Assembly: GCF_006345805.1 (NCBI RefSeq)
Contig: NC_043025.1
Span: 12,648,001-12,712,000, forward strand
Length of the DNA: 64,000 nt
Direction of reading: 5' to 3'
Origin: Octopus sinensis
Lineage: Eukaryota
Part shown: in pieces, positions 1 to 64,000 of the stretch
Layout of the letters: the number at the start of each line of letters is the position of its first letter
How positions within the stretch are numbered: position 1 is the stretch's first letter
Notes under the pieces: model-generated
The model's database searches: none
What the model was told of the DNA's origin: nothing
Seen by the model: only the letters and a program-made list of their open reading frames with translations
Position numbers and translations under genes: made by a program

Positions 1-197
1 CAATGCTAGTGGGACAAACACAGACACACATATACATATATATGACAGGCTTCTTTCAGTTTCCGTCTACCAAATCCGCTCACAAGGCATTGGTCGGCCC
101 GAGGCTATAGCAGAAGACACTTGCCCAAGGTGCCACGCAGTGGGACTGAACCCAGAACCATGTGGTTGGTAAACAAGCTACTTGCCACTCCTGCGCC
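1..197 (-). mobile_element. tRNA-derived SINE, family A (5' part)
   Basis: Reverse complement of the GGCGCAGGAGTGGC...GGTTCAGTCCCACTGCGTGGCACCTTGGGCAAGTGTCTTC head that recurs many times in the window; has A/B-box-like motifs. Confidence 0.8.
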
Positions 198-1109
198 AAT
201 ATATATATATATAAAAAGCACTTTCTTGAAATGTATCCTGTACCTATACCGAAGTTACGCCCATCCTTTATTTGTTTCGGTTATTAGATTGCGGCCATGC
301 TGGGGCACCATCCTGGAGGAGTTTTAAGTTGAATACTTTTTTTTTTTAAAGCCTAGTATTTATTCTATCGCTCTCTTTGCTGAACTGCTAAACCTCAGGG
401 ACGCAAACACACCAGTTGACAAGCAGTAGTAAGACACACACACTGTATATACGACGGGCTGAATCAAGTAGGAGATACACTGAACATCATTTCTATTCAT
501 TCAGCTACACGTATTTTAAGAGACCACCCTTGCTCCTCCAATACGAAGGATGTGGTGTAGTCTGTAAATATGGAGACTTCGTTTAAAGTTGTATTAAGTA
601 ATATTGCTTTCAAATTTTGGCGCAAGGCCAGCAATTTCGGGGGTGGGAGCTAGTTGATTAGACTGACATCCCCTACCCTTCTGTTTTAAGTATCCCCTCT
701 AGTTTACACTGTTTCTCTGTAATTTCAGAATTCCCGATGGTATGGTGTTAAAGGATATTTTTACCCTAACCATTTACCAAGCTTAAAGGAAAATTTTACA
801 CAAAACAGACTTCACCTTGTTTAAATATGTTTTTGGTAGAATTCCTGTGGAATATTTCGTCTGGCTGAGACTATTTGCAAAATTCCTCTACATCTGTTCT
901 ATATTTTAGGGAGAAGGAATTCTGTACCTTATTTACATTGGATGGATTTGTGTCGACAATCAAGATGAGTACATATATCTGTCCAATGTAAATCATTTCT
1001 CTACTTTGCTGTCTGGAATATGTTGGATATTTTATTCTGATTACAAGGGACTTTGTAGCATCTCCTAAGGCTGCAGCTGATTTTTAAAAGGAAGAAAAAG
1101 GTCGATAAA

Positions 1110-1410
1110 TACTTGGAATTACATTTTTAATGAACCATTTTGTTGCACAATGCGTCTCCATCTTTCCTCTAACTTGAAAATACCCTCTTCCCAGAATTCA
1201 GGTGGTTTCATGGCAAGGAATCCTTTTACGTCATCCAAGGAATTGAAATTTTTACCATTAAGATTATTCTGCAGAGACCTGAATAAGTGGAAACCCGAAG
1301 GAGCAATATCTGGTGAATATGGAGGGTGGGGTAATACATCCTAGCTGAGCTGCAGCAATTTTTGTCTGCTATGAATCAGCACAAACTTTCTGGACAACTC
1401 AATATAATGA
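1110..1410 (-). mobile_element. mariner transposase C-terminal relic, internally deleted
   Basis: Minus strand translates RQKLLQLS*DVLPHPPYSPDIAPSGFHLFRSLQNNLNGKNF...WEEGIFKLEERWRRIVQQNG, the mariner HPPYSPDLAPSD region; TIR-like TATTGAGTTGTCCAGAAAGTTT near 1380-1405. Confidence 0.85.
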
Positions 1411-1477
1411 AATAAATATTTATTTGAAATTTAAAGAAAGAAAACCATCTGGGCATTGTGGTGAGAGAAGGTAAATT

Positions 1478-2833
1478 ATGGAATGTGAATCGTGTGATGA
1501 TAATGTTGAATGTGGATCGGAATTTAAAAGGACTGGTTTTAGTGATGAAATGCCAATTGACATATGTGATGCATCTGACCAATGTGATATCTGTAAAAAG
1601 TCATATTCTCAGAAAGATATCCTTGCTTCTCACAGATGTATTCACACAGGAGAAAAGCCATATCATTGTGATATCTGTGGTCAATCATTCTCTCAGAAAA
1701 CTAACTTGACCACACACAAACGGATTCATTCTGGAGAGAAACCTTATCGCTGTCACATCTGTGGTCAATCATTCTCTCAAAAAGGTGCACTTGTGACACA
1801 CAGACACACACATACAGGAGAAAAACCATATCACTGTGATATCTGTGGAAAATCATTCACTCGAAATAACTCCCTGACTGTACACAAGCTGATTCATACA
1901 GGGGAAAAACCACATTATTGCGATATCTGTGGGAAATCCTTCTCAGAAACCGGTCCCTTGACTAAACACAAACGCACCCATACGGGTGAGAAGCCGTATC
2001 ACTGTGACATCTGTAGTAAATCATTCTCTGTTAACAGCCATTTAAATAGACACAAACGCATTCATACAGGTGAGAAGCCATATAGATGTGATACCTGTGG
2101 GAAATCATTCTCCGAAGCCGATCCCTTGACTAAGCATATGCGAACTCATACAGGTGAAAAACCGCATCATTGTGATATCTGTGGCAAATCTTTCTCCCGA
2201 AACGATTCTTTAACCACTCATGGATACAGTCATACTGGAGAGAAACCGTATCAGTGTGATATCTGTGGCAAATCATTCACTGAAACTTCACGCTTGACTA
2301 AGCATGTACGAATTCATACAGGTGAGAAGCCATACCACTGCGACATCTGTGGGGAGTCATTTTCGAGGAATGATTCCTTAACGGCTCACAAACACCTCCA
2401 TACGGGAGAAAAGCCGTATCGGTGTAACATTTGTGCTAAATCCTTCTCTCGGAGCAATTCCTTGGTTAAACACAGACACACTCACTCGGGAGAGAAACAA
2501 TATCAGTGTGACATCTGCGGAAAATTGTTCTCCGTAAGTGGCAACTTAACGACGCACAAACGTATTCATACAGGAGAGAGACCATATCACTGTGACATCT
2601 GCGGCAAATCGTTCTCCGACGGAGGCACCTTGACCAGACACAAGCGTATTCATACAGGAGAGAAACCATATGATTGCGATGCCTGTGGAAAATCTTTCTC
2701 CGATGGAGGTACCTTATCTAGGCACAAACGTATTCATACAGGAGAGAAGCCCCATCAGTGTGATATCTGTGGTAAATCATTCTCTCAAAAAGCACAATTG
2801 GCTGCACACATATCCAATCATACAGGAGAATAA
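1478..2833 (+). CDS. C2H2 zinc-finger protein (ZNF1), 15 tandem fingers, 451 aa, single coding exon
   Basis: Open ORF with 15 C-x2-C-x12-H-x3-H units and TGEKPY-type linkers; short acidic N-terminus; no KRAB/BTB/SCAN domain visible. Confidence 0.95.
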   Translation: MECESCDDNVECGSEFKRTGFSDEMPIDICDASDQCDICKKSYSQKDILASHRCIHTGEKPYHCDICGQSFSQKTNLTTHKRIHSGEKPYRCHICGQSFSQKGALVTHRHTHTGEKPYHCDICGKSFTRNNSLTVHKLIHTGEKPHYCDICGKSFSETGPLTKHKRTHTGEKPYHCDICSKSFSVNSHLNRHKRIHTGEKPYRCDTCGKSFSEADPLTKHMRTHTGEKPHHCDICGKSFSRNDSLTTHGYSHTGEKPYQCDICGKSFTETSRLTKHVRIHTGEKPYHCDICGESFSRNDSLTAHKHLHTGEKPYRCNICAKSFSRSNSLVKHRHTHSGEKQYQCDICGKLFSVSGNLTTHKRIHTGERPYHCDICGKSFSDGGTLTRHKRIHTGEKPYDCDACGKSFSDGGTLSRHKRIHTGEKPHQCDICGKSFSQKAQLAAHISNHTGE

Positions 2834-3179
2834 CGATATCAGAAGTCATTGGATGAAACACTTTGTATAACAATGAATATCCATGAAAGTTTTGACATTT
2901 CATTGTAAGTCTAGATAATTACTGACATATGTTTTGTGAACAGGTTTTTCTGGGCTTTCTTTCTTTCAAAATCAAACACCATTACAAGTGATAGCATTCT
3001 AAAATGATGGGGGGGAAATCTATTTGATACATGAAAAGAATTGTATGTCTTGCTTTTCTTCTGTCAACCTGTACATTACTTCACCTTCAAGGGTACAAAT
3101 CTATTATATAAAATCCGTGTGTGTCTTCTAGGATCTCGGGCATCCTCCATCTGATTGTGCTCAAATTTGATATGCAGAT

Positions 3180-3365
3180 ACCTATTTCTTTATTACCCAC
3201 AAGGGGCTAAACAAAGAGGGGACAGACATAGTTATTAAGTCGATTTTATCGACCCCGAAAGGATAAGTTGACCTTGGCGGAATTTGAACTCACAACGTAA
3301 CGCAGATGAAATACCGCTAAGCATTTCGCCTGGCATGCTAACATTTCTACCAGCTCGCCGCCTTT
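3180..3365 (-). mobile_element. tRNA-derived SINE, family B
   Basis: Reverse complement of the GGCGAGCTGG...GAGTTCAAATTCCGCC...CCCCTTGTGGG consensus also seen at 16039, 36715 and 42735. Confidence 0.8.
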
Positions 3366-5074
3366 CATATATAGATACCAGGTGAGAATGCAATCGATAA
3401 AGCCGTTTTTGTCCTGCTTTTCTTCCGTCAACCTGTACATAACTGCACCTTCCATTTTTTGCTGTTCTTGTACTGCTTAAAGACACGTTTCTTTCCTGCC
3501 AAGCTTACTGTTTAAACCATGTTTGTGTTTCCCCAGTCAACAGCCTTATCATTACTGCTACTTTGAACTCTTCGGTTGCATATTTGTGCGAATAAAATCG
3601 TTTTTCTTTGGAACAGAAAGAAAAAAGTCTATCTTTATTTCTTCTTTTGCTGGTGTCTCAAATTTAGGTTAAATCAGTGTTTCTCAAAGGGGAGGCCTGT
3701 TGGACAAGTTGTTTTGAGAAAATTTGGTTTAAATGTTTGACAATTCAGCACTGTCCATTATAATTTAGATGTGTTGCATGGTCGGGTCGTTGGCAACCCC
3801 ACCAGGCTTGCTTGGTGAGGAGGGTGTTTATCGGACTCCCTGAGGAACTCTTGAGAGTCAACGGCCATCCAATAAATGTCTTAAGGCTGTATCATGGGAC
3901 ATAGAAATAATCGGACTGAATACCCGATTGCGTGGTTAAACCATTGGGACATCCTTCTGGGATAACTCCGACATAAAACCTGCAGCTCAGTGGCTACCGA
4001 TGATGTTGACTTGTTTTTCTTTACGGATGCTGTTGCTTAGTGAGTGGGATTGACTCAGTGCACAGCCTTTCCTCACTTCAAAAAAAAAACTTCTTGCACG
4101 ATAACATCTTTAATTAAGCTTTGGGCAATGGCCATACTCGATAACGAGGGGGCAGCCACTATATAATTTAGAAGAAACAGTAAGAAGTTGTCATAGTATT
4201 TGGAGTTTCAAATGTCAAAGCTAAGATGCATTCTTGAATATTATAACTACCTTTCCCTGTTTGTTCTAAATTATAACCTATATAAATATTCCTCTATTTA
4301 TTGTTGTTACTTTTTAATATATATATATATAGGGGTGTGCATTCAAAGCAATGATTAGTAAATTTACAAAACCAGTATGCTTTTGAATTTCTTTAACAAT
4401 AATGACTTTTATTCTTACCTCAGTTCATCTAATTGTATATATATGTATCGTTACTGTGCATCTTATGCTTACTTCCCCTTACATTTCCACGTGTAGTTTC
4501 TATATATATATATACTAGCAGTATTGCTCAGGTATGTTTCGACCCTTTGGGATTTTTGAAAAGTAAAAATTTTGCATTATGTAGCTTGTTATTCTCTTTA
4601 AGTGAACATTTTTCTGATTGAAATACACCGAAAATGGTGACACAGCAGTCAAAAAATAGGGATTTTCATAGAAAAAAAAAAAAAGCACCTTTTTGATGTT
4701 AACATTGTCTGATTTGAATTTTTGTCTTCTATCATACACTCAATTTTGGTCAACTTGCGCCATAGGGTATATATTGTTATATTTCGGAATGGTCATTTTG
4801 CCAATAAAAACACACGCACTATATATTTGGTGTTATTTTTTTCCATTAATCTTATTTCGGCCAGAGTTCTTCCATCACACTCCTGTGACCGCATCAGTGG
4901 TCCTTACTAACCGTCAGCCATTTTGTATTTCCTCATGAGTATATCTCTATGTGCTTCTATGTTTATTTAGTGTGTGGGGGGATGCCTGTAATATTTGTAT
5001 CTTCTGTTTATATACGTATGTATAACAACAATAATACTAGTAATAAAAAAAACCTTTTATCTGTGTATTTATTA

Positions 5075-5900
5075 TGTTTTCAGGATCCTCTACCGTCATG
5101 TGTGTGCTATTGTTCCATTCTAGTTTCCTATTCAGGCTAGATTTATTTTGTATTATGTGTGAAGCTTCTGTAATTTGTCTGATAGATGCATCTGTGGACA
5201 ATATTTTAATTTCTATGTTATTGATCCCCCGGGTTCCTGTTCAGCATGTTGGTACAGATTCGATGAGCTTTTACCTTCCTTAAGTTCTCTCCAATGTTCA
5301 TTTACCCGCCCTTCTTGCCGTTGTTTTGTTACTGCATCATTCCTCTATACATCTTATACTATATTTCTGGCTTTACAGTTTGTGGGCTGAATCTACATAC
5401 AGTATAGTACTTATCTATACAAGGGGTTCTACCTGGCTTTTTAACATCCTTAGCTTAGGCTCGTCTAGGGTGCTTGCAAAGCGGCACGCCAGTTCATCTA
5501 CAGGGGTGGTATCAACGAACATGACACTCTGGAATTTATGGCGATCATACCAAGAGGTGGCCTCCCCCATCTTCTTTTTGGTCCTTTCTATAGAGTGGGC
5601 AAATTCCATTCCTATCATTAAATAATATGTTATCAAATTTCTTTATGGCTGCAACCTGAGAACTGCATGTGTCTCTTTAACATGCGTGACACAGAGTTCG
5701 GTGTCCAATACTGGTGTTAATACTCTGGTGGATGGAGTTAGCTATTTGCTCTCCATATTATTAGTTTCTATTTCAACAGTACTCTCTTGTGGGGGTGCCT
5801 TTACCACCATGTTGATATCATCAACATAGCGAGGGTACATGTTCACTTTCTTTACCTGATGGTCTGTATGGCTCTCAGAGGAATGCTTGCAACAATCCAG
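5075..5900 (-). mobile_element. Penelope-like retroelement relic, heavily deleted
   Basis: Paralogue of 18828-20100; minus-strand MFVDTTPVDELACRF segment and a YVDD-like remnant. Confidence 0.7.
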
Positions 5901-6499
5901 ACTCTGCTAAAGGGAAAATTAATCAAGGTGGGTATAGTAAATGTAAAAACAACAACAAAATATTTCCTCTATATCTCTTTGTTTTATTCATTTCAATATC
6001 ATGCTGTCTGTCTGCAATGCCTTTTCCTCCACTGATGTGGCAAAGATGAATTTCTATGGTAGTTATTTGTAGAAATGACTTGTGGGAGGAGAACTGAGAG
6101 ATATTGTTGACAGGGAGGTGTTAGAGAAATAGATCCAAAGACCAAGTATTCAGCAGTGAATGAAAGAATTATGGCAGGGAATGAGCTGATTATATCAACC
6201 CCACTTCTTGACTGGTACTTAATTTTTTGAACTTAAAGATGGACAAATTGACACTTAACATTTTTATCCGGTTCCCATCTTAATGATAATAATCCCTTCT
6301 AATATAGGTACAGGGCTTGAAATCTGGGGAGGGAGAGTTGATTAAATCAACCCCAGTGTTTCATTGGTGGTATACCACTAGGCATTCTGTCTGTTGTCGC
6401 TTTATTGATGATAACAACTTATAAGGAATATTTTGTAAAGAGAATTAGGGACAAACAATCATTATAGGATGATGTGAGGTAGAAGTGTATGCAACTTAA

Positions 6500-6790
6500 A
6501 ATTTTCATTACCAACCCGGCCCTGTACTACAAATGTCTTGCTTTCAAAAGTTCCGAATTAAAATCTTCCACTGAACCTTAGTCATAATTTGTGTTTCTAA
6601 CACTAGCTGAACTTCTTTGTTATATTTAAAATTGGTTGAAAGACACACAGAGCATCTCAGCAGGAATAGGGTAACAGAAGGTTTAAACTATACAGTGGAG
6701 AAACAATTCTTAACCCTTTTGATACCACCTCTGGCTCAGTAGTACAAATCTCTTGTTTTCAATTAAAATCATGGAAATTTTAAAATGTGT
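6500..6790 (-). mobile_element. TTAA/CCC-ended MITE, degraded tandem dimer
   Basis: Reverse complement of the 252-bp array unit, including its spacer (GGAGAAACAATTCTTAACCCTTTTGATACC); paralogue at about 21055-21330. Confidence 0.7.
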
Positions 6791-7261
6791 GTGTATGTAT
6801 TAGGCTATCAAGAAAGTTCTTGTGGAATTTATCGTTTTAAAACTTGTGTTACTGTTTTTGAATAATGTGGACAAGAAGCAAATTTGCACAACTTTCTTAT
6901 TCCAGTTCTAGCTAGGCCAAGGAGCTGCTGCAACAGCTTCTGATATCAACGATGTGCTTGGCCCTATTTCCATCACACGAATTGTATAACGACCAGATTG
7001 TGAGAGTCAGCTTAGTGGTTGGATGCTGACGAAGCTCCACGGTAGAGAAGTACTGTCAGCAAATGGATGATATGCGTAAGAAGCTCTGACAACAACAGCC
7101 AGCATTGGTCAATAGAAAGGGACCATGGCTACTCTGTTTATTTTTTTTGTGTGCATCTGAATTTAAAGGTTCACAACCACTATAACTTTCTGGATAACCT
7201 AATGTGTGTGTGTATGTATATTTGGTTTGCAAGTGTCTTCTACTATAGCCTCTTTATCACT

Positions 7262-7596
7262 TTCCTCGGCTGTTACTGATGTCTGCCTCTTAGGTGGACG
7301 ACTTCCTTTTGAATGCTCTCGTCTTATGTTTGTTTAGATCCGTTTGTGCAGTGAATTTCTCAGGAACAGTGCTTGATGGAATCTTTAAACAGTTCTGCTT
7401 TTTACCTGAGAATTGCTGCCCCTGTTTTCTTTCATGTTCACTTCTTATCAAATGCGATTGATACAGTTTCTCTTATTTTTGTTGTAGGTATTGCTGTTGT
7501 CGTCGAAGTCAGCTTCCAGAGAGTCGCGGCACTTCACTGGGTGCTATGGGACTGAAGGTGGCCGATGGTTTTAGAAGATGCAATGGTGTCGCTTGT
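7262..7596 (-). pseudogene. Decayed copy of the terminal coding exon of the three-exon gene
   Basis: Aligns in blocks with 22870-23812, including the acceptor (TTACAG); several large internal deletions break the frame. Confidence 0.85.
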
Positions 7597-7740
7597 CTGT
7601 AATTAGATAAAAAGGAATAAAACAATTTTATTGATATAAAAAGATAATGTTGATGAAATTATTGTGCGTATAAAACATATGTAAGGAGAAAAACGGATAT
7701 GTATAGAGAGAGATAAATAGAAAGAAGCATGTATATAGAG

Positions 7741-7881
7741 CAGTGCTTTTCAAACTTTTTGCTGGAGTGGAACCCCTGTGCAATAATTTAATGGTCTTAT
7801 GCACACATATCTGAATTAAAAATTACAGCCAATTTTAGCAGTGTTGTAACTTCTTGTGGAACCCTGGTTGAAAACCCACTA
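7741..7881. mobile_element. hAT-like MITE
   Basis: CAGTGCTTTTCAA...TTGAAAACCCACTA termini; 8-bp TSD ATATAGAG/ATATAGGG; absent at the paralogous site near 24300. Confidence 0.75.
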
Positions 7882-9530
7882 ATATAGGGTAGGTCAATAC
7901 AGTAAAGTTTATAGCACAAACCTAAATATAGAAACAATTCCCATTATAGTAGCTACATTAGGTTTGATATAAAGAACTTCAGACAAATACGTAACAGAAA
8001 CTAGCACTGCCCACATCCTACGCAAAACACTTTCAATACAGTAACCATAGGAGCATCACTCAGTAGTAAGGTGAAAGCATGCTAATAAGACTACTGAATA
8101 ATAATAGTTTTAGATAAGGTGGGTGAGGTTACTATGTCAGACAATGATTAGCATCATTTCTTCCAATTTTACATTCAGAGATCAAATTTTACCGAGGTTG
8201 TCTTTGCCCAATTGACCCATGAAAGGCAAAGTCGACCTCTGCGGAATTTGAAATCAAATTCGATGACTGGCATCTGTGCTTGTGGAGTGCTAAGAGCACC
8301 ATTTGAGTGTGATCGTTACTAGTATCACCTTGCTAGCACTTGTGCATTGCCAGTAGCACCCACTACATTCTCAGAGTGGTGGGCATCCAGCTGTAGAAAC
8401 GACAGGATCTAGTCAATTACATCAACCCCACCTCTGTAAGGGCAAAGTCAACCTCAGCAGTCTCTGAACTTGCTGCCTTAATAGTAATTACTTCGTCTAT
8501 TGGCTACAAGGGCTTAAAGTTACAATAATATTATTATAATCTTTCCTACTCTGGGTACAAGGCCTGGATTTTATGGTGAGTGGGACAGTCAATAACATCG
8601 ACCCCAGTACACAACTGGTACTTAATTTATGGACCCTGAGAGGATGCAGGGCAAAGATGACCATGGCGGAATTTGAACCCAAAACACTGCTAATAATTCT
8701 GCCACAGGGGCAGGTATTTTGGGGGATAATTCGACCCCACTAGTACTTAATTTATCACCCCCCGAAATGATGAAAGCCATAAAAAAACCTGCCAAAACAA
8801 CAGTTCTCTGACCTGCCAGCTCTTGTTAAGTGTGTGCATATATAGGAGTGGTAAGTAGGTTGTTTACCAACCGCATGGCATCCTGGGCGAGTGTCTTCTA
8901 CTATAGCCTTGTGAGTGGATTTGGTAGATGGAAACTGAAAGAAGCCCGTCGCATATATATATATGCATAGAAATTGAAATATTTTCCACACATAGAACAG
9001 ATGCGACAAATTACAGAAGCTACACACAATAGAAGATAAACCTAGCCTGAATAGGAAACTGCAATGGAACACTAGCACCCACCACAACATATGATGGTAG
9101 AGGATCCCCACAAACTGGTTACAATATAGACAAATATATAATTTTTTTTTTTTTGATTTATTATTATTACTAGTATTGTTGTTATACATACGGATGTAAA
9201 ACACATGAACGAGAGATATAAGCATGTGCAAATGAAGACATACAAAACGGCTGGTAAGGAGAGACACAAATAAGAAAACAAAGGACCACTGATGCGGTCA
9301 CAGGAGTGTGGCGAAAGAACTCTGAAGCAAACTAACACCAATATATACCCTGTGGCACATGTTGACCAGAATTCAGAGTATGATGGAAGAAGGCTTGCTC
9401 TTTCTTCCATAGAAGAAAAAATTGATATCGGACCATGTTAACATCAAAAAGGTGCTTTTTTTTTTTCTATTGAAAATTCCAATTTTTTGACTGGTGTGTC
9501 ACCATGTTTTCGTATATTTCAACCAGAAAA

Positions 9531-9687
9531 CTGATATGGCTTCTCTCCTGTGTAAATACATCTGTGAGTAGCAAGGATATCTTTCTGAGAATATGATTTT
9601 TTACAGATATGTCAATTGGCATTTCATCACTAAAACCAGTCCTTTTAAATTCCAGTCCACATTATTATCACACGATTCACGTTCCAT
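9531..9687 (-). pseudogene. C2H2 zinc-finger pseudogene (ZNF3): start plus remnant of finger 1 only
   Basis: ATGGAACGTGAATCGTGTGAT... matches the ZNF1 start; frameshifting deletions; sequence jumps from GAGAAGCCATATCAG into downstream flank, so fingers 2-15 are missing. Confidence 0.85.
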
Positions 9688-9956
9688 AATTTTCCTGTGT
9701 AATCAGAATAAAACATCCAATATATTCCAGACAGCGAAGTAGAGAAATGATTTACATTGGACAGATACGTGTCCTCATATTGTTTGTCGACACACATCCA
9801 TCCAATGTAAATAAGGTACAGAATTCCTTCTCCCTAAAATATAGAGCAGAAGTAGAGGAATTTTGCAAATAGTCTCAGCCAGACGAAATATTCCACAGGA
9901 ATTCTACCAAAAACATATTTAAACAAGGTGAAGTCTGTTTTGTGTAAAAATTTTCC

Positions 9957-10163
9957 TTTAACCCTTTAGTGTTCAGATTATTCTATCAAACATAATGCCT
10001 ATTGATTTGAATTAGTCATGCATTATCTCATATCTTCAAGATCCTGATGGTGTAATTGCTTAATGTAGAATCACATTGTAGGGTAGGTGTGAGAGCCTGG
10101 ATCTGGTCAGTTTGAACATAAAACAGATTAACTATTTTGGCCGGTTTAAATACTAAGGGGTTA
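9957..10163. mobile_element. piggyBac-like MITE, family 2
   Basis: TTAACCCTTTAG...CTAAGGGGTTA termini; absent from paralogous copy A; same family at 42841 and 46141. Confidence 0.75.
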
Positions 10164-10999
10164 GGGTAAAAATATCCTTTAACACCATACCATCGGGAAT
10201 TCTGAAATTACAGAGAAACAGTGTAAACTAGAGGGGATACTCAAAACAGTAGGGGGGGGGGGTCAGTCTAATCAACTAGTTCCCACCCCCGAAATTGCTG
10301 GCCTTGTGCCAAAATTTGAAAGCAATATTACTTAATACAACTTTGAACGAAGTCTCCATATTTACAGACTACACCACATCCTTCGTATTGGAGGAGCAAG
10401 GGTGGTCTCTTAAAATACGTGTAGCTGAATGAATAGAAATAATGTCCAGTGCATCTCCTACTTGATTCAGCTTGTCGTGTGTGTCTTACTACCGGTGTTG
10501 GTGTGTTTACGTCCCTGAGGCTTAGCAGTTCAGCAAAGAGAGCGATAGAATAAACACTAGGCTTTAAAAAAAAGAAAGTAAAGGGATCAATTTATTCTAC
10601 TTAGAACTTCTCCAAGATGGTGCTCCAGCATGACCGCAACAAGTAAAAGAGTATATAAGGGGTTGGGAGAACAGGGTTTCTATTATCTTCAGTAATGTAA
10701 ACAAAGCCACTTTCCAGTACCTATACCGAAGGATCGCCAAGAGAGGAATTATAAGATGCGAATTTCATGCTTTGGAATGTAGGATCTTTATAAAATAAGA
10801 AAGAAACCGGGACAGGTTCTTGAATAGTAATGTTATGGCCTCACCTAGAAAAATGCCCTCCTGGCTTTGTCAGGACATCGACAGAGAAAGGACAACTTGT
10901 TCCTTATTGAAACAAACAGAGAAAAAAATTCAGGTCCCTCGGTGGGTACGGGAGACTGGGATCGAACGTTTACCTATCGCCAGAGAAAAGAATGGTTTT

Positions 11000-11060
11000 T
11001 CAGGCTCGGTCACTGGTCGCCTGACGTCACTACCGCTTTTCTATTTCAGCCAATGATATC
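11000..11060. promoter_or_regulatory. Putative promoter with CRE and CCAAT motifs
   Basis: TGACGTCA at 11022-11029 and CCAAT nearby in a locally CpG-containing patch; motif match only. Confidence 0.35.
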
Positions 11061-11134
11061 AACCTCAGATATCCGTGTAAACGGTTGCTATGACAATATT
11101 GTCTGTGTATATTTGTATTGATATGTATAGAAAT

Positions 11135-11330
11135 TGAATTCACCTCAATAGACGTCATTGATAGGTTGAAATTGAAGAAGAAAAGAACCAACAAATATCT
11201 TGCAAACCATAGAATTTTCTCAATAAAGCCAAAAGAAAAGGATGTTTTATAAACACATTCTATCAGTGTATAAAGTGTTTAGTTACATCGAAATTATTTT
11301 AAAAAACTGCCGTTCAAACCGAAAAGAACT
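11135..11330 (-). mobile_element. MITE family 3, partial copy
   Basis: Reverse complement of part of 41389-41791, including the AAAAACTGCCGTTCAAACC end. Confidence 0.65.
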
Positions 11331-12066
11331 TAGTTTTATAATCTCTTACAGAACCTTTTTCACAAATTTTAGGCCCCCAAAATTTGGGGGTTCCTTATAT
11401 ACGTTAAATTGGGGTAATTCGAGATATTCGGCTGCTATTTCTAGCACGTCCAGTGACCACTTAGCAGCTATATCGTTGCTGTCAATTATAGAATTTTCTC
11501 AATAAAGCCAAGAGAAAAAGATGGTTTATTTTGACACATTCTACCACTCTTTAAGTGAACATTTTTCTGGTTAATGTACACCGAAAAATGACGACACAGC
11601 AGGCAAAAAATAGGGATTTTCAAAGGAAAAACCCCCACCTTTTTGATGTAAATAGTTTTTGGTGTTAACATGGTCTGATCTGAATTTTATCTTCTACAGA
11701 ATGGAGAGCAAGCCTTCTTCTATCATACTCTCAATTTTGGTCAACTTGCCCCACAGGGTCTCGGAGGAGATAGTGTTAGTTGAAGACTGCCACACACAAC
11801 TTCAGCTTTATATATAGAGAGAGATTAAGTTGTAAAATTTCAACCTAAAGACCATGAGTTTATTAAAGTTACAATGGGAGTTATTCTGGCTCTTATGGGA
11901 CAGACATGTCGTGTTAATGTTTAGATAAATTTTAATCCACCAAGATATACACGTACAGGTAGTTACACACGTGTGGGTTCCTAACGGGTGCTTCAATTAG
12001 TGTTTAGAATGAATGAATGAATAGAGATTATTGCTAAGAAGAAAATGGGGTACTTGTTACCAATGG

Positions 12067-14435
12067 GGTACTTGTTAATTGTCGTGGTCCCGGTTTTGCG
12101 CGCGCGCGCGTCAGACGTAGGTACTCGAGATCCTATGAGGTGACTTGCGCATGCGCGTTAAACCCCCCCCCCCGGAAAAAAAAAAGGATCTTTTTTAAAG
12201 ATACCTTTCTGCTTTTTAAGACAAAAAGGTGTTGGATTTAACTAAAAATATATATATATGTGTGTATATATAACATATTCAATTTTACACAAAAAAATTA
12301 CATAGTCGCTTTCCTCGCGGATTTACAGATAAATGAATTAATTACTATTTTACAGAATAAAATTAATGAATTAATTATATTAATTAAATAATTCTTGAAA
12401 ATTAATTATTATTAATAATATTTTTTGAACAAAGTAAAAAGTAATTACTTTTTTTTTACAGAAACGCGAACGGGGAAATTTCAGTTTATAAATAAATACA
12501 TTTCATGTGTAATGTAAAATAGTAGTCAATTAATTAAATACCTTCTCTGTCGTAACCTCCAAAAACCCATCTCTCTTGTGGCGTTCTCCCTCTATTGTAT
12601 TTTCTCTTACACATCAGACTTTCATCTACTTCAACAACGTGTCCGACACCACCAATTTGGTATGGATTGTTGATTAGATTATTGTGTGCAGTTTCAATCT
12701 GCTATTTTCGAGATACGATTTCTTTCTAATCGACTCTTTTTCCCCTTTGTGAGTTGGGCAGCGAAAAATTTTTTTCCTGGTTGTGTTTTATAAGAGTCAT
12801 CTCTCTATGGCATTTTGAGCAAATTGGAGTTGAGGAACTCAACACTTTTTCGTCCTTTAGGAATGAATAGATACTGTCAAAGTCTTTTACGATGCTTTCT
12901 ATCTCATACAACATTTTTTCTTAATTTAACTCACAGTTCAACTGATGAAGATAAACTGAAAATAAAGTTATTTTCAGTATCAGTTAGCTGACTATCATTC
13001 AGTTAGCTCTGATTGGTTAGTTTTAGAACTTTCTCTGTCCCCTCTTTCAAACTAATTTTTGGTGGGGGGGGGGGAGAAAAATGAACGATTTAAAATAAAA
13101 ATATATCTTAATTGTAGTGTGAGAAAAGTATATATATTCTGATGATAAAATATATTCTTTCAAAAACATTTGTAGTCCTACTATGAAAGATTGTTTTGGG
13201 CTGAAACCCAAGTTAACGAAAATACATGAATAAGGATTTGACTGTCATGATGTTGAGTCTTATTAGATTCTTGTCCGATTCAGTATATTTGTCATGTGCT
13301 TTCTGAAGTAGGCAATAAAAACCTTATAAACAAACTGTTATCTACATAATACTGTGGTAATTAGACAACATTAACTGAAATTAATTATGCCTTTCCTAAC
13401 AGAAAATGACATAATATGTATTATTATGTGAACATGTAAAGGAAACTGAAAATTGTGATATGTTCCTCTCATTACTGGCACTTATTAACTTGAGAAAAAT
13501 AAAAGGCCACATATAGAATGAGATATTCGAAAATAAAAAAATGTTAAAAGATACTCCTCGGAATTAAAATCATGACAAAGATTTTCAAAATCCCTTTTTT
13601 GCGATAGATGGAGATTGCCTGAAGTAAATAAGGGAGAAGGAGAGAGAAGACAGCAGAAGGAACAGCATTGATGAGTTTCTGTGAAAAAAAATATTTGGAC
13701 AAAATGAAAACGGTCGTGTGATGAATATTCTGAAAGATGTTTCAGAATGATATAAAGTTTGAAGGGGTATGATCTCCCGCGTGTATTGAAACCATTGCAT
13801 GGTAGAAATTATAACGTGACATTTCTGCTAAGCTGCCGCAACTTTTTAAGACTTACTTTGAAAGGTTTACATCGAAAAGTTACAAATATGTGACGAGTTT
13901 GAACAAGAATAATACCCCAGAAAAAGAAAGTATTTAATTAATTGACTACTATTTTACATTACACATGAAATGTATTTATTTATAAACTTTAAACTGAAAA
14001 TTCCCCGTTCGCGTTTCTGTAAAAAAAAAGTAATTACTTTTTACTTTGTTCAAAAAATATTATTAATAATAATTAATTTTCAAGAATTATTTAATTAATA
14101 TAATTAATTCATTAATTTTATTCTGTAAAATAGTAATTAATTCATTTATCTGTAAATCCGCGAGGAAAGCGACTATGTAATTTTTTTGTGTAAAATTGAA
14201 TATGTTATATATACACACACACACATATATATATATTTTTAGTTAAATCCAACACCTTTTTGTCTTAAAAAGCAGAAAGGTATCTTTAAAAAAAATCCTT
14301 TTTTTTCCGGGGGGGGGGGGGTTAGCGGGAATCGCGCATGCGCAAGTCACCTCGTAGGGTATCGAGTACCTACGTCTGACGCGCGCGCGCGAATTCGCGT
14401 GTGCAAAACCGGGACCACGACAATTAACAAGTACC
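12067..14435. mobile_element. Merlin (IS1595/ISXO2-type) non-autonomous DNA transposon with about 475-bp inverted arms
   Basis: Arms 12067-12541 and about 13930-14435 are near-perfect reverse complements ending GGTAC/GTACC. Internal minus-strand MLYEI...CSKCHREM, SIRKKSYLENSRLK and IGGVGHVVEVDESLMCKRKYNRGRTPQERWVFGGYDRE. No TSD found. Confidence 0.85.
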
Positions 14436-14530
14436 AGATATTTATATCTAAAGCTATTTATACATACACCTCCACAAATTCATATAAATAAACCTTATTA
14501 GTGTGTATGTATATATATATATATATATAG

Positions 14531-14676
14531 CAGTGGTTTTCAACCAGGTTTCCGCAAAAAGTTTCTCCTGTGCAGATATGTGTGTACAAGTCTATTAAAT
14601 AATTGCACAGGGGCTCCTGGAGCCAGTGGAATCCTTCCTTGGGTTTCCGCTCCAGCAAAAAGTTTGAAAAGCATTG
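14531..14676. mobile_element. hAT-like MITE, same family as 7741
   Basis: CAGTGGTTTTCAA...TTGAAAAGCATTG termini; reverse orientation to the 7741 copy. Confidence 0.7.
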
Positions 14677-14744
14677 ATATACACACACATATATATGTCC
14701 ACACCCGTGGACATGTTTACAAAATCAGAAAACAGCACAGCTCC

Positions 14745-15000
14745 TTCCATGACTTTCACAAACATTTTTTTCATGCTAAGACTTGCTGAAGCATGGAACA
14801 AACTGCCGGCATCAGTTGTTAATTATCGGAGCACTGCATCCTTCGCCCACACTACACCTGATCTTCTCCTCCCCTCCATACACACAAGCAAGCATCTATC
14901 TGACTCATACACTGTTCACTTCCCAGACATTTCTACATCACTGCAGATGCTTTATACGCACTTTTGACAAGTTGTGGGGCACCTGAGCACTATACAATAA
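14745..15000 (+). mobile_element. CR1/L2-type LINE 3' end
   Basis: NIFFMLRLAEAWNKLPASVV matches the CR1 ORF2 C-terminal FF..RV...WN.LP..VV pattern; followed by a 3' tail. Confidence 0.65.
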
Positions 15001-15279
15001 TTTCATATATATAATATTAATGTGTATGTATGCGCAATAAAACGGAATGGCCTTACCTCATAACTTTTCGTTGGGAGTCCTCGTCAGGCCACAGGTTGCC
15101 CATTGACAACCAAATATATATATATTCCTTTCTTCACTATTTGTTAAACTCTCTGGCTACGTCTCTGCCACCTGACATCAATACAAGACAGACTTCTACT
15201 TAAAAACATAATTAAAGGTAAAGTTCCATGAGGGTGTGCCAAACACGAAGTTCTGCGAGCAACAGACTTCCTTCCAATA

Positions 15280-15550
15280 AATGTTTGTTTCAGTTTTCGG
15301 CACCGACCCTGACGTCACTTCCTCTTGGTCATTATCGATTTGGGGGTCAGATTAAACTAGGTCAAATGCAAAAGGGGATCGAAAAGGCGACGAGCTTGCC
15401 AATTAGCGCGCCAAACGAAAATGCTCAGAAGTACTCCGACCGCAAAGACGTCCCGGGGAAGCGAACCTCCCCAGGACGTCACGGCGGACGAAATACAACT
15501 AAGCAATTCCGTCCGACGCGCTAAACGACCGGGCCAGCTTGCCGCCACTG
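15280..15550. promoter_or_regulatory. CpG-rich putative promoter with overlapping ETS-CRE motif
   Basis: TGACGTCACTTCCT at 15310-15323; high local CpG density; minus-strand donor GAG/GTAAGG at 15057/15056. Confidence 0.45.
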
Positions 15551-16038
15551 AAAAATTGTGTAATTAAGAGATATTTAAGTTTAAAAAAAAAAAAGAAGAA
15601 AAATTGAAGGTTGTCCGAATATTCTAGCATTATCGCCACAACATTCTTTAACTTTTTCTCTCAAAATGAGTTTTTATTCTTCAACCCAGTTTTGCTTTCG
15701 CTTCTATTCAAGGCAAAATGCTTTTGCATCCACACATATATAATATAATATAATATAAATATATACATACATACCTATGTACATATACATGCATATATGG
15801 GTACAAGACATCAAAAAAACGTTGAACACAACGAGAAACGAACTTTGGGGGTGGGACAACAAAAAAAAAAAAATACAGATATACATATACGACGGGCTTC
15901 TTTGAGTTTCCATCTACCAAATCCGGAACCATGTGGTTGGTAAGCACAGCCACTCCTACGCCTAATTTTTTTTTTTTACCCCAGTGGTCAACTGGTACTT
16001 ATTTTATTGACCCCAGCCCTTTGAATATTTCAAATAAT

Positions 16039-16258
16039 TAAGGCTGCGAGCTGGCAGGAACGTTAGCACGCCGGGCGAAATGCTTAGCAGTATTTCGTCT
16101 GGTGTTACGTTCTGGGTTCAAATTCCGTCGATTTTGCCTTTCATCCTTTCGGGGTGGATTAAATAAGTACCAGTTACGCACTGGGGTCGATGTAATCGAC
16201 TTAATCCGTTTGTCTGTCCTCTCTGTGTTTAGCCCCTTGTGGGTAGTAAAGAAATAGG
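16039..16258 (+). mobile_element. tRNA-derived SINE, family B
   Basis: Full head-to-tail match to the family B consensus. Confidence 0.8.
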
Positions 16259-16323
16259 TCTGCAGGAGTGTGAGAGTCAATTGGCAGATGAGTGGAGGGA
16301 AATGAGTGATGAACAGGGCAGAG

Positions 16324-16999
16324 TCACTCGGGTTGAGTATGAATGAAGTTATGTTTAGTCAAGTGTGCTCTTTGAGAGAACGATTTGCCACAGGTATGAC
16401 AAACATAGAGTTTTTCTCCTGTGTGAACACGTTGGTGAGTAGTTAATTGATCGTGGAGAGAGAAAGATTTTCCACAGGTGTCACAGTGGTATGGCTTCTC
16501 ACCTGTATGAATGCGTATGTGAATGGTCAAGCTACCTGTCTGAGTGAACGACTTGCCACAGATGTCACAACGATATGGTTTCTCTCCAGCATGAATGTGT
16601 TTGTGCTTCGTCAGAGCGCTTCCATTCGAGAATGATTTATCACAGGTGTTGCACAGGTAGGGTCTCTCGTCGCTGTGGGTCGTCAGGTTGCCACTCCGCG
16701 AAAACAATTTTCCACAGATGTCACAGTCGTACGGCCTCTCTCCTGTATGAATGTGCCTGTGAGCTGTTAAGTTACCACTTAGAGTGAACGACTTACCACA
16801 GATGTCGCAGTGATAGGGCTTCTCTCCTGTATGAGTACGTTTGTGAATAGAGAGGCTATCTTTGCGAGAAAATGTCTTTTTGCAAACATCACAAGGATAT
16901 GCTATTTTCCCTATATCTTTCGGCATCTCGTCAACAAAATTAATCCTTTTAAGGCACTGATTTACATTTAATATTGTCCTCACACAATTCACTTTCCAT
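16324..16999 (-). pseudogene. C2H2 zinc-finger paralogue (ZNF2): 7 fingers (third broken), frameshifted 5' end; possible 200-aa product from ATG 16926
   Basis: The ATG homologous to the ZNF1 start (16999) reads MESELCEDNIKCKSVP* because it lies 73 nt, not 72 nt, before the EMP methionine. Finger 3 ends LTTHSDERP and lacks its second His. The ORF-track N-terminus (17088) lies in a SINE. Confidence 0.75.
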
Positions 17000-17029
17000 C
17001 TCTCACCGAAATATAATGATGCTTTTCTA

Positions 17030-17185
17030 TTTCTCGGAGTGGTTGTCATTAGGAAGGGCATCCAGCTGTCGAAACTCTTCCAGATCAATATTGGAGCCTG
17101 GTGCAGCCATCAGGTTTGCCAGCCCTCGGTTGAATCGTCCACCCCATGCTAGCATGGAAAGCGGACGTTAAACGATGATGATGAT
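17030..17185 (-). mobile_element. SINE-like repeat family C, partial
   Basis: Reverse complement of TTTAACGTCCGCTTTCCATGCTAGCATGGG...GGATGCCCTTCCTAA. Confidence 0.7.
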
Positions 17186-17399
17186 TCCTAAGTGATTCTG
17201 TGTTATTATCACCAACTGTGATCTTCGTCAATATCCGAAGATGTTGCAAGCTCCTTCGTTATCCAAGTTTCATGAGAATACGATATCATCTTCAGCGCAT
17301 TCAAGTCAGTGAAGTAGAGAAGTTTTACTAAACAATGCCAATTAAATGAAATATTCCATTGCAATTTACCAAAGATTGATACAAACGGGGTAAAATTTG

Positions 17400-17690
17400 T
17401 TCATCGTTTAACGTCCACTTTCCATGCTAGCATGGATTGGACGGTTTGACCGGGGATCTGGGAAGCCAGAAGGCTGCACCAGGCCAGTCAGATCTGGCAG
17501 TGTTTCTACAGCTGGATGCCCTTCCTAACACCAACCACTCCGAGAGTGTAGTGGGTGATTTTATGTGCCAGACGAGGCTGGCGAACGGCCACGATTGGAT
17601 GGTGATTGTTACGTGCACAGAGGCCAGTCGATGCGGTACTGGCTACGGCCACGTTCGGATGGTTTTCTTATGTGCCACCCACAAGGATAC
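17400..17690 (+). mobile_element. SINE-like repeat family C
   Basis: Same consensus; further copies at about 25070, 28320, 29490, 40055, 45270 and 63380. Confidence 0.7.
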
Positions 17691-18827
17691 AAATTCCAAT
17701 GATGTTCATCTATTTTTATTTGATTTTCACTTGCCTCAACAGGTCAGAACGAGGAAGGTATGCACAGGTGAACTGACTACGTCCCAGGTAGGGGCCACGG
17801 GTTATGGCTTCACTAGTAAAAATGTCCTTTAATGCCAAGCCATCTGGAATATTCTGAAATAGCAGAGAAACAGACTACACTTATATCTTCCGTTTTGGGA
17901 TTTGGCTTGCAAGATTCTTTATATGAATTCGTGTGTTGAAGCAAATTTTATTGTCTGGGGAGAGTCATTTTCTTAAAGAAATTTGAGAAGATACGTTTTC
18001 GGGATGACCGGGAAAACGGTGTAATGGGCAATATTGTAAGTCTAGATAATTACTGACATACTTTTTGTGAACAGCCCTTCTAGAGACAGGTTTTTTTCTT
18101 TAAAATTCAAACGTCATCTAATTGTATACATCTATCGTCACTGTGCATTTTCTTCTTACATTTCCACATGTAGTTCCTATTTTCTGTATATACTAGTAGT
18201 ATTGCTCGGGTTTGTTTCGACCCTTTAGAATTGGAATTTTTGAAAAGTAAAAATTTTGCCTCATGTAGCTTGTTATTCTCTTTAAGTGAACAGTTTTCTG
18301 GTTGAAATACACCGAAAATGGTGACACAGCAGTCAAAAAATAGGAATTTTCAATAGAAAAAAAAGGCACCTTTTTGATGTTAACATGGTCCGATATCAAT
18401 CTTTTCTTCTATGGAAGGAGGAGCAAGCCTTCTTCTATCATACTCTGAATTTTGGTCAACTTGTGCCACAGGGTATATATTGCTATATTTCGGAATGGTC
18501 ATTTTGCCAGTTTAGCCAATAAAAACACACGCACTATATATTTGGTGTTATTTTGCTTCAGTGTTATTTTTTACATTAATCTTATTTCGGCCAGAGTTCT
18601 TTCGTCACACTCCTGTGACCTCATCAGTTGTCCTTTGTTTCCTTATTTGTGTCTCTCCTTACTAACCGTCAGCCATTTTGTATGTCTTCATTTGCGCATG
18701 CTTATATCTCTCGTTCATGTGTTTACATCCGTATGTATAACAACAATACTAGTAATAATAATAAATCAAAAAAAAAAAAATTATATATTTGTCTATATTG
18801 TAACCAGTTTGTGGGGATCCTCTACCA

Positions 18828-20100
18828 TCATATGTTGTGGTGGGTGCTAGTGTTCCATTGCAGTTTCCTATTCAGGCTAGGTTCATCTTCTATTATGTGT
18901 GTAGCTTCTGTAATTTGTCTGATTGTTGCATCTGTTCTATGTGTGGACAATATTTTAATTTCTATGTTGTTGACTGATCCCCCGTGTTGGTACAGAATCG
19001 ATGAGCTTTTACCTTCCTTGAGTTGTCTCCAATGTCCATGTACCCGCTCTCCTATGCTTCTTGCCGTTTCCCCTACGTATGTCGTTGTCTTATTGCCTGG
19101 CTTTTCAACAACCTTAATCCTTAGCTTAAGTTTGTCTAGGGTCCTTCTAAAGCGGTATGCCAGTTCACCTCCAGGGGTGGTGTCAACGAACATGACACTC
19201 TGGTATTTATGGCGATCATACCAAGAGGTGGCCTCCCCTATTTTCTTTTTTTGTCCTTTCTATAGTGTTCCATGACTTGTACCTATAGAGTGGGCAAATC
19301 CCATTCCTATCATTACATAATATATTATCAAATTTCTTTATGGCTCCTTTGTATACTCTGACCCTTTCTTTATGGCTGTAACCTGAGAACTGCATGCGGT
19401 GAATGAAATAATGTATGTGTCTCTTTAATTCTGTAGGCTCGCATATGCGTGACACATTTCTCATTATTCTGATGAGGTCTGCCATAAAAATATTGAATTT
19501 GGCTGAGTTCCGGTGGATCAAGTATTTTGAGGCCATAGTATGAATAAAGGATCTGGGTTTTATTATTCACAATTTCTAGCGAGAGTTCTGTGTCTAGTAC
19601 TGGTAGTCTATTGTTACCTTAATACTCTGGTGGATGGAGTTAGCTATTTGCTGGAATGCTCTCCATAGTATTAGTTTCTATTATTATATCAACAGTACTC
19701 TCTTGTGGGGGTGCCTTTACCACTATGTTGATATCATCAACATAGCAAGAGTACATGTTCACGAGTATGGTGTTAGGCGTTCCTTAAGCCTTCTGTCCCA
19801 CCATACCGTGAAAAGGTTGGCCACATCACCAGCGATACTAACGCTGATGGCTGCCCCCTGGTCATATATTTTATTCTTAAACGTGTGGCCTTTTAGAGTA
19901 ACTCTTATACTAGCTCCTAGTGCAATCATTTTCTTTACCTGATGGACATTTGCGGGGCTCTGGTTCATCCGCGCCATATATATTTGCTAATCCTAGAAGA
20001 TTGATGGGAGGAAGTGAATGAATTATCCGCAAGTCAAGGATGTGTCCTTAATGCTTGCAACAATCCAGACTCTGCTAAATTTACATTAAGGTGGACATGG
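18828..20100 (-). mobile_element. Penelope-like retroelement relic (RT plus GIY-YIG endonuclease)
   Basis: Minus-strand KIYDQGAAISVSIAGDVANLF, CYVDDINIVV, thumb region RMQFSGYS, and YVGETARSIGERVHGH...RQITEATHI...PSLNRK. Confidence 0.85.
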
Positions 20101-22606
20101 CAAATGTAAAAACAACAACAAAATATTTCCTCTTTTTTTATTTCAAAATCATTCAATCTGTCACATAGCATGTTTCAGTGGACAATGATGCTGTCAGTCT
20201 GCAATATCTTCTCCTCCACACTCAGGCACTAAAGAAACGGAACAGGGGCTGATGTGGCAGAGATGAATTTCAATGTTGTAGAAATGTGAGAGGTCGTATT
20301 GATGGAAGGGGTGGTGGACTGAGAGATATCGTTGACAGGGAGGTGTCTTCAGCAGTGAATCAAAGGCTAATTAACTAACATTAATAAATCAATATATAAT
20401 AATTATGGCAGGGGAATTGCTGATTACATCAACTCTGGTACTTAATTTATTGACCTCGATGGGATTTGAACTCAGAACTTAAGTGTCATTTCGTCCATCT
20501 TTAACATTTTGCCTGGTTTGCTAATGTTTCCCATCTTAATGATAATAATCCTTTCTAATATAGGCACAAGGCCTGGAATTTGTGGAGGGGAGGGTAGTCG
20601 ATCACATTGATCCCTGTTCTTGGTTGGTACCTAATTTATCGGGATGATAGGCAATGTTAACCTTTGAGGAATTTGAACTCAGAATTTAAAGTAAGGAAGA
20701 AATGCCACTTAGCATTCACCTGGTGTGCTAATTATTTTGCCACCTTAATAGTAGTAATAATAATAATCCTTTTTAATATAGGTACAAGGCCTGAAATTTG
20801 GGGGAGAGGTAGAGTTGATTAAACCAACCCTGGTGTTTCATTAGTACTTAATTTATTGGCCTTGGTGGCATAGCAACAGATGGAATACTAGTAAGCATTT
20901 TGTCTGCTAGCTTGCCACCTTATTGATGACAACAACAACAACTTATAAGGAATGTCTTGTAAAGTTAATTAAGGACAAACAATCATTATAGGATGATGTG
21001 AGGTAGAAAATGTGCTGTGTGTGTCTTTGAAGTCATGTAGAAGTGTATGCACCTTAACCCTTTCATTACCAACCCAGCCCTGTACTACAAATGTCCTGCT
21101 TTCATAAGTTCTGAATTAAAATCTTCCACTAAACCTTAGTCACAATTTCTGTTCCTAACACTAGCTGAAATTCTTTGTTATATTTAAAATTGATTGATAG
21201 TAAACATATAGCAGGAATAGGGTAACAGAAGGTTTAAACTATACAGTGGAGAAACAATTCTTAACCCTTTTGATACCACCTCTGGCTCAGTAGTACATGT
21301 GTCTTGTTTTGAATTAAAATCATAGATACATGGAAATTTTAAAGTGTGTGTATTAAGCTGTCAAGAAAGTTCTTGTGGAATTTGTTACTCTTTTCGAATA
21401 ATGTGCACAATTTTCTTATTCCTGTCCTAGCTAGGCCAAAATGCTGCTGAAACAGCTTGCGATATCAATGATGCGTTTGGCCTGATTTCCACCACATGTG
21501 TTAAATAACAACCAAAACAAAATGCTGTTTTGAAGTGTTGTCTTCCCTTCTTTTATGTAACAAGAACGACCAGATTGTGACAGTCAGCTAAGTGGTTGTA
21601 TGCTGACGAAGCTCCACGGCACTTGCCTTAACAGAAGGTCATGGTGACTGTTTGGTGGTCTCATGGATCACAGCTTTTTGGATCCAAGTGGAGAAGTACT
21701 GTCGGCAAATGGATGAATTGCATAAGAAACTCTGACAACAACAGCCAGCATTGGTCAATAGAAAGGGACCATGGCAAAACTGTGGTGTTTATTTCTAAAG
21801 GTTCAAAACCACAAGAACTTTCTTGACAATCTAATATATATGTGTGTGTGTATATATTTTGTTTGCAAGATTCTTTGTGTGTTGAAGCGTATTTTATGGT
21901 CTGGCAAGTGTCTTCTACTATAGCCTTGTGAGTGGATTTGGTAGACAGAAGCCTGTTGTGTGTGTATATATGTTTACATCCCGTTAACTTAGCGTTTCGG
22001 CAAAAGAAATTGATAGAATAAGTCCTGGGGTTGACTAAACGCGGCAGTTCAGCATGGCCACAGTCAAATGACTGAAAAGATTTAGCTATTTATGAAGAAG
22101 GATATATATTTTTGAGTGTGGTTATTAAGCTGAATATAGCTCACTTGGAGCACTAAAATTCCTGTCTGTATTTTATTTGCAAATGTTGGTAATCTCAAAG
22201 TAAAGCCGTGTATTTTATAATAATATATATATAAGTACAATTCGTGCGCAATTAAGCTAGCAGCACCGAGTCGAACAAACCTATCCGTAATACAATGATG
22301 TCCTTACCTGTTATATGGGAATGTAAATATGTTTGCAAATTTTTGTTACTGTGTTCTGAATACTTTTATTTTGATAAATGTTGCTTACTACAAGTTATGG
22401 ATGACTTCATTGCTTAGAAAATGTATGGTGTACCTTTTAAAACACCTGCTGCTGTCTACCGTATAACAAGGATCATACTTACTGGGAGTGCCTCTGAATA
22501 CATCTCTCCCTGAGAGGGTTTAAACACCTCTGACATACATATGTTATTGTAAAATGTAATACATACACACACACACTCGTTATGACAGCATGTGGCCAAG
22601 CAGTGT

Positions 22607-23812
22607 TTACTCAACAAGAGATATATTTTTAATTTTACCAGGATTTACATCTCTAGTCAACCCGTTTTGCACATTTGCTCCAAATTTGAAATTCTTCCCT
22701 GCCTTGTTCCTCCTCGACTTCAAAATCCGCAGAAGTGCCTGGCTTCGCTCTTTCTGCATGAGAGTGATGACAACGTTCTCCTTCGGCGCCTCTTCATCAC
22801 CCTCCTCGCTGTCAACATCCCGACGGTCATGAAGCTCTTCCCCGTTGCATTTAGACGTAACCTTTTCTCGGCTGTCATTGATGTCCGTGTCTTGGGTGGA
22901 CGGCTTCCTTTTGAAGGCTTTCGTCTTGTGTTTGTTTGGATTCTTTGTTGCATTAAAACCTGGGACTTGTACGACAGCACCTGCAGTTGTTGCGTTCCGT
23001 TTGTGAAGTAAATTTGTCAGGAACAGTGCTGAATGCTTGAAAGAATATGGCGAAGGGATCTTTAAACAGTTCTGCTTTTTACCTGAGAATTGCTGCCCCT
23101 GTTTTCTTTCATGTTCGCTTCTTATCAAATGCGATTGGTTCATTTTATTTGATACAGTTTCTCTCATCATTTTTGTTGTAGGTATTGCTGTTGTTCTCAT
23201 CGAAGTCAACAAACTTTGGTCGGCTTCCAGAGAGTCGCGGCACTTTACTGGGTGGTATGGAACTAAAGGCTCGGAAGATTTGAATTTATTAACGAATTGC
23301 GAAGAACCCCAGAATGAAAACTGGTCCGGCGCTGTTGAAACAATCACAAAAGCTTCCATATTGTCGTCAGAAAGTTTTACAGCGTCTTTCACAAAAGAAA
23401 GAATTTCGTTCGCTTTCTCTGAGCGACCTTCGTTTGACAATTCTGTCTGTTCAACTTTTGGAATAACAGTGACAGGAAATTGTTTCTTACTAAGGAATTT
23501 GTCAGCAGAGAGAAGAGATTCTTTGGTAGATCCGTTGCCAGGCATAAAGTTTCTGTGGTTCTGTGTAAGATCCAGAGCTTGGTCCTCGACCTGGTGGAAT
23601 TGGTTGAGATTAGGGACGGCAATGATTGATGCAGTACCATACAGAGATGGAAAAGCATGATTATTATTGTTGTTAGTGGAATAAGCCCAGCCGATGCAAT
23701 TTGAAGAGTTTTTATCAACGTAGCTTTTGTCTCTGCTAGTGTGGTCAATAGTTTTGGAAGATGCAATGGTGTCGCACTGGGATGGCTTGTCATTCTTTCT
23801 CGTTGTGCTTGT
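22607..23812 (-). CDS. Exon 3 (terminal coding exon, 1206 nt) of an uncharacterised three-exon gene
   Basis: The frame stays open 89 codons upstream of the tracked ATG, up to acceptor TTTTTTCCTTAATTACAG; an in-frame TAA lies just inside the intron; phase-0 start; AATAAA candidates near 22370 and 22177. Confidence 0.85.
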   Translation of the reverse strand, partial: TSTTRKNDKPSQCDTIASSKTIDHTSRDKSYVDKNSSNCIGWAYSTNNNNNHAFPSLYGTASIIAVPNLNQFHQVEDQALDLTQNHRNFMPGNGSTKESLLSADKFLSKKQFPVTVIPKVEQTELSNEGRSEKANEILSFVKDAVKLSDDNMEAFVIVSTAPDQFSFWGSSQFVNKFKSSEPLVPYHPVKCRDSLEADQSLLTSMRTTAIPTTKMMRETVSNKMNQSHLIRSEHERKQGQQFSGKKQNCLKIPSPYSFKHSALFLTNLLHKRNATTAGAVVQVPGFNATKNPNKHKTKAFKRKPSTQDTDINDSREKVTSKCNGEELHDRRDVDSEEGDEEAPKENVVITLMQKERSQALLRILKSRRNKAGKNFKFGANVQNGLTRDVNPGKIKNISLVE

Positions 23813-23939
23813 CTGTAATTAAGGAAAAAAACAATTTTATCGATATAAAAAAATAACGATGATAAAAAATTATTGTAACGAAGGCCGGTTAGAATGTCGT
23901 GGGTTCGAGCCCCATACTGACCATGTAACTTTTTATATA

Positions 23940-24240
23940 GGCGCAGGAGTGGTAAGTAGCTTTGTTACCAACCACATGGTTCAGTCCCACTGCGTGGCAC
24001 CTTGAGCAAGTGTCTTCTGCTATAGCCCCGGGCCGACCAATGCGTTGTGAGTGGATTTGGTAGACGGAAACTGAAAGAAGCCCGTCGTATATGTGTGTCT
24101 GTATTTGTCCCCGTTACTTAGCGGTTCGGTAAAAGAGACCGATAAAATAAGTACTGGGCTTACAAAGAATAAGTCCCAGGGTCGAGTTGCTCGATTGAAG
24201 GTGGTGCTGCAGTTAACTGACTGAAACAAGTAAAAGAGTG
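23940..24240 (+). mobile_element. tRNA-derived SINE, family A
   Basis: Head-to-tail match ending GACTGAAACAAGTAAAAGAGT. Confidence 0.8.
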
Positions 24241-25914
24241 CTCAGGTGCGTATAAAACATATGTAGAGAGAAGGAAAGGGAGAGACAAAAAGATATATGT
24301 ATAGAGAGAAGGTCAATACAGTAAAATTTATAGCACCAAGGCACACAGAGCTGCGGTCAGTAGTGTAGTGAAAGCATGTGATGAAGATTAGACTACTGAA
24401 TGATGAGGTAACTCGAATGTAGAGCCTAAAAACAGAAACAATTCCCATTATAGTAGGAACATTAGGTATGATAAGAAAGAACTTCAGACAGAAACTAGCA
24501 CTGCCCACATCCTATGCAAAACACTTTCAATACAGTAACCAGAAGAGCATCACAGAGCTGCGCTCGGTAGTAAAGTGAAAGCACGCTATAAAAGTAAGAC
24601 TACTGAATAATAATGGTTTTAAATAAGGTGGGTGAGCTGACAGAGTTGTTACTATGTCAGACAAAATGCTTAGCATCATTTGTTCAAATTCTACTGAGGT
24701 CGTCTTTGCCGTTCATCCTTTTGGAGTCGACAAATTAAGTGCCAGTGAAATACTGGGGGATGTTGTAATCAACTTTGGCCTTGTACCATAATTTGAAACC
24801 GATAATCGTTTCAAAGTTTGGAACAAGGCCAACAGGTTTTGAGAGAAAGTCGGTTATGTTGAACAAGGAAAGGAAACTCAAACGTATCCAAATTGCCAAC
24901 AGTTCTGTCGGTTTGCTGCCTTGATGATGAGAATAATTTATTTCTTTATTACCCACAGGGGACAGACAATGAAATTAAGTTGATTACATCGACTCCAGTG
25001 TATAACTGGTACTTATTTAATTGACCCATGAAAGGCAAAGTCGACCTCTGCAGAATTTGAAATCAAATTCAATGACTGGCATCTGTGCTAAGACCACCAT
25101 CCAAGTGTGATCGTTGCCAGAGCAACAAACTGGCTTCCGTGCTGGTGGCAAGTAAAAAGCACCATTCAAGCGTGGTCATTGCCAGTACCACCTGACTGGC
25201 CCTCATGCCGGTGGCACATAGGAGCACCCGCTACACTCTCAGAGTCGTTGGCATTAGGAAGGGCTGTAGAAAGTCTGCCAGATCAGATTGGAGCCTGGTT
25301 CGCCAGACCTCAGTCAAATCTTCCAACCCATGCCAGCATGGAAAGCGGACGTTAAACAATGATGATTATAATTCATTTATTGGCCACAAGGGCTTACATT
25401 GAAACAATAATTATAATCTTTTCTACTCTAGGTACAAGGCCTGGATTTTGTGGGGAGTGAGACAGCCAATCACTTCGACCACAATACTCAACTGGAACTT
25501 AATTTATGAAAGGTGAACTCGGAACATAAAGGCAGATGAAATACCACAAAGCATTTCGCCAGGTGTGCTAACGATTCTGCCATAATAATTTCTACTCAAA
25601 GCACAAGGCCCTGAAAATTTTGGGGGAAGGAGTATAGTCAAATACATTGACACCAGTGCTTATTTCGACCCTGAAAGGCAAAGCTGACCTTGGCGGAATT
25701 TGAACTCAAAATACTGCTAACCATTTTACCTGGCATGCTAACGATTGTGCCACAAAGGCAGCTATTTTGGGGAAGGGGATAAGTCGATTACATCGACCCC
25801 CCCAGTGTTTCACTGGTACTTAATTTATCACCCCCGAAAGGATGATAGCCATAAAACAACAGTGGAACTTGGGGCAGTTCTCAGGCTTGCCAGCTCTTGT
25901 TAAATGTATATATA

Positions 25915-26225
25915 GGCGCAGGAGTGGCTGTGTGGTAAGTAGCTTGCTTACCAACCACATGGTCCCGGGTTCAGTCCCACTGCGTGGCACTGTGAGCAAG
26001 TGTTTTCTACTATAGCCTAGTGAGTGGATTTGGTAGACTGAAAGAAGCCCGTTGTATACATGCGTTTGTCCCCCGATGCTGGTGTGTTTATGTCCCCGTT
26101 ACTTAGTGGCTTGGCAAAAGAAACCGATAGAATAAGTACCAGGCTTACAAAGAATAAGTCCTGGGGTCGATTTGCTTGACTAAAGGTGGTGCTGCAGTCA
26201 AATGACTGAAACAAGTAAAAGAGTA
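25915..26225 (+). mobile_element. tRNA-derived SINE, family A
   Basis: Head-to-tail match. Confidence 0.8.
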
Positions 26226-26249
26226 TATAGGTTTTGGGTGAGTATTTCT

Positions 26250-27680
26250 TTAAATATAAGAAAGAATTTAGTAAAATAACTTAGTTATCATTCAGCTAGT
26301 GTTAGGAACATAAATTGTGACTAAAGTTTGGTGGAAGATTTTAATTCAAAACTTTTGAAAACAAGACATTTGTACTACAGAGCCAGAAGTGGTTTCAGCC
26401 AGGTTGGTATCAAAAGGGTTAAGAATTGTTTCTCTATTATATATCTTAACCCTTTTGTTACCATATTTCTTCTGTTGAGATGCTCTGTGTTTCTTTCAAT
26501 TAATTTTAAATATAACAAAGAATTTAGTAAAATAACTTAGTTATCATTCAGCTAGTGTTAGGAACATAAATTGTGACTAAGGTTTGGTGGAAGATTTTAA
26601 TTCAAAACTTTTGAAAACAAGACATTTGTACTACAGAGCCAGAGGTGGTTTCAACCAGGTTGGTATCAAAAGGGTTAAGAATTGTTTCTCTATTATATAT
26701 CTTAACCCTTTTGTTACCATATTTCTGTTGAGATGCTCTGTGTTTCTTTCAATTAATTTTAAATATAACAAAGAATTTAGTAAAATAACTTAGTTATCAT
26801 TCAGCTAGTGTTAGGAACATAAATTGTGACAAGGTTTGGTGGAAGATTTTAATTCAAAACTTTTGAAAACAAGACATTTGTACTACAGAGCCAGAGGTGG
26901 TTTCAACCAGGTTGGTATCAAAAGGGTTAAGAATTGTTTCTCTATTATATATCTTAACCCTTTTGTTACCATATTTCTGTTGAGATGCTCTGTGTTTCTT
27001 TCAATTAATTTTAAATATAACAAAGAATTTAGTAAAATAACTTAGTTATCATTCAGCTAGTGTTAGGAACATAAATTGTGACAAGGTTTGGTGGAAGATT
27101 TTAATTCAAAACTTTTGAAAACAAGACATTTGTACTACAGAGCCAGAGGTGGTTTCAGCCAGGTTGGTATCAAAAGGGTTAAGAATTGTTTCTCTATTAT
27201 ATATCTTAACCCTTTTGTTACCATATTTCTGTTGAGATGCTCTGTGTTTCTTTCAATTAATTTTAAATATAACAAAGAATTTAGTAAAATAACTTAGTTA
27301 TCATTCAGCTAGTGTTAGGAACATAAATTGTGACAAGGTTTGGTGGAAGATTTTAATTCAAAACTTTTGAAAACAAGACATTTGTACTACAGAGCCAGAG
27401 GTGGTTTCAACCAGGTTGGTATCAAAAGGGTTAAGAATTGTTTCTCTATTATATATCTTAACCCTTTTGTTACCATATTTCTGTTGAGATGCTCTGTGTT
27501 TCTTTCAATTAATTTTAATATAACAAAGAATTTAGTAAAATAACTTAGTTATCATTCAGCTAGTGTTAGGAACATAAATGTGACAAGGTTTGGTGGAGAT
27601 TTTAATTCAAAACTTTTGAAAACAAGACATTTGTACTCAGAGCCAGAAGTGGTTTGAGCCAGGTTGGTATCAAAAGGATG
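26250..27680 (+). repeat. Tandem array of a piggyBac-like MITE plus short spacer, 252-bp period, about 5.6 copies
   Basis: Repeated ORFs at 26584/26836/27088/27340 give the period; unit runs TTAACCCTTTTGTTACCA...TGGTATCAAAAGGGTTAA plus GAATTGTTTCTCTATTATATATC. Confidence 0.9.
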
Positions 27681-28094
27681 AAAGGAAACGTGAAACTCCA
27701 AGTAATGTCTTTGCAGCTTTTTAATAAAATATATATATATCTGTAAATTGTGTCTTTGTGTTAGTGTTTATACCACTTGACAACTGGTGTTAGTGTCTTT
27801 ACATCCCTATAACTTAGCAGTTCAGCAAAGGTGACTGATAGAATAAGTGCCAGGCGTTTAAAAAACCATAAGCCCTGGGGTAGATTTTATTCAACTAAAA
27901 ACCCTTGAAGGTGGTGCTCCAGCATGGCCACAATCTATTGACTGAAACGAGTAATAGATTACTACACGTGACCCTCCCTTAAGGTAACAGAGTTCGATTT
28001 GAGGGAGACGTGGCTGTGATTTCTAGAGGTCTGAGCGAATTGGACATACTGAAAGTTGGAGTTTTCTTGATTGTGTAATTTAAGTGTGACTTAC

Positions 28095-28270
28095 CTTGAC
28101 CCTGTTGACGAGGTTCTTTTTGGGCGGGACCCAATTGACATTTGGGGGTACGTGCCTTCCCGTCACGTCGACCTCCCAGTTGCCAATGTTGTGGAGGTAC
28201 ATCCGCATGTTGACACGGAACGAACAACGATGGCCACTTTTCGCTCGTTTCTCATCTTTCTTCAGGCAAT
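28095..28270 (-). CDS. Exon 2, copy b (176 nt): (D)CLKKDEKRAKSGHRCSFRVNMRMYLHNIGNWEVDVTGRHVPPNVNWVPPKKNLVNRVK
   Basis: Acceptor TTTCTGTTTTTCTCTTTTCCACAG and donor AAG/GTAAGT; phase 1 in, phase 0 out, matching exons 1 and 3. Confidence 0.85.
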
Positions 28271-29265
28271 CTGTGGAAAAGAGAAAAACAGAAATATACA
28301 AGAAATCGAAATGAACCAATCCTATGACTGGCACCCGGCAGATGCCAGGACCCCTGGACTGGTGGTACGTAAAAAGCACTATCCAACTCGTGGCCGATGC
28401 CAGCGCCGCCTCGACTGGCTTCCGTGCCGTTGGCATGTAAAATGCGCCAATCCGACCGTTGCCAGCCTCGCCTGGCACCTGTGCAGGTAGCACGTAAAAA
28501 GCACCCACTACACTCACGGAGTGGTTGGTGTTAGGAAGGGCATCCAGCTGTAGAAACATTGCCTGGTGCAGCCTCCTGGCTTCCCCGGTCGAACCGTCCA
28601 ACCCATGCTAGCATGGAAAGCAAACATTAACCCTTTGTCACCATATTTCTGCTGAGATGCTCTGTGTTTCTTTCAATTATTTTAAATATAACAAAGAATT
28701 TAGTAAAATAACTTAGTTATCATTAAGCTAGTGTTAGGAACATAAATTGTGACTAAGGTTTGGTGGAAGATTTTAATTCAAAACTTATGAAAACAAGACA
28801 TTTGTACTACAGAGCCAGAGGTGGTTTGAGCCAGGTTGGTATCAAAAGGATGAAAGGAAACGTGAAACTCCAAGTAATGTCTTTGCAGCTTTTTAATAAA
28901 ATATATATATATCTGTAAATTGTGTCTTTGTGTTAGTGTTTATACCACTTGACAACTGGTGTTAGTGTCTTTACATCCCTATAACTTAGCAGTTCAGCAA
29001 AGGTGACTGATAGAATAAGTGCCAGGCGTTTAAAAAACCATAAGCCCTGGGGTAGATTTTATTCAACTAAAAACCCTTGAAGGTGGTGCTCCAGCATGGC
29101 CACCGACTAATGACTGAAACGAGTAATAGATTACTACACGTGACCCTCCCTTAAGGTAACAGAGTTCGATTTGAGGAGACGTGGCTGTGATTTCTAGAGG
29201 TCTGAGCGAATTGGACATACTGAAAGTTGGAGTTTTCTTGATTGTGTAATTTAAGTGTGACTTAC

Positions 29266-29441
29266 CTTGACCCTGTTGACGAGGTTCTTTTTGGGCGGGA
29301 CCCAATTGACATTTGGGGGTACGTGCCTTCCCGTCACGTCGACCTCCCAGTTGCCAATGTTGTGGAGGTACATCCGCATGTTGACACGGAACGAACAACG
29401 ATGGCCACTTTTCGCTCGTTTCTCATCTTTCTTCAGGCAAT
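29266..29441 (-). CDS. Exon 2, copy a (176 nt), identical to copy b by eye
   Basis: Same acceptor, donor and coding sequence at offset +1171. Confidence 0.8.
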
Positions 29442-30019
29442 CTGTGGAAAAGAGAAAAACAGAAATATACAAGAAATCGAAATGAACCAATCCTATGACT
29501 GGCACCCGGCAGATGCCAGGACCCCTGGACTGGTGGTACGTAAAAAGCACTATCCAACTCGTGGCCAATGCCAGCGCCGCCTCGACTGGCTTCCGTGCCG
29601 TTGGCATGTAAAATGCGCCAATCCGACCGTTGCCAGCCTCGCCTGGCACCTGTGCAGGTAGCACGTAAAAAGCACCCACTACACTCACGGAGTGGTTGGT
29701 GTTAGGAAGGGCATCCAGCTGTAGAAACATTGCCTGGTGCAGCCTCCTGGCTTCCCCGGTCGAACCGTCCAACCCATGCTAGCATGGAAAGCAAACATTA
29801 ACCCTTTTGTTACCATATTTCTGTTAAGATGCTCTGTGTTTCTTTCAATTATTTTAAATATAACAAAGAATTTAGTAAAATAACTTAGTTATCATTCAGC
29901 TAGTGTTAGGAACATAAATTGTGACGAAGGTTTGGTGGAAGATTTTAATTAAAAACTTATGAAAACATGACATTTGTACTCAGAGCCAGAGGTGGTTTCA
30001 GCCGGGTTAAACAATGATG

Positions 30020-30520
30020 ATGATCCAGCCTGCCAATGGTAACAGGCAGACCACATGGGTACAGACACCATGCAAAAAGCACCCAGATCGCTCTGCAAAA
30101 AAAAGGGTTCATCTTAGAAAAGGTGTTCAGACTTAAAAGCTATGCCAAAGCAGACCTCACTAGTGCTGGGGCCACATAAAAAGCACCCAGTCCTCTTTGT
30201 AAAAGTGCCAGCATTAGGAAGGGCATCCAGCTGTAAAAGCCCTATTGCCAAAGTAGACCTCTGGTGCTGGTACCATGTAAAAAGTAACCAGTCCACTCTG
30301 GAAAGTGGGTGGCATTAGGAAGGGTGTCCAGTTATAAAAGCCATGCCAAAGCAGACCTCTCTGGTGCCACATTAAATGCTCCCAGCCCACTCCATAAAGT
30401 CGTTAGCATTAGGAAGGGTCCCTAATTGTAGAAACCATGTCAAAGCAAACCTCACTGGTGTTGGTGCCATGTAAAAAAAGCACCCAGTCCACTTTGTAAT
30501 TTGGGCACCCAGCCCTAAAA
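30020..30520 (-). repeat. Degenerate tandem array (about 100 bp) derived from SINE family C
   Basis: Repeated AAAAGCACCCAGTCC...GCATTAGGAAGGG...CCATGCCAAAGCAGACCTC blocks. Confidence 0.6.
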
Positions 30521-31204
30521 AAAGAGCTGGCAATTGAACTGCCCCAAATTCCCCTGTTGTTATGGCTGGGTGCCCTTCCTGATATTTCTGCTTGAACACC
30601 TCCGTGCTGAAATGTCATGGAAAATAGGCCTCAGTTTCAAAACATTGATGTCAAGGTCTGAAAGGAATAATTATCATTTCTGTTGATTACTCGAAAAAAG
30701 CCAATAGGAAATAACACTTACTAAACAAAACTTTAAAATTTGTTAGTGGTGGTGACGATGGTGTTACTATTGTTGTTGGTGGCGGTGACAGGCGCAAACA
30801 TTGTTTTTGCCTTTGATTTAATCAACAAAACCACTTTCCCCACATCCTTGTATCTGGAATTTCCGTCCAGGAAGAAATATATGAACAGGGAACGACCTGC
30901 ATAAATTCCCTTACTACAGAAATAAAGTTAATTAAAAGCCTAAATATCTGATGTATATTATAATTAAGATTATTATTTAGCACTTTCATCATTAGACCAA
31001 AAAACATTGGGTTTTCTAAAAATATTTACTGTTATAAACCCAAACTCGAATAGCAAAGTTTAAAAGGTTTTAAGCAACTAAAAATACAGCAATATACAAT
31101 ACGAACAAAGATTGCTAAATTGTAAGCAAAACCAAACTTCAACACAATAACATTTTTATGCAGCGAGTTGCTATATTCTGGACTAATTAAAATCAACATG
31201 AGGA

Positions 31205-31500
31205 ATATCTGAAGGAGAATTCATCTCCGAAGCAATTGCCCCAGCTCCCCTTCAGGGTTGTCGAAAGCAATGTGGTGGTGGACAACGAAAAACCTGGCTG
31301 ATCTGGAACCCAACCTAGGCCTGCCCATGTCTACGGTGTTCGCCGCTGGAATAAGGAGTGGTTGGAGATCACGCGGTCGTTGGCCTCAAATCGCCAGGCC
31401 TGGTCGGCGTTTGTGAGAGATGCAGCATTGAGGATGAATGAAGCCAGCTCAACCCACCCCGGGTGGATGCTGTCTCAAGACAAGACAAAAACTAAAATCC
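31205..31500 (+). mobile_element. RTE-type LINE 3' end
   Basis: WNKEWLEITRSLASNRQAWSAFVRDA (RTE-like W...A.DR..W...V terminus); same family as 60930-61570. Confidence 0.65.
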
Positions 31501-31589
31501 ACGCTGAAAACGTCTGCAAACAACAGAACAGAACTCTGTGCAGTGCGACTGCACACATATAGCAACAATCAAAATCACGTATACAAAAC

Positions 31590-32370
31590 TAAAATCAAGG
31601 TACACTATGCATGAATAAAAGACAGGATGGTCACAACTGGAACATCTTTTAAATCATACCTCTGCTGGATCTAAGCTGACCAGGGGCTAAACAATAACAA
31701 GAAGGACACATTAAATCATGTAGCCCTAGATACACTATGCATGAATAAAAGATGGGATGGTCGCAACTGGAACATCTTTTAAATCATAGCTCTGCTGGAT
31801 CTAAGCTGACCAGGGGCTAAACAACAAGGGCGACACATTAGATAATGTAGCCCTAGATACACTATGCCTGAATAAAAGACAGGATGGTCACAGCTGGAAC
31901 ATCCTTTAAATCATAGCTCTGCTGGATCTAAGCTGACCAGGGGCTAAACAACAAGGGAGGCACATTAGATAATGTAGTCCTAGATACACTATGCCTGAAT
32001 AAAAGACAGGATGGTCGCAACTGGGACATCTCTGATCATGGGTTTGCTGGATCAGGACTGACCTGGGGCTAAACAACAACAAGGAAGGACACGTTAGATA
32101 ATGTAGTCCTAGATACACTGTGCCTGAATAAAAGACGCGATGGTCACAACTGGAGCATCTTTTCAATCATAGCTCTGCTGGATCTAAGCTGACCAGGGGC
32201 TAAACATCAACAAAGGGGGTCAAATTGAATGATAAATGTAGAGCAAGATGGGTTTGGCTGTGTCTGGTAAAAGAAAGCAAAGAAACGGAATAATAGGATT
32301 GTCCATAGTCAGAACGATGTCTTTGAATCCAGGGCTGCTGCTGGATCTCAGCTAACCTGGCTCTAAATAT
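31590..32370 (-). repeat. Minisatellite, about 120-bp degenerate unit
   Basis: Repeated TAGATACACTATGCCTGAATAAAAGAC...GCTGGATCTAAGCTGACCAGGGGCTAAAC; inverse of 38150-39200. Confidence 0.85.
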
Positions 32371-32810
32371 TAGCATCTTTATCGGCGTCAGCATCACTAT
32401 CGTAATTAGCATCATAATTGTCACTATCATCTTGATTACCATCACCGTTATTATTATCATTATTATCTTTTCTCGTTATTATATTCAATGTGGCTATCAC
32501 CATCATCGTCGTCATCTTCATCATTGCTGACAGCATCATCAACAACAAACATCTTCGTCGTTGTTGGCTCCAGCGATAGTGAAATCAAAATAAACAAACC
32601 AGACGAAGTGAATGAACCAAGGAATAATTGAAAGAGGCTGACGATAGGAAGACGGACGGGGAAGATACAAAGAAATGAAAACGAAGAAGATAAGAGATAA
32701 AGAAAGGCAGAAGATGAAAAGAAAAAAGAGAAGGGTGGGAAAAAAGGGTGACAAGAAAGAAAGTAAAAAAGAAGGGAATAATGAAAGTGAAACAAAGCGA
32801 TTCCACTCAC

Positions 32811-33198
32811 CGTCTCTGCACCGCCCCATTCCACCGCACTCCCTTTCACAGTTCATTTGACCGCTACACATAAGGATCTCTTTGGCCACCCAGATGCGCC
32901 GACCTAGTTTCTGCAAGTGGGCCCACGGCTGGACCCCATTATCATTGCTGCTATTATTGTTGTAAGAGGCGGCAGCGGTGGACGTGGTGGTGGTGGCGGC
33001 TGTGACCGCCGTTGGACGGATTCGAACGCGGTCCGACAGGAAGCCGTCGTTGCCTTTCTCCACGTACACAATGTCGTTCTTCACCTCCCGGCCTTTCCTT
33101 ATGATTCTGCCCCGTCTGAAGTCTGCGATGTCGTGTAGGTAACCCCTGAGTTCCTCTTCTTTCACGGTCACTGCCGTCGTGTTCCGCCGCTGTGGCAT
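32811..33198 (-). CDS. Exon 1 (388 nt coding): MPQRRNTT...VQPWAHLQKLGRRIWVAKEILMCSGQMNCERECGGMGRCRD
   Basis: ATG with A at -3 in a GC/CpG-rich island; donor GACG/GTGAGT in phase 1; G+AT completes Asp with exon 2. Confidence 0.8.
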
Positions 33199-33439
33199 CG
33201 TCGTTGATGTCCACCACCGGCCGCTTGTAAAGGGAGAACCGCTCTTTCTCCCTCTCCGTGGCGTGTTCGAGTGTCCGGAATAATGACAAACTCCACTCTC
33301 CCTCCGCTTGCCACACTCAACTCGCCACACTCGTGCGCTGACACTCTTTCTTTCTTTCTTTCTTTCTCTCTGTCTGTCACTCACTTTCACCGAATAGTAA
33401 CAACAGCAATACATAAACACTCATTCATCCATTCACACA

Positions 33440-33668
33440 AACACACACCTATCTATCTATTTATCCATATATCTGTATGTTTGTTTGTCTATCTATCCAT
33501 CTATCTACGTATCTGTCTATCCATCCATCTATCTGTCTATCTATCTATCTATCCACCTATATACCTACCTACCTACCTATCTATCCATCCATCCATCCAT
33601 CTATCTATCTATCTGTCTGTCTATCTGTGTCTACCTATCTATCTATCTACCTACCTATCTATCCATCC

Positions 33669-33708
<40 letters not shown>

Positions 33709-33734
33709 GTCTGTCTGTCTATCTGTCTGTCTAC

Positions 33735-33780
<46 letters not shown>

Positions 33781-33860
33781 GTCTGTCTATCCATCTATCT
33801 ATCTCTCTATCTATCCATCTCTCTATCTATCCATCTACCTACCTACTTATCTATCGATAG
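33440..33860. repeat. Compound (TCTA/TCCA/TCTG/CCTA)n microsatellite
   Basis: Read directly from the sequence. Confidence 0.95.
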
Positions 33861-34039
33861 ATAATTATCCAAGGTGTACAGTATTATATATCTATCACAA
33901 CCACTTTATTCACAGATATACGAGTGCATCATTTTCCTGTTTTATAGACTTTTAAACTACTAAAACATAAATAGGATCTTTTCACTTTCCCATATATATA
34001 CAAAGATATATACGTTCAGTTATACGAAGATATATACAC

Positions 34040-34242
34040 ACTTATTCATACATATATGCATTCATACAAAAAAACACACATGCGTGCATGTATGTATACG
34101 CACATGTATGAATGTATATTCATGCATACATACATTTATACGTATATACAAATATACATACATGCAATATACACAAACATACATTCATATACAGCGGTGG
34201 TGCCCCAGCATGGCCGCGGCCTTTGGGCTAAAACATTTTAAA

Positions 34243-34323
<81 letters not shown>

Positions 34324-34392
34324 TGTATATACATGTGTAGCATGGCAGTGTCAAAACAATATTGCTACACATGCACACACTACATACTTCCA

Positions 34393-34435
<43 letters not shown>

Positions 34436-35880
34436 GCATCCTGATATATATATATACACTCATGCGTACACTCACACAGACAGACACACTCACTAACGCG
34501 CACTCAACTCCACAGCAAGTACAGATACGTGCACGCGCTCACAAACGCACGCATGCACTCACTCACACATACACATTCACGCCTTCACTCACAACAATGA
34601 CCACACTCTCCCTTACATGCATACACACGCGCACACACAGAGCAGCATATACACAAACAACGACACATACACTCACGCAAAATACTACATATATATACAC
34701 ACACGCAATACAACAAAACACATTCACTCACAAGCACAATGTATACACACACACACACTACGATATACACGTGCAACTCTCATTCACACAACCTTAATAT
34801 ATACACACGCAACACATATACACACACACGCACAATCTCAACATACATATATATATACACACACGTAACAAACACATACATTCTCTCTTATATACACACT
34901 TCATGTTCACATACAAACACCACAAAACAATATATATATACTCACACACTCTCACATATAAATAGCCTATACACACCCTACACACAACACAACATTTACA
35001 TATATACACACTTTCTCTCTCATATACACACTTATGATCACACACAACAGGAAACACTATACACTCTCTCTCACACATACATACTCTCAACATATACACA
35101 CACACGTACAACACAAAACATCATTCTCTCATATACACGCACGACTTCAATATATATATATATATATATACACACACGCAATACAACAAAACACATTCAC
35201 TCACAAGCACAATGTATACACACACTACGATATACACGTGCAACTCTCATTCACACAACCTTAATATATACACACGCAACACATATACACACTCTCTCTC
35301 ATAATCACACCCATGTTGACACAATAACGATCTTTCCACACACACAATCTCAACATACATATATATATACACGCACAAACAATATAAAACATCACACAAA
35401 CTTTATCTCATATTCATACACACAAACAAACACTATTTATATATACACACAAACACTATATATATATATATATATATATACAAACACTATTTATATACAC
35501 ATACAAACACTATTTATATATACACACATACAAACACTATTTATATACACACACATACAAACACTATTTATATACACACACATACAAACACTATTTATAT
35601 ATATATACACTCTCTCATAATCACACCCATTTTCACAAACACAGCCAAAACGAAACACATATACACACACACGCACAATCTCAACATACATATACACGCA
35701 CTAACTTCTCTCATATTCACACACACACAAACACTATTCATATATATATATATATACACACACAACTTCAATACATATACACAATACAGCAGGGGGAAAA
35801 AAACCCGACACTCTCACAAACACATTCACACACACACACGTATACGTACGCACAGACACCTATACACACACACGCACTCG
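34040..35880. repeat. (TA)n and degenerate (CA)n low-complexity block with internal duplications
   Basis: Read directly; includes a re-duplicated block (about 34690-34830 vs 35160-35290) and short CAAACACTATTTATATACAC tandem units at about 35420-35610. Confidence 0.9.
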
Positions 35881-36714
35881 TTCACACTTTACCCTCCCAT
35901 CTCCTCTCGGACTTTCCTCTCCCATTTCCAAATCCGACATTCGGTCTTGGACAAGAGACGAGAAGAAGGGAAACCGATGTATAATGTGCGCACGTGTATC
36001 TTTTACTTGTTTCAATTACTGAATTGTGGCCATGCTGGGGCCATGAACATTTTTTTTAGTCAAATTTATCGACCCCAGGACTCGTATTTTCTTTTAAGAC
36101 TAGTAATTATTTTATCGGTCTGTTTCGCCGAACTGCTAAGTTACCTGGTCATAGACACACCAATACTGACTGTGAAGCGGTGGTGAGACACACACACACA
36201 CACAATATACGACGGGCTTCTTTCAGTTTCCAACTACCAAATCCACTCAAGGCTTTGGTCAGCCCTAGGCTATATCGTAGAAGGCACTGCTAAGTTAACT
36301 GGTCATAAACACGCCAATATTGGCTGTGAAGCGGTGGTGAGACACACACGCAAAATACGACGGGCTTCTTTCAGTTTCCATCTACCAAATCCACTCGAGG
36401 CTTTGGTCAGCCCGAGGCTATATAGCAGAAGACACTTTTATCGGTCTCTTTTACCGAACTGCCAAGTTACCTGGTCATAAACACGCCAATATTGGTTGTC
36501 AAGCGGTCATGAGACACACACACAAAATACGACGGGCTTCTTTCAGTTTCCACTTTAAAAAATTCAAGAAAAAAAATGAAAAATAAGGATAACTTAGCAG
36601 GCGTGGCTGTGTGGTAAGAAGGCTGCTTCCCAACTGCATGTATCCGGGTTCAATTCCACTTCGTGAAAGTGTTTTCTGTTATAGCCCCGGATCGATCAAA
36701 GCCTTGTGAGCAGA

Positions 36715-37265
36715 TTAAATAAGTACCAGTTACGCACTGGGGTCGATATAATCGACTTAATCCCTTTGTCTGTCCTTGTTTGTCCCCTCTGCGTTTAGCC
36801 CCTTGTGGGTAGCAAAGAAATAGGTATTTCGTCTGTCTTTACGTTCCGAGTTCAAATTCCGCCGAGGTCGACTTTGCCTTTCATCCCTTCGGGGTCGATA
36901 AATTAAGTACCAGTTACGCACTGGGGTCGATATAATCGACTTAATCCCTTTGTCTGTCCTCTGTGTGTTTGGATCCTTGTGGGTAGTAAAGAAATAGGTA
37001 TTTCGTCTGCCTTTATGTTCTGAGTTCAAATTCCGCCGAGGTCGACTTCGCCTTTCATCCCTTCGGGGTCGATATAATCGACTTAATCCCTTTATCTGTC
37101 CTTGTTTGTCCCCTCTATGTTTATCCCCTTCTGGGCAATAAAGAAATAAGAAACGTTAGCACACCAAACGAAATCCTTAGCGGTACTTCGTCTGCCGCTA
37201 CGTTCCGAGTTCAAGTTCCGCCGAGGTCGACTTCGCCTTTCCTCCCTTCGGGGTCGATAAATGCA
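36715..37265 (+). mobile_element. Tandem partial copies of SINE family B
   Basis: About three head-to-tail partial repeats. Confidence 0.75.
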
Positions 37266-37869
37266 AAAATAATTTATAGACAGCCTGTATATAAAAAGGG
37301 GCAAACTCCAAACAGACAGACAGAAAGATAGATAGAAGAGAGAATTTTAAAACTAAATTGTAAACGTATGACTGATAGAATAAGTACTGGGCTTACAAAG
37401 AATAAGTCCCGGGGTCGATTTACTCGACTAAAGGCGGTGCTCCAGCATGGCCGCAGTCAAATGACTGAAACAAGTAAAAGAGTATCACTGACACCGGTTT
37501 AATTTAAGGTGGCCGGACATTTGAGTAAACGAGGTATAAATTACACGCGACACCGTTAGCAATTTTTGCTGTTCACACAAAGGGATTGTCCTCCCTCCGC
37601 GCTCGCACGCGCGCAGATTTTTCTGCTCTGATAATGAGGCGAAAGTGTCACTCGGCCCGGCTTTGAGTGTTCACTCAAGTGGACAGAAGCCCCTAAGCCG
37701 CTGTCACACTCAAACCACGACACAGTAGTGAGAAGACAATGGGAACGGATGGAGAAGAAGGGAGCAAGGAGAGAGAGAGAGACAGAGAGGTGGGGGGTTC
37801 GCATCGGGGATGCTGCTTTATCCGTCTTCCGTATCTTTTACTTAAATATTGTTATTTCGCCCACAGAAT

Positions 37870-38145
37870 CCATCTTTCGTCTATGACCAACGACGTTCCA
37901 GCCACGAACATCACTCCTTCTTTTCGTCTATGACCAACGACGTTCCAGCCACGAACATCACTCCTTCTTTTCGTCTATGACCAACGACGTTCCAGCCACG
38001 AACATCACTCCATCTTTCGTCTATGATCAACGACGTTCCAGCCACGAACATCACTCCATCTTTCGTCTATGACCAACGACGTTCCAGCCACGAACATCAC
38101 TCCATCCTTCGTCTATGACCAACGACGTTCCAGCCACGAACACCT
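37870..38145 (+). repeat. 46-47-bp tandem repeat, 6 copies
   Basis: Unit TTTCGTCTATGACCAACGACGTTCCAGCCACGAACATCACTCC; CTATG at 37881, 37928, 37975, 38021, 38067, 38113. Confidence 0.95.
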
Positions 38146-38149
38146 CCTC

Positions 38150-39200
38150 CTAATTCAGGCACAGTGTATCTAGGGCTACATTATCTAATGTACCTTCCTT
38201 CGCTGTTATTATTTAACCCCTGGTCAATCCCAAAGCCATTCTCCTATTTGCTGCGGCCACGCTGGAGCATCACCGATGTTCTTTGTATTCCCAGCCTTGT
38301 TTTTTCTTTTCAGGCATAGTGTATCTAGGACTACATTATCCAATGTGTCCTTCCTTGTTTTTGTTGTTTAACCCCAGGTCCAGTCCTGATCCAGACACAC
38401 CTATGATCAAAGACGTTCCAGCTGTGGCCATCCTGTTTTTGATTCAGGCATAGTGTATCTAGGACTACATTATCTAATGTGTCCTTCCTTGTTGTTTAGC
38501 CCCAGGTCAGTCCTGATCCAGTCAGACCTATGATCAAAGATGTTCCAGCTGTGACCATCCTGTCTTTTATTCAGGCATTGTGTATCTAGGACTACATTAT
38601 CTAATGTCTCCTTCCTTGTTCTTTAGCCCCAGGTCAGTCCTGATCCAGACAGACCTATGATCACTGATGTTCCAGCTGTGACCATCCCGTCTTTTATTCA
38701 GACATAGTGTATCTAGGACTACATTATCCAATGTGTCCTATTGTTTTTGTTTAGCCCCAGGTCGGTCCTGATCCAGCAGACCTGTGATCAAAGATGCCCC
38801 CAGTTCGTTTTTTATTCATTCAGGCATAGTGTATCAAGGACTACATTATCTAATGTCTCTTTCCTTGTTGTTGTTTAGCCCCAGGTTAGTCCTGATCCAG
38901 CAGACCTATGATCAAAGATGTTCCAGCTGTGACCATCCTGTCTTTTATTCAGGCATAGTGTATCTAGGACTACATTATCTAATGTGTCCTTTATTACTGT
39001 TTAGCCCCGGTTAGTCCTGATCCAGCAGACCTATAATCAAAGATGCACTAATTCCTGTTTTTTATTCAGGCATAGTGTATCTTGGACTACATTATCTGAC
39101 GTGCCCTTCCTTGTTCTTTAGCCCCAGATCAAAGCCGTTCCAGTTGCGACCATCCTATCTTATGCCCAGGCATACTCTCTTTTACTTGTTTCAGTCATCT
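38150..39200 (+). repeat. Minisatellite, about 120-bp unit, about 8 copies
   Basis: Repeated TTCAGGCATAGTGTATCTAGGACTACATTATCTAATG...GTCCTGATCCAG. Confidence 0.9.
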
Positions 39201-39324
39201 GACTGCGGCCATGCCTTTAGTCGAGCAAATCAACCCCAGGACTAATCTTTTGTAACAACAAGGGAGGCACATTAGATAATGTAGTCCTAGATACACTATG
39301 TCTCAGATTTCGGAAAATTATTGC

Positions 39325-39905
39325 CAGTGGCTGTGTGGTAAGTAGCTTGTTTACCAACCACATGGTTCCGGGTTCAGTCCCACTGTGTGGCACCTTGGGC
39401 AAGTGTCTTCTACTATAGCCCCGGGCTGACCAAAGCCTTGTGAGTGGATTTGGTAGACGGAAACTGAAAGAAGCCCGTCGCATATATGTATGTATGTATG
39501 TATATATATAGGCGCAGGAGTGGCTGTGTGGTAAGTAGCTTGCTTACCAACCACATGGTTCCAGGTTCAGTCCCACTGCGTGGCACCTTGGGCAAGTGTC
39601 TTCTACTATAGCCTCGAGCCGACCAAAGCTTTGTGAGTGGATTTGGTAGACGGAAACTGAAAGAAGCCCGTCGTATATATGTATATATATATATGCGTGT
39701 GTGTGTGTTTGTGTTTGTCCCCCTAGCATTGCTTGACAACCGATGCTGGTGTGTTTATGTCCCCGTTACTAAGCGGTTCGGCAAAAGACACCGATAGAAT
39801 AAGTACTGGGCTTACAAAAGAATAAGTCCCGGGGTTGAGTTACTCGACTAAAAGGTGGTGCTCCAGCATGGTCGCAGTCAAATGACTGAAACAAGTAAAA
39901 GAGTA
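39325..39905 (+). mobile_element. Two tandem SINE family A copies (one partial, one full)
   Basis: Consensus match. Confidence 0.8.
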
Positions 39906-40054
39906 TTCCCTTTGAACACATAAAAGACAAATTTGACTGGGGCTACGAGAAAGATAAGATAAGGTAAATTTGTCCCTTCAAATTCTTCAGAATTACACTT
40001 GGAAACAGACCCATACTCATCAATATCCATCCACAGATATCAGAGATGCAACAT

Positions 40055-40410
40055 CATCATCGTTTAGTGTCCGTTTCCCATGCTGGCATGGGTTGGACGG
40101 TTCAACTGGGGACTGGGAAGCCAGAAGGCTGCACCAGGCTCCAGTCTTATCTGGCAGTGTTTCTATGGCTGGATGCCCTTCCTAACGCCAACCACTCCAT
40201 GAGTGTAGTGGCTGCTTTTTACGTGCCAGACGAGGCTGGCAAACGACCACGATCAGATGGTGCGTTTTATGTGCCACCGGCACAGGGGCCAGGCTGGGCT
40301 GGCAACAGCCACAATCGGATGGTACTTTTTATGTGCCACTGGCATGAGGCCAGTCGGGGTGGCACTGGCAACGGCCACATTCGGATGGTTCTCTTATGTG
40401 TCACCGGCAC
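40055..40410 (+). mobile_element. SINE-like repeat family C
   Basis: Consensus match. Confidence 0.7.
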
Positions 40411-40544
40411 AAAAGTTTTAAAATGTTTAGGTCAAATGAAAGAGGCTCAGGGATAATGGTACATAATATGAAATTTACAACATTTGACAAGATTTTTTAA
40501 AAAATCAGCATAAAATATTCTCTATAACAATTGTAGCATTGAAG

Positions 40545-41137
40545 ATGCAGCATAGAATTTTGTCAGTGAACAGGTCGCGGTCTCAAAGCAATGAAAATAT
40601 TTTGGCAAATTAAACTTAAATGCTGAAGTGAATCGAACGGATTTTGTGTTTCTTAAATGGCTTATAAACACCTTCCACACTGCAAATGTTTTCATTCCAG
40701 CACACGATCTCAGGTCAGGTCACTTGCTATGCAAGTACATCTCAATATATATATATATATTACGGAGATGTACTTGCATAGCAAGTGACCTGATCTGAGA
40801 TCATGTAATATATATATTTTACGGAGATGTACTTGCATAGCAAGTGACCTGATCTGAGATCATGTAATATATATTTTTTACGGAGATGTACTTGCATAGC
40901 AAGTGACCTGATCTGAGATCATGTGCTGGAACGAAAACAATTGCAGCACGGAATTTTGTCAGTGAGCAGGTTGCGGACTTAAAGCGATGAAAATATTTTG
41001 GCAAATTAAATTTAAATGTTGAAGTGAATCGAATGGTTTTTGTGTGTTTCTTAAATGGCTTACAAACACCTTCCATGCTGCAACTGTTTTCGTTCCAGCA
41101 CACGATCTCAGATCAAGTCACTTGCTATGCAAGTACA
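40545..41137. mobile_element. TA-flanked MITE (Tc1/mariner-like): one truncated copy, two isolated TIR tips, one full copy
   Basis: About 65-bp TIR TACGGAGATGTACTTGCATAGCAAGTGACCTGATCTGAGATC...; full copy about 40872-41137. Confidence 0.8.
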
Positions 41138-41388
41138 TCTCCGTAATATTCTCTAAAACCTCTCCACGATCTGCTGAAGTGGCTCTCTTCCAAATATATT
41201 TATGCACCATTCAGTTAAAGAGAGGTAATTCTTAAAATTAGACATTACTCATGTTATGCCATCTTAAACATCATTTTTTGAAAATTGACTTGGAATATTG
41301 ATTATTAAACACCAAAGAATATCGATTGTTCAACAGCAAAACTTATCCAGATATTTTATGAGCAACTTCAATTATCATCAAACGAAAG

Positions 41389-41791
41389 GGATCTTTTCGG
41401 TTTGACCGGCAATTTGTACAAATAATTTCTAGGTAACTAAACACTTTCAAACTTCGTATACTGGTAGAATGTGTTTATAAAACATCTTTTTCTCTTGGCT
41501 TTATTGAGAAAATTCTATAGTTTGTAAGATATTTGTTGTTTTTTCTTCTTCAATTTCAACCAATCAATGACCGTCTATTGAGGTGAAAACATTCTGTGCC
41601 GTATGAATATGTCCCTCGTTTAAGAAACAGATTGGGTTTATTTACATTTGTGAAGAGAAAAAGATACCCTTCCCCTCACCCCTAACCCTAAAACAGATTG
41701 AAATGCAATAAATCGATACTAGGTCATAATTATGGGTGACAATTTCATATGACACCGCTAGAAAAAACTGCCGTTCAAACCAAAAAGATCT
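41389..41791. mobile_element. MITE family 3
   Basis: TIRs GATCTTTTCGGTTTGACCGGC / GCCGTTCAAACCAAAAAGATC. Confidence 0.75.
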
Positions 41792-41829
41792 GATGAAAGT
41801 TGAGGAAAAAATTATTGAAAAAAGGTAAA

Positions 41830-42370
41830 ATAACTAACCTGACTCTTTTGGATCTTCTCAATAACAACAATGGTGACCAAATTTTACTCCTAAATTTTTA
41901 CTCCAATCCAGGCGTTGGATTCCTTGTCCCGCAATGTGATGTCGAGCATGAATCGTTCCGTTTTCCGTTGGGCCACAATAAGGGCATTCATGATGACCAT
42001 GTTTGGGATGAGGTGTCTGAGGGCTCTGGTTGGTGTGGCACAGATGGAGAGGATGAGGAATGAGGAGGTGCGAAGGTGAGCAGGAATGAGAGGAAAACTA
42101 ACAACCAAAATGGATAGACGAATGTTGAGGTGGTTTGGCCACATGGAGAGGATGGATGAGGAGTGGATGGTAAGGAGGGAGGGTGATGAAGGCAGAAGTG
42201 GTGGGCAGCAGAACCAGAAGCAGACCTCGGTTTGTGTGGATGGGTGGATAGATGGATGGAGTGAGGAAAGCTTTGGTGGTTGGAGTGAGAGAGGAAAGAG
42301 AGTTTGTGAATGATAGGAAAGCTTGGAGAGTGTTTGTGGGTGGATGAGGGAATTTTGAAGCTGCTCAAAG
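41830..42370. mobile_element. Two RTE-type LINE fragments in opposite orientation
   Basis: Minus: QRKTERFMLDITLRDKESNAWI; plus: DRRMLRWFGHMERMDEE (RTE C-terminal motifs). Confidence 0.65.
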
Positions 42371-42734
42371 GGGTACGGGACCAGCTTATACTGTCAGGCC
42401 CCACAGGTGATATTCGGGGTTGTGCTCCCTGTCTGGTCTCGAGCATAGGATGGGGCTCACGTCTTTGAGCTGGGAAATGAACGGACTGCCTGGTGTGTCT
42501 TGTTGTGGCCACCCCCTCCTATGAGGAATAGGCTTTGGTAAATTAAGTCTTGGAGTCTTCATACACAGATGAGTGAATTTCATGTTGTTCAAAGGGGTAC
42601 AGAACCAGCATGATGCAGCGGGGGGTAAATTAGCATACGCTGTCGGGCCCCGCTGCTGATAGTGGGGGTTATGTGCTATGCGTTGACCCGAGCATAGAAC
42701 AAGGCTCGCCTCTTTGAGCTGGAAAATGAATGGA

Positions 42735-43490
42735 ATACCTATTTCTTTATTACCCACAAGGGGCTAAACACAGAGGAGACAAACAAGGACAGACATAGGT
42801 ATTAAGTCGATTATATCGACCCCCAGTGCGTAACTGGTACTTAACCCATTCGTATTTAAACCGGCCAAAATATTTAATCTGTTTTATGTTCAAACTGACC
42901 AGATCCAGGCCCTCACACCTACCCTACAATGTTATTCTACATTAAGTAATTACACCATCAAGATCTTGAAGATATGAGATAATGCATGATTAATTCAAAT
43001 CAATGGGAATCAATAGGCATTATGTTTGATTGAATAATCTGAACACTAAAGGGTTAATTTATCGACCCCGAAAGGATGAAAGACCTATTTCTTTATTACC
43101 TACAAGGGGCTAAACACAGAGGAGACAAACAAGGACAGACAAAGGGATTAAGTCGATCATATCGACCCCAGTGCGTAATTGGTACTTAATTTATCGACCC
43201 CGAAAGGATGAAAGGCAAAGTCGACCTCGGCGGAATTTGAACTCAGAATGTAACGGCAGACAAAATACCTATTTCTTTATTACCCACAAGGGGCTAAACA
43301 CAGAGGAGACATAGGTACTAAGTCGATTACCTCGACCCCAGTGCATAACTGGTACTTAATTTATCGACCCCGAAAGGATGAAAAGTAAGGTCAACCTCGG
43401 CGGAATTTGAACTCACAACGTAACGCAGACGAAATACCGCTAAGCATTTTGCCCGGTGTGCTAACGTTTCTGCCAGCTCGCCGCCTTAAA
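42735..43490 (-). mobile_element. SINE family B cluster with a nested family-2 MITE at 42841-43057
   Basis: The MITE interrupts ACTGGTAC-TTAA-TTTATCGACC with a TTAA duplication. Confidence 0.8.
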
Positions 43491-43917
43491 TAAATGGAAT
43501 ACCTGGTATGTGTCTTGTGGTTACCTGCTCCTAAAAAAACGGGGAACAGACTTGGGTATATAAAAAAAAAGTCTTTTGTACAAAGTATTTGTTGTTGGTA
43601 CATTTTTATTCAAGAAAAAAAAATTACATATATTTTGAAATTTTTAAACAAGAGTTATGAAAAATGTTTCAATCCATATCTGAAAATTAATAATACCAAG
43701 GAATGAAAACAGGTGTATGTCTGTGAGGTGTGCAGGAGAGAAGACAGAACATAGCAGATGTAGTGACAATGATGCCTTCTCTCAAAGGTAATTTAACAAT
43801 AAAAATTTGTTCAAATCATTTACAGAAAATAAAAAGAAGACATATACATGCTGACGAGAGCATATGTACATATTTACAGCAATGTGCAATTGTGTGTGTG
43901 TGTATATATATATATAT

Positions 43918-44090
43918 AGGTGCAGGAGTGGCTGTGTGGTAAGTAGCTTGCTTACCAGCCACATGGTTCCGGGTTCAGTCCCACTGCATGGCACCTTGGG
44001 CAAGTGTCTTCTACTATAGCCTCGGGCCGACCAAAGCCTTGTGAGTGGATTTGGTAGACGGAGACTGAAAGAATCCCGTTGTATATATGC

Positions 44091-44131
<41 letters not shown>

Positions 44132-44330
44132 TATATATGTAAGTGTGTCTGTCCCCCCAACAGATGCTGGTGTATTTACGTCCCAGTAACTTAGCGGTTT
44201 GGCAAATGAAAAAATGAGCGTAAGTACTAGGCTTACAAAGAATATGTCCTGGGGTCGATGTGCTCGACTAAAGGCGGTGCTCCAGCATAGCCACAGTCAA
44301 ATGACTGAAACAAGTAAAAGAGTAAGAGTA
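43918..44330 (+). mobile_element. tRNA-derived SINE, family A
   Basis: Consensus match. Confidence 0.8.
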
Positions 44331-44621
44331 TTCATGTAAAAAAAAAACAGTTTTTTTTCAGGATATAAGTGATTTGTTCATAAAAAAAAAAATAAATAAT
44401 GTGTCCGAAACAGCTGTAGTGAATCTCAACCCATCTGTGTACTTACATAGCTACATACATACAGCCTTGGCCAACCTAATGTTTTGGGGTTCTGCTATCT
44501 CAATGTTAATGAAACTCGTGCACATGGTAGATTATGGTATATTTCACAATATACAGTAGTTTTAATATCTGGATGACCATCCCTTACCATCAATTACCAT
44601 TTTTATACTGTACTGTATATA

Positions 44622-45010
44622 TAGGCACAGGAGTGGCTGTGTGGTAAGTAGCTTGCTAACCAACCACATGGTTCCAGGTTCAGTCCCACTGCGTGGCATC
44701 ATGGGCAAGTGTCTTCTGCTATAGCCCCGGGCCGACCAATGCCTTGTGAGTCGATTTGGTAGACGGAAACTGAAAGAATCCTGTCGTATATATATATATG
44801 TATGTGTGTGTGTGTGTCTGTGTTTGTCCCCCTAGCATTGCTTGACAACCGATGCTGGTGTGTTTTTACGTCCCCGTCCCTCTAGCGGTTCGGCAAAAGA
44901 GACCGATAGAATAAGTACTGGGCTCACAAAGAACAAGTCCTGGGGTCGATTTGCTCGACTAAAGGCGGTGCTCCAGCATGGCCGCAGTCAAATGACTGAA
45001 ACCAGTAAAA
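44622..45010 (+). mobile_element. tRNA-derived SINE, family A
   Basis: Consensus match. Confidence 0.8.
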
Positions 45011-45269
45011 GAGAAAGAAAAATGCAACCAATTATGAATAAGACCAACGCCCAAAATTAACGTTATGTTTCCTTGATTATTTCAGAGTTTTATATTAAAA
45101 TATGTTGTAGATACAGTTAATAAACAGTAAAATGGCTAAAACAGGTGAGTTGAGTGTGTGTGAAGGAGGTCAAATCATAAGCTCATCATGAAGATGGAAT
45201 TTCTCAAAGGCAAATTGCTCAGAAGACGAAATATTCTCCAACCAAATATCAATGGAAACAGTAGTTGTG

Positions 45270-45870
45270 ATACCTGTGCCGGTGACACATAAAAAGCACC
45301 ATCCGAACGTGGTCGATGCCAGCGCCGCCTCGACTGGCTTCTGTGCCGGTGGCACATAAAAAGCACCATCCGAACGTGGCGGATGCCAGCACCGCCTCGA
45401 CTGGCTTCTGTGCCGGTGGCACATAAAAAGCACCATCCGAACGTGGTCGATGCCAGCGCTGCCTCGACTGGCTTCTGTGCCGGTGGCACATAAAAAGCAC
45501 CAGCCGAACGTGGTCGATGCCAGCACCGCCTCGACTGGCTTCTGTGCCGGTGGCACATAAAAAGCACCATCCGAACGTGGCGATGCCAGCGCCGCCTCGA
45601 CTGGCTTCTGTGCCGGTGGCACATAAAAAGCACCATCCGAACGTGGCGGAGGCAAGACCCCTCTGGCACCTGTGCAGGTGGCACGTAAAAAGCACCCACT
45701 ACACTTGCGGAGTGATTGGCGTTAGGAAGGGCATCCAGCTGTAGAAACTCTGCCAGATCAGACTGGAGCCTGGAGCAGCCCCTGGCTCCCCAGACCCCGG
45801 TCGAACCGTCCAACCCATGCTAGCATGGAAAGCGGACGTTAAATGATGATGATGATGATGATGATGTGTG
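45270..45870 (-). repeat. SINE family C with an internal 67-bp minisatellite (about 6 copies, 45275-45650)
   Basis: Unit CTGTGCCGGTGGCACATAAAAAGCACCATCCGAACGTGGTCGATGCCAGCGCCGCCTCGACTGGCTT starting at 45341, 45408, 45475, 45542, 45608. Confidence 0.9.
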
Positions 45871-46140
45871 GTGCAAACGACTTTCAAGCACTTCAGGGGA
45901 CAAAAGATGTGAAGACGATACAAAAAATATGTAGAAAAAAAAGGTTACATCACTTCGTGAAGACGGATCTATCATCCATCAGTTGCTCAGAAACAGGAGA
46001 AAGACATCGTTGGAGCTCTGTGCGGACTTCAATGAGACAAGTACTTCATAAATATCAACCATAACTGTTAGAAGAGGGCTTCTGTCTCATCTTGCTATTA
46101 TTCAGTAATACGTCTGACCCTCTTCTTTTGTGGGAGACAT

Positions 46141-46358
46141 TTAACCCTTTAGCATTTAAACCGGCCAAAAATATTCTACCCGTTTTATGTTCAAACTGGC
46201 CAGATCTGGTCTCTCACACCAACCCTACAATATCATCTTAAAAATTAACAGCTACCTCATCAAAATCTCATAGCTACAAGATGATGCATGATTAGTTCAA
46301 AACAGTGTGGATGAAGAAGCATTAATTTTGGCAGAATAATGCGAACATTAAAGGGTTA
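46141..46358. mobile_element. piggyBac-like MITE, family 2
   Basis: TTAACCCTTTAG...TAAAGGGTTAA termini. Confidence 0.8.
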
Positions 46359-46399
46359 AAGATAGTTGGTCCGAAGATTTCAAGCCTAGGATCCAATGC

Positions 46400-46965
46400 C
46401 TGCATTTGACTCCAATGACGTCATCAACAACAAAGCCCTCCTCGATTTGCAATCGCGACTGCAAGCTATGGGAGGTATTGGCGTCCTTAGATTACAGTTT
46501 GCCGGCCCCGTGGGACATTCCAAATGCTTTGACTGCTGAGTACATGCGAGAGTTGAGAGCTACAACATGCAAGAAATGGCAGCACAGGTTGCTCAGGAGG
46601 AGCCTAGACTTTTGGAAGTACAGAGAATTGCATACAACAAGATCCTCAACAGTGGTAATTCTAACGAAGGACGACTTCGTTTTTCTTGGATGTTCCTGGA
46701 GGAACCGGAAAAGCTTTTCTCATGAACCTCCTGCTCGACAAAAATTCGCCAGGAAAATTGGATTGCCATAGCGGTTGCATCCAGCAGCATTGCAGCAACT
46801 CTACTGCATGGCGGTCGTACGGCACACTCAGCCTTCAAGTGACCACCAGACTTGACCAAAAAGGGAAATCCAACTTGCAATGTTAGTCGTGGCTCAGCCA
46901 TGGGGAATCTTCTCAATGAGGGCAACCTTAACATTTGGGATGAGGCAGCCATGAGTCATATTTCC
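46400..46965 (+). mobile_element. Helitron PIF1-like helicase relic
   Basis: Across frameshifts: LDVPGGTGKAFLMNLLL...IAIAVASSSIAATLLHGGRTAHSAFK...CNVSRGS...NIWDEAAMSH (Walker A, motif Ia, Walker B). Confidence 0.85.
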
Positions 46966-47540
46966 ACATGGCGCACACACGAGAATCTCTGACAAAATTT
47001 GGATGAGTGACATTGAAGGAGTTAAAGATTTAATCAGAATGGATCCAACAATAGTAAGTTGTTCTGTTTATTGCCTTCTCAAATTTGACTATTTATTATT
47101 TTATACACAATATGAAATGTTGCTAAGTAACCAGATATATTTGTCCATAATATTTCATTTCTTTCTTTGCCTCTTTCCTCTAATCCTCATCATCGACATT
47201 TTTATAAATATTTAACCAAAAATTGAGATCCCACATGGCGCATCCGAGAATCACTGAGAAAATTTGGATGAATGACATTAAAGGAGTGGAAAATTTAATA
47301 AAAGACAATCCAGATCCCACATAGCACATGCGAAAATTAGAGTAACTTTGGATGGATGACATCAAAGGGGTTAAAAATATAATAAGAATGGATTCAACAA
47401 GGACAGTGAAGTTGGCAGAAGTAGTTCTGCTCCCGACTTACTTAGGAAAGAGAACTTCGAAAATCACAGTCACGGATATTCCACCAGAAATAAAAAAAAG
47501 TCAAAGAGTAGGTAGAACCCTTGCATTTCTTTTGTTTTAA

Positions 47541-47780
47541 ATGACTGCACTTAACCTTGGGTGTTTGAATGTAAGTGGTCTGAGCTCGAAGTGGAAGCAA
47601 GCTTCTTTCCTGGACAACCTCAGATAACACAATCTACATGCGATGGTTGCTACAGAGACCAAGCTGGACAGTCTACAAGCCTTCTCGCCCCTCCTGAATG
47701 ACTATGAGAAAATCATGTCTCCTAGCCGGTCCGAAGGCAAGGGGGTGTAATTGGTACTGATTCGTAAAGGCTTGGCTCTG
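47541..47780 (+). mobile_element. L1/Tx1-type ORF2 APE endonuclease N-terminal fragment, repeated in the array
   Basis: MTALNLGCLNVSGLSSKWKQASFLDNLR*HNLHVMVATETKL...GGV; copies at about 49010 and 51800, and partial copies at about 53815, 55500 and 58790. Confidence 0.75.
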
Positions 47781-47963
47781 CAGACATCGAAGTAGTTCAG
47801 ACGCTCATAAAAGACAAATTTGGATGAATGACATCAAAGGAGTGGAAAAATTAATAAAAAAGGATCCCACAAAAGTTGTTCTGTTTATTGCCTTCTCAAA
47901 TTTAACTGTTTTTAGGGAGTATAATTGAAAACTTTACCATGTAAGAATCAATTTTGACCGAGT

Positions 47964-48341
47964 ATGTTGGTCGAAATAATTCAAGAAGCAAACCAGCTGG
48001 ACGAGCCAGCAAAAAAGTTTGCGGCAGTAGCCGCTGTGTCTTCAAGAGGTATTATGATTGAAACAGAGAAGCTCTTTGAGCTTTTCCAGAGAATGAAAGA
48101 GGAGGGTGGGGATATAAAGATCTCACCCTCCCCTAGTGTTGAAAATATGAAGAGGACAGTCGTTTACAAAACGTACCATCTTTCATCAAAAAAATTTAAG
48201 CACTTCGAAAAGTGTGAATGTGAAATAGAAAAATACCTGGTCCCTATATGGAAAGATATAAAATGCATAGTGAGGGGCCGGGCATATGGAACAATAAAGG
48301 CCAGATTCAAGACGGACGAAAAGCGCACGAGCACTCAGTGA
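47964..48341 (+). mobile_element. LINE ORF1-like (RRM-type) fragment; second copy at 59318-59730
   Basis: VPIWK..YI.R..YGTI..RF..D.EA..HS...LKTKEVVLLPTY parallels the zinc-knuckle ORF1 at 62028. Confidence 0.55.
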
Positions 48342-48529
48342 GTCATCTAAAAACAAAGGATGTGGTGTTGCTCCCAACATACATGGGAAGGAGAACAGCT
48401 CCTCGGGGGAAGAGGTGGCCTGCGGGAATTCCGTGAGTCCCCTAAAAACTAAGGAGGTGGTACTTCTGCTGACCTATATGGGACAGAGGACGTCCTGGGT
48501 CAAGATTGCAGAAGTGCCGCCAGAAGAGT

Positions 48530-48700
48530 ACCATTTGATTTGAGTGACATCAAACGGAAAGAAATGGATGAGTTCATAAGAAAAGCAAGAGCAAAAAGTT
48601 CACCAGGGAACAATGGAGTGAGCTACAAGGTATATAAATATTGCCTGAAAATAGGTTTGCAGCTGTTTGCACTGCTACGAGAACTGTTGAGGAAAAAAGC
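48530..48700 (+). mobile_element. RLE-type (HERO/R2-like) non-LTR RT N-terminal fragment; second copy at about 61820-61980
   Basis: KEMDEFIRKARAKSSPGNNGVSYKVYKYC resembles the ARA.SAPGP.GVPY.VYK.CP block. Confidence 0.6.
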
Positions 48701-49742
48701 TGTGATAGAAAAATTGTCAAGAATAAAAAAATCGATTTTGTACCGAGGGAAGCAATCCAAAAATGCTTGAGGCTGATATGGCAACAAACAAGTTACATAA
48801 CGAAGGGTAGTCGCTTCGGCATTGTAGAGGTGCGTTTCCCTAGCGAAGAAAAAGCTAGGGAACATTCAACAAGGACATTGAAGTCAGCAGAAGTAGTTCT
48901 GCTCCCGACTTACTTAGGAAAGAGAACTTCGAAAATCACAGTCACGGATATTCCACCAGAAATAAAATAAGTCAAGAGTAGGTAGAACCCTTGCATTTCT
49001 TTTCTTTTATATGATTGCACTTAACCTTGGGTGTTTGAATGTAAGTGGTCTGAGCTCGAAGTGGAAGCAAGCTTCTTTCCTGGACAACCTCAGATAACAC
49101 AATCTACATGTGATGGTTGCTACAGAGACCAAGCTGAACAGTCTACAAGCCTTCTCACCCCTCCTGAATGACTATGAGAAAATCATGTCTCCTAGCTGGT
49201 CCGGAAGGCAAGGGGGTGTAATTGGTACTGATTCGTAAAGGCTTGGCTCTGCAGACATTGAAGGAGTTCAGACGCTCATAAGAGACAATACAGATCCCAC
49301 ATGGTGCATATGACAATCACCGAGAAAATTAGGAATGGTGACATCGAAGGAGTTAAAAAATTAATAAGTAAGGATCCAACGAAAGTTGTTCTGTTTATTG
49401 CCTTCTCAAATTTGACTGTTTATTATTTTATACACAATATGAAATGTTGCTAAGTAACCACATAAATCTTCCCATAATATTTCATTTCTTTCTTTGCCTC
49501 TTTCCTCTAATCCTCATCATTGACATTTTTATAAATATTTAACCAAAAATTGAGATCCCACATGGCGCATACGAGAATGAGAGAAAATTTTCGATGGGTG
49601 ACATCGAAGGATTTCAAATGCTCATAAAAGACAAACTAGATGCCACATGGTGCATACGAGAATCACTGAGAAAATTTGGGATGGGTGACATCGAAGGGGT
49701 TAAAGATTTAATAAAAAAGGATCGAACAATAGTAAGTTGTTT

Positions 49743-51311
49743 GGCACTGTCATGCCTTTAGTCGTCTGAAGTGAAAGTAGAAAAATCAGACGTCAACTTC
49801 GTGTATTTCCATCGTCAAGTTTATACCTTCGTTAATTTACTCCGTTTATTTACCTACCACCACGCTGTTAGGTTTATAAAACAATTGAAGTTCAGTTTAA
49901 ACTTTATAAATAAATATATTCTTGCATTATTCATTATTGTTTTTAAAAAAGAAATCACACCAAATCTGCACAAATGACTACCACCACCACGGGATCACAT
50001 ACATCAATCAGAATGACCACTGACCACCACTACCACCACTGAAACCGCACGTAATTCAAAGTTTGAAAGTTCCTCATTTTGAAAGTTCTTCTCTTTGATA
50101 TCAACACGTGCCAAAAAATTTTCAATATGGCTTCTGCATATCCAAGTCTAAAAGAAATTAATCACCGCGATATTGCCATCGCCACAGCTACAGCAGCAGA
50201 TAGCATTAATTTGCTTAAGAGACATGGCCTTTTGAATACCCAGAAAATATGTATATCGTGTGGAGGTAGCATGAGTGAAATAGCGAAAAAAAATTTCTTG
50301 TATGAAGTAATATGGTCATGTGGAAGGCCTTGTAGAAAAACCGTTTCAGTTAGAAAAGGAATATTTTTAGAAAATAGTAAATTGAAGTGTCAACAAATTA
50401 TAGATATATTGTATTATTGGGCCAAAGAAGATTTAGCCAAGGGAATAGGACAGGAATGTCATTTAGCAAATGTAGCCGTGACAGATTGGAGGAATTTTTG
50501 CCGTGATATATGTGCAGAATATTATGTTGCACAAAACATTAAGCTCGGAGGGCCGAACCGAATTGTAGAGATAGACGAAAGCGCGTTTGTTAGAAGGAAA
50601 TATAATGTTGGCCATCGGGTTAAAACGCAGTGGGTATTTGGCGCTTTAGAAAGAGATACCAGAAGATGTTTATTAGTGACAGTGGAAGATCGGAGAGCGG
50701 ATACCCTTTTACAAATTATACAAGACCGTATATTGCCTGGTACAACCATAATTTCCGACCTTTGGCGTTCGTATAATACGCTCAATCAGCTAGGATACAG
50801 GCATTTGACCATGAATCATTCAATAAATTTTGTTGATCTGGTAACATTTGCCAAAACCAACCACATAGACTGTTTATGGAAGCATGTGAAGAATTGTAAC
50901 AAAAGAGAAAATGGAACAGCCCGAAATTTACTTCAGACCCATCTCATCGAATTCATGTGGCGTTATGAATTTAAGGACGATATATTCGGAAAGTTATTGG
51001 AGCAAATTCGACAGCTATATCCATGTGTCTGAGACCTTAGAGAGTATAAGTATCTACAGAGCATAAGTATCACATTTATTTTTAAACTTAACTTCAAGCT
51101 TCATTTGTTTTATATTTTGATAAATTCTCTGTTGAAAATTATATTTTTACATTCTAAATAATTTGCGTTTATTAATTTGATATATTTACACGCGTTTTTG
51201 ATAAACTTTGCGTTTTTTAATTTGATAAATTCTACGGAAAGAAACGAAGGTGGACAAGTGACGTCACACTTTTTCTACTTTCCTCCTGACAACTAAAAGC
51301 ATGACAGTGCC
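49743..51311 (+). mobile_element. Complete Merlin DNA transposon (1569 bp)
   Basis: Imperfect TIRs GGCACTGTCATGC(C/T)TTTAGT; 8-bp TSD AGTTGTTT/AGTTGTTC; the empty-site sequence GTAAGTTGTTCTGTTTATTGCC occurs in a sister module at about 47054. Confidence 0.92.
50127..51032 (+). CDS. ISXO2/IS1595-like (Merlin) DDE transposase, 301 aa from the first ATG
   Basis: C-x2-C...C-x3-C N-terminus; KLGGPNRIVEIDES; RRKYNVGH; WVFG; ILPGTTIISDLWRSY; NHS..FVD; HLIEFMWR. Confidence 0.92.
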   Translation: MASAYPSLKEINHRDIAIATATAADSINLLKRHGLLNTQKICISCGGSMSEIAKKNFLYEVIWSCGRPCRKTVSVRKGIFLENSKLKCQQIIDILYYWAKEDLAKGIGQECHLANVAVTDWRNFCRDICAEYYVAQNIKLGGPNRIVEIDESAFVRRKYNVGHRVKTQWVFGALERDTRRCLLVTVEDRRADTLLQIIQDRILPGTTIISDLWRSYNTLNQLGYRHLTMNHSINFVDLVTFAKTNHIDCLWKHVKNCNKRENGTARNLLQTHLIEFMWRYEFKDDIFGKLLEQIRQLYPCV

Positions 51312-54300
51312 AGTTGTTCTGTTTATTGCCTTCTCAAATTTGACTGTTTATTATTTTATACACAATATGAAATGTTGCTAAGTAACCACATAAATTTGTC
51401 CATAATATTTCATTTCTTTCTTTGCCTCTTTCCTCTAATCCTCATCATCAACATTTTTATAAATATTTAACCAAAAATTGAGATCCCACATGGAACATAC
51501 GAGAATCACTGATAAAATTTGGATGGGTGACATTGAAGGAGTTGAAATTTTCATAAAAGACAATCCAGATCCCACAGGGTGCATACGAGAATCACTGAGA
51601 AAATTTTGGATGGGTGACATGAAAGGGGTTGAAAATATGATAAGAATGGATTCAACAAGGACATTGAAGTTGGCAGAAGTAGTTCTGCTCCCGACTTACT
51701 TAGGAAAGAGAACTTCGAAAATCACAGTCACGGATATTCCACCAGAAATTTAAAAAAGTCCAAGAGTAGGTAGAACCCTTGCATTTCTTTTGTTTTAAAT
51801 GACTGCACTTAACCTTGGGTGTTTGAATGTAAGTGGTCTGAGCTCAAAATGGAAGCAAGCTTCTTTCCTGGACAACCTCAGATAACACAATCTACATGTG
51901 ATGGTTGCTACAGAGACCAAGCTGGACAGTCTACAAGCCTTCTCGCCCCTCCTGAATGACTATGAGAAAATCATGTCTCCTAGCCGGTCCGGAAGGCAAG
52001 GGGGTATAATTGGTTCTGATTCGTAAAGGCTTGGCTCTGCAGACATCGAAGTAGTTCAGACGCTCATAAAAGACAATCCAGATCCCACATAGCGCATACG
52101 AGTATCACTGAGAAAATTTGGATGGATGACATCGAAGGGGTTAGAAATATAATAAGAATGGATCCAACAAAAGTAAGTTGTTCTCTTTATTGACATTTTA
52201 AAAATATTTAACCAAAAATTGAGATCCCACATGGCGCATACGAGAATAACTGATAGAATTTGGATGAATGACATCGAAGGGGTTAAAAATTTAATAAAAA
52301 AGGATCCAACAAATGTTGTTCTGTTTATTGCCTTCTCAAATTTGACTGTTTTTAGGGAGTATAATTGAAAACTTTACAATGTAAGAATCAATTTTGACCG
52401 AGTATGTTGGTCGAAATAATTCAAGAAGCAAACCAGCTGGATGAGCCAGCAAAAAAGTTTGCGGCAGTAGCCAAATTTTAGGTTTATCCACTGGGGTGCG
52501 AGGTACACAACGGTGGGTGTGCTTTTCGACACCCCTGCGGAGGCTCAAAAATTTGACTATAACCCTAATTTGGTTTCTCCCCACCTATGGTGGGCAAAAA
52601 TTGACAAGCGCCTGAGGGTGTGGGCTGTCACCCGGAATAGAAACTGAATGGATAGAAGATACTTATCTTTTGGGGTCTGGGTGGTGACCCAGCCAGGCGC
52701 TTAAATGTAAAAATTTTGCCAGCAGCTGATTGGGTAGGGTCAAAAGCAATTTTGATATAGAAAACGAGTTGGTAGGATACCTGCTAAATTTTAGGTTTAT
52801 CCACTGGGGTGGGAGGTACACAACGGCGGCTGATTGCGTCAGGTCAAAAGCAATTTTGAATTTATGGACCTAAGAAGTGTCTTAGGTCCTTGGCATCTCT
52901 CTACCCAACCAAATCTCAAACATCAGAGGACAACTGCTAGTGTTTAAGATTCAAAAGAAATAAACTTTCTTTTCAATGAATCACAGAGAAAATTTTAATG
53001 AGTGACATCGAAGGAGTTCAGACGCTCATAAAAGAGAATCCAGATCCCACATGGTGCATACGAGAAACACTGAGAAAATTTGGATGAATGACATCGAAGG
53101 GGTTAAAAAATTAATAAGTAAGGATCCAACAAAAGTTGTTCTGTTTATTGCCTTCTCAAATTTGACTGTTTATTATTTTATACACAATATGAAATGTTGC
53201 TAAGTAACCACATAAATTTGTCCATAATATTTCATTTCTTTCTTTGCCTCTTTCCTCTAATCCTCATCATTGACATTTTTATAAATATTTAACCAAAAAT
53301 TGAGATCCCACATGACGCATACGAGAATCACTGATAAAATTTAGATGAGTGACATCAAAGGAGTGGAAAGACTCGTAAAAAAGGATCCAACAAAAGTTGT
53401 TCTGTTTATTGCCTTCTCAAATTTGACTGTTTATTATTTTATACACAATATGAAATGTTGCTAAGTAACCACATAAATTTGTCCATAATATTTCATTTCT
53501 TTCTTTGCCTCTTTCCTCTAATCCTCATCATTGACATTTTTATAAATATTTAACCAAAAATTGAGATCCCACATGACGCATACGAGAATCACTGAGAAAA
53601 TTTAGATGAGTGACATCAAAGGAGTGGAAAGACTCGTAAAAAAGGATCCAACAAAAGTTGTTCTGTTTATTGCCTTCTCAAATTTGACTGTTTTAGGGAG
53701 TATAATTGAAAACTTTACAATGTAAGAATCAATTTCGACCGAGTATGTTGGTCGAAATAATTCAAGAAGCAAACCAGCTGCATGAGCCAGCAAAAAAAAA
53801 AAGCGTGTTTCCTCGACGACCTCAGATCACACGATATGCATGTGATGGTTGCTACAGAGACCAAGCTGAACAGTCTACAAGCCTTCTAGCCCCTCCTGAA
53901 TGACTATGAGAAAATCATGTCTCCTAGCCGGTCCGGAAGGCAAGGGGGTGTAATTGGTACTGATTCGTAAAGGCTTGGCTCTACAGCCATCGAAGGAGTT
54001 CAGACGCTCATAAAAGACAATCCAGATCCCACATGGCGCATACGAGTATCACTGAGAAAATTTGGATGGGTGACATCGAAGGAGTTAGAAATATAATAAG
54101 AATGGATCCAACAAAAGTAAGTTGTTCTCTTTATTGACATTTTTTAAATATTTAACCAAAAATTGAGATCCCACATGGCGCATACGAGAATCACTGAGAA
54201 AATTTGGATGGATGACATTGAAGGGGTTAAAAATTTAATAAAAAAGGATCCAACAAAAGTTGTTCTCTTTATTGCCTTCTCAAATTTGACTGTTTTTAGG

Positions 54301-57300
54301 GAGTATAATTGAAAATTTTACAATGTAAGAATCAATTTTGACCGAGTATGTTGGTCGAAATAATTCAAGAAGCAAACCAGCTGGATGAGCCAGCAAAAAA
54401 GTTTGCGGCAGTAGCCAAATTTTAGGTTTATCCACTGGGGTGCGAGGTACACAACGGTGGGTGTGCTTTTCGACACCCCTGCGGAGGCTCAAAAATTTGA
54501 CTATAACCCTAATTTGGTTTCTCCCCACCTATGGTGGGCAAAAATTGACAAGCGCCTGAGGGTGTGGGCTGTCACCCGGAATAGAAACTGAATGGATAGA
54601 AGATACTTATCTTTTGGGGTCTGGGTGGTGACCCAGCCAGGCGCTTAAATGTAAAAATTTTGCCAGCGGCTGATTGGGTAGGGTCAAAAGCAATTTTGAT
54701 ATAGAAAACGAGTTGGTAGGATACCTGCTAAATTTTAGGTTTATCCACTGGGGTGTGAGGTACACAACGGCGGCTGATTGCGTCAGGTCAAAAGCAATTT
54801 TGAATTTATGGACCTAAGAAGTGTCTTAGGTCCTTGGCATCTCTCTACCCAACCAAATCTCAAACATCAGAGGACAACTGCTAGTGTTTAAGATTCAAAA
54901 GAAATAAACTTTCTTTTCAATGAATCACAGAGAAAATTTTGATGAGTGACATTGAAGGAGTTCAGATGCTCATAAAAGACAATCCAGATCCCACAGGGAG
55001 CATACGAGAATCACTGAGAAAATCTTGGATGAATGACATCGAAGGGGTTAAAAAATTAATAAGTAAGGATCCAACAAAAGTTGTTCTGTTTATTGCCTTC
55101 TCAAATTTGACTGTTTATTATTTTATACACAATATGAAATGTTGCTAAGTAACCACATAAATTTGTCCATAATATTTCATTTCTTTCTTTGCCTCTTTCC
55201 TCTAATCCTCATCATTGACATTTTTATAAATATTAACCAAAAATTGAGATCCCACATGACGCATACGAGAATCACTGAGAAAATTTAGATGAGTGACATC
55301 AAAGGAGTGGAAAGACTCGTAAAAAAGGATCCAACAAAAGTTGTTCTGTTTATTGCCTTCTCAAATTTGACTGTTTTAGGGAGTATAATTGAAAACTTTA
55401 CAATGTGAGAATCAATTTTGACCGAGTATGTTGGTCGAAATAATTCAAGAAGCAAACCAGCTGGATGAGCCAGCAAAAAAAAAAAAGCGTGTTTCCTCGA
55501 CGACCTCAGATCACACGATATGCATGTGATGGTTGCTACAGAGACCAAGCTGAACAGTCTACAAGCCTTCTAGCCCCTCCTGAATGACTATGAGAAAATC
55601 ATGTCTCCTAGCCGGTCCGGAAGGCAAGGGGGTGTAATTGGTACTGATTCGTAAAGGCTTGGCTCTACAGCCATCGAAGGAGTTCAGACGCTCATAAAAG
55701 ACAATCCAGATCCCACATGGCGCATACGAGTATCACTGAGAAAATTTGGATGGGTGACATCGAAGGAGTTAGAAATATAATAAGAATGGATCCAACAAAA
55801 GTAAGTTGTTCTCTTTATTGACATTTTTTAAATATTTAACCAAAAATTGAGATCCCACATGGCGCATACGAGAATCACTGAGAAAATTTGGATGGATGAC
55901 ATTGAAGGGGTTAAAAATTTAATAAAAAAGGATCCAACAAAAGTTGTTCTCTTTATTGCCTTCTCAAATTTGACTGTTTTTAGGGAGTATAATTGAAAAC
56001 TTTACAATGTAAGAATCAATTTTGACCGAGTATGTTGGTCGAAATAATTCAAGAAGCAAACCAGCTGGATGAGCCAGCAAAAAAGTTCGCGGCAGTAGCC
56101 AAATTTTAGGTTTATCCACTGGGGTGCGAGGTACACAACGGTGGGTGTGCTTTTCGACACCCCTGCGGAGGCTCAAAAATTTGACTATAACCCTAATTTG
56201 GTTTCTCCCCACCTATGGTGGCCAAAAATTGACAAGCGCCTGAGGGTGTGGGCTGCCACCCTGAATAGAAACTGAATGGATAGAAGATACTTATCTTTTG
56301 GGGTCTGGGTGGTGACCCAGCCAGGCGCTTAAATGTAAAAATTTTGCCAGCGGCTGATTGGGTAGGGTCAAAAGCAATTTTGATATAGAAAACGAGTTGG
56401 TAGGATACCTGCTAAATTTTAGGTTTATCCACTGGGGTGCGAGGTACACAACAGCGGCTGATTGCGTCAGGTCAAAAGCAATTTTGAATTTATGGACCTA
56501 AGCAGTGTCTTAGGTCCTTGGCATCTCTCTACCCAACCAAATCTCAAACATCAGAGGACAACTGCTAGTGTTTAAGATTCAAAAGAAATAAACTTTCTTT
56601 TCAATGAATCACAGAGAAAATTTTGATGAGTGACATTGAAGGAGTTCAGATGCTCATAAAAGACAATCCAGATCCCACAGGGAGCATACGAGAATCACTG
56701 AGAAAATCTGGATGAATGACATCGAAGGGGTTAAAAAATTAATAAGTAAGGATCCAACAAAAGTTGTTCTGTTTATTGCCTTCTCAAATTTGACTGTTTA
56801 TTATTTTATACACAATATGAAATGTTGCTAAGTAACCACATAAATTTGTCCATAATATTTCATTTCTTTCTTTGCCTCTTTCCTCTAATCCTCATCATCG
56901 ACATTTTTATAAATATTTAACCAAAAATTGAGATCCCACATGACGCATACGAGAATCACTGAGAAAATTTAGATGAGTGACATCAAAGGAGTGGAAAGAC
57001 TCGTAAAAATAGATCCAACAAAAGTTGTTCTGTTTATTGCCTTCTCAAATTTGACTGTTTTAGGGAGTATAATTGAAAACTTTATTATGTGAGAATCAAT
57101 TTTGACCGAGTATGTTGGTCGAAATAATTCAAGAAGCAAACCAGCTTGATGAGCCAGCAAAAAAGTTCGCGGCAGTAGCCAAATTTTAGGTTTATCCACT
57201 GGGGTGTGATGTACACAATGGTGGGTGTGCTTTTCGACACCCCTGCGGAGGCTCAAAAATTTGACTATAACCCTAATTTGGTTTCTCCCGACCTATGGTG

Positions 57301-60300
57301 GGCAAAAATTGACAAAAGCCTGAGGGTGTGGGCTGCCACCCTGAATAGAAACTGAATGGATAGAAGATACTTATCTTTTGGGGTCTGGGTGGTGACCCAG
57401 CCAGGCGCTTAAATGTAAAAATTTTGCCAGCGGCTGATTGGGTAGGGTCAAAAGCAATTTTGATATAGAAAACGAGTTGGTAGGATACCTGCTAAATTTT
57501 AGGTTTATCCACTGGGGTGTGAGGTACACAACGGCGGCTGATTGCGTCAGGTCAAAAGCAATTTTGAATTTATGGACCTAAGCAGTGTCTTAGGTCCTTG
57601 GCATCTCTCTACCCAACCAAATCTCAAACATCAGAGGACAATTGCTAGTGTTTAAGATTCAAAAGAAATAAACTTTCTTTTCAATGAATCACAGAAAATT
57701 TGGATGAATGACATCGAAGGAGTTCAGATGCTCATAAAAGACAATCCAGATCCCACAGGGAGCATACGAGAATCACTGAGAAAATCTTGGATGAATGACA
57801 TCGAAGGGGTTAAAAAATTAATAAGTAAGGATCCAACAAAAGTTGTTCTGTTTATTGCCTTCTCAAATTTGACTGTTTATTATTTTATACACAATATGAA
57901 ATGTTGCTAAGTAACCACATAAATTTGTCCATAATATTTCATTTCTTTCTTTGCCTCTTTCCTCTAATCCTCATCATCGACATTTTTATAAATATTTAAC
58001 CAAAAATTGAGACCCCACATGGTGCATACAAGAATCACTGAGAAAATTTAGATGAGTGACATCAAAGGAGTGGAAAGACTCGTAAAAATAGATCCAACAA
58101 AAGTTGTTCTGTTTATTGCCTTCTCAAATTTGACTGTTTATTATTTTATACACAATATGAAATGTTGCTAAGTAACCACATAAATTTGTCCATAATATTT
58201 CATTTCTTTCTTTGCCTCTTTCCTCTAATCCTCATCATCAACATTTTTATAAATATTTAACCAAAAATTGAGACCCCACATGGTACATACGAGAATCACT
58301 GAGAAAATTTAGATGAGTGACATCAAAGGAGTGGAAAGACTCGTAAAAATAGATCCAACAAAAGTTGTTCTGTTTATTGCCTTCTCAAATTTGACTGTTT
58401 ATTATTTTATACACAATATGAAATGTTGCTAAGTAACCACATAAATTTGTCCATAATATTTCATTTCTTTCTTTGCCTCTTTCCTCTAATCCTCATCATC
58501 GACATTTTTATAAATATTTAACCAAAAATTGAGACCCCACATGGTGCATACGAGAATCACTGAGAAAATTTAGATGAGTGACATCAAAGGAGTGGAAAGA
58601 CTCGTAAAAATAGATCCAACAAAAGTTGTTCTGTTTATTGCCTTCTCAAATTTGACTGTTTTTAGGGAGTATAATTGAAAACTTTACAATGTAAGAATCA
58701 ATTTCGACCAAGTATGTTGGTCGAAATAATTCAAGAAGCAAACCAGCTGGATGAGCCAGCAAAAAAAAAAAAGCATGTTTCCTCGACGACCTCAGATCAC
58801 ATGATATGCATGTGATGGTTGCTACAGAGACCAAGCTGGACAGTCTACAAGCCTTCTCGCCCTTACAGAATGACTATGAGAAAATCATGTCTCCTAGCCG
58901 GTCCGGAAGGCAAGGGGGTGTAATTGGTACTGATTCGTAAAGGCTTGGCTCTACAGCCATCGAAGGAGTTCAGACGCTCATAAAAGACAATCCAGATCCC
59001 ACATGGCGCATACGAGTATCACTGAGAAAATTTGGATGGGTGACATCGAAGGAGTTAGAAATATAATAAGAATGGATCCAACAAAAGTAAGTTGTTCTCT
59101 TTATTGACATTTTAAAAATATTTAACCAAAAATTGAGATCCCACATGGCGCATACGAGAATAACTGATAGAATTTGGATGAATGACATCGAAGGGGTTAA
59201 AAATTTAATAAAAACGGATCCAACAAAAGTTGTTCTGTTTATTGACCTCTCAAACTTGACTGTTTTTAGGGAGTATAATTGAAAACTTTACTAAGTAAGA
59301 CTCAATTTTGACCGAGTATGTTGGTCGAAATAATTCAAGAAGCAAACCAGCTGCAAGAGCCAGCCAAAAAGTTCGCGGCAGTAGCTGCTGTGTCTTCAAG
59401 AAGTATTACAATTGAAACAGAGAAGCTCTCTGAGCTTTTTCAGAGAATGAAAGAGGAGGGTGGGGATATAAAGATCTCACCCTCACCTAGTGTTGAAAAT
59501 ATGAAGAGGACAGTCGTTTACAAAACGTACCATCTTTCATCAAAAAAATTTAAGAACTTTCGAAAGTGTGAAATAGAAAAATGCCAGGTCCCTATATGGA
59601 AAGATATAAAATACATAGCGAGGGACCAGGTATATGGAACAATAGAAGACAGATTCGAGACGGACGATGAAGCACAAAAGCACTCAGTGAGTCATCTAAA
59701 AACAAAGGAGGTGGTGCTGCTCCCAACATACAGTACATGTGATGGTTGCTACAGAGACCAAGCTGGACAGTCTACAAGCCTTCTCGCCCCTCCTGAATGA
59801 CTATGAGAAAATCATGGACAGTTTTTCTATCACAGATTTCTTCTTCAACAGAAGTATTTTAAATAGCTTGTTCTTCCTTCTGACACCCACATGTGGGAAT
59901 ATTCTGTTGTTCACATGGTGGATGGCTTCGTCACCAAGCTCTAGCAAGAGAATAAGTGGTATGGAATGATGACTGTGCCCTGCAGAGTTACAAGCTGCCC
60001 TTTGGCAAATCATAGCACCCCTTCAGCAACCCTGCCAGGGGTTATGGTGAAGTCAAGACACTGTAGCACGGCAGATTGTCAAGAGACAACAGAAGAGAAC
60101 AACTGAGCCAAACGGTGCTTTTTAGATTGATGCTGACTGGAGGAATCTTAGAAGATCCATGGTCGGGGCCATCAAGCTCTATCAAAGGAGCAACACATCT
60201 GTCGGGGGAGGGAACGTCCAGGGTTGGGTAATCTGTATGACCATAGGGGCAAAGTGTGACTGGCTCTAACATGTTGACAGAGTAATGATCGACAACAGCC

Positions 60301-60343
60301 AATCAGTTGCGGATTTGTAGACAAGAACTAAGGACAGGAAGTA

Positions 60344-60592
60344 TTGGAGGAATGTCCGTGGAGATCAAGGAAACCCCTCGCCGTGGTTTCAACTGCGAAG
60401 CAGGCAGTATGGAAGACAAGGATGAAAGGGATGATAACAGGTGACTACATCTCTGGTTCAGGTCTGGTGGAATATTTTAAATTCCACCTGAAAAGACATA
60501 TAGAACTGGAGAGAAGGAGCCTGAGTAAGAAAGTGTTTGATGAAAGATGGAAAAATGTGGCAAGTAAAGGATCCCTCACAAATGCGAGATAG
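60344..60592 (+). mobile_element. L1/Tx1-type ORF2 C-terminal fragment
   Basis: LVEYFKFHLKRHIELERRSLSKKVFDERW-type terminus; recognised by resemblance only. Confidence 0.5.
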
Positions 60593-60929
60593 GAGGAAAA
60601 AATGAAACAAAGTTAAGTGTCGTGGCGGGAAGCATGGGGTCGCGAACCCGCCCCACTGCATTTTCTAATTTGTTTACTTTGTCTTTGTGTAATCATTCGA
60701 TTTTATTATTCATTTTCGATTTTAACTGACCCCAAATGTTCATAATGGTTTCATCATTCGTGATTGTATGTTTACTCTATGTCGCCCCTAGTGGGTAATA
60801 AAGAAATCAATCTAAAGAAGAAAGATGAACTGTTTGGAAGTTTAAGAATTCTAAATGCTTTCATTATTGAATACACATTACGCTTATTATCTTGGTTTCA
60901 TATTATGGCACAAGGCCAACAACCCTTCA

Positions 60930-61570
60930 TGGTTGGACAACGAAAAACCTGGCTGGTGACAGTCAAGGCTGATCTGGAACCCAACCCACGAAGCAATTGC
61001 CCCAGCTCCCCTTCAGGGTTGGCGAAAGCGATATGGTGGACAACGAAAAACCTGGCTGGTGACAGTCAAGGCTGATCTGGAACCCAACCCACGAAGCAAT
61101 TGCCCCAGCTCCCCTTCAGGGTTGGCGAAAGCGATATGGTGGACAACGAAAAACCTGGCTGATGACAGTCAAGGCTGATCTGGAACCCAACCCACGAAGC
61201 AATTGCCCCAGCTCCCCTTCAGGGTTGGCGAAAGCGATATGGTGGACAACGAAAAACCTGGCTGATGACAGTCAAGGCTGATCTGGAACCCAACCCACGA
61301 AGCAATTGCCCCAGCTCCCCTTCAGGGTTGGTGAAAGCGATGTGGTGGACAACAAAAAACCTGGCTGATGACAGTCAAGGCTGATCTGGAACCCAACCTA
61401 GGCCCCCATATCTACGGCGTTCACCGCTGGAATAAGGAGTGGTTGGAGATCACATGGCCGTTGGCCTCAAATCGCCAGGCCTGGTCGGCGTTTGTGAGAG
61501 ATGCAGCATTGAGAATGAATGAAGCCAGCTCAACCTACCCCGGGTGGATGCTGTCTCAAGACAAGAAAAG
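60930..61570 (+). repeat. RTE LINE 3' end with a 103-bp coding segment amplified about 4.6 times
   Basis: GACAAC(G)AAAAACCTGGCT at 60936, 61039, 61142, 61245, 61348; continues into the same tail as 31300-31500. Confidence 0.9.
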
Positions 61571-62027
61571 AGAACTCCCTTGTAGATTCCTGATGTCCCA
61601 CCCCCAGCTACACTCAGGTCAGCGTTGGCTGGGTCATGCCCTCCGTCGTCAACCAGGAGAATTCGTCTACGAAGCAATTGACCCAGCTCCTCGGGGGAAG
61701 AGGTGGCCCGCAGGAATTCCGTGAGTCCCCTAAAAACTAAAGAGGTGGTACTCCTGCCGACCTAGATGGGACATAGGACGTCCCGGGTCAAGATTGCAGA
61801 AGTGCCGCCAGAAGAGTACCATTTGATTTGAATGACATCAAACGGAAAGAAATGGATGAGTTCATAAGAAAAGCAAGAGCAAAAGGTTCACCAGGGAACA
61901 ATGGAGGGAGCTACAAGGTATATAAATATTGCCTGAAAATAGGTTTGCAGCTGTTTGCATTGCTACGAGAACTATTGAGGAAAAAAGCTGTGATTGAAAT
62001 ACTGTCAAAAATAAGAAAATTGACTTC

Positions 62028-62645
62028 GTGCAGAGAGAAACCATAGAAAAATGTTTGAGGCCGATATGGCAACAAACTACATATATAACAAGGGGCAGTC
62101 GCTTCGGAACGGTAGAGGTGCGTTTCCCTAGCGAAGAAATAGCTAGGGAACATTCAACAAGAACGTTGAAGTCGGAAGAAGTAGTTCTTTTACCATTTTA
62201 TTTAGGAATGAGAACTAGCAGAATAACAGTTACGGACATTCCGCCTGAAATAGATGTGGACTTCATAACAGCAGCGATTCTCTTAGGCAAAAAGGAAGAA
62301 ATTGCCATTCTTCAGTCTAAAAGATATCGCCCCACGACCTGGTATGGACAAGACTTAGAACTTGTGATCCAAGCGAACCCCTCGGACTTGGAAAAATTGC
62401 CAAGCTCCCTCACCATTGGAGATAATACCAGCTTGATGGTAATAGTCGAGGGAAGAAAACCTAGGTGCTATAAATGTGGCGAGAAAGGCTACATAAGGTC
62501 GAGCTGCAAGAAGAAGACAGCCAAAGAAAATAGTGCAGAGGCAAGCACGACGCCGAAAACAAGAACTACACTGCTAGAAATAGCAGCTGCATCGCATGCA
62601 CAAAATACCAAAGAACAGCCAGCAGCGCAAGAAGGCAACAACTAG
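62028..62645 (+). mobile_element. LINE (Tx1-like) ORF1 fragment: RRM-like region plus degenerate zinc knuckle
   Basis: CYKCGEKGYIRSSC (C-x2-C-x4-H-x4-C with His replaced by Tyr), preceded by RITVTDIPPEI and VIVEGRKPR. Confidence 0.75.
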
Positions 62646-62699
62646 GAGTGGGTCACCGTGGGACCATCAAAGAGAAGACAGAAATGGAAAGACCCCACC

Positions 62700-62948
62700 C
62701 TCTTCGGATACATAAGACTATGCAATCGTTGCATGAAAAGTGGGCAAAAATTCCGCAAAAGACAATCACAAAGATCCTCAGTTCAATGCCAAAAAGAGTT
62801 TCTGAATTAAAAACTGCAAACGGAATGTCAACCAAATACTAAAGTACGTAGTCCTACCTATCGATTACATTGCAAATCTTTGCTTTGCGCATCAAACAAA
62901 CGAGTTTGAAAATTACAGGTGTGTATTTACCTCTTGCACACCTGTGTA
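62700..62948 (+). mobile_element. Tc1-like transposon 3' fragment
   Basis: WAKIPQKTITKILSSMPKRVSELKTANGMSTKY* followed by a TIR-like ...TTGCACACCTGTG-TA. Confidence 0.8.
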
Positions 62949-63399
62949 TATATATCTTCTATCTTTTACTTCTCCCTGTCATTAAACAGTGGCCACGCTG
63001 GGGCAACTCCTTGAAAAACAAATCGGCCCCAGTACTTATTTTTTTTGAAGCCTGGTACTTACTCCTTTTGCCGAACTGCTAAGTTACGGGGATGTAGACA
63101 ACCAACACTGGTTGTCAAGTAGTGGTGGTGGTCACAAAGACACACAAATATATACATATAATATAGACTGCAATCAGATGTGATCTCACAACTTCTGAAT
63201 ATAGCCCTGGGCTTTACTTTTAACCTTCTATCCTTACCATTAAGGACCTACTGACTCTCTGATGAAGCTTTCGAGTTCAATTTTTGTATATGTCAACTTT
63301 AGCACATTGGATACCCAAAGCAGAAACGGCTGTAAGACAAGAGTTGTATTTATCTATTCCCATGGTTGTAATGAATTGCCAGAGCAGCCAACTGGCTTC

Positions 63400-64000
63400 C
63401 GTGCCAGTGGCACGTAAAAGGGCACCATTCGAGCGAGGTCGTTACCAGAGTGGTCTTACTGGCACCTGTGCTGGTGGCACGTAAAAGGGCACCATCCGAG
63501 CGTGATCGTTACCAGAGTCGTCTTACTGGCACCTGTGCCAGTGGCACGTAAAAGGGCACCATTCGAGCGTGATCGTTACCAGAGTCGTCTTACTGGCACG
63601 TAAAAGGGCACCATTCGAGCGTGATCGTTACCAGAGTCGTCTTACTGGCACCTGTGCCAGTGGCACGTAAAAGGGCACCATTCGAGCGTGATCGTTACCA
63701 GAGTCGTCTTACTGGCACCTGTGCCAGTGGCACGTAAAAGGGCACCATTCGAGCGTGATCGTTACCAGAGTCGTCTTACTGGCACCTGTGCCAGTGGCAC
63801 GTAAAAGGGCACCATTCGAGCATGATCGTTACCAGAGTCGTCTTACTGGCACCTGTGCCAGTGGCACGTAAAAGGGCACCATTCGAGCGTGATCGTTACC
63901 AAAGTCGTCTTACTGGCACCTGTGCCAGTGGCACGTAAAAGGGCACCATTCGAGCGTGATCGTTACCAGAGTGGTCTTACTGGCACCTGTGCCAGTGGCA
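63400..64000 (-). repeat. 67-bp minisatellite inside a SINE family C copy (at least 9 units, runs off the window)
   Basis: GGCACGTAAAAGGGCACC at 63409, 63476, 63543, 63595 (after one 52-bp unit), 63662, 63729, 63796, 63863, 63930. Confidence 0.95.

What the first reader, a model, noticed from the sequence alone, without database searches (positions are those of the whole stretch)
22607..33198. Hidden three-exon gene encoding a 589-aa protein with an unusual Cys/His zinc cluster, possibly a GCM/WRKY-like DNA-binding factor
Seen: exons 33198-32811 (388 nt), 28270-28095 (176 nt) and 23812-22607 (1206 nt) have canonical GT-AG sites with matching phases (1 then 0). They total 1770 nt, i.e. 589 aa plus stop. 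The exon 1/2 junction builds one continuous motif: W-AHLQKLGRRIW-x4-ILMCSGQMNCERECGGMGRCRDDC-x13-C-x23-H-VPP (6 Cys plus His). Known: GCM domains carry a C-x-G-x3-C start and a G-x-H-x-H-P end and bind two zinc ions; WRKY, FLYWCH and MULE-derived DNA-binding domains use C...C-x22/23-H spacing. Inference: this is a divergent WRKY-GCM1-fold transcription factor or a domesticated transposase DNA-binding domain. The CxRxCGGxGxC core does not match a named family I can identify, and no catalytic transposase domain follows it.
Basis: partly seen in the sequence, partly recalled or inferred. Interest (0 to 1): 0.9.

Follow-up and report, generated by a model that had tools for sequence, protein, structure and literature searches.

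The report
Transposase-derived zinc-domain gene in octopus
This is a real, strongly conserved three-exon octopus gene whose zinc-binding front end is the same domain that Mutator-like jumping genes of fungi and mussels carry ahead of their transposase, so it is most likely a DNA-binding regulator born from a transposon; it is already predicted in public annotations but neither the gene nor its domain has been described.

Summary
The three minus-strand exons have GT/AG sites and compatible phases, and give 589 aa. Public models in O. vulgaris (99% identical) and O. bimaculoides (85%) use the same junctions, so the gene is not hidden. An intronless transcript contig from another cephalopod carries the orthologue. 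dN/dS is 0.14 overall and 0.01 in the Cys/His module.

The motif is part of a conserved unit of about 180 aa: an N-terminal module plus a zinc module with eight invariant ligands (C111, C117, C121, C127, C131, H143, C145, H169). No Pfam family or PDB sequence matches it.

The same unit heads multi-copy Mutator-like/SWIM transposases of Glomeromycota fungi and Mytilus. A profile built only from host proteins finds them at E 1e-17 to 1e-26. One Rhizophagus copy has 177-bp terminal inverted repeats and a 10-bp target duplication. The "domesticated transposase DNA-binding domain" reading is therefore well supported.

The WRKY/GCM reading is not demonstrated. Predicted strands place the ligands as in that fold, but Foldseek and hhalign are non-significant, and the true GCM gene lies elsewhere in the genome.

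Exon 2 is tandemly duplicated in this assembly only. This is a new variant of a known kind, of moderate interest.

The parts
32811..33198 (-). Exon 1 (coding part). It runs from ATG at 33198 through aa 1-129 plus the first base of codon 130. It encodes the N-terminal module (aa 10-62, 33171-33013), a Thr/Asn-rich linker (aa 63-93) and the first half of the zinc module with C111, C117, C121 and C127.
   Evidence: The donor is GTGAGT. The same junction is used in the O. vulgaris and O. bimaculoides models.
28095..28270 (-). Exon 2, copy nearer exon 3 (176 nt). It encodes aa 130-188: C131, H143, C145, W161, G167, H169 and the 'VPP...WVPP' tail of the zinc module.
   Evidence: It has an AG acceptor and a GTAAGT donor.
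29266..29441 (-). Exon 2, duplicate copy. It is identical in sequence and in both splice sites to 28095-28270.
   Evidence: Including both copies gives a stop at codon 191, so only one copy can be used. O. vulgaris (L013) and O. bimaculoides (L012) have a single exon 2.
27533..29872 (.). Tandem duplication of a unit of about 1171 bp (27533-28700 and 28701-29872) that carries exon 2. The two units are 98.6% identical, with 11 mismatches and 6 indels, all outside the exon.
22607..23812 (-). Exon 3 (1206 nt including the TAA stop). It encodes aa 189-589: a low-complexity, probably disordered tail with basic patches and a few motifs conserved across cephalopods (for example 'EAFVIVS...FSFWG' and 'LMQKERSQALLRIL').
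   Evidence: Identity to O. bimaculoides is 88% with dN/dS 0.17. The profile hit to P0008 covers profile positions 275-415.
28101..32919 (-). Span encoding the zinc module (aa 94-186), interrupted by intron 1. Invariant residues are C111, C117, C127, C131, H143, C145, G167 and H169. C121, G113, R119 and G122 are conserved in at least 90% of family members.
22630..22645 (-). Internal GT donor (CCTG|GTAAAA) 27 nt before the stop. An annotated O. vulgaris isoform (P0003) uses it to join this gene to the downstream C2H2 zinc-finger exon.

Best explanation
The locus is a functional host gene of an Octopus vulgaris-group genome, one of at least four paralogues.

Its first 190 residues or so are a domesticated copy of the N-terminal, presumably DNA-end-recognising, unit of a Mutator-like (MULE/SWIM) DNA transposase. 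The unit has two parts:
- a well-folded module of about 55 aa (strand, two helices, three strands, helix);
- a zinc module of about 90 aa with eight invariant ligands, enough for two Zn2+ ions.

The likely ligand partition (inferred, not shown) has two sites. One is a WRKY-type site formed by C111 at the end of a strand, H143 and C145 at the start of the next strand, and H169 at the end of the last strand. The other is a CxxxC-x5-CxxxC knuckle (C117, C121, C127, C131) in the insert between them. This repeats the logic of GCM1.

The catalytic RNase-H-like and SWIM parts of the transposase are gone. A 400-aa disordered tail replaces them.

The protein most likely works as a nuclear, sequence-specific DNA-binding regulator. 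The zinc unit reads DNA and the tail recruits partners.

Shown: the gene structure, conservation, purifying selection, homology to transposase N-termini, and the transposon nature of those relatives. Inferred: zinc binding, DNA binding, the WRKY-GCM1-like fold, and the direction of transfer from transposon to host.
For: Gene reality:
- Canonical splice sites and phases.
- Identical junctions in two annotated species.
- An intronless orthologous transcript contig.
- dN/dS 0.01 in the zinc module, 0.12 in the N module and 0.17 in the tail.
- Three further paralogous loci (one in two tblastn pieces only) with the same exon 1/exon 2 split in the same genome.

Family:
- 57 library-wide hits at E<=1e-3, from molluscs, a brachiopod, echinoderms and amphioxus. 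All are uncharacterised or named only by automatic annotation after fused domains.
- Eight ligand positions are invariant or nearly invariant in 41-42 sequences.

Transposase link:
- P0039 (836 aa) has the unit, then weak MULE / ZSWIM1-3 RNase-H-like matches, then a CxCx13CxH SWIM motif.
- Its relatives are multi-copy proteins of Gigaspora, Rhizophagus, Diversispora and Cetraspora, named MULE-transposase or SWIM-domain-containing. A Mytilus edulis protein, P0130, belongs with them.
- A profile built only from non-transposase animal proteins hits their N-termini over the whole unit at E 1e-17 to 1e-26, scaled to 1.8e9 sequences.
- The Rhizophagus copy is flanked by 177-bp inverted repeats and a 10-bp direct duplication, TGTCACTAAT. 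The Mytilus copy has 90-bp inverted repeats that are 99% complementary.
- In the tree, the gephyrin-linked host clade is sister to the Mytilus transposases (UFboot 95) and lies next to the fungal ones.

Fold:
- AlphaFold gives mean pLDDT 80 (about 95 in the N module). Strand 16-23 ends at the first Cys, strand 61-67 starts after the last Cys, and strand 74-79 ends before the last His.
- This is the ligand placement described for WRKY-GCM1 domains. Those domains are the usual N-terminal DNA-binding domain of MULE transposases that carry a C-terminal SWIM (PMC1702500).
Against: - There is no direct evidence for zinc or DNA binding.
- No significant sequence, profile or structure match to any known DNA-binding domain was found.
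- Pfam MULE matches on the transposase relatives are recurrent but all below the curated cut-off, at 17-23 bits against 27.6.
- No transposase of this clade was found in the octopus genome itself.
- The octopus gene sits in a 'short-linker' clade separated from the transposase-containing clade, and the tree is unrooted. The direction of transfer for this particular clade is therefore inferred.
- The C-terminal HxH/HxC dyad typical of WRKY-GCM1 domains is missing.
- No transcript evidence was available from this species itself.
Confidence: 0.7

Rival explanations
1. The unit is transposase-derived, but its zinc module is a fold of its own rather than a WRKY-GCM1 derivative. The similarity to GCM (C-x-G-x3-C-x3-C start, G-x-H end) is convergent, as is common among small Cys-rich modules.
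For: - Foldseek of both models against 350,542 PDB chains gives no hit at E<=0.001. WRKY chains appear only at E 3-7 with TM about 0.34, and GCM is not listed.
- hhalign probabilities are 0.2% against GCM and 0.8% against WRKY.
- No Pfam WRKY, GCM, FAR1, FLYWCH or MuDR DNA-binding-domain hit was found in 42 members.
- Only three long strands are predicted instead of four, and there is a single terminal His.
Against: - The placement of ligands on the strand ends matches the published description of the fold.
- The WRKY-GCM1 - MULE - SWIM architecture is the norm for this transposon superfamily.
- The best hhalign local alignment, though not significant, falls in the expected strand 3 / strand 4 / G-x-H register.
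- Small zinc domains modelled without metal are poor Foldseek queries (my own knowledge).
Confidence: 0.35
2. The protein is not a DNA-binding regulator. The zinc unit mediates protein-protein, RNA or small-molecule interactions, for example a role linked to molybdenum-cofactor or gephyrin biology, as its frequent fusion to gephyrin G domains in other phyla might suggest.
For: - At least 13 relatives from molluscs, a brachiopod and echinoderms carry an N-terminal MoCF_biosynth domain (by eye).
- In Diadema the unit lies between the gephyrin G and E domains.
- No DNA-binding family is matched.
Against: - The octopus gene and its three paralogues have no MoCF domain.
- In transposases the N-terminal unit is expected to recognise element ends (established knowledge of MULEs; PMC1702500).
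- One paralogue family ends in a leucine-zipper-like coiled coil, typical of transcription factors (sequences; the coiled coil is read by eye).
Confidence: 0.12
3. The locus is a decaying transposon relic or an annotation artefact that happens to have open frames and splice-like sites.
For: The window is rich in repeats, SINE-like fragments and transposon ORFs. Exon 2 is duplicated, and a degenerate exon-3-like fragment lies downstream.
Against: - dN/dS is 0.01-0.17 with dS about 0.34.
- Structure is conserved at the orthologous loci of two other species.
- A full-length transcript exists in a more distant cephalopod.
- The frame stays intact over 589 codons.
Confidence: 0.02
4. It is a divergent orthologue or paralogue of the GCM (glial cells missing) transcription factor family.
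For: It shares the C-x-G-x3-C-x3-C spacing after a hydrophobic strand, and the G-x-H near the end. Compare 'EILMCSGQMNCEREC' with octopus GCM 'ILKKSCLGVLVCSLDC'.
Against: - Pfam GCM gives no match.
- The genome has a bona fide GCM gene at C8:49814104-49815247, E 5e-35.
- hhalign against it aligns 10 columns at probability 0.2%.
- The H-x-H-P ending and the CxxC of the GCM zinc ribbon are absent.
Confidence: 0.01

Closest known systems
FAR1/FHY3 and FRS proteins of plants; Aft1/Rcs1 of yeast (transcription factors derived from MULE transposases)
   Same: The host genes keep the N-terminal zinc-dependent DNA-binding unit of a Mutator-like transposase. In the fungal cases they have lost the catalytic part (PMC1702500). 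The evolutionary logic is the same as here.
   Different: FAR1/FHY3 retain the MULE core and SWIM domains, whereas the octopus protein keeps only the N-terminal unit. There is no detectable sequence similarity to the FAR1 domain: PF03101 is silent on all 42 members and in the genome. The donor transposon clade also differs (Glomeromycota and bivalves).
GCM domain (glial cells missing; PF03615, PDB 1ODH)
   Same: It is an animal two-zinc DNA-binding domain in which a second zinc-binding module is inserted between the first two ligands of a WRKY-type site. The first three Cys have the same C-x-G-x3-C-x3-C spacing, and a G-x-H follows the last strand.
   Different: There is no profile or fold-search similarity. 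The insert here is a short CxxxC-x5-CxxxC knuckle rather than the GCM zinc ribbon. There is a single terminal His. The unit has an extra N-terminal module, and its relatives are transposases.
WRKY domain and the insert-containing WRKY-GCM1 domains of MULE transposases (Babu et al. 2006)
   Same: The position N-terminal to a MULE core with a C-terminal SWIM is the same. Ligands fall at the end of one strand, the start of the next and the end of the last. There is an insert between the two Cys. Animal members have a conserved Trp in the last strand (W161).
   Different: Similarity is not statistically detectable. No WRKYGQK-like first strand was identified. An H-x-C dyad before strand 3 seems to replace the terminal HxH/HxC. 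The Trp is not conserved in the fungal transposases (alignment).
Host-transposase fusion genes formed by alternative splicing to a captured transposase DNA-binding exon
   Same: Relatives of this unit are fused behind gephyrin G domains in many invertebrates, and next to PUS3 in Biomphalaria. An O. vulgaris isoform joins this gene to a C2H2 exon.
   Different: The octopus gene itself is stand-alone. The concept is recalled from my own knowledge of the vertebrate literature and was not verified in a paper here (one search found none in the library).

Membership tests
GCM family (PF03615) | Significant match to the GCM domain profile | tested here: not met
   There is no GCM hit for the protein or for any of 42 family members, even at E<=10. 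hhalign against the genome's own GCM domain gives probability 0.2% over 10 columns. The true GCM gene is at C8:49.81 Mb.
GCM family (PF03615) | Terminal G-x-H-x-H-P ligand dyad and a CxxC-containing zinc ribbon in the insert | tested here: not met
   The family consensus ends G-x-H-[VNI]-x with no second His or Cys. The insert has C-x3-C-x5-C-x3-C.
WRKY-GCM1 superfamily | Four-stranded sheet with Cys at the end of strand 2, Cys at the start of strand 3 and His at the end of strand 4 | tested here: inconclusive
   The AlphaFold model (pLDDT 81) has three long strands with C111, C145 and H169 in those positions. Foldseek against the PDB is not significant: WRKY chains score E 3-7 with TM 0.34.
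WRKY-GCM1 superfamily | Detectable profile similarity to WRKY, FAR1, FLYWCH or GCM | tested here: not met
   Pfam is silent. hhalign against a 5-sequence WRKY alignment taken from PDB chains gives probability 0.8%, E 0.069, over strand 3 / strand 4 only.
WRKY-GCM1 superfamily | Occurs as the N-terminal domain of MULE transposases that end in a SWIM finger | tested here: met
   P0039, P0084, P0085, P0091-P0094 and others have the unit at the N-terminus, a MULE-like core, and CxCx13CxH near the C-terminus.
Mutator-like (MULE) transposon origin | Relatives carry a MULE-type DDE/RNase-H-like catalytic domain | tested here: inconclusive
   PF10551 MULE and/or PF21056 ZSWIM1-3 RNase-H-like hit 6 of 9 proteins tested, in the same region. 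All hits are below the cut-off, at 17-23 bits against about 27.5. Precomputed Pfam tables and UniProt names call several relatives MULE or SWIM.
Mutator-like (MULE) transposon origin | Multi-copy elements with long terminal inverted repeats and a target-site duplication of about 8-11 bp (the range is from my own knowledge) | tested here: met
   Clusters hold up to 50 member sequences in Rhizophagus. L019 has 177-bp inverted repeats at 88% plus a 10-bp duplication, TGTCACTAAT. L020 (Mytilus) has 90-bp inverted repeats at 99%, but no duplication was found there.
Domesticated (exapted) transposase gene | Orthologues at the corresponding locus in other species, purifying selection, and loss of catalytic domain and terminal repeats | tested here: met
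   One three-exon locus with the same junctions is present in each of the O. vulgaris and O. bimaculoides assemblies. dN/dS is 0.14 overall and 0.01 in the zinc module. There is no transposase domain in the protein. Flanking-gene synteny was not compared.

The most novel reading that the evidence does not exclude
The 180-aa unit is a previously unrecognised two-zinc DNA-binding fold that is not a WRKY-GCM1 derivative. It defines both a new clade of Mutator-like transposons shared by arbuscular mycorrhizal fungi and bivalves and a new family of transcription factors in several invertebrate phyla (molluscs, a brachiopod, echinoderms, amphioxus). It was captured several times independently, including a widespread fusion to the gephyrin G domain that could couple molybdenum-cofactor status to gene regulation.
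Probability: 0.2. Interest if true: 0.75.

Novelty: new variant of a known kind. Interest (0 to 1): 0.55.

Why it matters
Transcription factors born from transposase DNA-binding domains are a known route to new regulators. This unit, however, is absent from Pfam (2025 copy) and from the PDB, and I found no description of it in the searchable literature.

It is conserved under very strong constraint in cephalopods and has expanded to at least four genes in octopus. It is also present in other molluscs, a brachiopod, echinoderms and amphioxus. Its transposase-bearing relatives are found in two very distant groups, Glomeromycota and mussels.

If confirmed as a DNA-binding domain, it would add a new family to the repertoire of animal transcription factors. 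It would give a handle on uncharacterised cephalopod regulators. It would also document repeated capture by host genes such as gephyrin, and possibly a case of long-range horizontal spread of a MULE clade.

Tried and rejected
- Pfam on the spliced protein: nothing except a noise hit to DTHCT at E 6.
- phmmer and a profile search against PDB sequences: nothing relevant. The only hits were ribosomal L19e at E 0.19 and gallin at E 0.38.
- Pfam on all 42 unit sequences at E<=10: only scattered noise. DUF7348 matched in 7 members; in the one examined it was a 14-residue stretch. wHTH-PRTase_assc matched in 3 members.
- Foldseek against the PDB with the whole-unit model and with the zinc-module model: best E 0.6 and 1.7, on unrelated folds.
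- hhalign of the zinc-module alignment against octopus GCM and against WRKY: not significant.
- Search for FAR1 (PF03101) in the genome, to build a comparison set: none found.
- Search for a P0039-like transposase in the octopus genome: none found.
- Word-index protein search restricted to the unit of P0012: only 7 hits, all bivalve or brachiopod, all unnamed.
- Literature searches found no description of the family: gephyrin + transposase + domesticated; Mutator-like + Rhizophagus; LOC106884181; host-transposase fusion.
- Rfam on the window: no RNA family.
- I first misread two copies of exons 2 and 3 in O. bimaculoides. That was an artefact of two loci sharing one FASTA file, and I corrected it.
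- No target-site duplication was found at the Mytilus element ends.

Full report

Yes. On the minus strand the three segments are as described:
- 33198-32811 (388 nt), starting at ATG;
- 28270-28095 (176 nt);
- 23812-22607 (1206 nt), ending in TAA.

Donors are GTGAGT and GTAAGT, and both acceptors follow a polypyrimidine tract ending in AG. The phases are 1 then 0. Joined, the exons give 1770 nt, or 589 codons plus a stop. Codon 130 is split across intron 1, so the Cys cluster is only continuous after splicing.

The window has about 40% G+C, contains C2H2 zinc-finger arrays and SINE-like repeats, and matches no Rfam family. It lies at C29:12648001-12712000 of a 2.72-Gb assembly.

**2. Is the gene real and functional?**

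A word-index search returned three proteins:
- 'Hypothetical predicted protein [Octopus vulgaris]' (P0001, 591 aa, 99% identical, full length);
- 'uncharacterized protein LOC106884181 [Octopus bimaculoides]' (P0002, 621 aa, 85%);
- an O. vulgaris isoform (P0003) that joins exons 2-3 to a C2H2 exon.

I fetched the two orthologous loci (L013, L012). Each has one copy of each exon, and the published proteins are reproduced by the same junction positions. The gene is therefore not hidden, only unnamed.

A 3802-nt Logan contig (SRR8281678, L014) carries an uninterrupted 616-aa ORF. It is 80% identical to the window protein in the zinc module and colinear over the whole length. The octopus gene has introns of 4-5 kb, so I take this contig as a spliced mRNA of another cephalopod. 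That reading is an inference, because the nature of the run was not checked.

Nei-Gojobori estimates against O. bimaculoides:

| Region | dN | dS | dN/dS |
|---|---|---|---|
| Whole gene | 0.047 | 0.34 | 0.14 |
| N-terminal module | | | 0.12 |
| C-terminal tail | | | 0.17 |
| Zinc module | 0.0045 | 0.44 | 0.01 |

In the zinc module, 92 of 93 residues are identical.

**3. Anatomy of the protein**

A profile of the two octopus orthologues was searched against 1.84 billion representative proteins. It gave 57 hits at E<=1e-3. The hits align to two parts of the query: positions about 10-63 and positions about 113-200.

From these hits I built a 42-sequence alignment of the whole unit (A2) and a 41-sequence alignment of the zinc module (A3).
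- Invariant, in protein numbering: C111, C117, C127, C131, H143, C145, G167, H169.
- Conserved in at least 90%: C121, G113, R119, G122.

The consensus is L-x-C-x-G-x-x-x-C-x-R-x-C-G-G-x-G-x-C-x-x-x-C ... H-x-C-x-x-x-V ... W-x-V-x-x-x-G-x-H. This gives eight potential ligands, enough for two tetrahedral zinc sites.

The remaining 400 aa (exon 3) are low-complexity, with a few short motifs shared with other cephalopods (the hit to P0008). No Pfam family covers any part of the protein.

**4. Paralogues and relatives**

The same genome holds further loci with the same exon 1/exon 2 split:
- C29:13.46 Mb (matches P0006, which shows about 2 aa differences in the aligned part);
- C14:41.63-41.65 Mb (matches P0010);
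- C26:20.99-21.01 Mb.

Named relatives come from Pomacea, Mytilus, Biomphalaria, Aplysia, Lingula, Amphiura, Diadema and Branchiostoma. They are labelled uncharacterised, or are named after a fused domain.

At least 13 relatives carry an N-terminal MoCF_biosynth (gephyrin G) domain; seven of these were confirmed with Pfam here or by precomputed tables and the rest I read by eye. In Diadema the unit lies between the gephyrin G and E domains. In Biomphalaria it precedes a PUS3 pseudouridine synthase.

**5. The transposase link**

This is the key result.

Hit P0039 (836 aa) has the unit at its N-terminus. It then shows weak matches to MULE (E 9e-4) and ZSWIM1-3 RNase-H-like (E 3e-4). Near the C-terminus it has 'CTCFDFIWNGSFRDVCKH', a CxCx13CxH SWIM signature.

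Its relatives are 47 proteins of Gigaspora, Rhizophagus, Diversispora, Cetraspora, Scutellospora and Racocetra (Glomeromycota), plus two of unnamed origin and one of Mytilus edulis (P0130). Several are multi-copy, with up to 50 members per 90% cluster. Several are named 'MULE transposase domain-containing' or 'SWIM-type domain-containing', and some carry precomputed PF10551/PF21056 hits. My own Pfam scans find the MULE or ZSWIM match in 6 of 9 proteins, always below the curated cut-off. I therefore call them a divergent Mutator-like clade rather than certified MULEs.

An HMM built only from the 35 animal sequences of A2 left after removing two transposases and five metagenome fragments of unknown source hits the N-termini of these transposases. 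The hits cover both modules (HMM 5-156) at E 1e-17 to 1e-26 with Z set to 1.8e9. Homology of the whole unit is therefore secure.

The elements are real transposons:
- The Rhizophagus copy (L019) is bounded by 177-bp inverted repeats (88%) and a 10-bp direct duplication, TGTCACTAAT.
- The Mytilus copy (L020) has 90-bp inverted repeats that are 99% complementary. No target duplication was found there.

An IQ-TREE of the unit places the gephyrin-linked host proteins as sister to the Mytilus transposases (UFboot 95), next to the fungal transposases. The octopus gene falls in a separate 'short-linker' clade with its paralogues, a Pomacea protein and an amphioxus protein. The tree is unrooted. Capture from a transposon is strongly suggested for the gephyrin-linked clade and inferred by extension for the octopus clade. 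No transposase of this type was found in the octopus genome.

**6. Is it a WRKY/GCM-type finger?**

Babu et al. 2006 (PMC1702500) describe WRKY-GCM1 domains as follows. [quoted passage not shown] In GCM1 a zinc ribbon is inserted between the two Cys. These domains are the usual N-terminal domain of MULE transposases ending in a SWIM finger.

AlphaFold2 with my alignments gives the following:

| Model | Mean pLDDT | pTM |
|---|---|---|
| Whole unit | 80 (about 95 in the N module) | 0.71 |
| Zinc module alone | 80.7 | 0.59 |

In the zinc-module model, a strand ends at C111, a strand starts just after C145, and a strand ends three residues before H169. A 33-residue insert in between bears C117, C121, C127, C131 and H143. 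This mirrors the published ligand placement and the GCM1 logic. It suggests a C111/H143/C145/H169 site plus a C117/C121/C127/C131 knuckle. That partition is my inference, because I had no access to the coordinates.

Every statistical test failed:
- Foldseek against the PDB gave no hit below E 0.6. WRKY chains scored E 3-7 and GCM was absent.
- Pfam WRKY, GCM, FAR1 and FLYWCH were silent on all members.
- hhalign gave probability 0.2% against the genome's own GCM domain and 0.8% against WRKY. The latter alignment did fall in the expected strand 3 / strand 4 / G-x-H register.
- The terminal HxH/HxC dyad is missing.

Membership in the GCM family is therefore rejected. Membership in the WRKY-GCM1 superfamily is plausible but unproven; I put it at roughly 40-50%.

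**7. How it most likely works**

The protein is most likely a nuclear DNA-binding regulator. The two-module, two-zinc unit, inherited from a transposase that used it to recognise its element ends, binds specific DNA. The disordered tail carries localisation and partner-binding motifs.

Indirect support comes from extreme constraint on the zinc module, an invariant Arg in C-x-R-x-C-G-G, and basic residues in the N module ('RKGREVK'). One paralogue family (P0004, P0010) also has what looks by eye like a leucine-zipper-type coiled coil at its C-terminus.

Zinc and DNA binding are not shown. Rival readings are scored in the Rival explanations section: a new fold, a non-DNA function linked to gephyrin, a transposon relic, and a GCM paralogue.

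**8. The exon-2 duplication**

A 1.17-kb unit containing exon 2 is present twice in tandem (27533-28700 and 28701-29872, 98.6% identical). The exon and both splice sites are identical between the copies. Using both copies gives a stop at codon 191, and skipping both gives a stop at codon 137.

The O. vulgaris chromosome-level assembly and O. bimaculoides each have one copy. The duplication is therefore either very recent or an assembly artefact, and I cannot tell which.

An unplaced contig (C9468) holds a diverged second copy of exon 2 and exon 3, 91-93% identical at the protein level, with a frame break.

**9. Novelty and verdict**

Domestication of transposase DNA-binding domains is well known. 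What is new is this particular domain, its donor transposon clade and its pattern of host captures. It has no Pfam or PDB counterpart, and no literature was found.

I rate it a new variant of a known kind, with interest 0.55. Its 'domesticated transposase domain' alternative is supported. Its 'GCM/WRKY' label is unproven at the superfamily level and wrong at the family level. 'Hidden' is wrong.

Noticed in passing
window 27533-29872: A 1.17-kb tandem duplication carries two identical copies of exon 2 with identical splice sites. It is absent from the O. vulgaris (L013) and O. bimaculoides (L012) loci. Using both copies would truncate the protein at codon 191.
   Followed up: partly
window 26249-27677 and 31601-32210: The introns hold satellite-like tandem arrays: a 252-bp unit in 5.7 copies (98% matches) in intron 2, and a 127-bp unit in 4.8 copies in intron 1. 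Parts of the 252-bp unit recur at 28679 and 29851, at the borders of the exon-2 duplication.
   Followed up: no
window 33449-33855 and 34000-36000: A (CTAT)n microsatellite of about 100 units lies 250 bp upstream of the start codon. Beyond it is a 2-kb stretch that is strongly C-over-G skewed (GC skew -0.59) and looks AC-rich from the ORF translations.
   Followed up: no
window 7260-7558 (minus strand): A degenerate exon-3-like fragment lies about 15 kb downstream of the real exon 3. It shows 53-88% identity to aa 182-317 of the exon-3 product and contains a stop. The same arrangement (exon 3, then a decayed copy about 14 kb on) is seen on the unplaced contig C9468.
   Followed up: partly
G000:C9468:24849-44385 and G000:C9:19564148-19564402: A diverged second copy of exon 2 (97% aa) and exon 3 (91-93% aa, with a frame break) sits on a 72-kb unplaced contig. 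A further 85-aa exon-3 fragment (94%) lies on another chromosome. This may be a segmental duplicate or pseudogene rather than a haplotig.
   Followed up: partly
window 16324-17109 (minus), 1475-2833 (plus), 22637: C2H2 zinc-finger arrays flank the gene. An annotated O. vulgaris isoform (P0003, 'zinc finger 239-like') uses a GT 27 nt before the stop of exon 3 to splice onto the downstream C2H2 exon. That would give a protein with part of the zinc module plus classical fingers.
   Followed up: partly
window 50067-51032 (plus): A 321-aa open frame matches the ISXO2-like DDE transposase domain (PF12762, E 2e-16), a different transposon family from the one discussed here.
   Followed up: partly
window 47958-48341, 59312-59800, 61998-62645 (plus): These are related open frames of a repeated element. 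The last contains a CCHC-type knuckle (CYKCGEKGYIRSSC), suggesting a retroelement Gag. No Pfam hit was found.
   Followed up: no
relatives P0012, P0014-16, P0020, P0023, P0024, P0028, P0029, P0033, P0034, P0037, P0043, P0133: In a brachiopod, bivalves, gastropods and echinoderms, the same unit is fused behind a gephyrin-type MoCF_biosynth G domain. In Diadema it sits between the G and E domains of a full gephyrin. This suggests alternative exons inside the gephyrin gene that derive from a captured transposase.
   Followed up: partly
relatives P0039, P0084-P0130; loci L019, L020: Closely related transposases with this N-terminal unit occur in arbuscular mycorrhizal fungi (multi-copy) and in Mytilus. 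That is an unusually disjunct distribution and could reflect horizontal transfer. The Rhizophagus copy has 177-bp inverted repeats and a 10-bp target duplication.
   Followed up: partly
relative P0004 and cluster (Logan transcripts): A relative of the C14 paralogue carries two complete tandem copies of the unit, followed by what looks by eye like a leucine-zipper-type coiled coil.
   Followed up: no

What the first reader, a model, noticed from the sequence alone, without database searches (positions are those of the whole stretch)
27458..30010. Zinc-domain exon duplicated by MITE-MITE unequal crossover; the two copies cannot both be used in frame
Seen: exon 2 occurs twice, 1171 bp apart, with intact splice sites. 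It is 176 nt (phase 1 in, phase 0 out), so splicing both copies reads ...NRVK-ATT-GCC-TGA and stops at once. The middle MITE (about 28627-28850) is chimeric: its left flank and 5' variants (CAATTATTTT, AAAACTTATG) match the 29798 copy, while its 3' end and right flank (GAGCCAGGTTGGTATCAAAAGGATGAAAGG) match the 27458 copy. This is the pattern expected from non-allelic recombination. Inference: either a nascent mutually exclusive exon pair, a loss-of-function/NMD allele, or an assembly duplication.
Basis: partly seen in the sequence, partly recalled or inferred. Interest (0 to 1): 0.8.

Follow-up and report, generated by a model that had tools for sequence, protein, structure and literature searches.

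The report
Transposon-mediated exon duplication in octopus gene
In the Octopus sinensis assembly, a 1.17-kb piece of an uncharacterised gene holding its second exon is present twice in tandem, joined through copies of a small piggyBac-type transposon; using both copies breaks the reading frame, and the sister species O. vulgaris has only one copy.

Summary
The window is Octopus sinensis chromosome CM016887.1. The gene is LOC115226066, on the minus strand, with three coding exons.

- **The duplication.** Exon 2 is 176 nt, phase 1 in and phase 0 out. It occurs twice, 1171 bp apart, at 28095-28270 and 29266-29441. The two copies are identical, including their splice sites.
- **Reading frame.** Splicing both copies gives ...NRVK-IA-stop. 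Skipping both also shifts the frame.
- **The repeats.** The flanking repeats are real piggyBac-type MITEs with CCC...GGG termini and 17/18-nt inverted ends. A TTAA target duplication is shown by an empty versus filled site between species.
- **Outgroup.** The O. vulgaris orthologue and a paralogue each have one exon 2, flanked on both sides by the same MITEs in the same orientation. The junction MITE carries the 5' signature of the O. vulgaris right-hand copy and the 3' end of the left-hand copy. This supports homology-driven unequal exchange.
- **The history is not a single clean event.** The present right-hand MITE is not the junction's parent.
- **Open questions.** An assembly artefact cannot be excluded (about 20%). 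No transcript data were reachable, so whether one or both copies are spliced in is untested.
- **Verdict.** This is a new instance of a known kind. Interest is moderate to low.

The parts
26249..27457 (+). Tandem array of 252-bp units. Each unit is TTAA, then a MITE of about 221 bp, then TTAA, then a 23-bp spacer. These are 4.7 units; the next unit, L, completes the 5.7-copy array.
   Evidence: TRF: period 252, 5.7 copies, 98% matches. Three units are 99.6-100% identical. The orthologous O. vulgaris array has 3.7 units with the same truncated outer end.
27458..27677 (+). MITE copy L. It is the last array unit and lies next to duplicated unit A. Its 3' end is cut at ...CAAAAGG|ATGAAAGG.
   Evidence: Alignment. 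The same truncated 3' end and flank occur in O. vulgaris (Ov_L).
27678..28626 (-). Unique part of duplicate A: intron sequence with SINE fragments, plus exon 2 copy A.
   Evidence: It matches the O. vulgaris state at 5 of the 6 sites where A and B differ.
28095..28270 (-). Exon 2, copy A (the downstream copy in the transcript). 176 nt, phase 1 in and phase 0 out.
   Evidence: It encodes DCLKKDEKRAKSGHRCSF...NRVK, which is identical in the RefSeq, O. vulgaris and O. bimaculoides proteins.
28627..28849 (+). Junction MITE M. Its 5' part carries the signature CCCTTTGTCACC and CAATTATTTT (right-hand type, equal to O. vulgaris R1). Its 3' part GGTTTGAGCC...AAAAGG and flank are the left-hand type.
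28850..29797 (-). Unique part of duplicate B, with exon 2 copy B.
   Evidence: B-specific states are CCGA at 29104-29106 (equal to the O. vulgaris paralogue), a 1-bp deletion at 29174/5, and A at 29567.
29266..29441 (-). Exon 2, copy B (the upstream copy in the transcript). Identical to copy A.
29798..30010 (+). MITE copy R. Its 3' end has an internal 15-bp deletion (..CAGCCGGGTTAA) and is followed by the unique flank ACAATGATGATG.
   Evidence: It resembles O. vulgaris R2 at its 5' end and 3' end, with an R1-like patch (CATGAC, ACT-CAG).
32811..33198 (-). Exon 1 coding part, from MPQRR (RefSeq X1 starts 72 codons further upstream, at 33414). The donor GACG|gtgagt is phase 1. It encodes the first four invariant Cys residues of the domain.
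22607..23812 (-). Exon 3. Its acceptor is ttaattacag| in phase 0. It encodes 401 codons plus the stop.
22520..22523 (.). Empty TTAA site just downstream of the gene. O. bimaculoides carries a MITE-spacer-MITE dimer here, flanked by TTAA on both sides.

Best explanation
The duplication is most likely real and arose by repeat-mediated unequal exchange in the O. sinensis lineage.

Ancestral state. Exon 2 of LOC115226066 was bracketed by same-orientation copies of a roughly 221-bp piggyBac-type MITE. One group lay 356 bp upstream of the exon in intron 1. A tandem array began 417 bp downstream in intron 2. O. vulgaris still has this arrangement.

The event. After the split from O. vulgaris, a homology-driven exchange joined the intron-1 MITE to the intron-2 MITE. 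This could have been non-allelic recombination or template switching. Most simply it happened between two differing haplotypes. The result is a direct tandem duplication of 1171 bp: MITE, exon 2, chimeric MITE, exon 2, MITE. The same locus also gained two 252-bp array units and lost one right-hand MITE unit, so it is a site of repeated unequal exchange.

Consequence (inferred, not shown). Both exon copies have identical, strong splice sites and are 995 nt apart. The default outcome is inclusion of both copies. That creates a stop two codons into the second copy and probably leads to nonsense-mediated decay. Only transcripts that skip one copy encode the protein. The allele would then be a hypomorph, and only in a trivial, frame-enforced sense a 'mutually exclusive' pair. 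The two copies give the same protein.
For: - The window is an exact match to O. sinensis GCA_006345805.1 CM016887.1.
- The gene model is validated by three species' proteins.
- The duplication and its frame consequences are shown.
- The O. vulgaris orthologue (L001) has one exon 2, with two MITE units on one side and 3.7 on the other, all in the same orientation. The O. vulgaris paralogue (L004) is also single-copy with MITEs on both sides.
- The junction MITE combines the R1-specific 5' signature with the L-specific 3' end.
- Array units are 100% identical in O. sinensis, with 5.7 versus 3.7 units and species-specific variants. This indicates ongoing unequal exchange or conversion.
- Copy A matches O. 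vulgaris at 5 of 6 A/B differences and is linked to the R1-type junction half. Copy B carries a 3-base variant shared with the paralogue. This fits two parental haplotypes.
- The window has no N. The junction repeat is a single 223-bp unit, too short an overlap for a long-read assembler to mis-join on (the assembler point is inference).
- No inverted repeat or docking-type complementarity exists in the gene, and the inter-copy intron is long. Nothing would therefore enforce single inclusion.
Against: - There is only one O. sinensis assembly, and neither reads nor transcripts were reachable.
- That assembly has 5.2% duplicated BUSCOs, against 0.4-0.5% in the O. vulgaris and O. bimaculoides assemblies (1.9% in A. 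fangsiao) (PMC10700109). It therefore holds some false duplications.
- A/B divergence of about 0.4-0.6% is in the range of octopus heterozygosity (1.22% in O. vulgaris, same paper). Two stacked haplotypes would look the same.
- One-base deletions relative to O. vulgaris run at 4-5 per kb in the duplicated region, against 0.65 per kb in the flank. This indicates a poorly polished stretch.
- The present right-hand MITE is not the parent of the junction's 5' half, so one simple crossover does not explain everything.
- RefSeq models use one copy only. This says nothing about double inclusion either way.
Confidence: 0.62

Rival explanations
1. Assembly artefact. The animal has one exon 2 per haplotype. 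The assembler strung the two haplotypes of this repeat-bounded segment in tandem.
For: - The two copies differ at a level typical of alleles, and the differences sort as 'O. vulgaris-like' versus 'other'.
- The O. sinensis assembly has 5.2% duplicated BUSCOs (PMC10700109).
- The region has a local excess of 1-bp deletions.
- The segment lies beside a tandem array, where assemblies are fragile.
Against: - There is no gap anywhere in the 64-kb window.
- The duplicate is far shorter than PacBio reads, so single reads would span it.
- The junction is one 223-bp MITE unit, well below the usual minimum overlap.
- Haplotype duplication usually appears as whole contigs, not as an in-contig 1.2-kb tandem repeat (inference).
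Confidence: 0.2
2. The duplication is old, predating the O. sinensis / O. vulgaris split. O. vulgaris lost one copy by the reverse unequal exchange.
For: - Copy B keeps a state (CCGA) shared with the paralogue, whereas copy A and O. vulgaris share CAAT. This could mean the A/B split is older than the species split.
- The locus clearly gains and loses units.
Against: - Both O. vulgaris paralogues are single-copy, so parsimony favours a gain in O. sinensis.
- A/B divergence (about 4 events in 967 bp) is below the O. sinensis-O. vulgaris divergence in the same segment (about 11 events).
- The exons and splice sites are still identical.
Confidence: 0.07
3. A regulated, functional mutually exclusive exon pair. 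Some mechanism ensures that exactly one copy is used in each transcript.
For: - Same length, same phase, and length not divisible by three. Transcripts with 0 or 2 copies are out of frame, which is the pattern of frame/NMD-enforced exclusive exons.
- The idea that tandem duplication breeds such pairs is in PMC6071210.
- RefSeq lists two transcripts with the same protein (two XP accessions). They might differ in the copy used; this could not be checked.
Against: - The copies are identical, so no protein diversity results.
- No competing RNA structure was found: no inverted repeat of 35 nt or more, and only the 17/18-nt MITE ends at E = 0.29.
- The 995-nt intron rules out steric exclusion, and both introns are GT-AG.
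Confidence: 0.08

Closest known systems
Alu-Alu (repeat-mediated) intragenic tandem exon duplications in human genes, for example the BRCA1 exon 13 6-kb duplication and single-exon duplications in DMD (from my own knowledge, not checked here)
   Same: - Same-orientation interspersed repeats sit in the two introns flanking an exon.
- Unequal exchange yields a tandem copy with a chimeric repeat at the junction.
- The exon length is not divisible by three, so including both copies shifts the frame and truncates the protein.
   Different: - The repeat here is a 221-bp piggyBac-type MITE that also forms a tandem array, not a SINE.
- The species is an octopus.
- The status is unknown (fixed, polymorphic or artefact), and no phenotype or transcript data exist.
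Mutually exclusive exons born by tandem exon duplication (Kondrashov and Koonin 2001 and Letunic et al. 2002, from memory; Ivanov and Pervouchine 2018, PMC6071210)
   Same: - Tandem homologous exons of equal length and phase.
- Only single inclusion keeps the frame.
- The duplication includes the adjacent intron sequence.
   Different: - The copies are identical, so there is no isoform difference.
- No docking/selector structure was found.
- Exclusive use has not been observed.
piggyBac-superfamily MITEs and MITE-derived tandem arrays in molluscs (MITE-to-satellite transitions described in bivalves; from my own knowledge)
   Same: - TTAA target duplication.
- CCC...GGG termini.
- Short inverted ends.
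- Non-coding, dispersed copies.
- A tendency to occur as dimers and arrays with a fixed spacer.
   Different: - No autonomous partner was identified here.
- The family was not matched to a named entry. The O. vulgaris repeat paper lists piggyBac and MITE families only in bulk (PMC13282606).

Membership tests
Repeat-mediated tandem exon duplication (unequal exchange) | Two near-identical segments lie in direct tandem, each containing the exon. | tested here: met
   The segments are 1169 and 1171 bp. They have 6 differences in the 967-bp unique part, and the exons are identical.
Repeat-mediated tandem exon duplication (unequal exchange) | The single-copy ancestral state has same-orientation repeats on both sides. 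| tested here: met
   O. vulgaris L001 has MITEs at 6517-6978 and 7930-8862 around the single unit at 6979-7947. The paralogue L004 is arranged likewise.
Repeat-mediated tandem exon duplication (unequal exchange) | The junction repeat is a chimera of the two flanking repeats. | tested here: met
   The 5' signature equals O. vulgaris R1, and the 3' end and flank equal L. The present copy R is not the direct parent, so an extra event or an inter-haplotype exchange is needed.
Repeat-mediated tandem exon duplication (unequal exchange) | The duplication is present in the DNA of the animal, shown by spanning reads and depth. | not testable with these tools
   No reads and no second O. sinensis assembly were reachable.
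piggyBac-type MITE | A short, non-coding element with terminal inverted repeats. | tested here: met
   The element is about 221 bp. TTAACCCTTTTGTTACCA versus TGGTATCAAAAGGGTTAA match at 17 of 18 positions.
piggyBac-type MITE | TTAA target-site duplication, shown by a filled versus an empty site. | tested here: met
   O. bimaculoides reads ...AGGTGT-TTAA-[dimer]-TTAA-ACCCTCT. O. sinensis, O. vulgaris and the paralogue read ...AGGTGT-TTAA-ACCCTCT.
piggyBac-type MITE | An autonomous piggyBac element with matching ends exists in the genome. | not tested
   No search was made. The octopus genome is not in the searchable DNA collections.
Mutually exclusive exon cluster | Tandem homologous exons have the same length and phase, and inclusion of 0 or 2 copies breaks the frame. 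| tested here: met
Mutually exclusive exon cluster | Transcripts contain one and only one of the exons. | not testable with these tools
   RefSeq proteins hold one copy, but exon choice and two-copy RNAs could not be examined.
Mutually exclusive exon cluster | A mechanism of exclusion exists: competing RNA pairing, steric hindrance, or incompatible splice-site types. | tested here: not met
   There is no inverted repeat of 35 nt or more in 22000-33500. The best complementarity is the 18-nt MITE ends at E = 0.29. The intron between the copies is 995 nt, and the exon-2 splice sites are GT-AG.
Zinc-binding domain | A conserved set of Cys/His ligands. | tested here: met
   Eight invariant positions, C-x5-C-x3-C-x5-C-x3-C-x11-H-x-C-x23-H, in 20 sequences from three phyla. 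Exon 2 carries the last four.
Zinc-binding domain | Membership of a described zinc-finger family or fold. | tested here: not met
   Pfam gave no hit. A PDB profile search gave a best E of 0.11. The AlphaFold model had pLDDT 77, and its best Foldseek PDB E-value was 1.2.
False duplication in an assembly | The copies adjoin a gap or contig end, or depth is halved. | tested here: inconclusive
   There is no N in the window, and depth is not testable. The level of copy divergence and the excess of 1-bp deletions are compatible with an artefact.

The most novel reading that the evidence does not exclude
This could be a tandem exon duplication caught at its very start. It would be real, still polymorphic in O. 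sinensis, and tolerated because one copy is skipped often enough, with two-copy RNAs removed by NMD. That would be the zero-divergence starting state of a frame-enforced mutually exclusive exon pair, created by a mobile element in a gene carrying an undescribed C6H2 domain.
Probability: 0.15. Interest if true: 0.6.

Novelty: new member of a known kind. Interest (0 to 1): 0.33.

Why it matters
If real, this is a clean, datable example (under about 2.5 million years) of a transposon-bounded exon being duplicated. The pre-duplication state is preserved in the sister species. It could be used to ask how a spliceosome treats two identical adjacent exons, and how mutually exclusive exons begin.

If it is an artefact, it flags a local error in the O. 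sinensis reference within an annotated gene.

In either case the mechanism is textbook. The gene is uncharacterised, so the wider impact is limited.

Tried and rejected
- **Exon 2 peptide alone.** Pfam gave only a sub-threshold Alfin hit (E 0.089), and the word-indexed protein search found nothing. The full spliced model was needed.
- **WRKY/FAR1/GCM-type zinc finger.** I suspected this from the sequence pattern. It is not supported: there was no Pfam or PDB sequence hit, and the only WRKY structure in the fold search ranked 20th at E 6.4.
- **Two-copy transcript product.** Isoform X2 is not on record.
- **RNA docking/selector structures.** None was found.
- **O. bimaculoides as a MITE-free outgroup.** Rejected, because its assembly has gaps (10 N and 362 N) exactly where the flanking MITEs would lie.
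- **A single crossover between the present copies L and R.** Rejected as a full account, because the 5' signature of the junction matches O. vulgaris R1 and not copy R.
- **The penelope-like look of ORFs at 18828-19536.** No Pfam support.
Full report
**What is in the sequence**

The region 27458-30010 holds two tandem segments, 27458-28626 and 28627-29797. They align end to end with 18 differing columns. Twelve fall in the roughly 220-bp repeat at the start of each segment. Only six fall in the 967-bp unique part: four clustered at 27932-27938, a 1-bp indel at 28003, and G/A at 28396/29567.

On the minus strand each segment contains the same 176-nt exon, at 29441..29266 and 28270..28095. Both have an identical 20-nt polypyrimidine/AG acceptor and a gtaagt donor. 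They lie 1171 bp apart.

**The gene**

An exon 1 candidate is ATG at 33198 with donor GACG|gtgagt at 32811 (phase 1). An exon 3 candidate has acceptor ttaattacag| at 23812 (phase 0) and a stop at 22607.

- With one copy of exon 2, these join into an open 589-codon CDS.
- With two copies, the product ends ...NRVKIA*.
- With none, the frame also shifts.

This model is 100% identical to Octopus sinensis LOC115226066 isoform X1, which only adds 72 N-terminal residues. It is 99% identical to an O. vulgaris protein and 85% to O. bimaculoides LOC106884181. The O. sinensis locus (GCA_006345805.1, CM016887.1:12668082-12683414) is an exact substring of the reverse complement of the window. The window is therefore the O. 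sinensis reference, and the exon is real and conserved.

**The 'zinc domain'**

Pfam finds nothing in the exon or in the whole protein. An exhaustive HMMER search found 58 relatives. Most match only residues of about 100-190, which is the end of exon 1 plus exon 2.

An alignment of 20 of them has eight invariant Cys/His positions in the pattern C-x5-C-x3-C-x5-C-x3-C-x11-H-x-C-x23-H. It also has invariant Gly, Arg and Trp residues. Exon 1 supplies the first four Cys. Exon 2 supplies C, H, C, H.

The named relatives are uncharacterised proteins of Mytilus, Aplysia, Biomphalaria, Octopus, brittle star, sea urchins and amphioxus. Six of the ten scanned carry an N-terminal MoCF_biosynth domain.

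There is no PDB sequence match. An AlphaFold model (pLDDT 77) has no significant Foldseek match. 'Zinc domain' is thus a sensible inference from eight invariant ligands, enough for two metal ions. It is not a membership in any described family.

**The repeats**

The 'MITE' is real and of the piggyBac type. Each copy starts TTAA-CCCTTTTGTTACCA and, when complete, ends TGGTATCAAAAGGG-TTAA, a 17/18 inverted repeat.

Just downstream of the gene, O. bimaculoides has a MITE-spacer-MITE dimer between two TTAA. O. sinensis (22520-22523), O. vulgaris and the O. vulgaris paralogue have the uninterrupted site with a single TTAA. This is the classic filled/empty-site proof of a TTAA target duplication.

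Each unit is a MITE plus a conserved 23-bp spacer plus TTAA. Three units are 99.6-100% identical.

**Comparison with relatives**

- **O. vulgaris orthologue (L001).** It has one exon 2 unit. In window orientation this is preceded by the same array, with 3.7 units and the same truncated outer end, and with the same cut 3' end (CAAAAGG|ATGAAAGG) next to the unit. The unit is followed by two MITE copies: R1 (complete, with spacer) and R2 (with the same internal 15-bp deletion and flank as the O. sinensis copy at 29798).
- **O. vulgaris paralogue.** It lies 1.6 Mb away (P0006, L004) and also has one exon 2 with MITEs on both sides.
- **Conclusion on the ancestral state.** The single-copy, MITE-bracketed state is ancestral, and the tandem copy is specific to the O. 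sinensis sequence.
- **O. bimaculoides.** It has one exon 2, but its assembly has gaps exactly where the MITEs would be, so it is uninformative on them.

**The junction**

The middle MITE carries CCCTTTGTCACC, CAATTA-TTTT, CATTAAGC and GACTAAGG. This is exactly the state of O. vulgaris R1 at those four sites. It then carries GGTTTGAGCC and the truncated end and flank of the left copy. That is what a homology-driven exchange between the right-hand and left-hand MITEs predicts.

The account is not fully simple. After duplicate B there is only one MITE. It looks like R2 at both ends, with an R1-like patch in the middle. R1 has therefore been lost there, or one parent chromosome never had it.

The most economical account (inference) is an exchange between two haplotypes:
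- One haplotype resembled O. vulgaris (R1-R2 dimer, CAAT at 27932) and contributed the array, L, A and the 5' half of the junction.
- The other had a single R and the variant CCGA. It contributed the 3' half of the junction, B and R.

In line with this, A equals O. vulgaris at five of the six A/B differences. B's 3-base cluster equals the paralogue state, so it is an older variant and not a fresh mutation.

Array units also show species-specific shared variants and different copy numbers. Unequal exchange and conversion are therefore recurrent here. Recombination and replication template switching cannot be told apart from the product.

**Real or artefact**

Against an artefact:
- There is no gap in 64 kb.
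- The duplicate is much shorter than PacBio reads.
- The junction is a single 223-bp unit, too short to serve as an assembly overlap (inference).

For caution:
- The copies differ about as much as alleles do. Heterozygosity in O. vulgaris is 1.22%.
- The O. sinensis assembly has 5.2% duplicated BUSCOs, against 0.4-0.5% in the O. vulgaris and O. bimaculoides assemblies (PMC10700109).
- One-base deletions relative to O. vulgaris run at 4-5 per kb in the duplicated stretch, against 0.65 per kb in the 7.6 kb next to it. This is a mark of poor polishing where short reads map ambiguously. Some A/B and L differences may be such errors.

I put the artefact at about 20%.

**Consequence**

Nothing in the sequence would make the spliceosome choose one copy.
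- The splice sites are identical.
- The intron between the copies is 995 nt.
- No inverted repeat of 35 nt or more exists anywhere in the gene. The best complementarity to the unit is the 18-nt MITE ends, at a chance-level E-value.

The default expectation, from established knowledge of exon definition and of human single-exon duplications, is inclusion of both copies, a stop two codons into the second copy, and NMD. Productive mRNA would come only from skipping one copy.

RefSeq shows one-copy proteins and two accessions for the same protein. This might reflect either copy being used, but it could not be checked. No transcript assemblies for this gene were reachable. A close paralogue exists at least in O. 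vulgaris, and this could buffer a loss.

**Comparison with the known, and verdict**

The event is the octopus/MITE counterpart of Alu-Alu exon duplications. It also formally meets the sequence criteria of a frame-enforced mutually exclusive pair (PMC6071210 for the duplication model). It lacks a mechanism of exclusion, any isoform difference, and any expression evidence.

The verdict is a well-supported observation and mechanism, a new instance of a known kind, with moderate-to-low interest. The interest would rise if the duplication proves real and polymorphic and single inclusion is shown.

Noticed in passing
window 26249-27677; L001 7930-8862; L004 15406-15819: The 252-bp MITE-plus-spacer array is orthologous in O. 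sinensis (5.7 units), O. vulgaris (3.7 units) and the O. vulgaris paralogue (1.8 units), with the same truncated outer end. The units carry species-specific shared variants, for example CAATTAATTTT in O. sinensis versus CAATTACTTTT in O. vulgaris. This is concerted evolution of a MITE-derived mini-satellite.
   Followed up: partly
window 22520-22523 versus L002 21975-22456: A MITE-spacer-MITE dimer is inserted at a TTAA in O. bimaculoides. The site is empty in O. sinensis, O. vulgaris and the paralogue. The dimer, spacer included, seems to move as one unit.
   Followed up: yes
protein residues about 100-190 (window exon 1 end 32811-32900 plus exon 2): This is an undescribed conserved C6H2 domain with eight invariant Cys/His. 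It is found in molluscs, echinoderms and amphioxus. Six of ten relatives scanned have it C-terminal to a MoCF_biosynth (gephyrin G-like) domain. There is no Pfam, PDB or fold match.
   Followed up: partly
protein residues about 12-64 (window about 33010-33165, minus strand): A second conserved N-terminal module (TVKEEELRGYLHDIADFRRGRIIRKG...) matches several short proteins of about 100 aa on its own (P0008, P0025, P0026, P0057, P0062).
   Followed up: no
L004 (O. vulgaris OX597843.1:6169049-6192787): A paralogue of the gene (P0006, about 94% identical) lies 1.6 Mb from the orthologue on the same chromosome. It has the same MITE / exon 2 / MITE-array layout, so the MITE insertions predate the gene duplication.
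   Followed up: partly
window 16324-17088 (-): A C2H2 zinc-finger ORF (7 fingers by Pfam) lies downstream of the gene. An O. vulgaris gene model (P0003, 'zinc finger 239-like') starts at the Met inside exon 2 and reads through exon 3 into this zinc-finger gene. This is probably a fused prediction.
   Followed up: partly
window 26758-30008: One-base deletions relative to O. vulgaris occur at 4-5 per kb here, against 0.65 per kb in the adjacent 7.6 kb. Copy L alone has four. This probably reflects unpolished long-read consensus where short reads map ambiguously.
   Followed up: partly
L002 14328-14337 and 15196-15557: The O. bimaculoides assembly has gaps 267 bp upstream and 417 bp downstream of its exon 2. 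These are the places where the flanking MITEs lie in the other species.
   Followed up: yes
window 30134-30460 and 31601-32210: Intron 1 holds two further tandem arrays. One has a 94-101-bp period and is built from SINE-like sequence (gtaaaaagcaccc motif). The other has a 127-bp period and 4.8 copies.
   Followed up: no
window 33199-33414 (-): RefSeq isoform X1 starts 72 codons upstream of the Met used in the O. vulgaris and O. bimaculoides models. The extension (MYCCCYYSVKVSDRQRERKK...) is low-complexity and probably 5' UTR.
   Followed up: no
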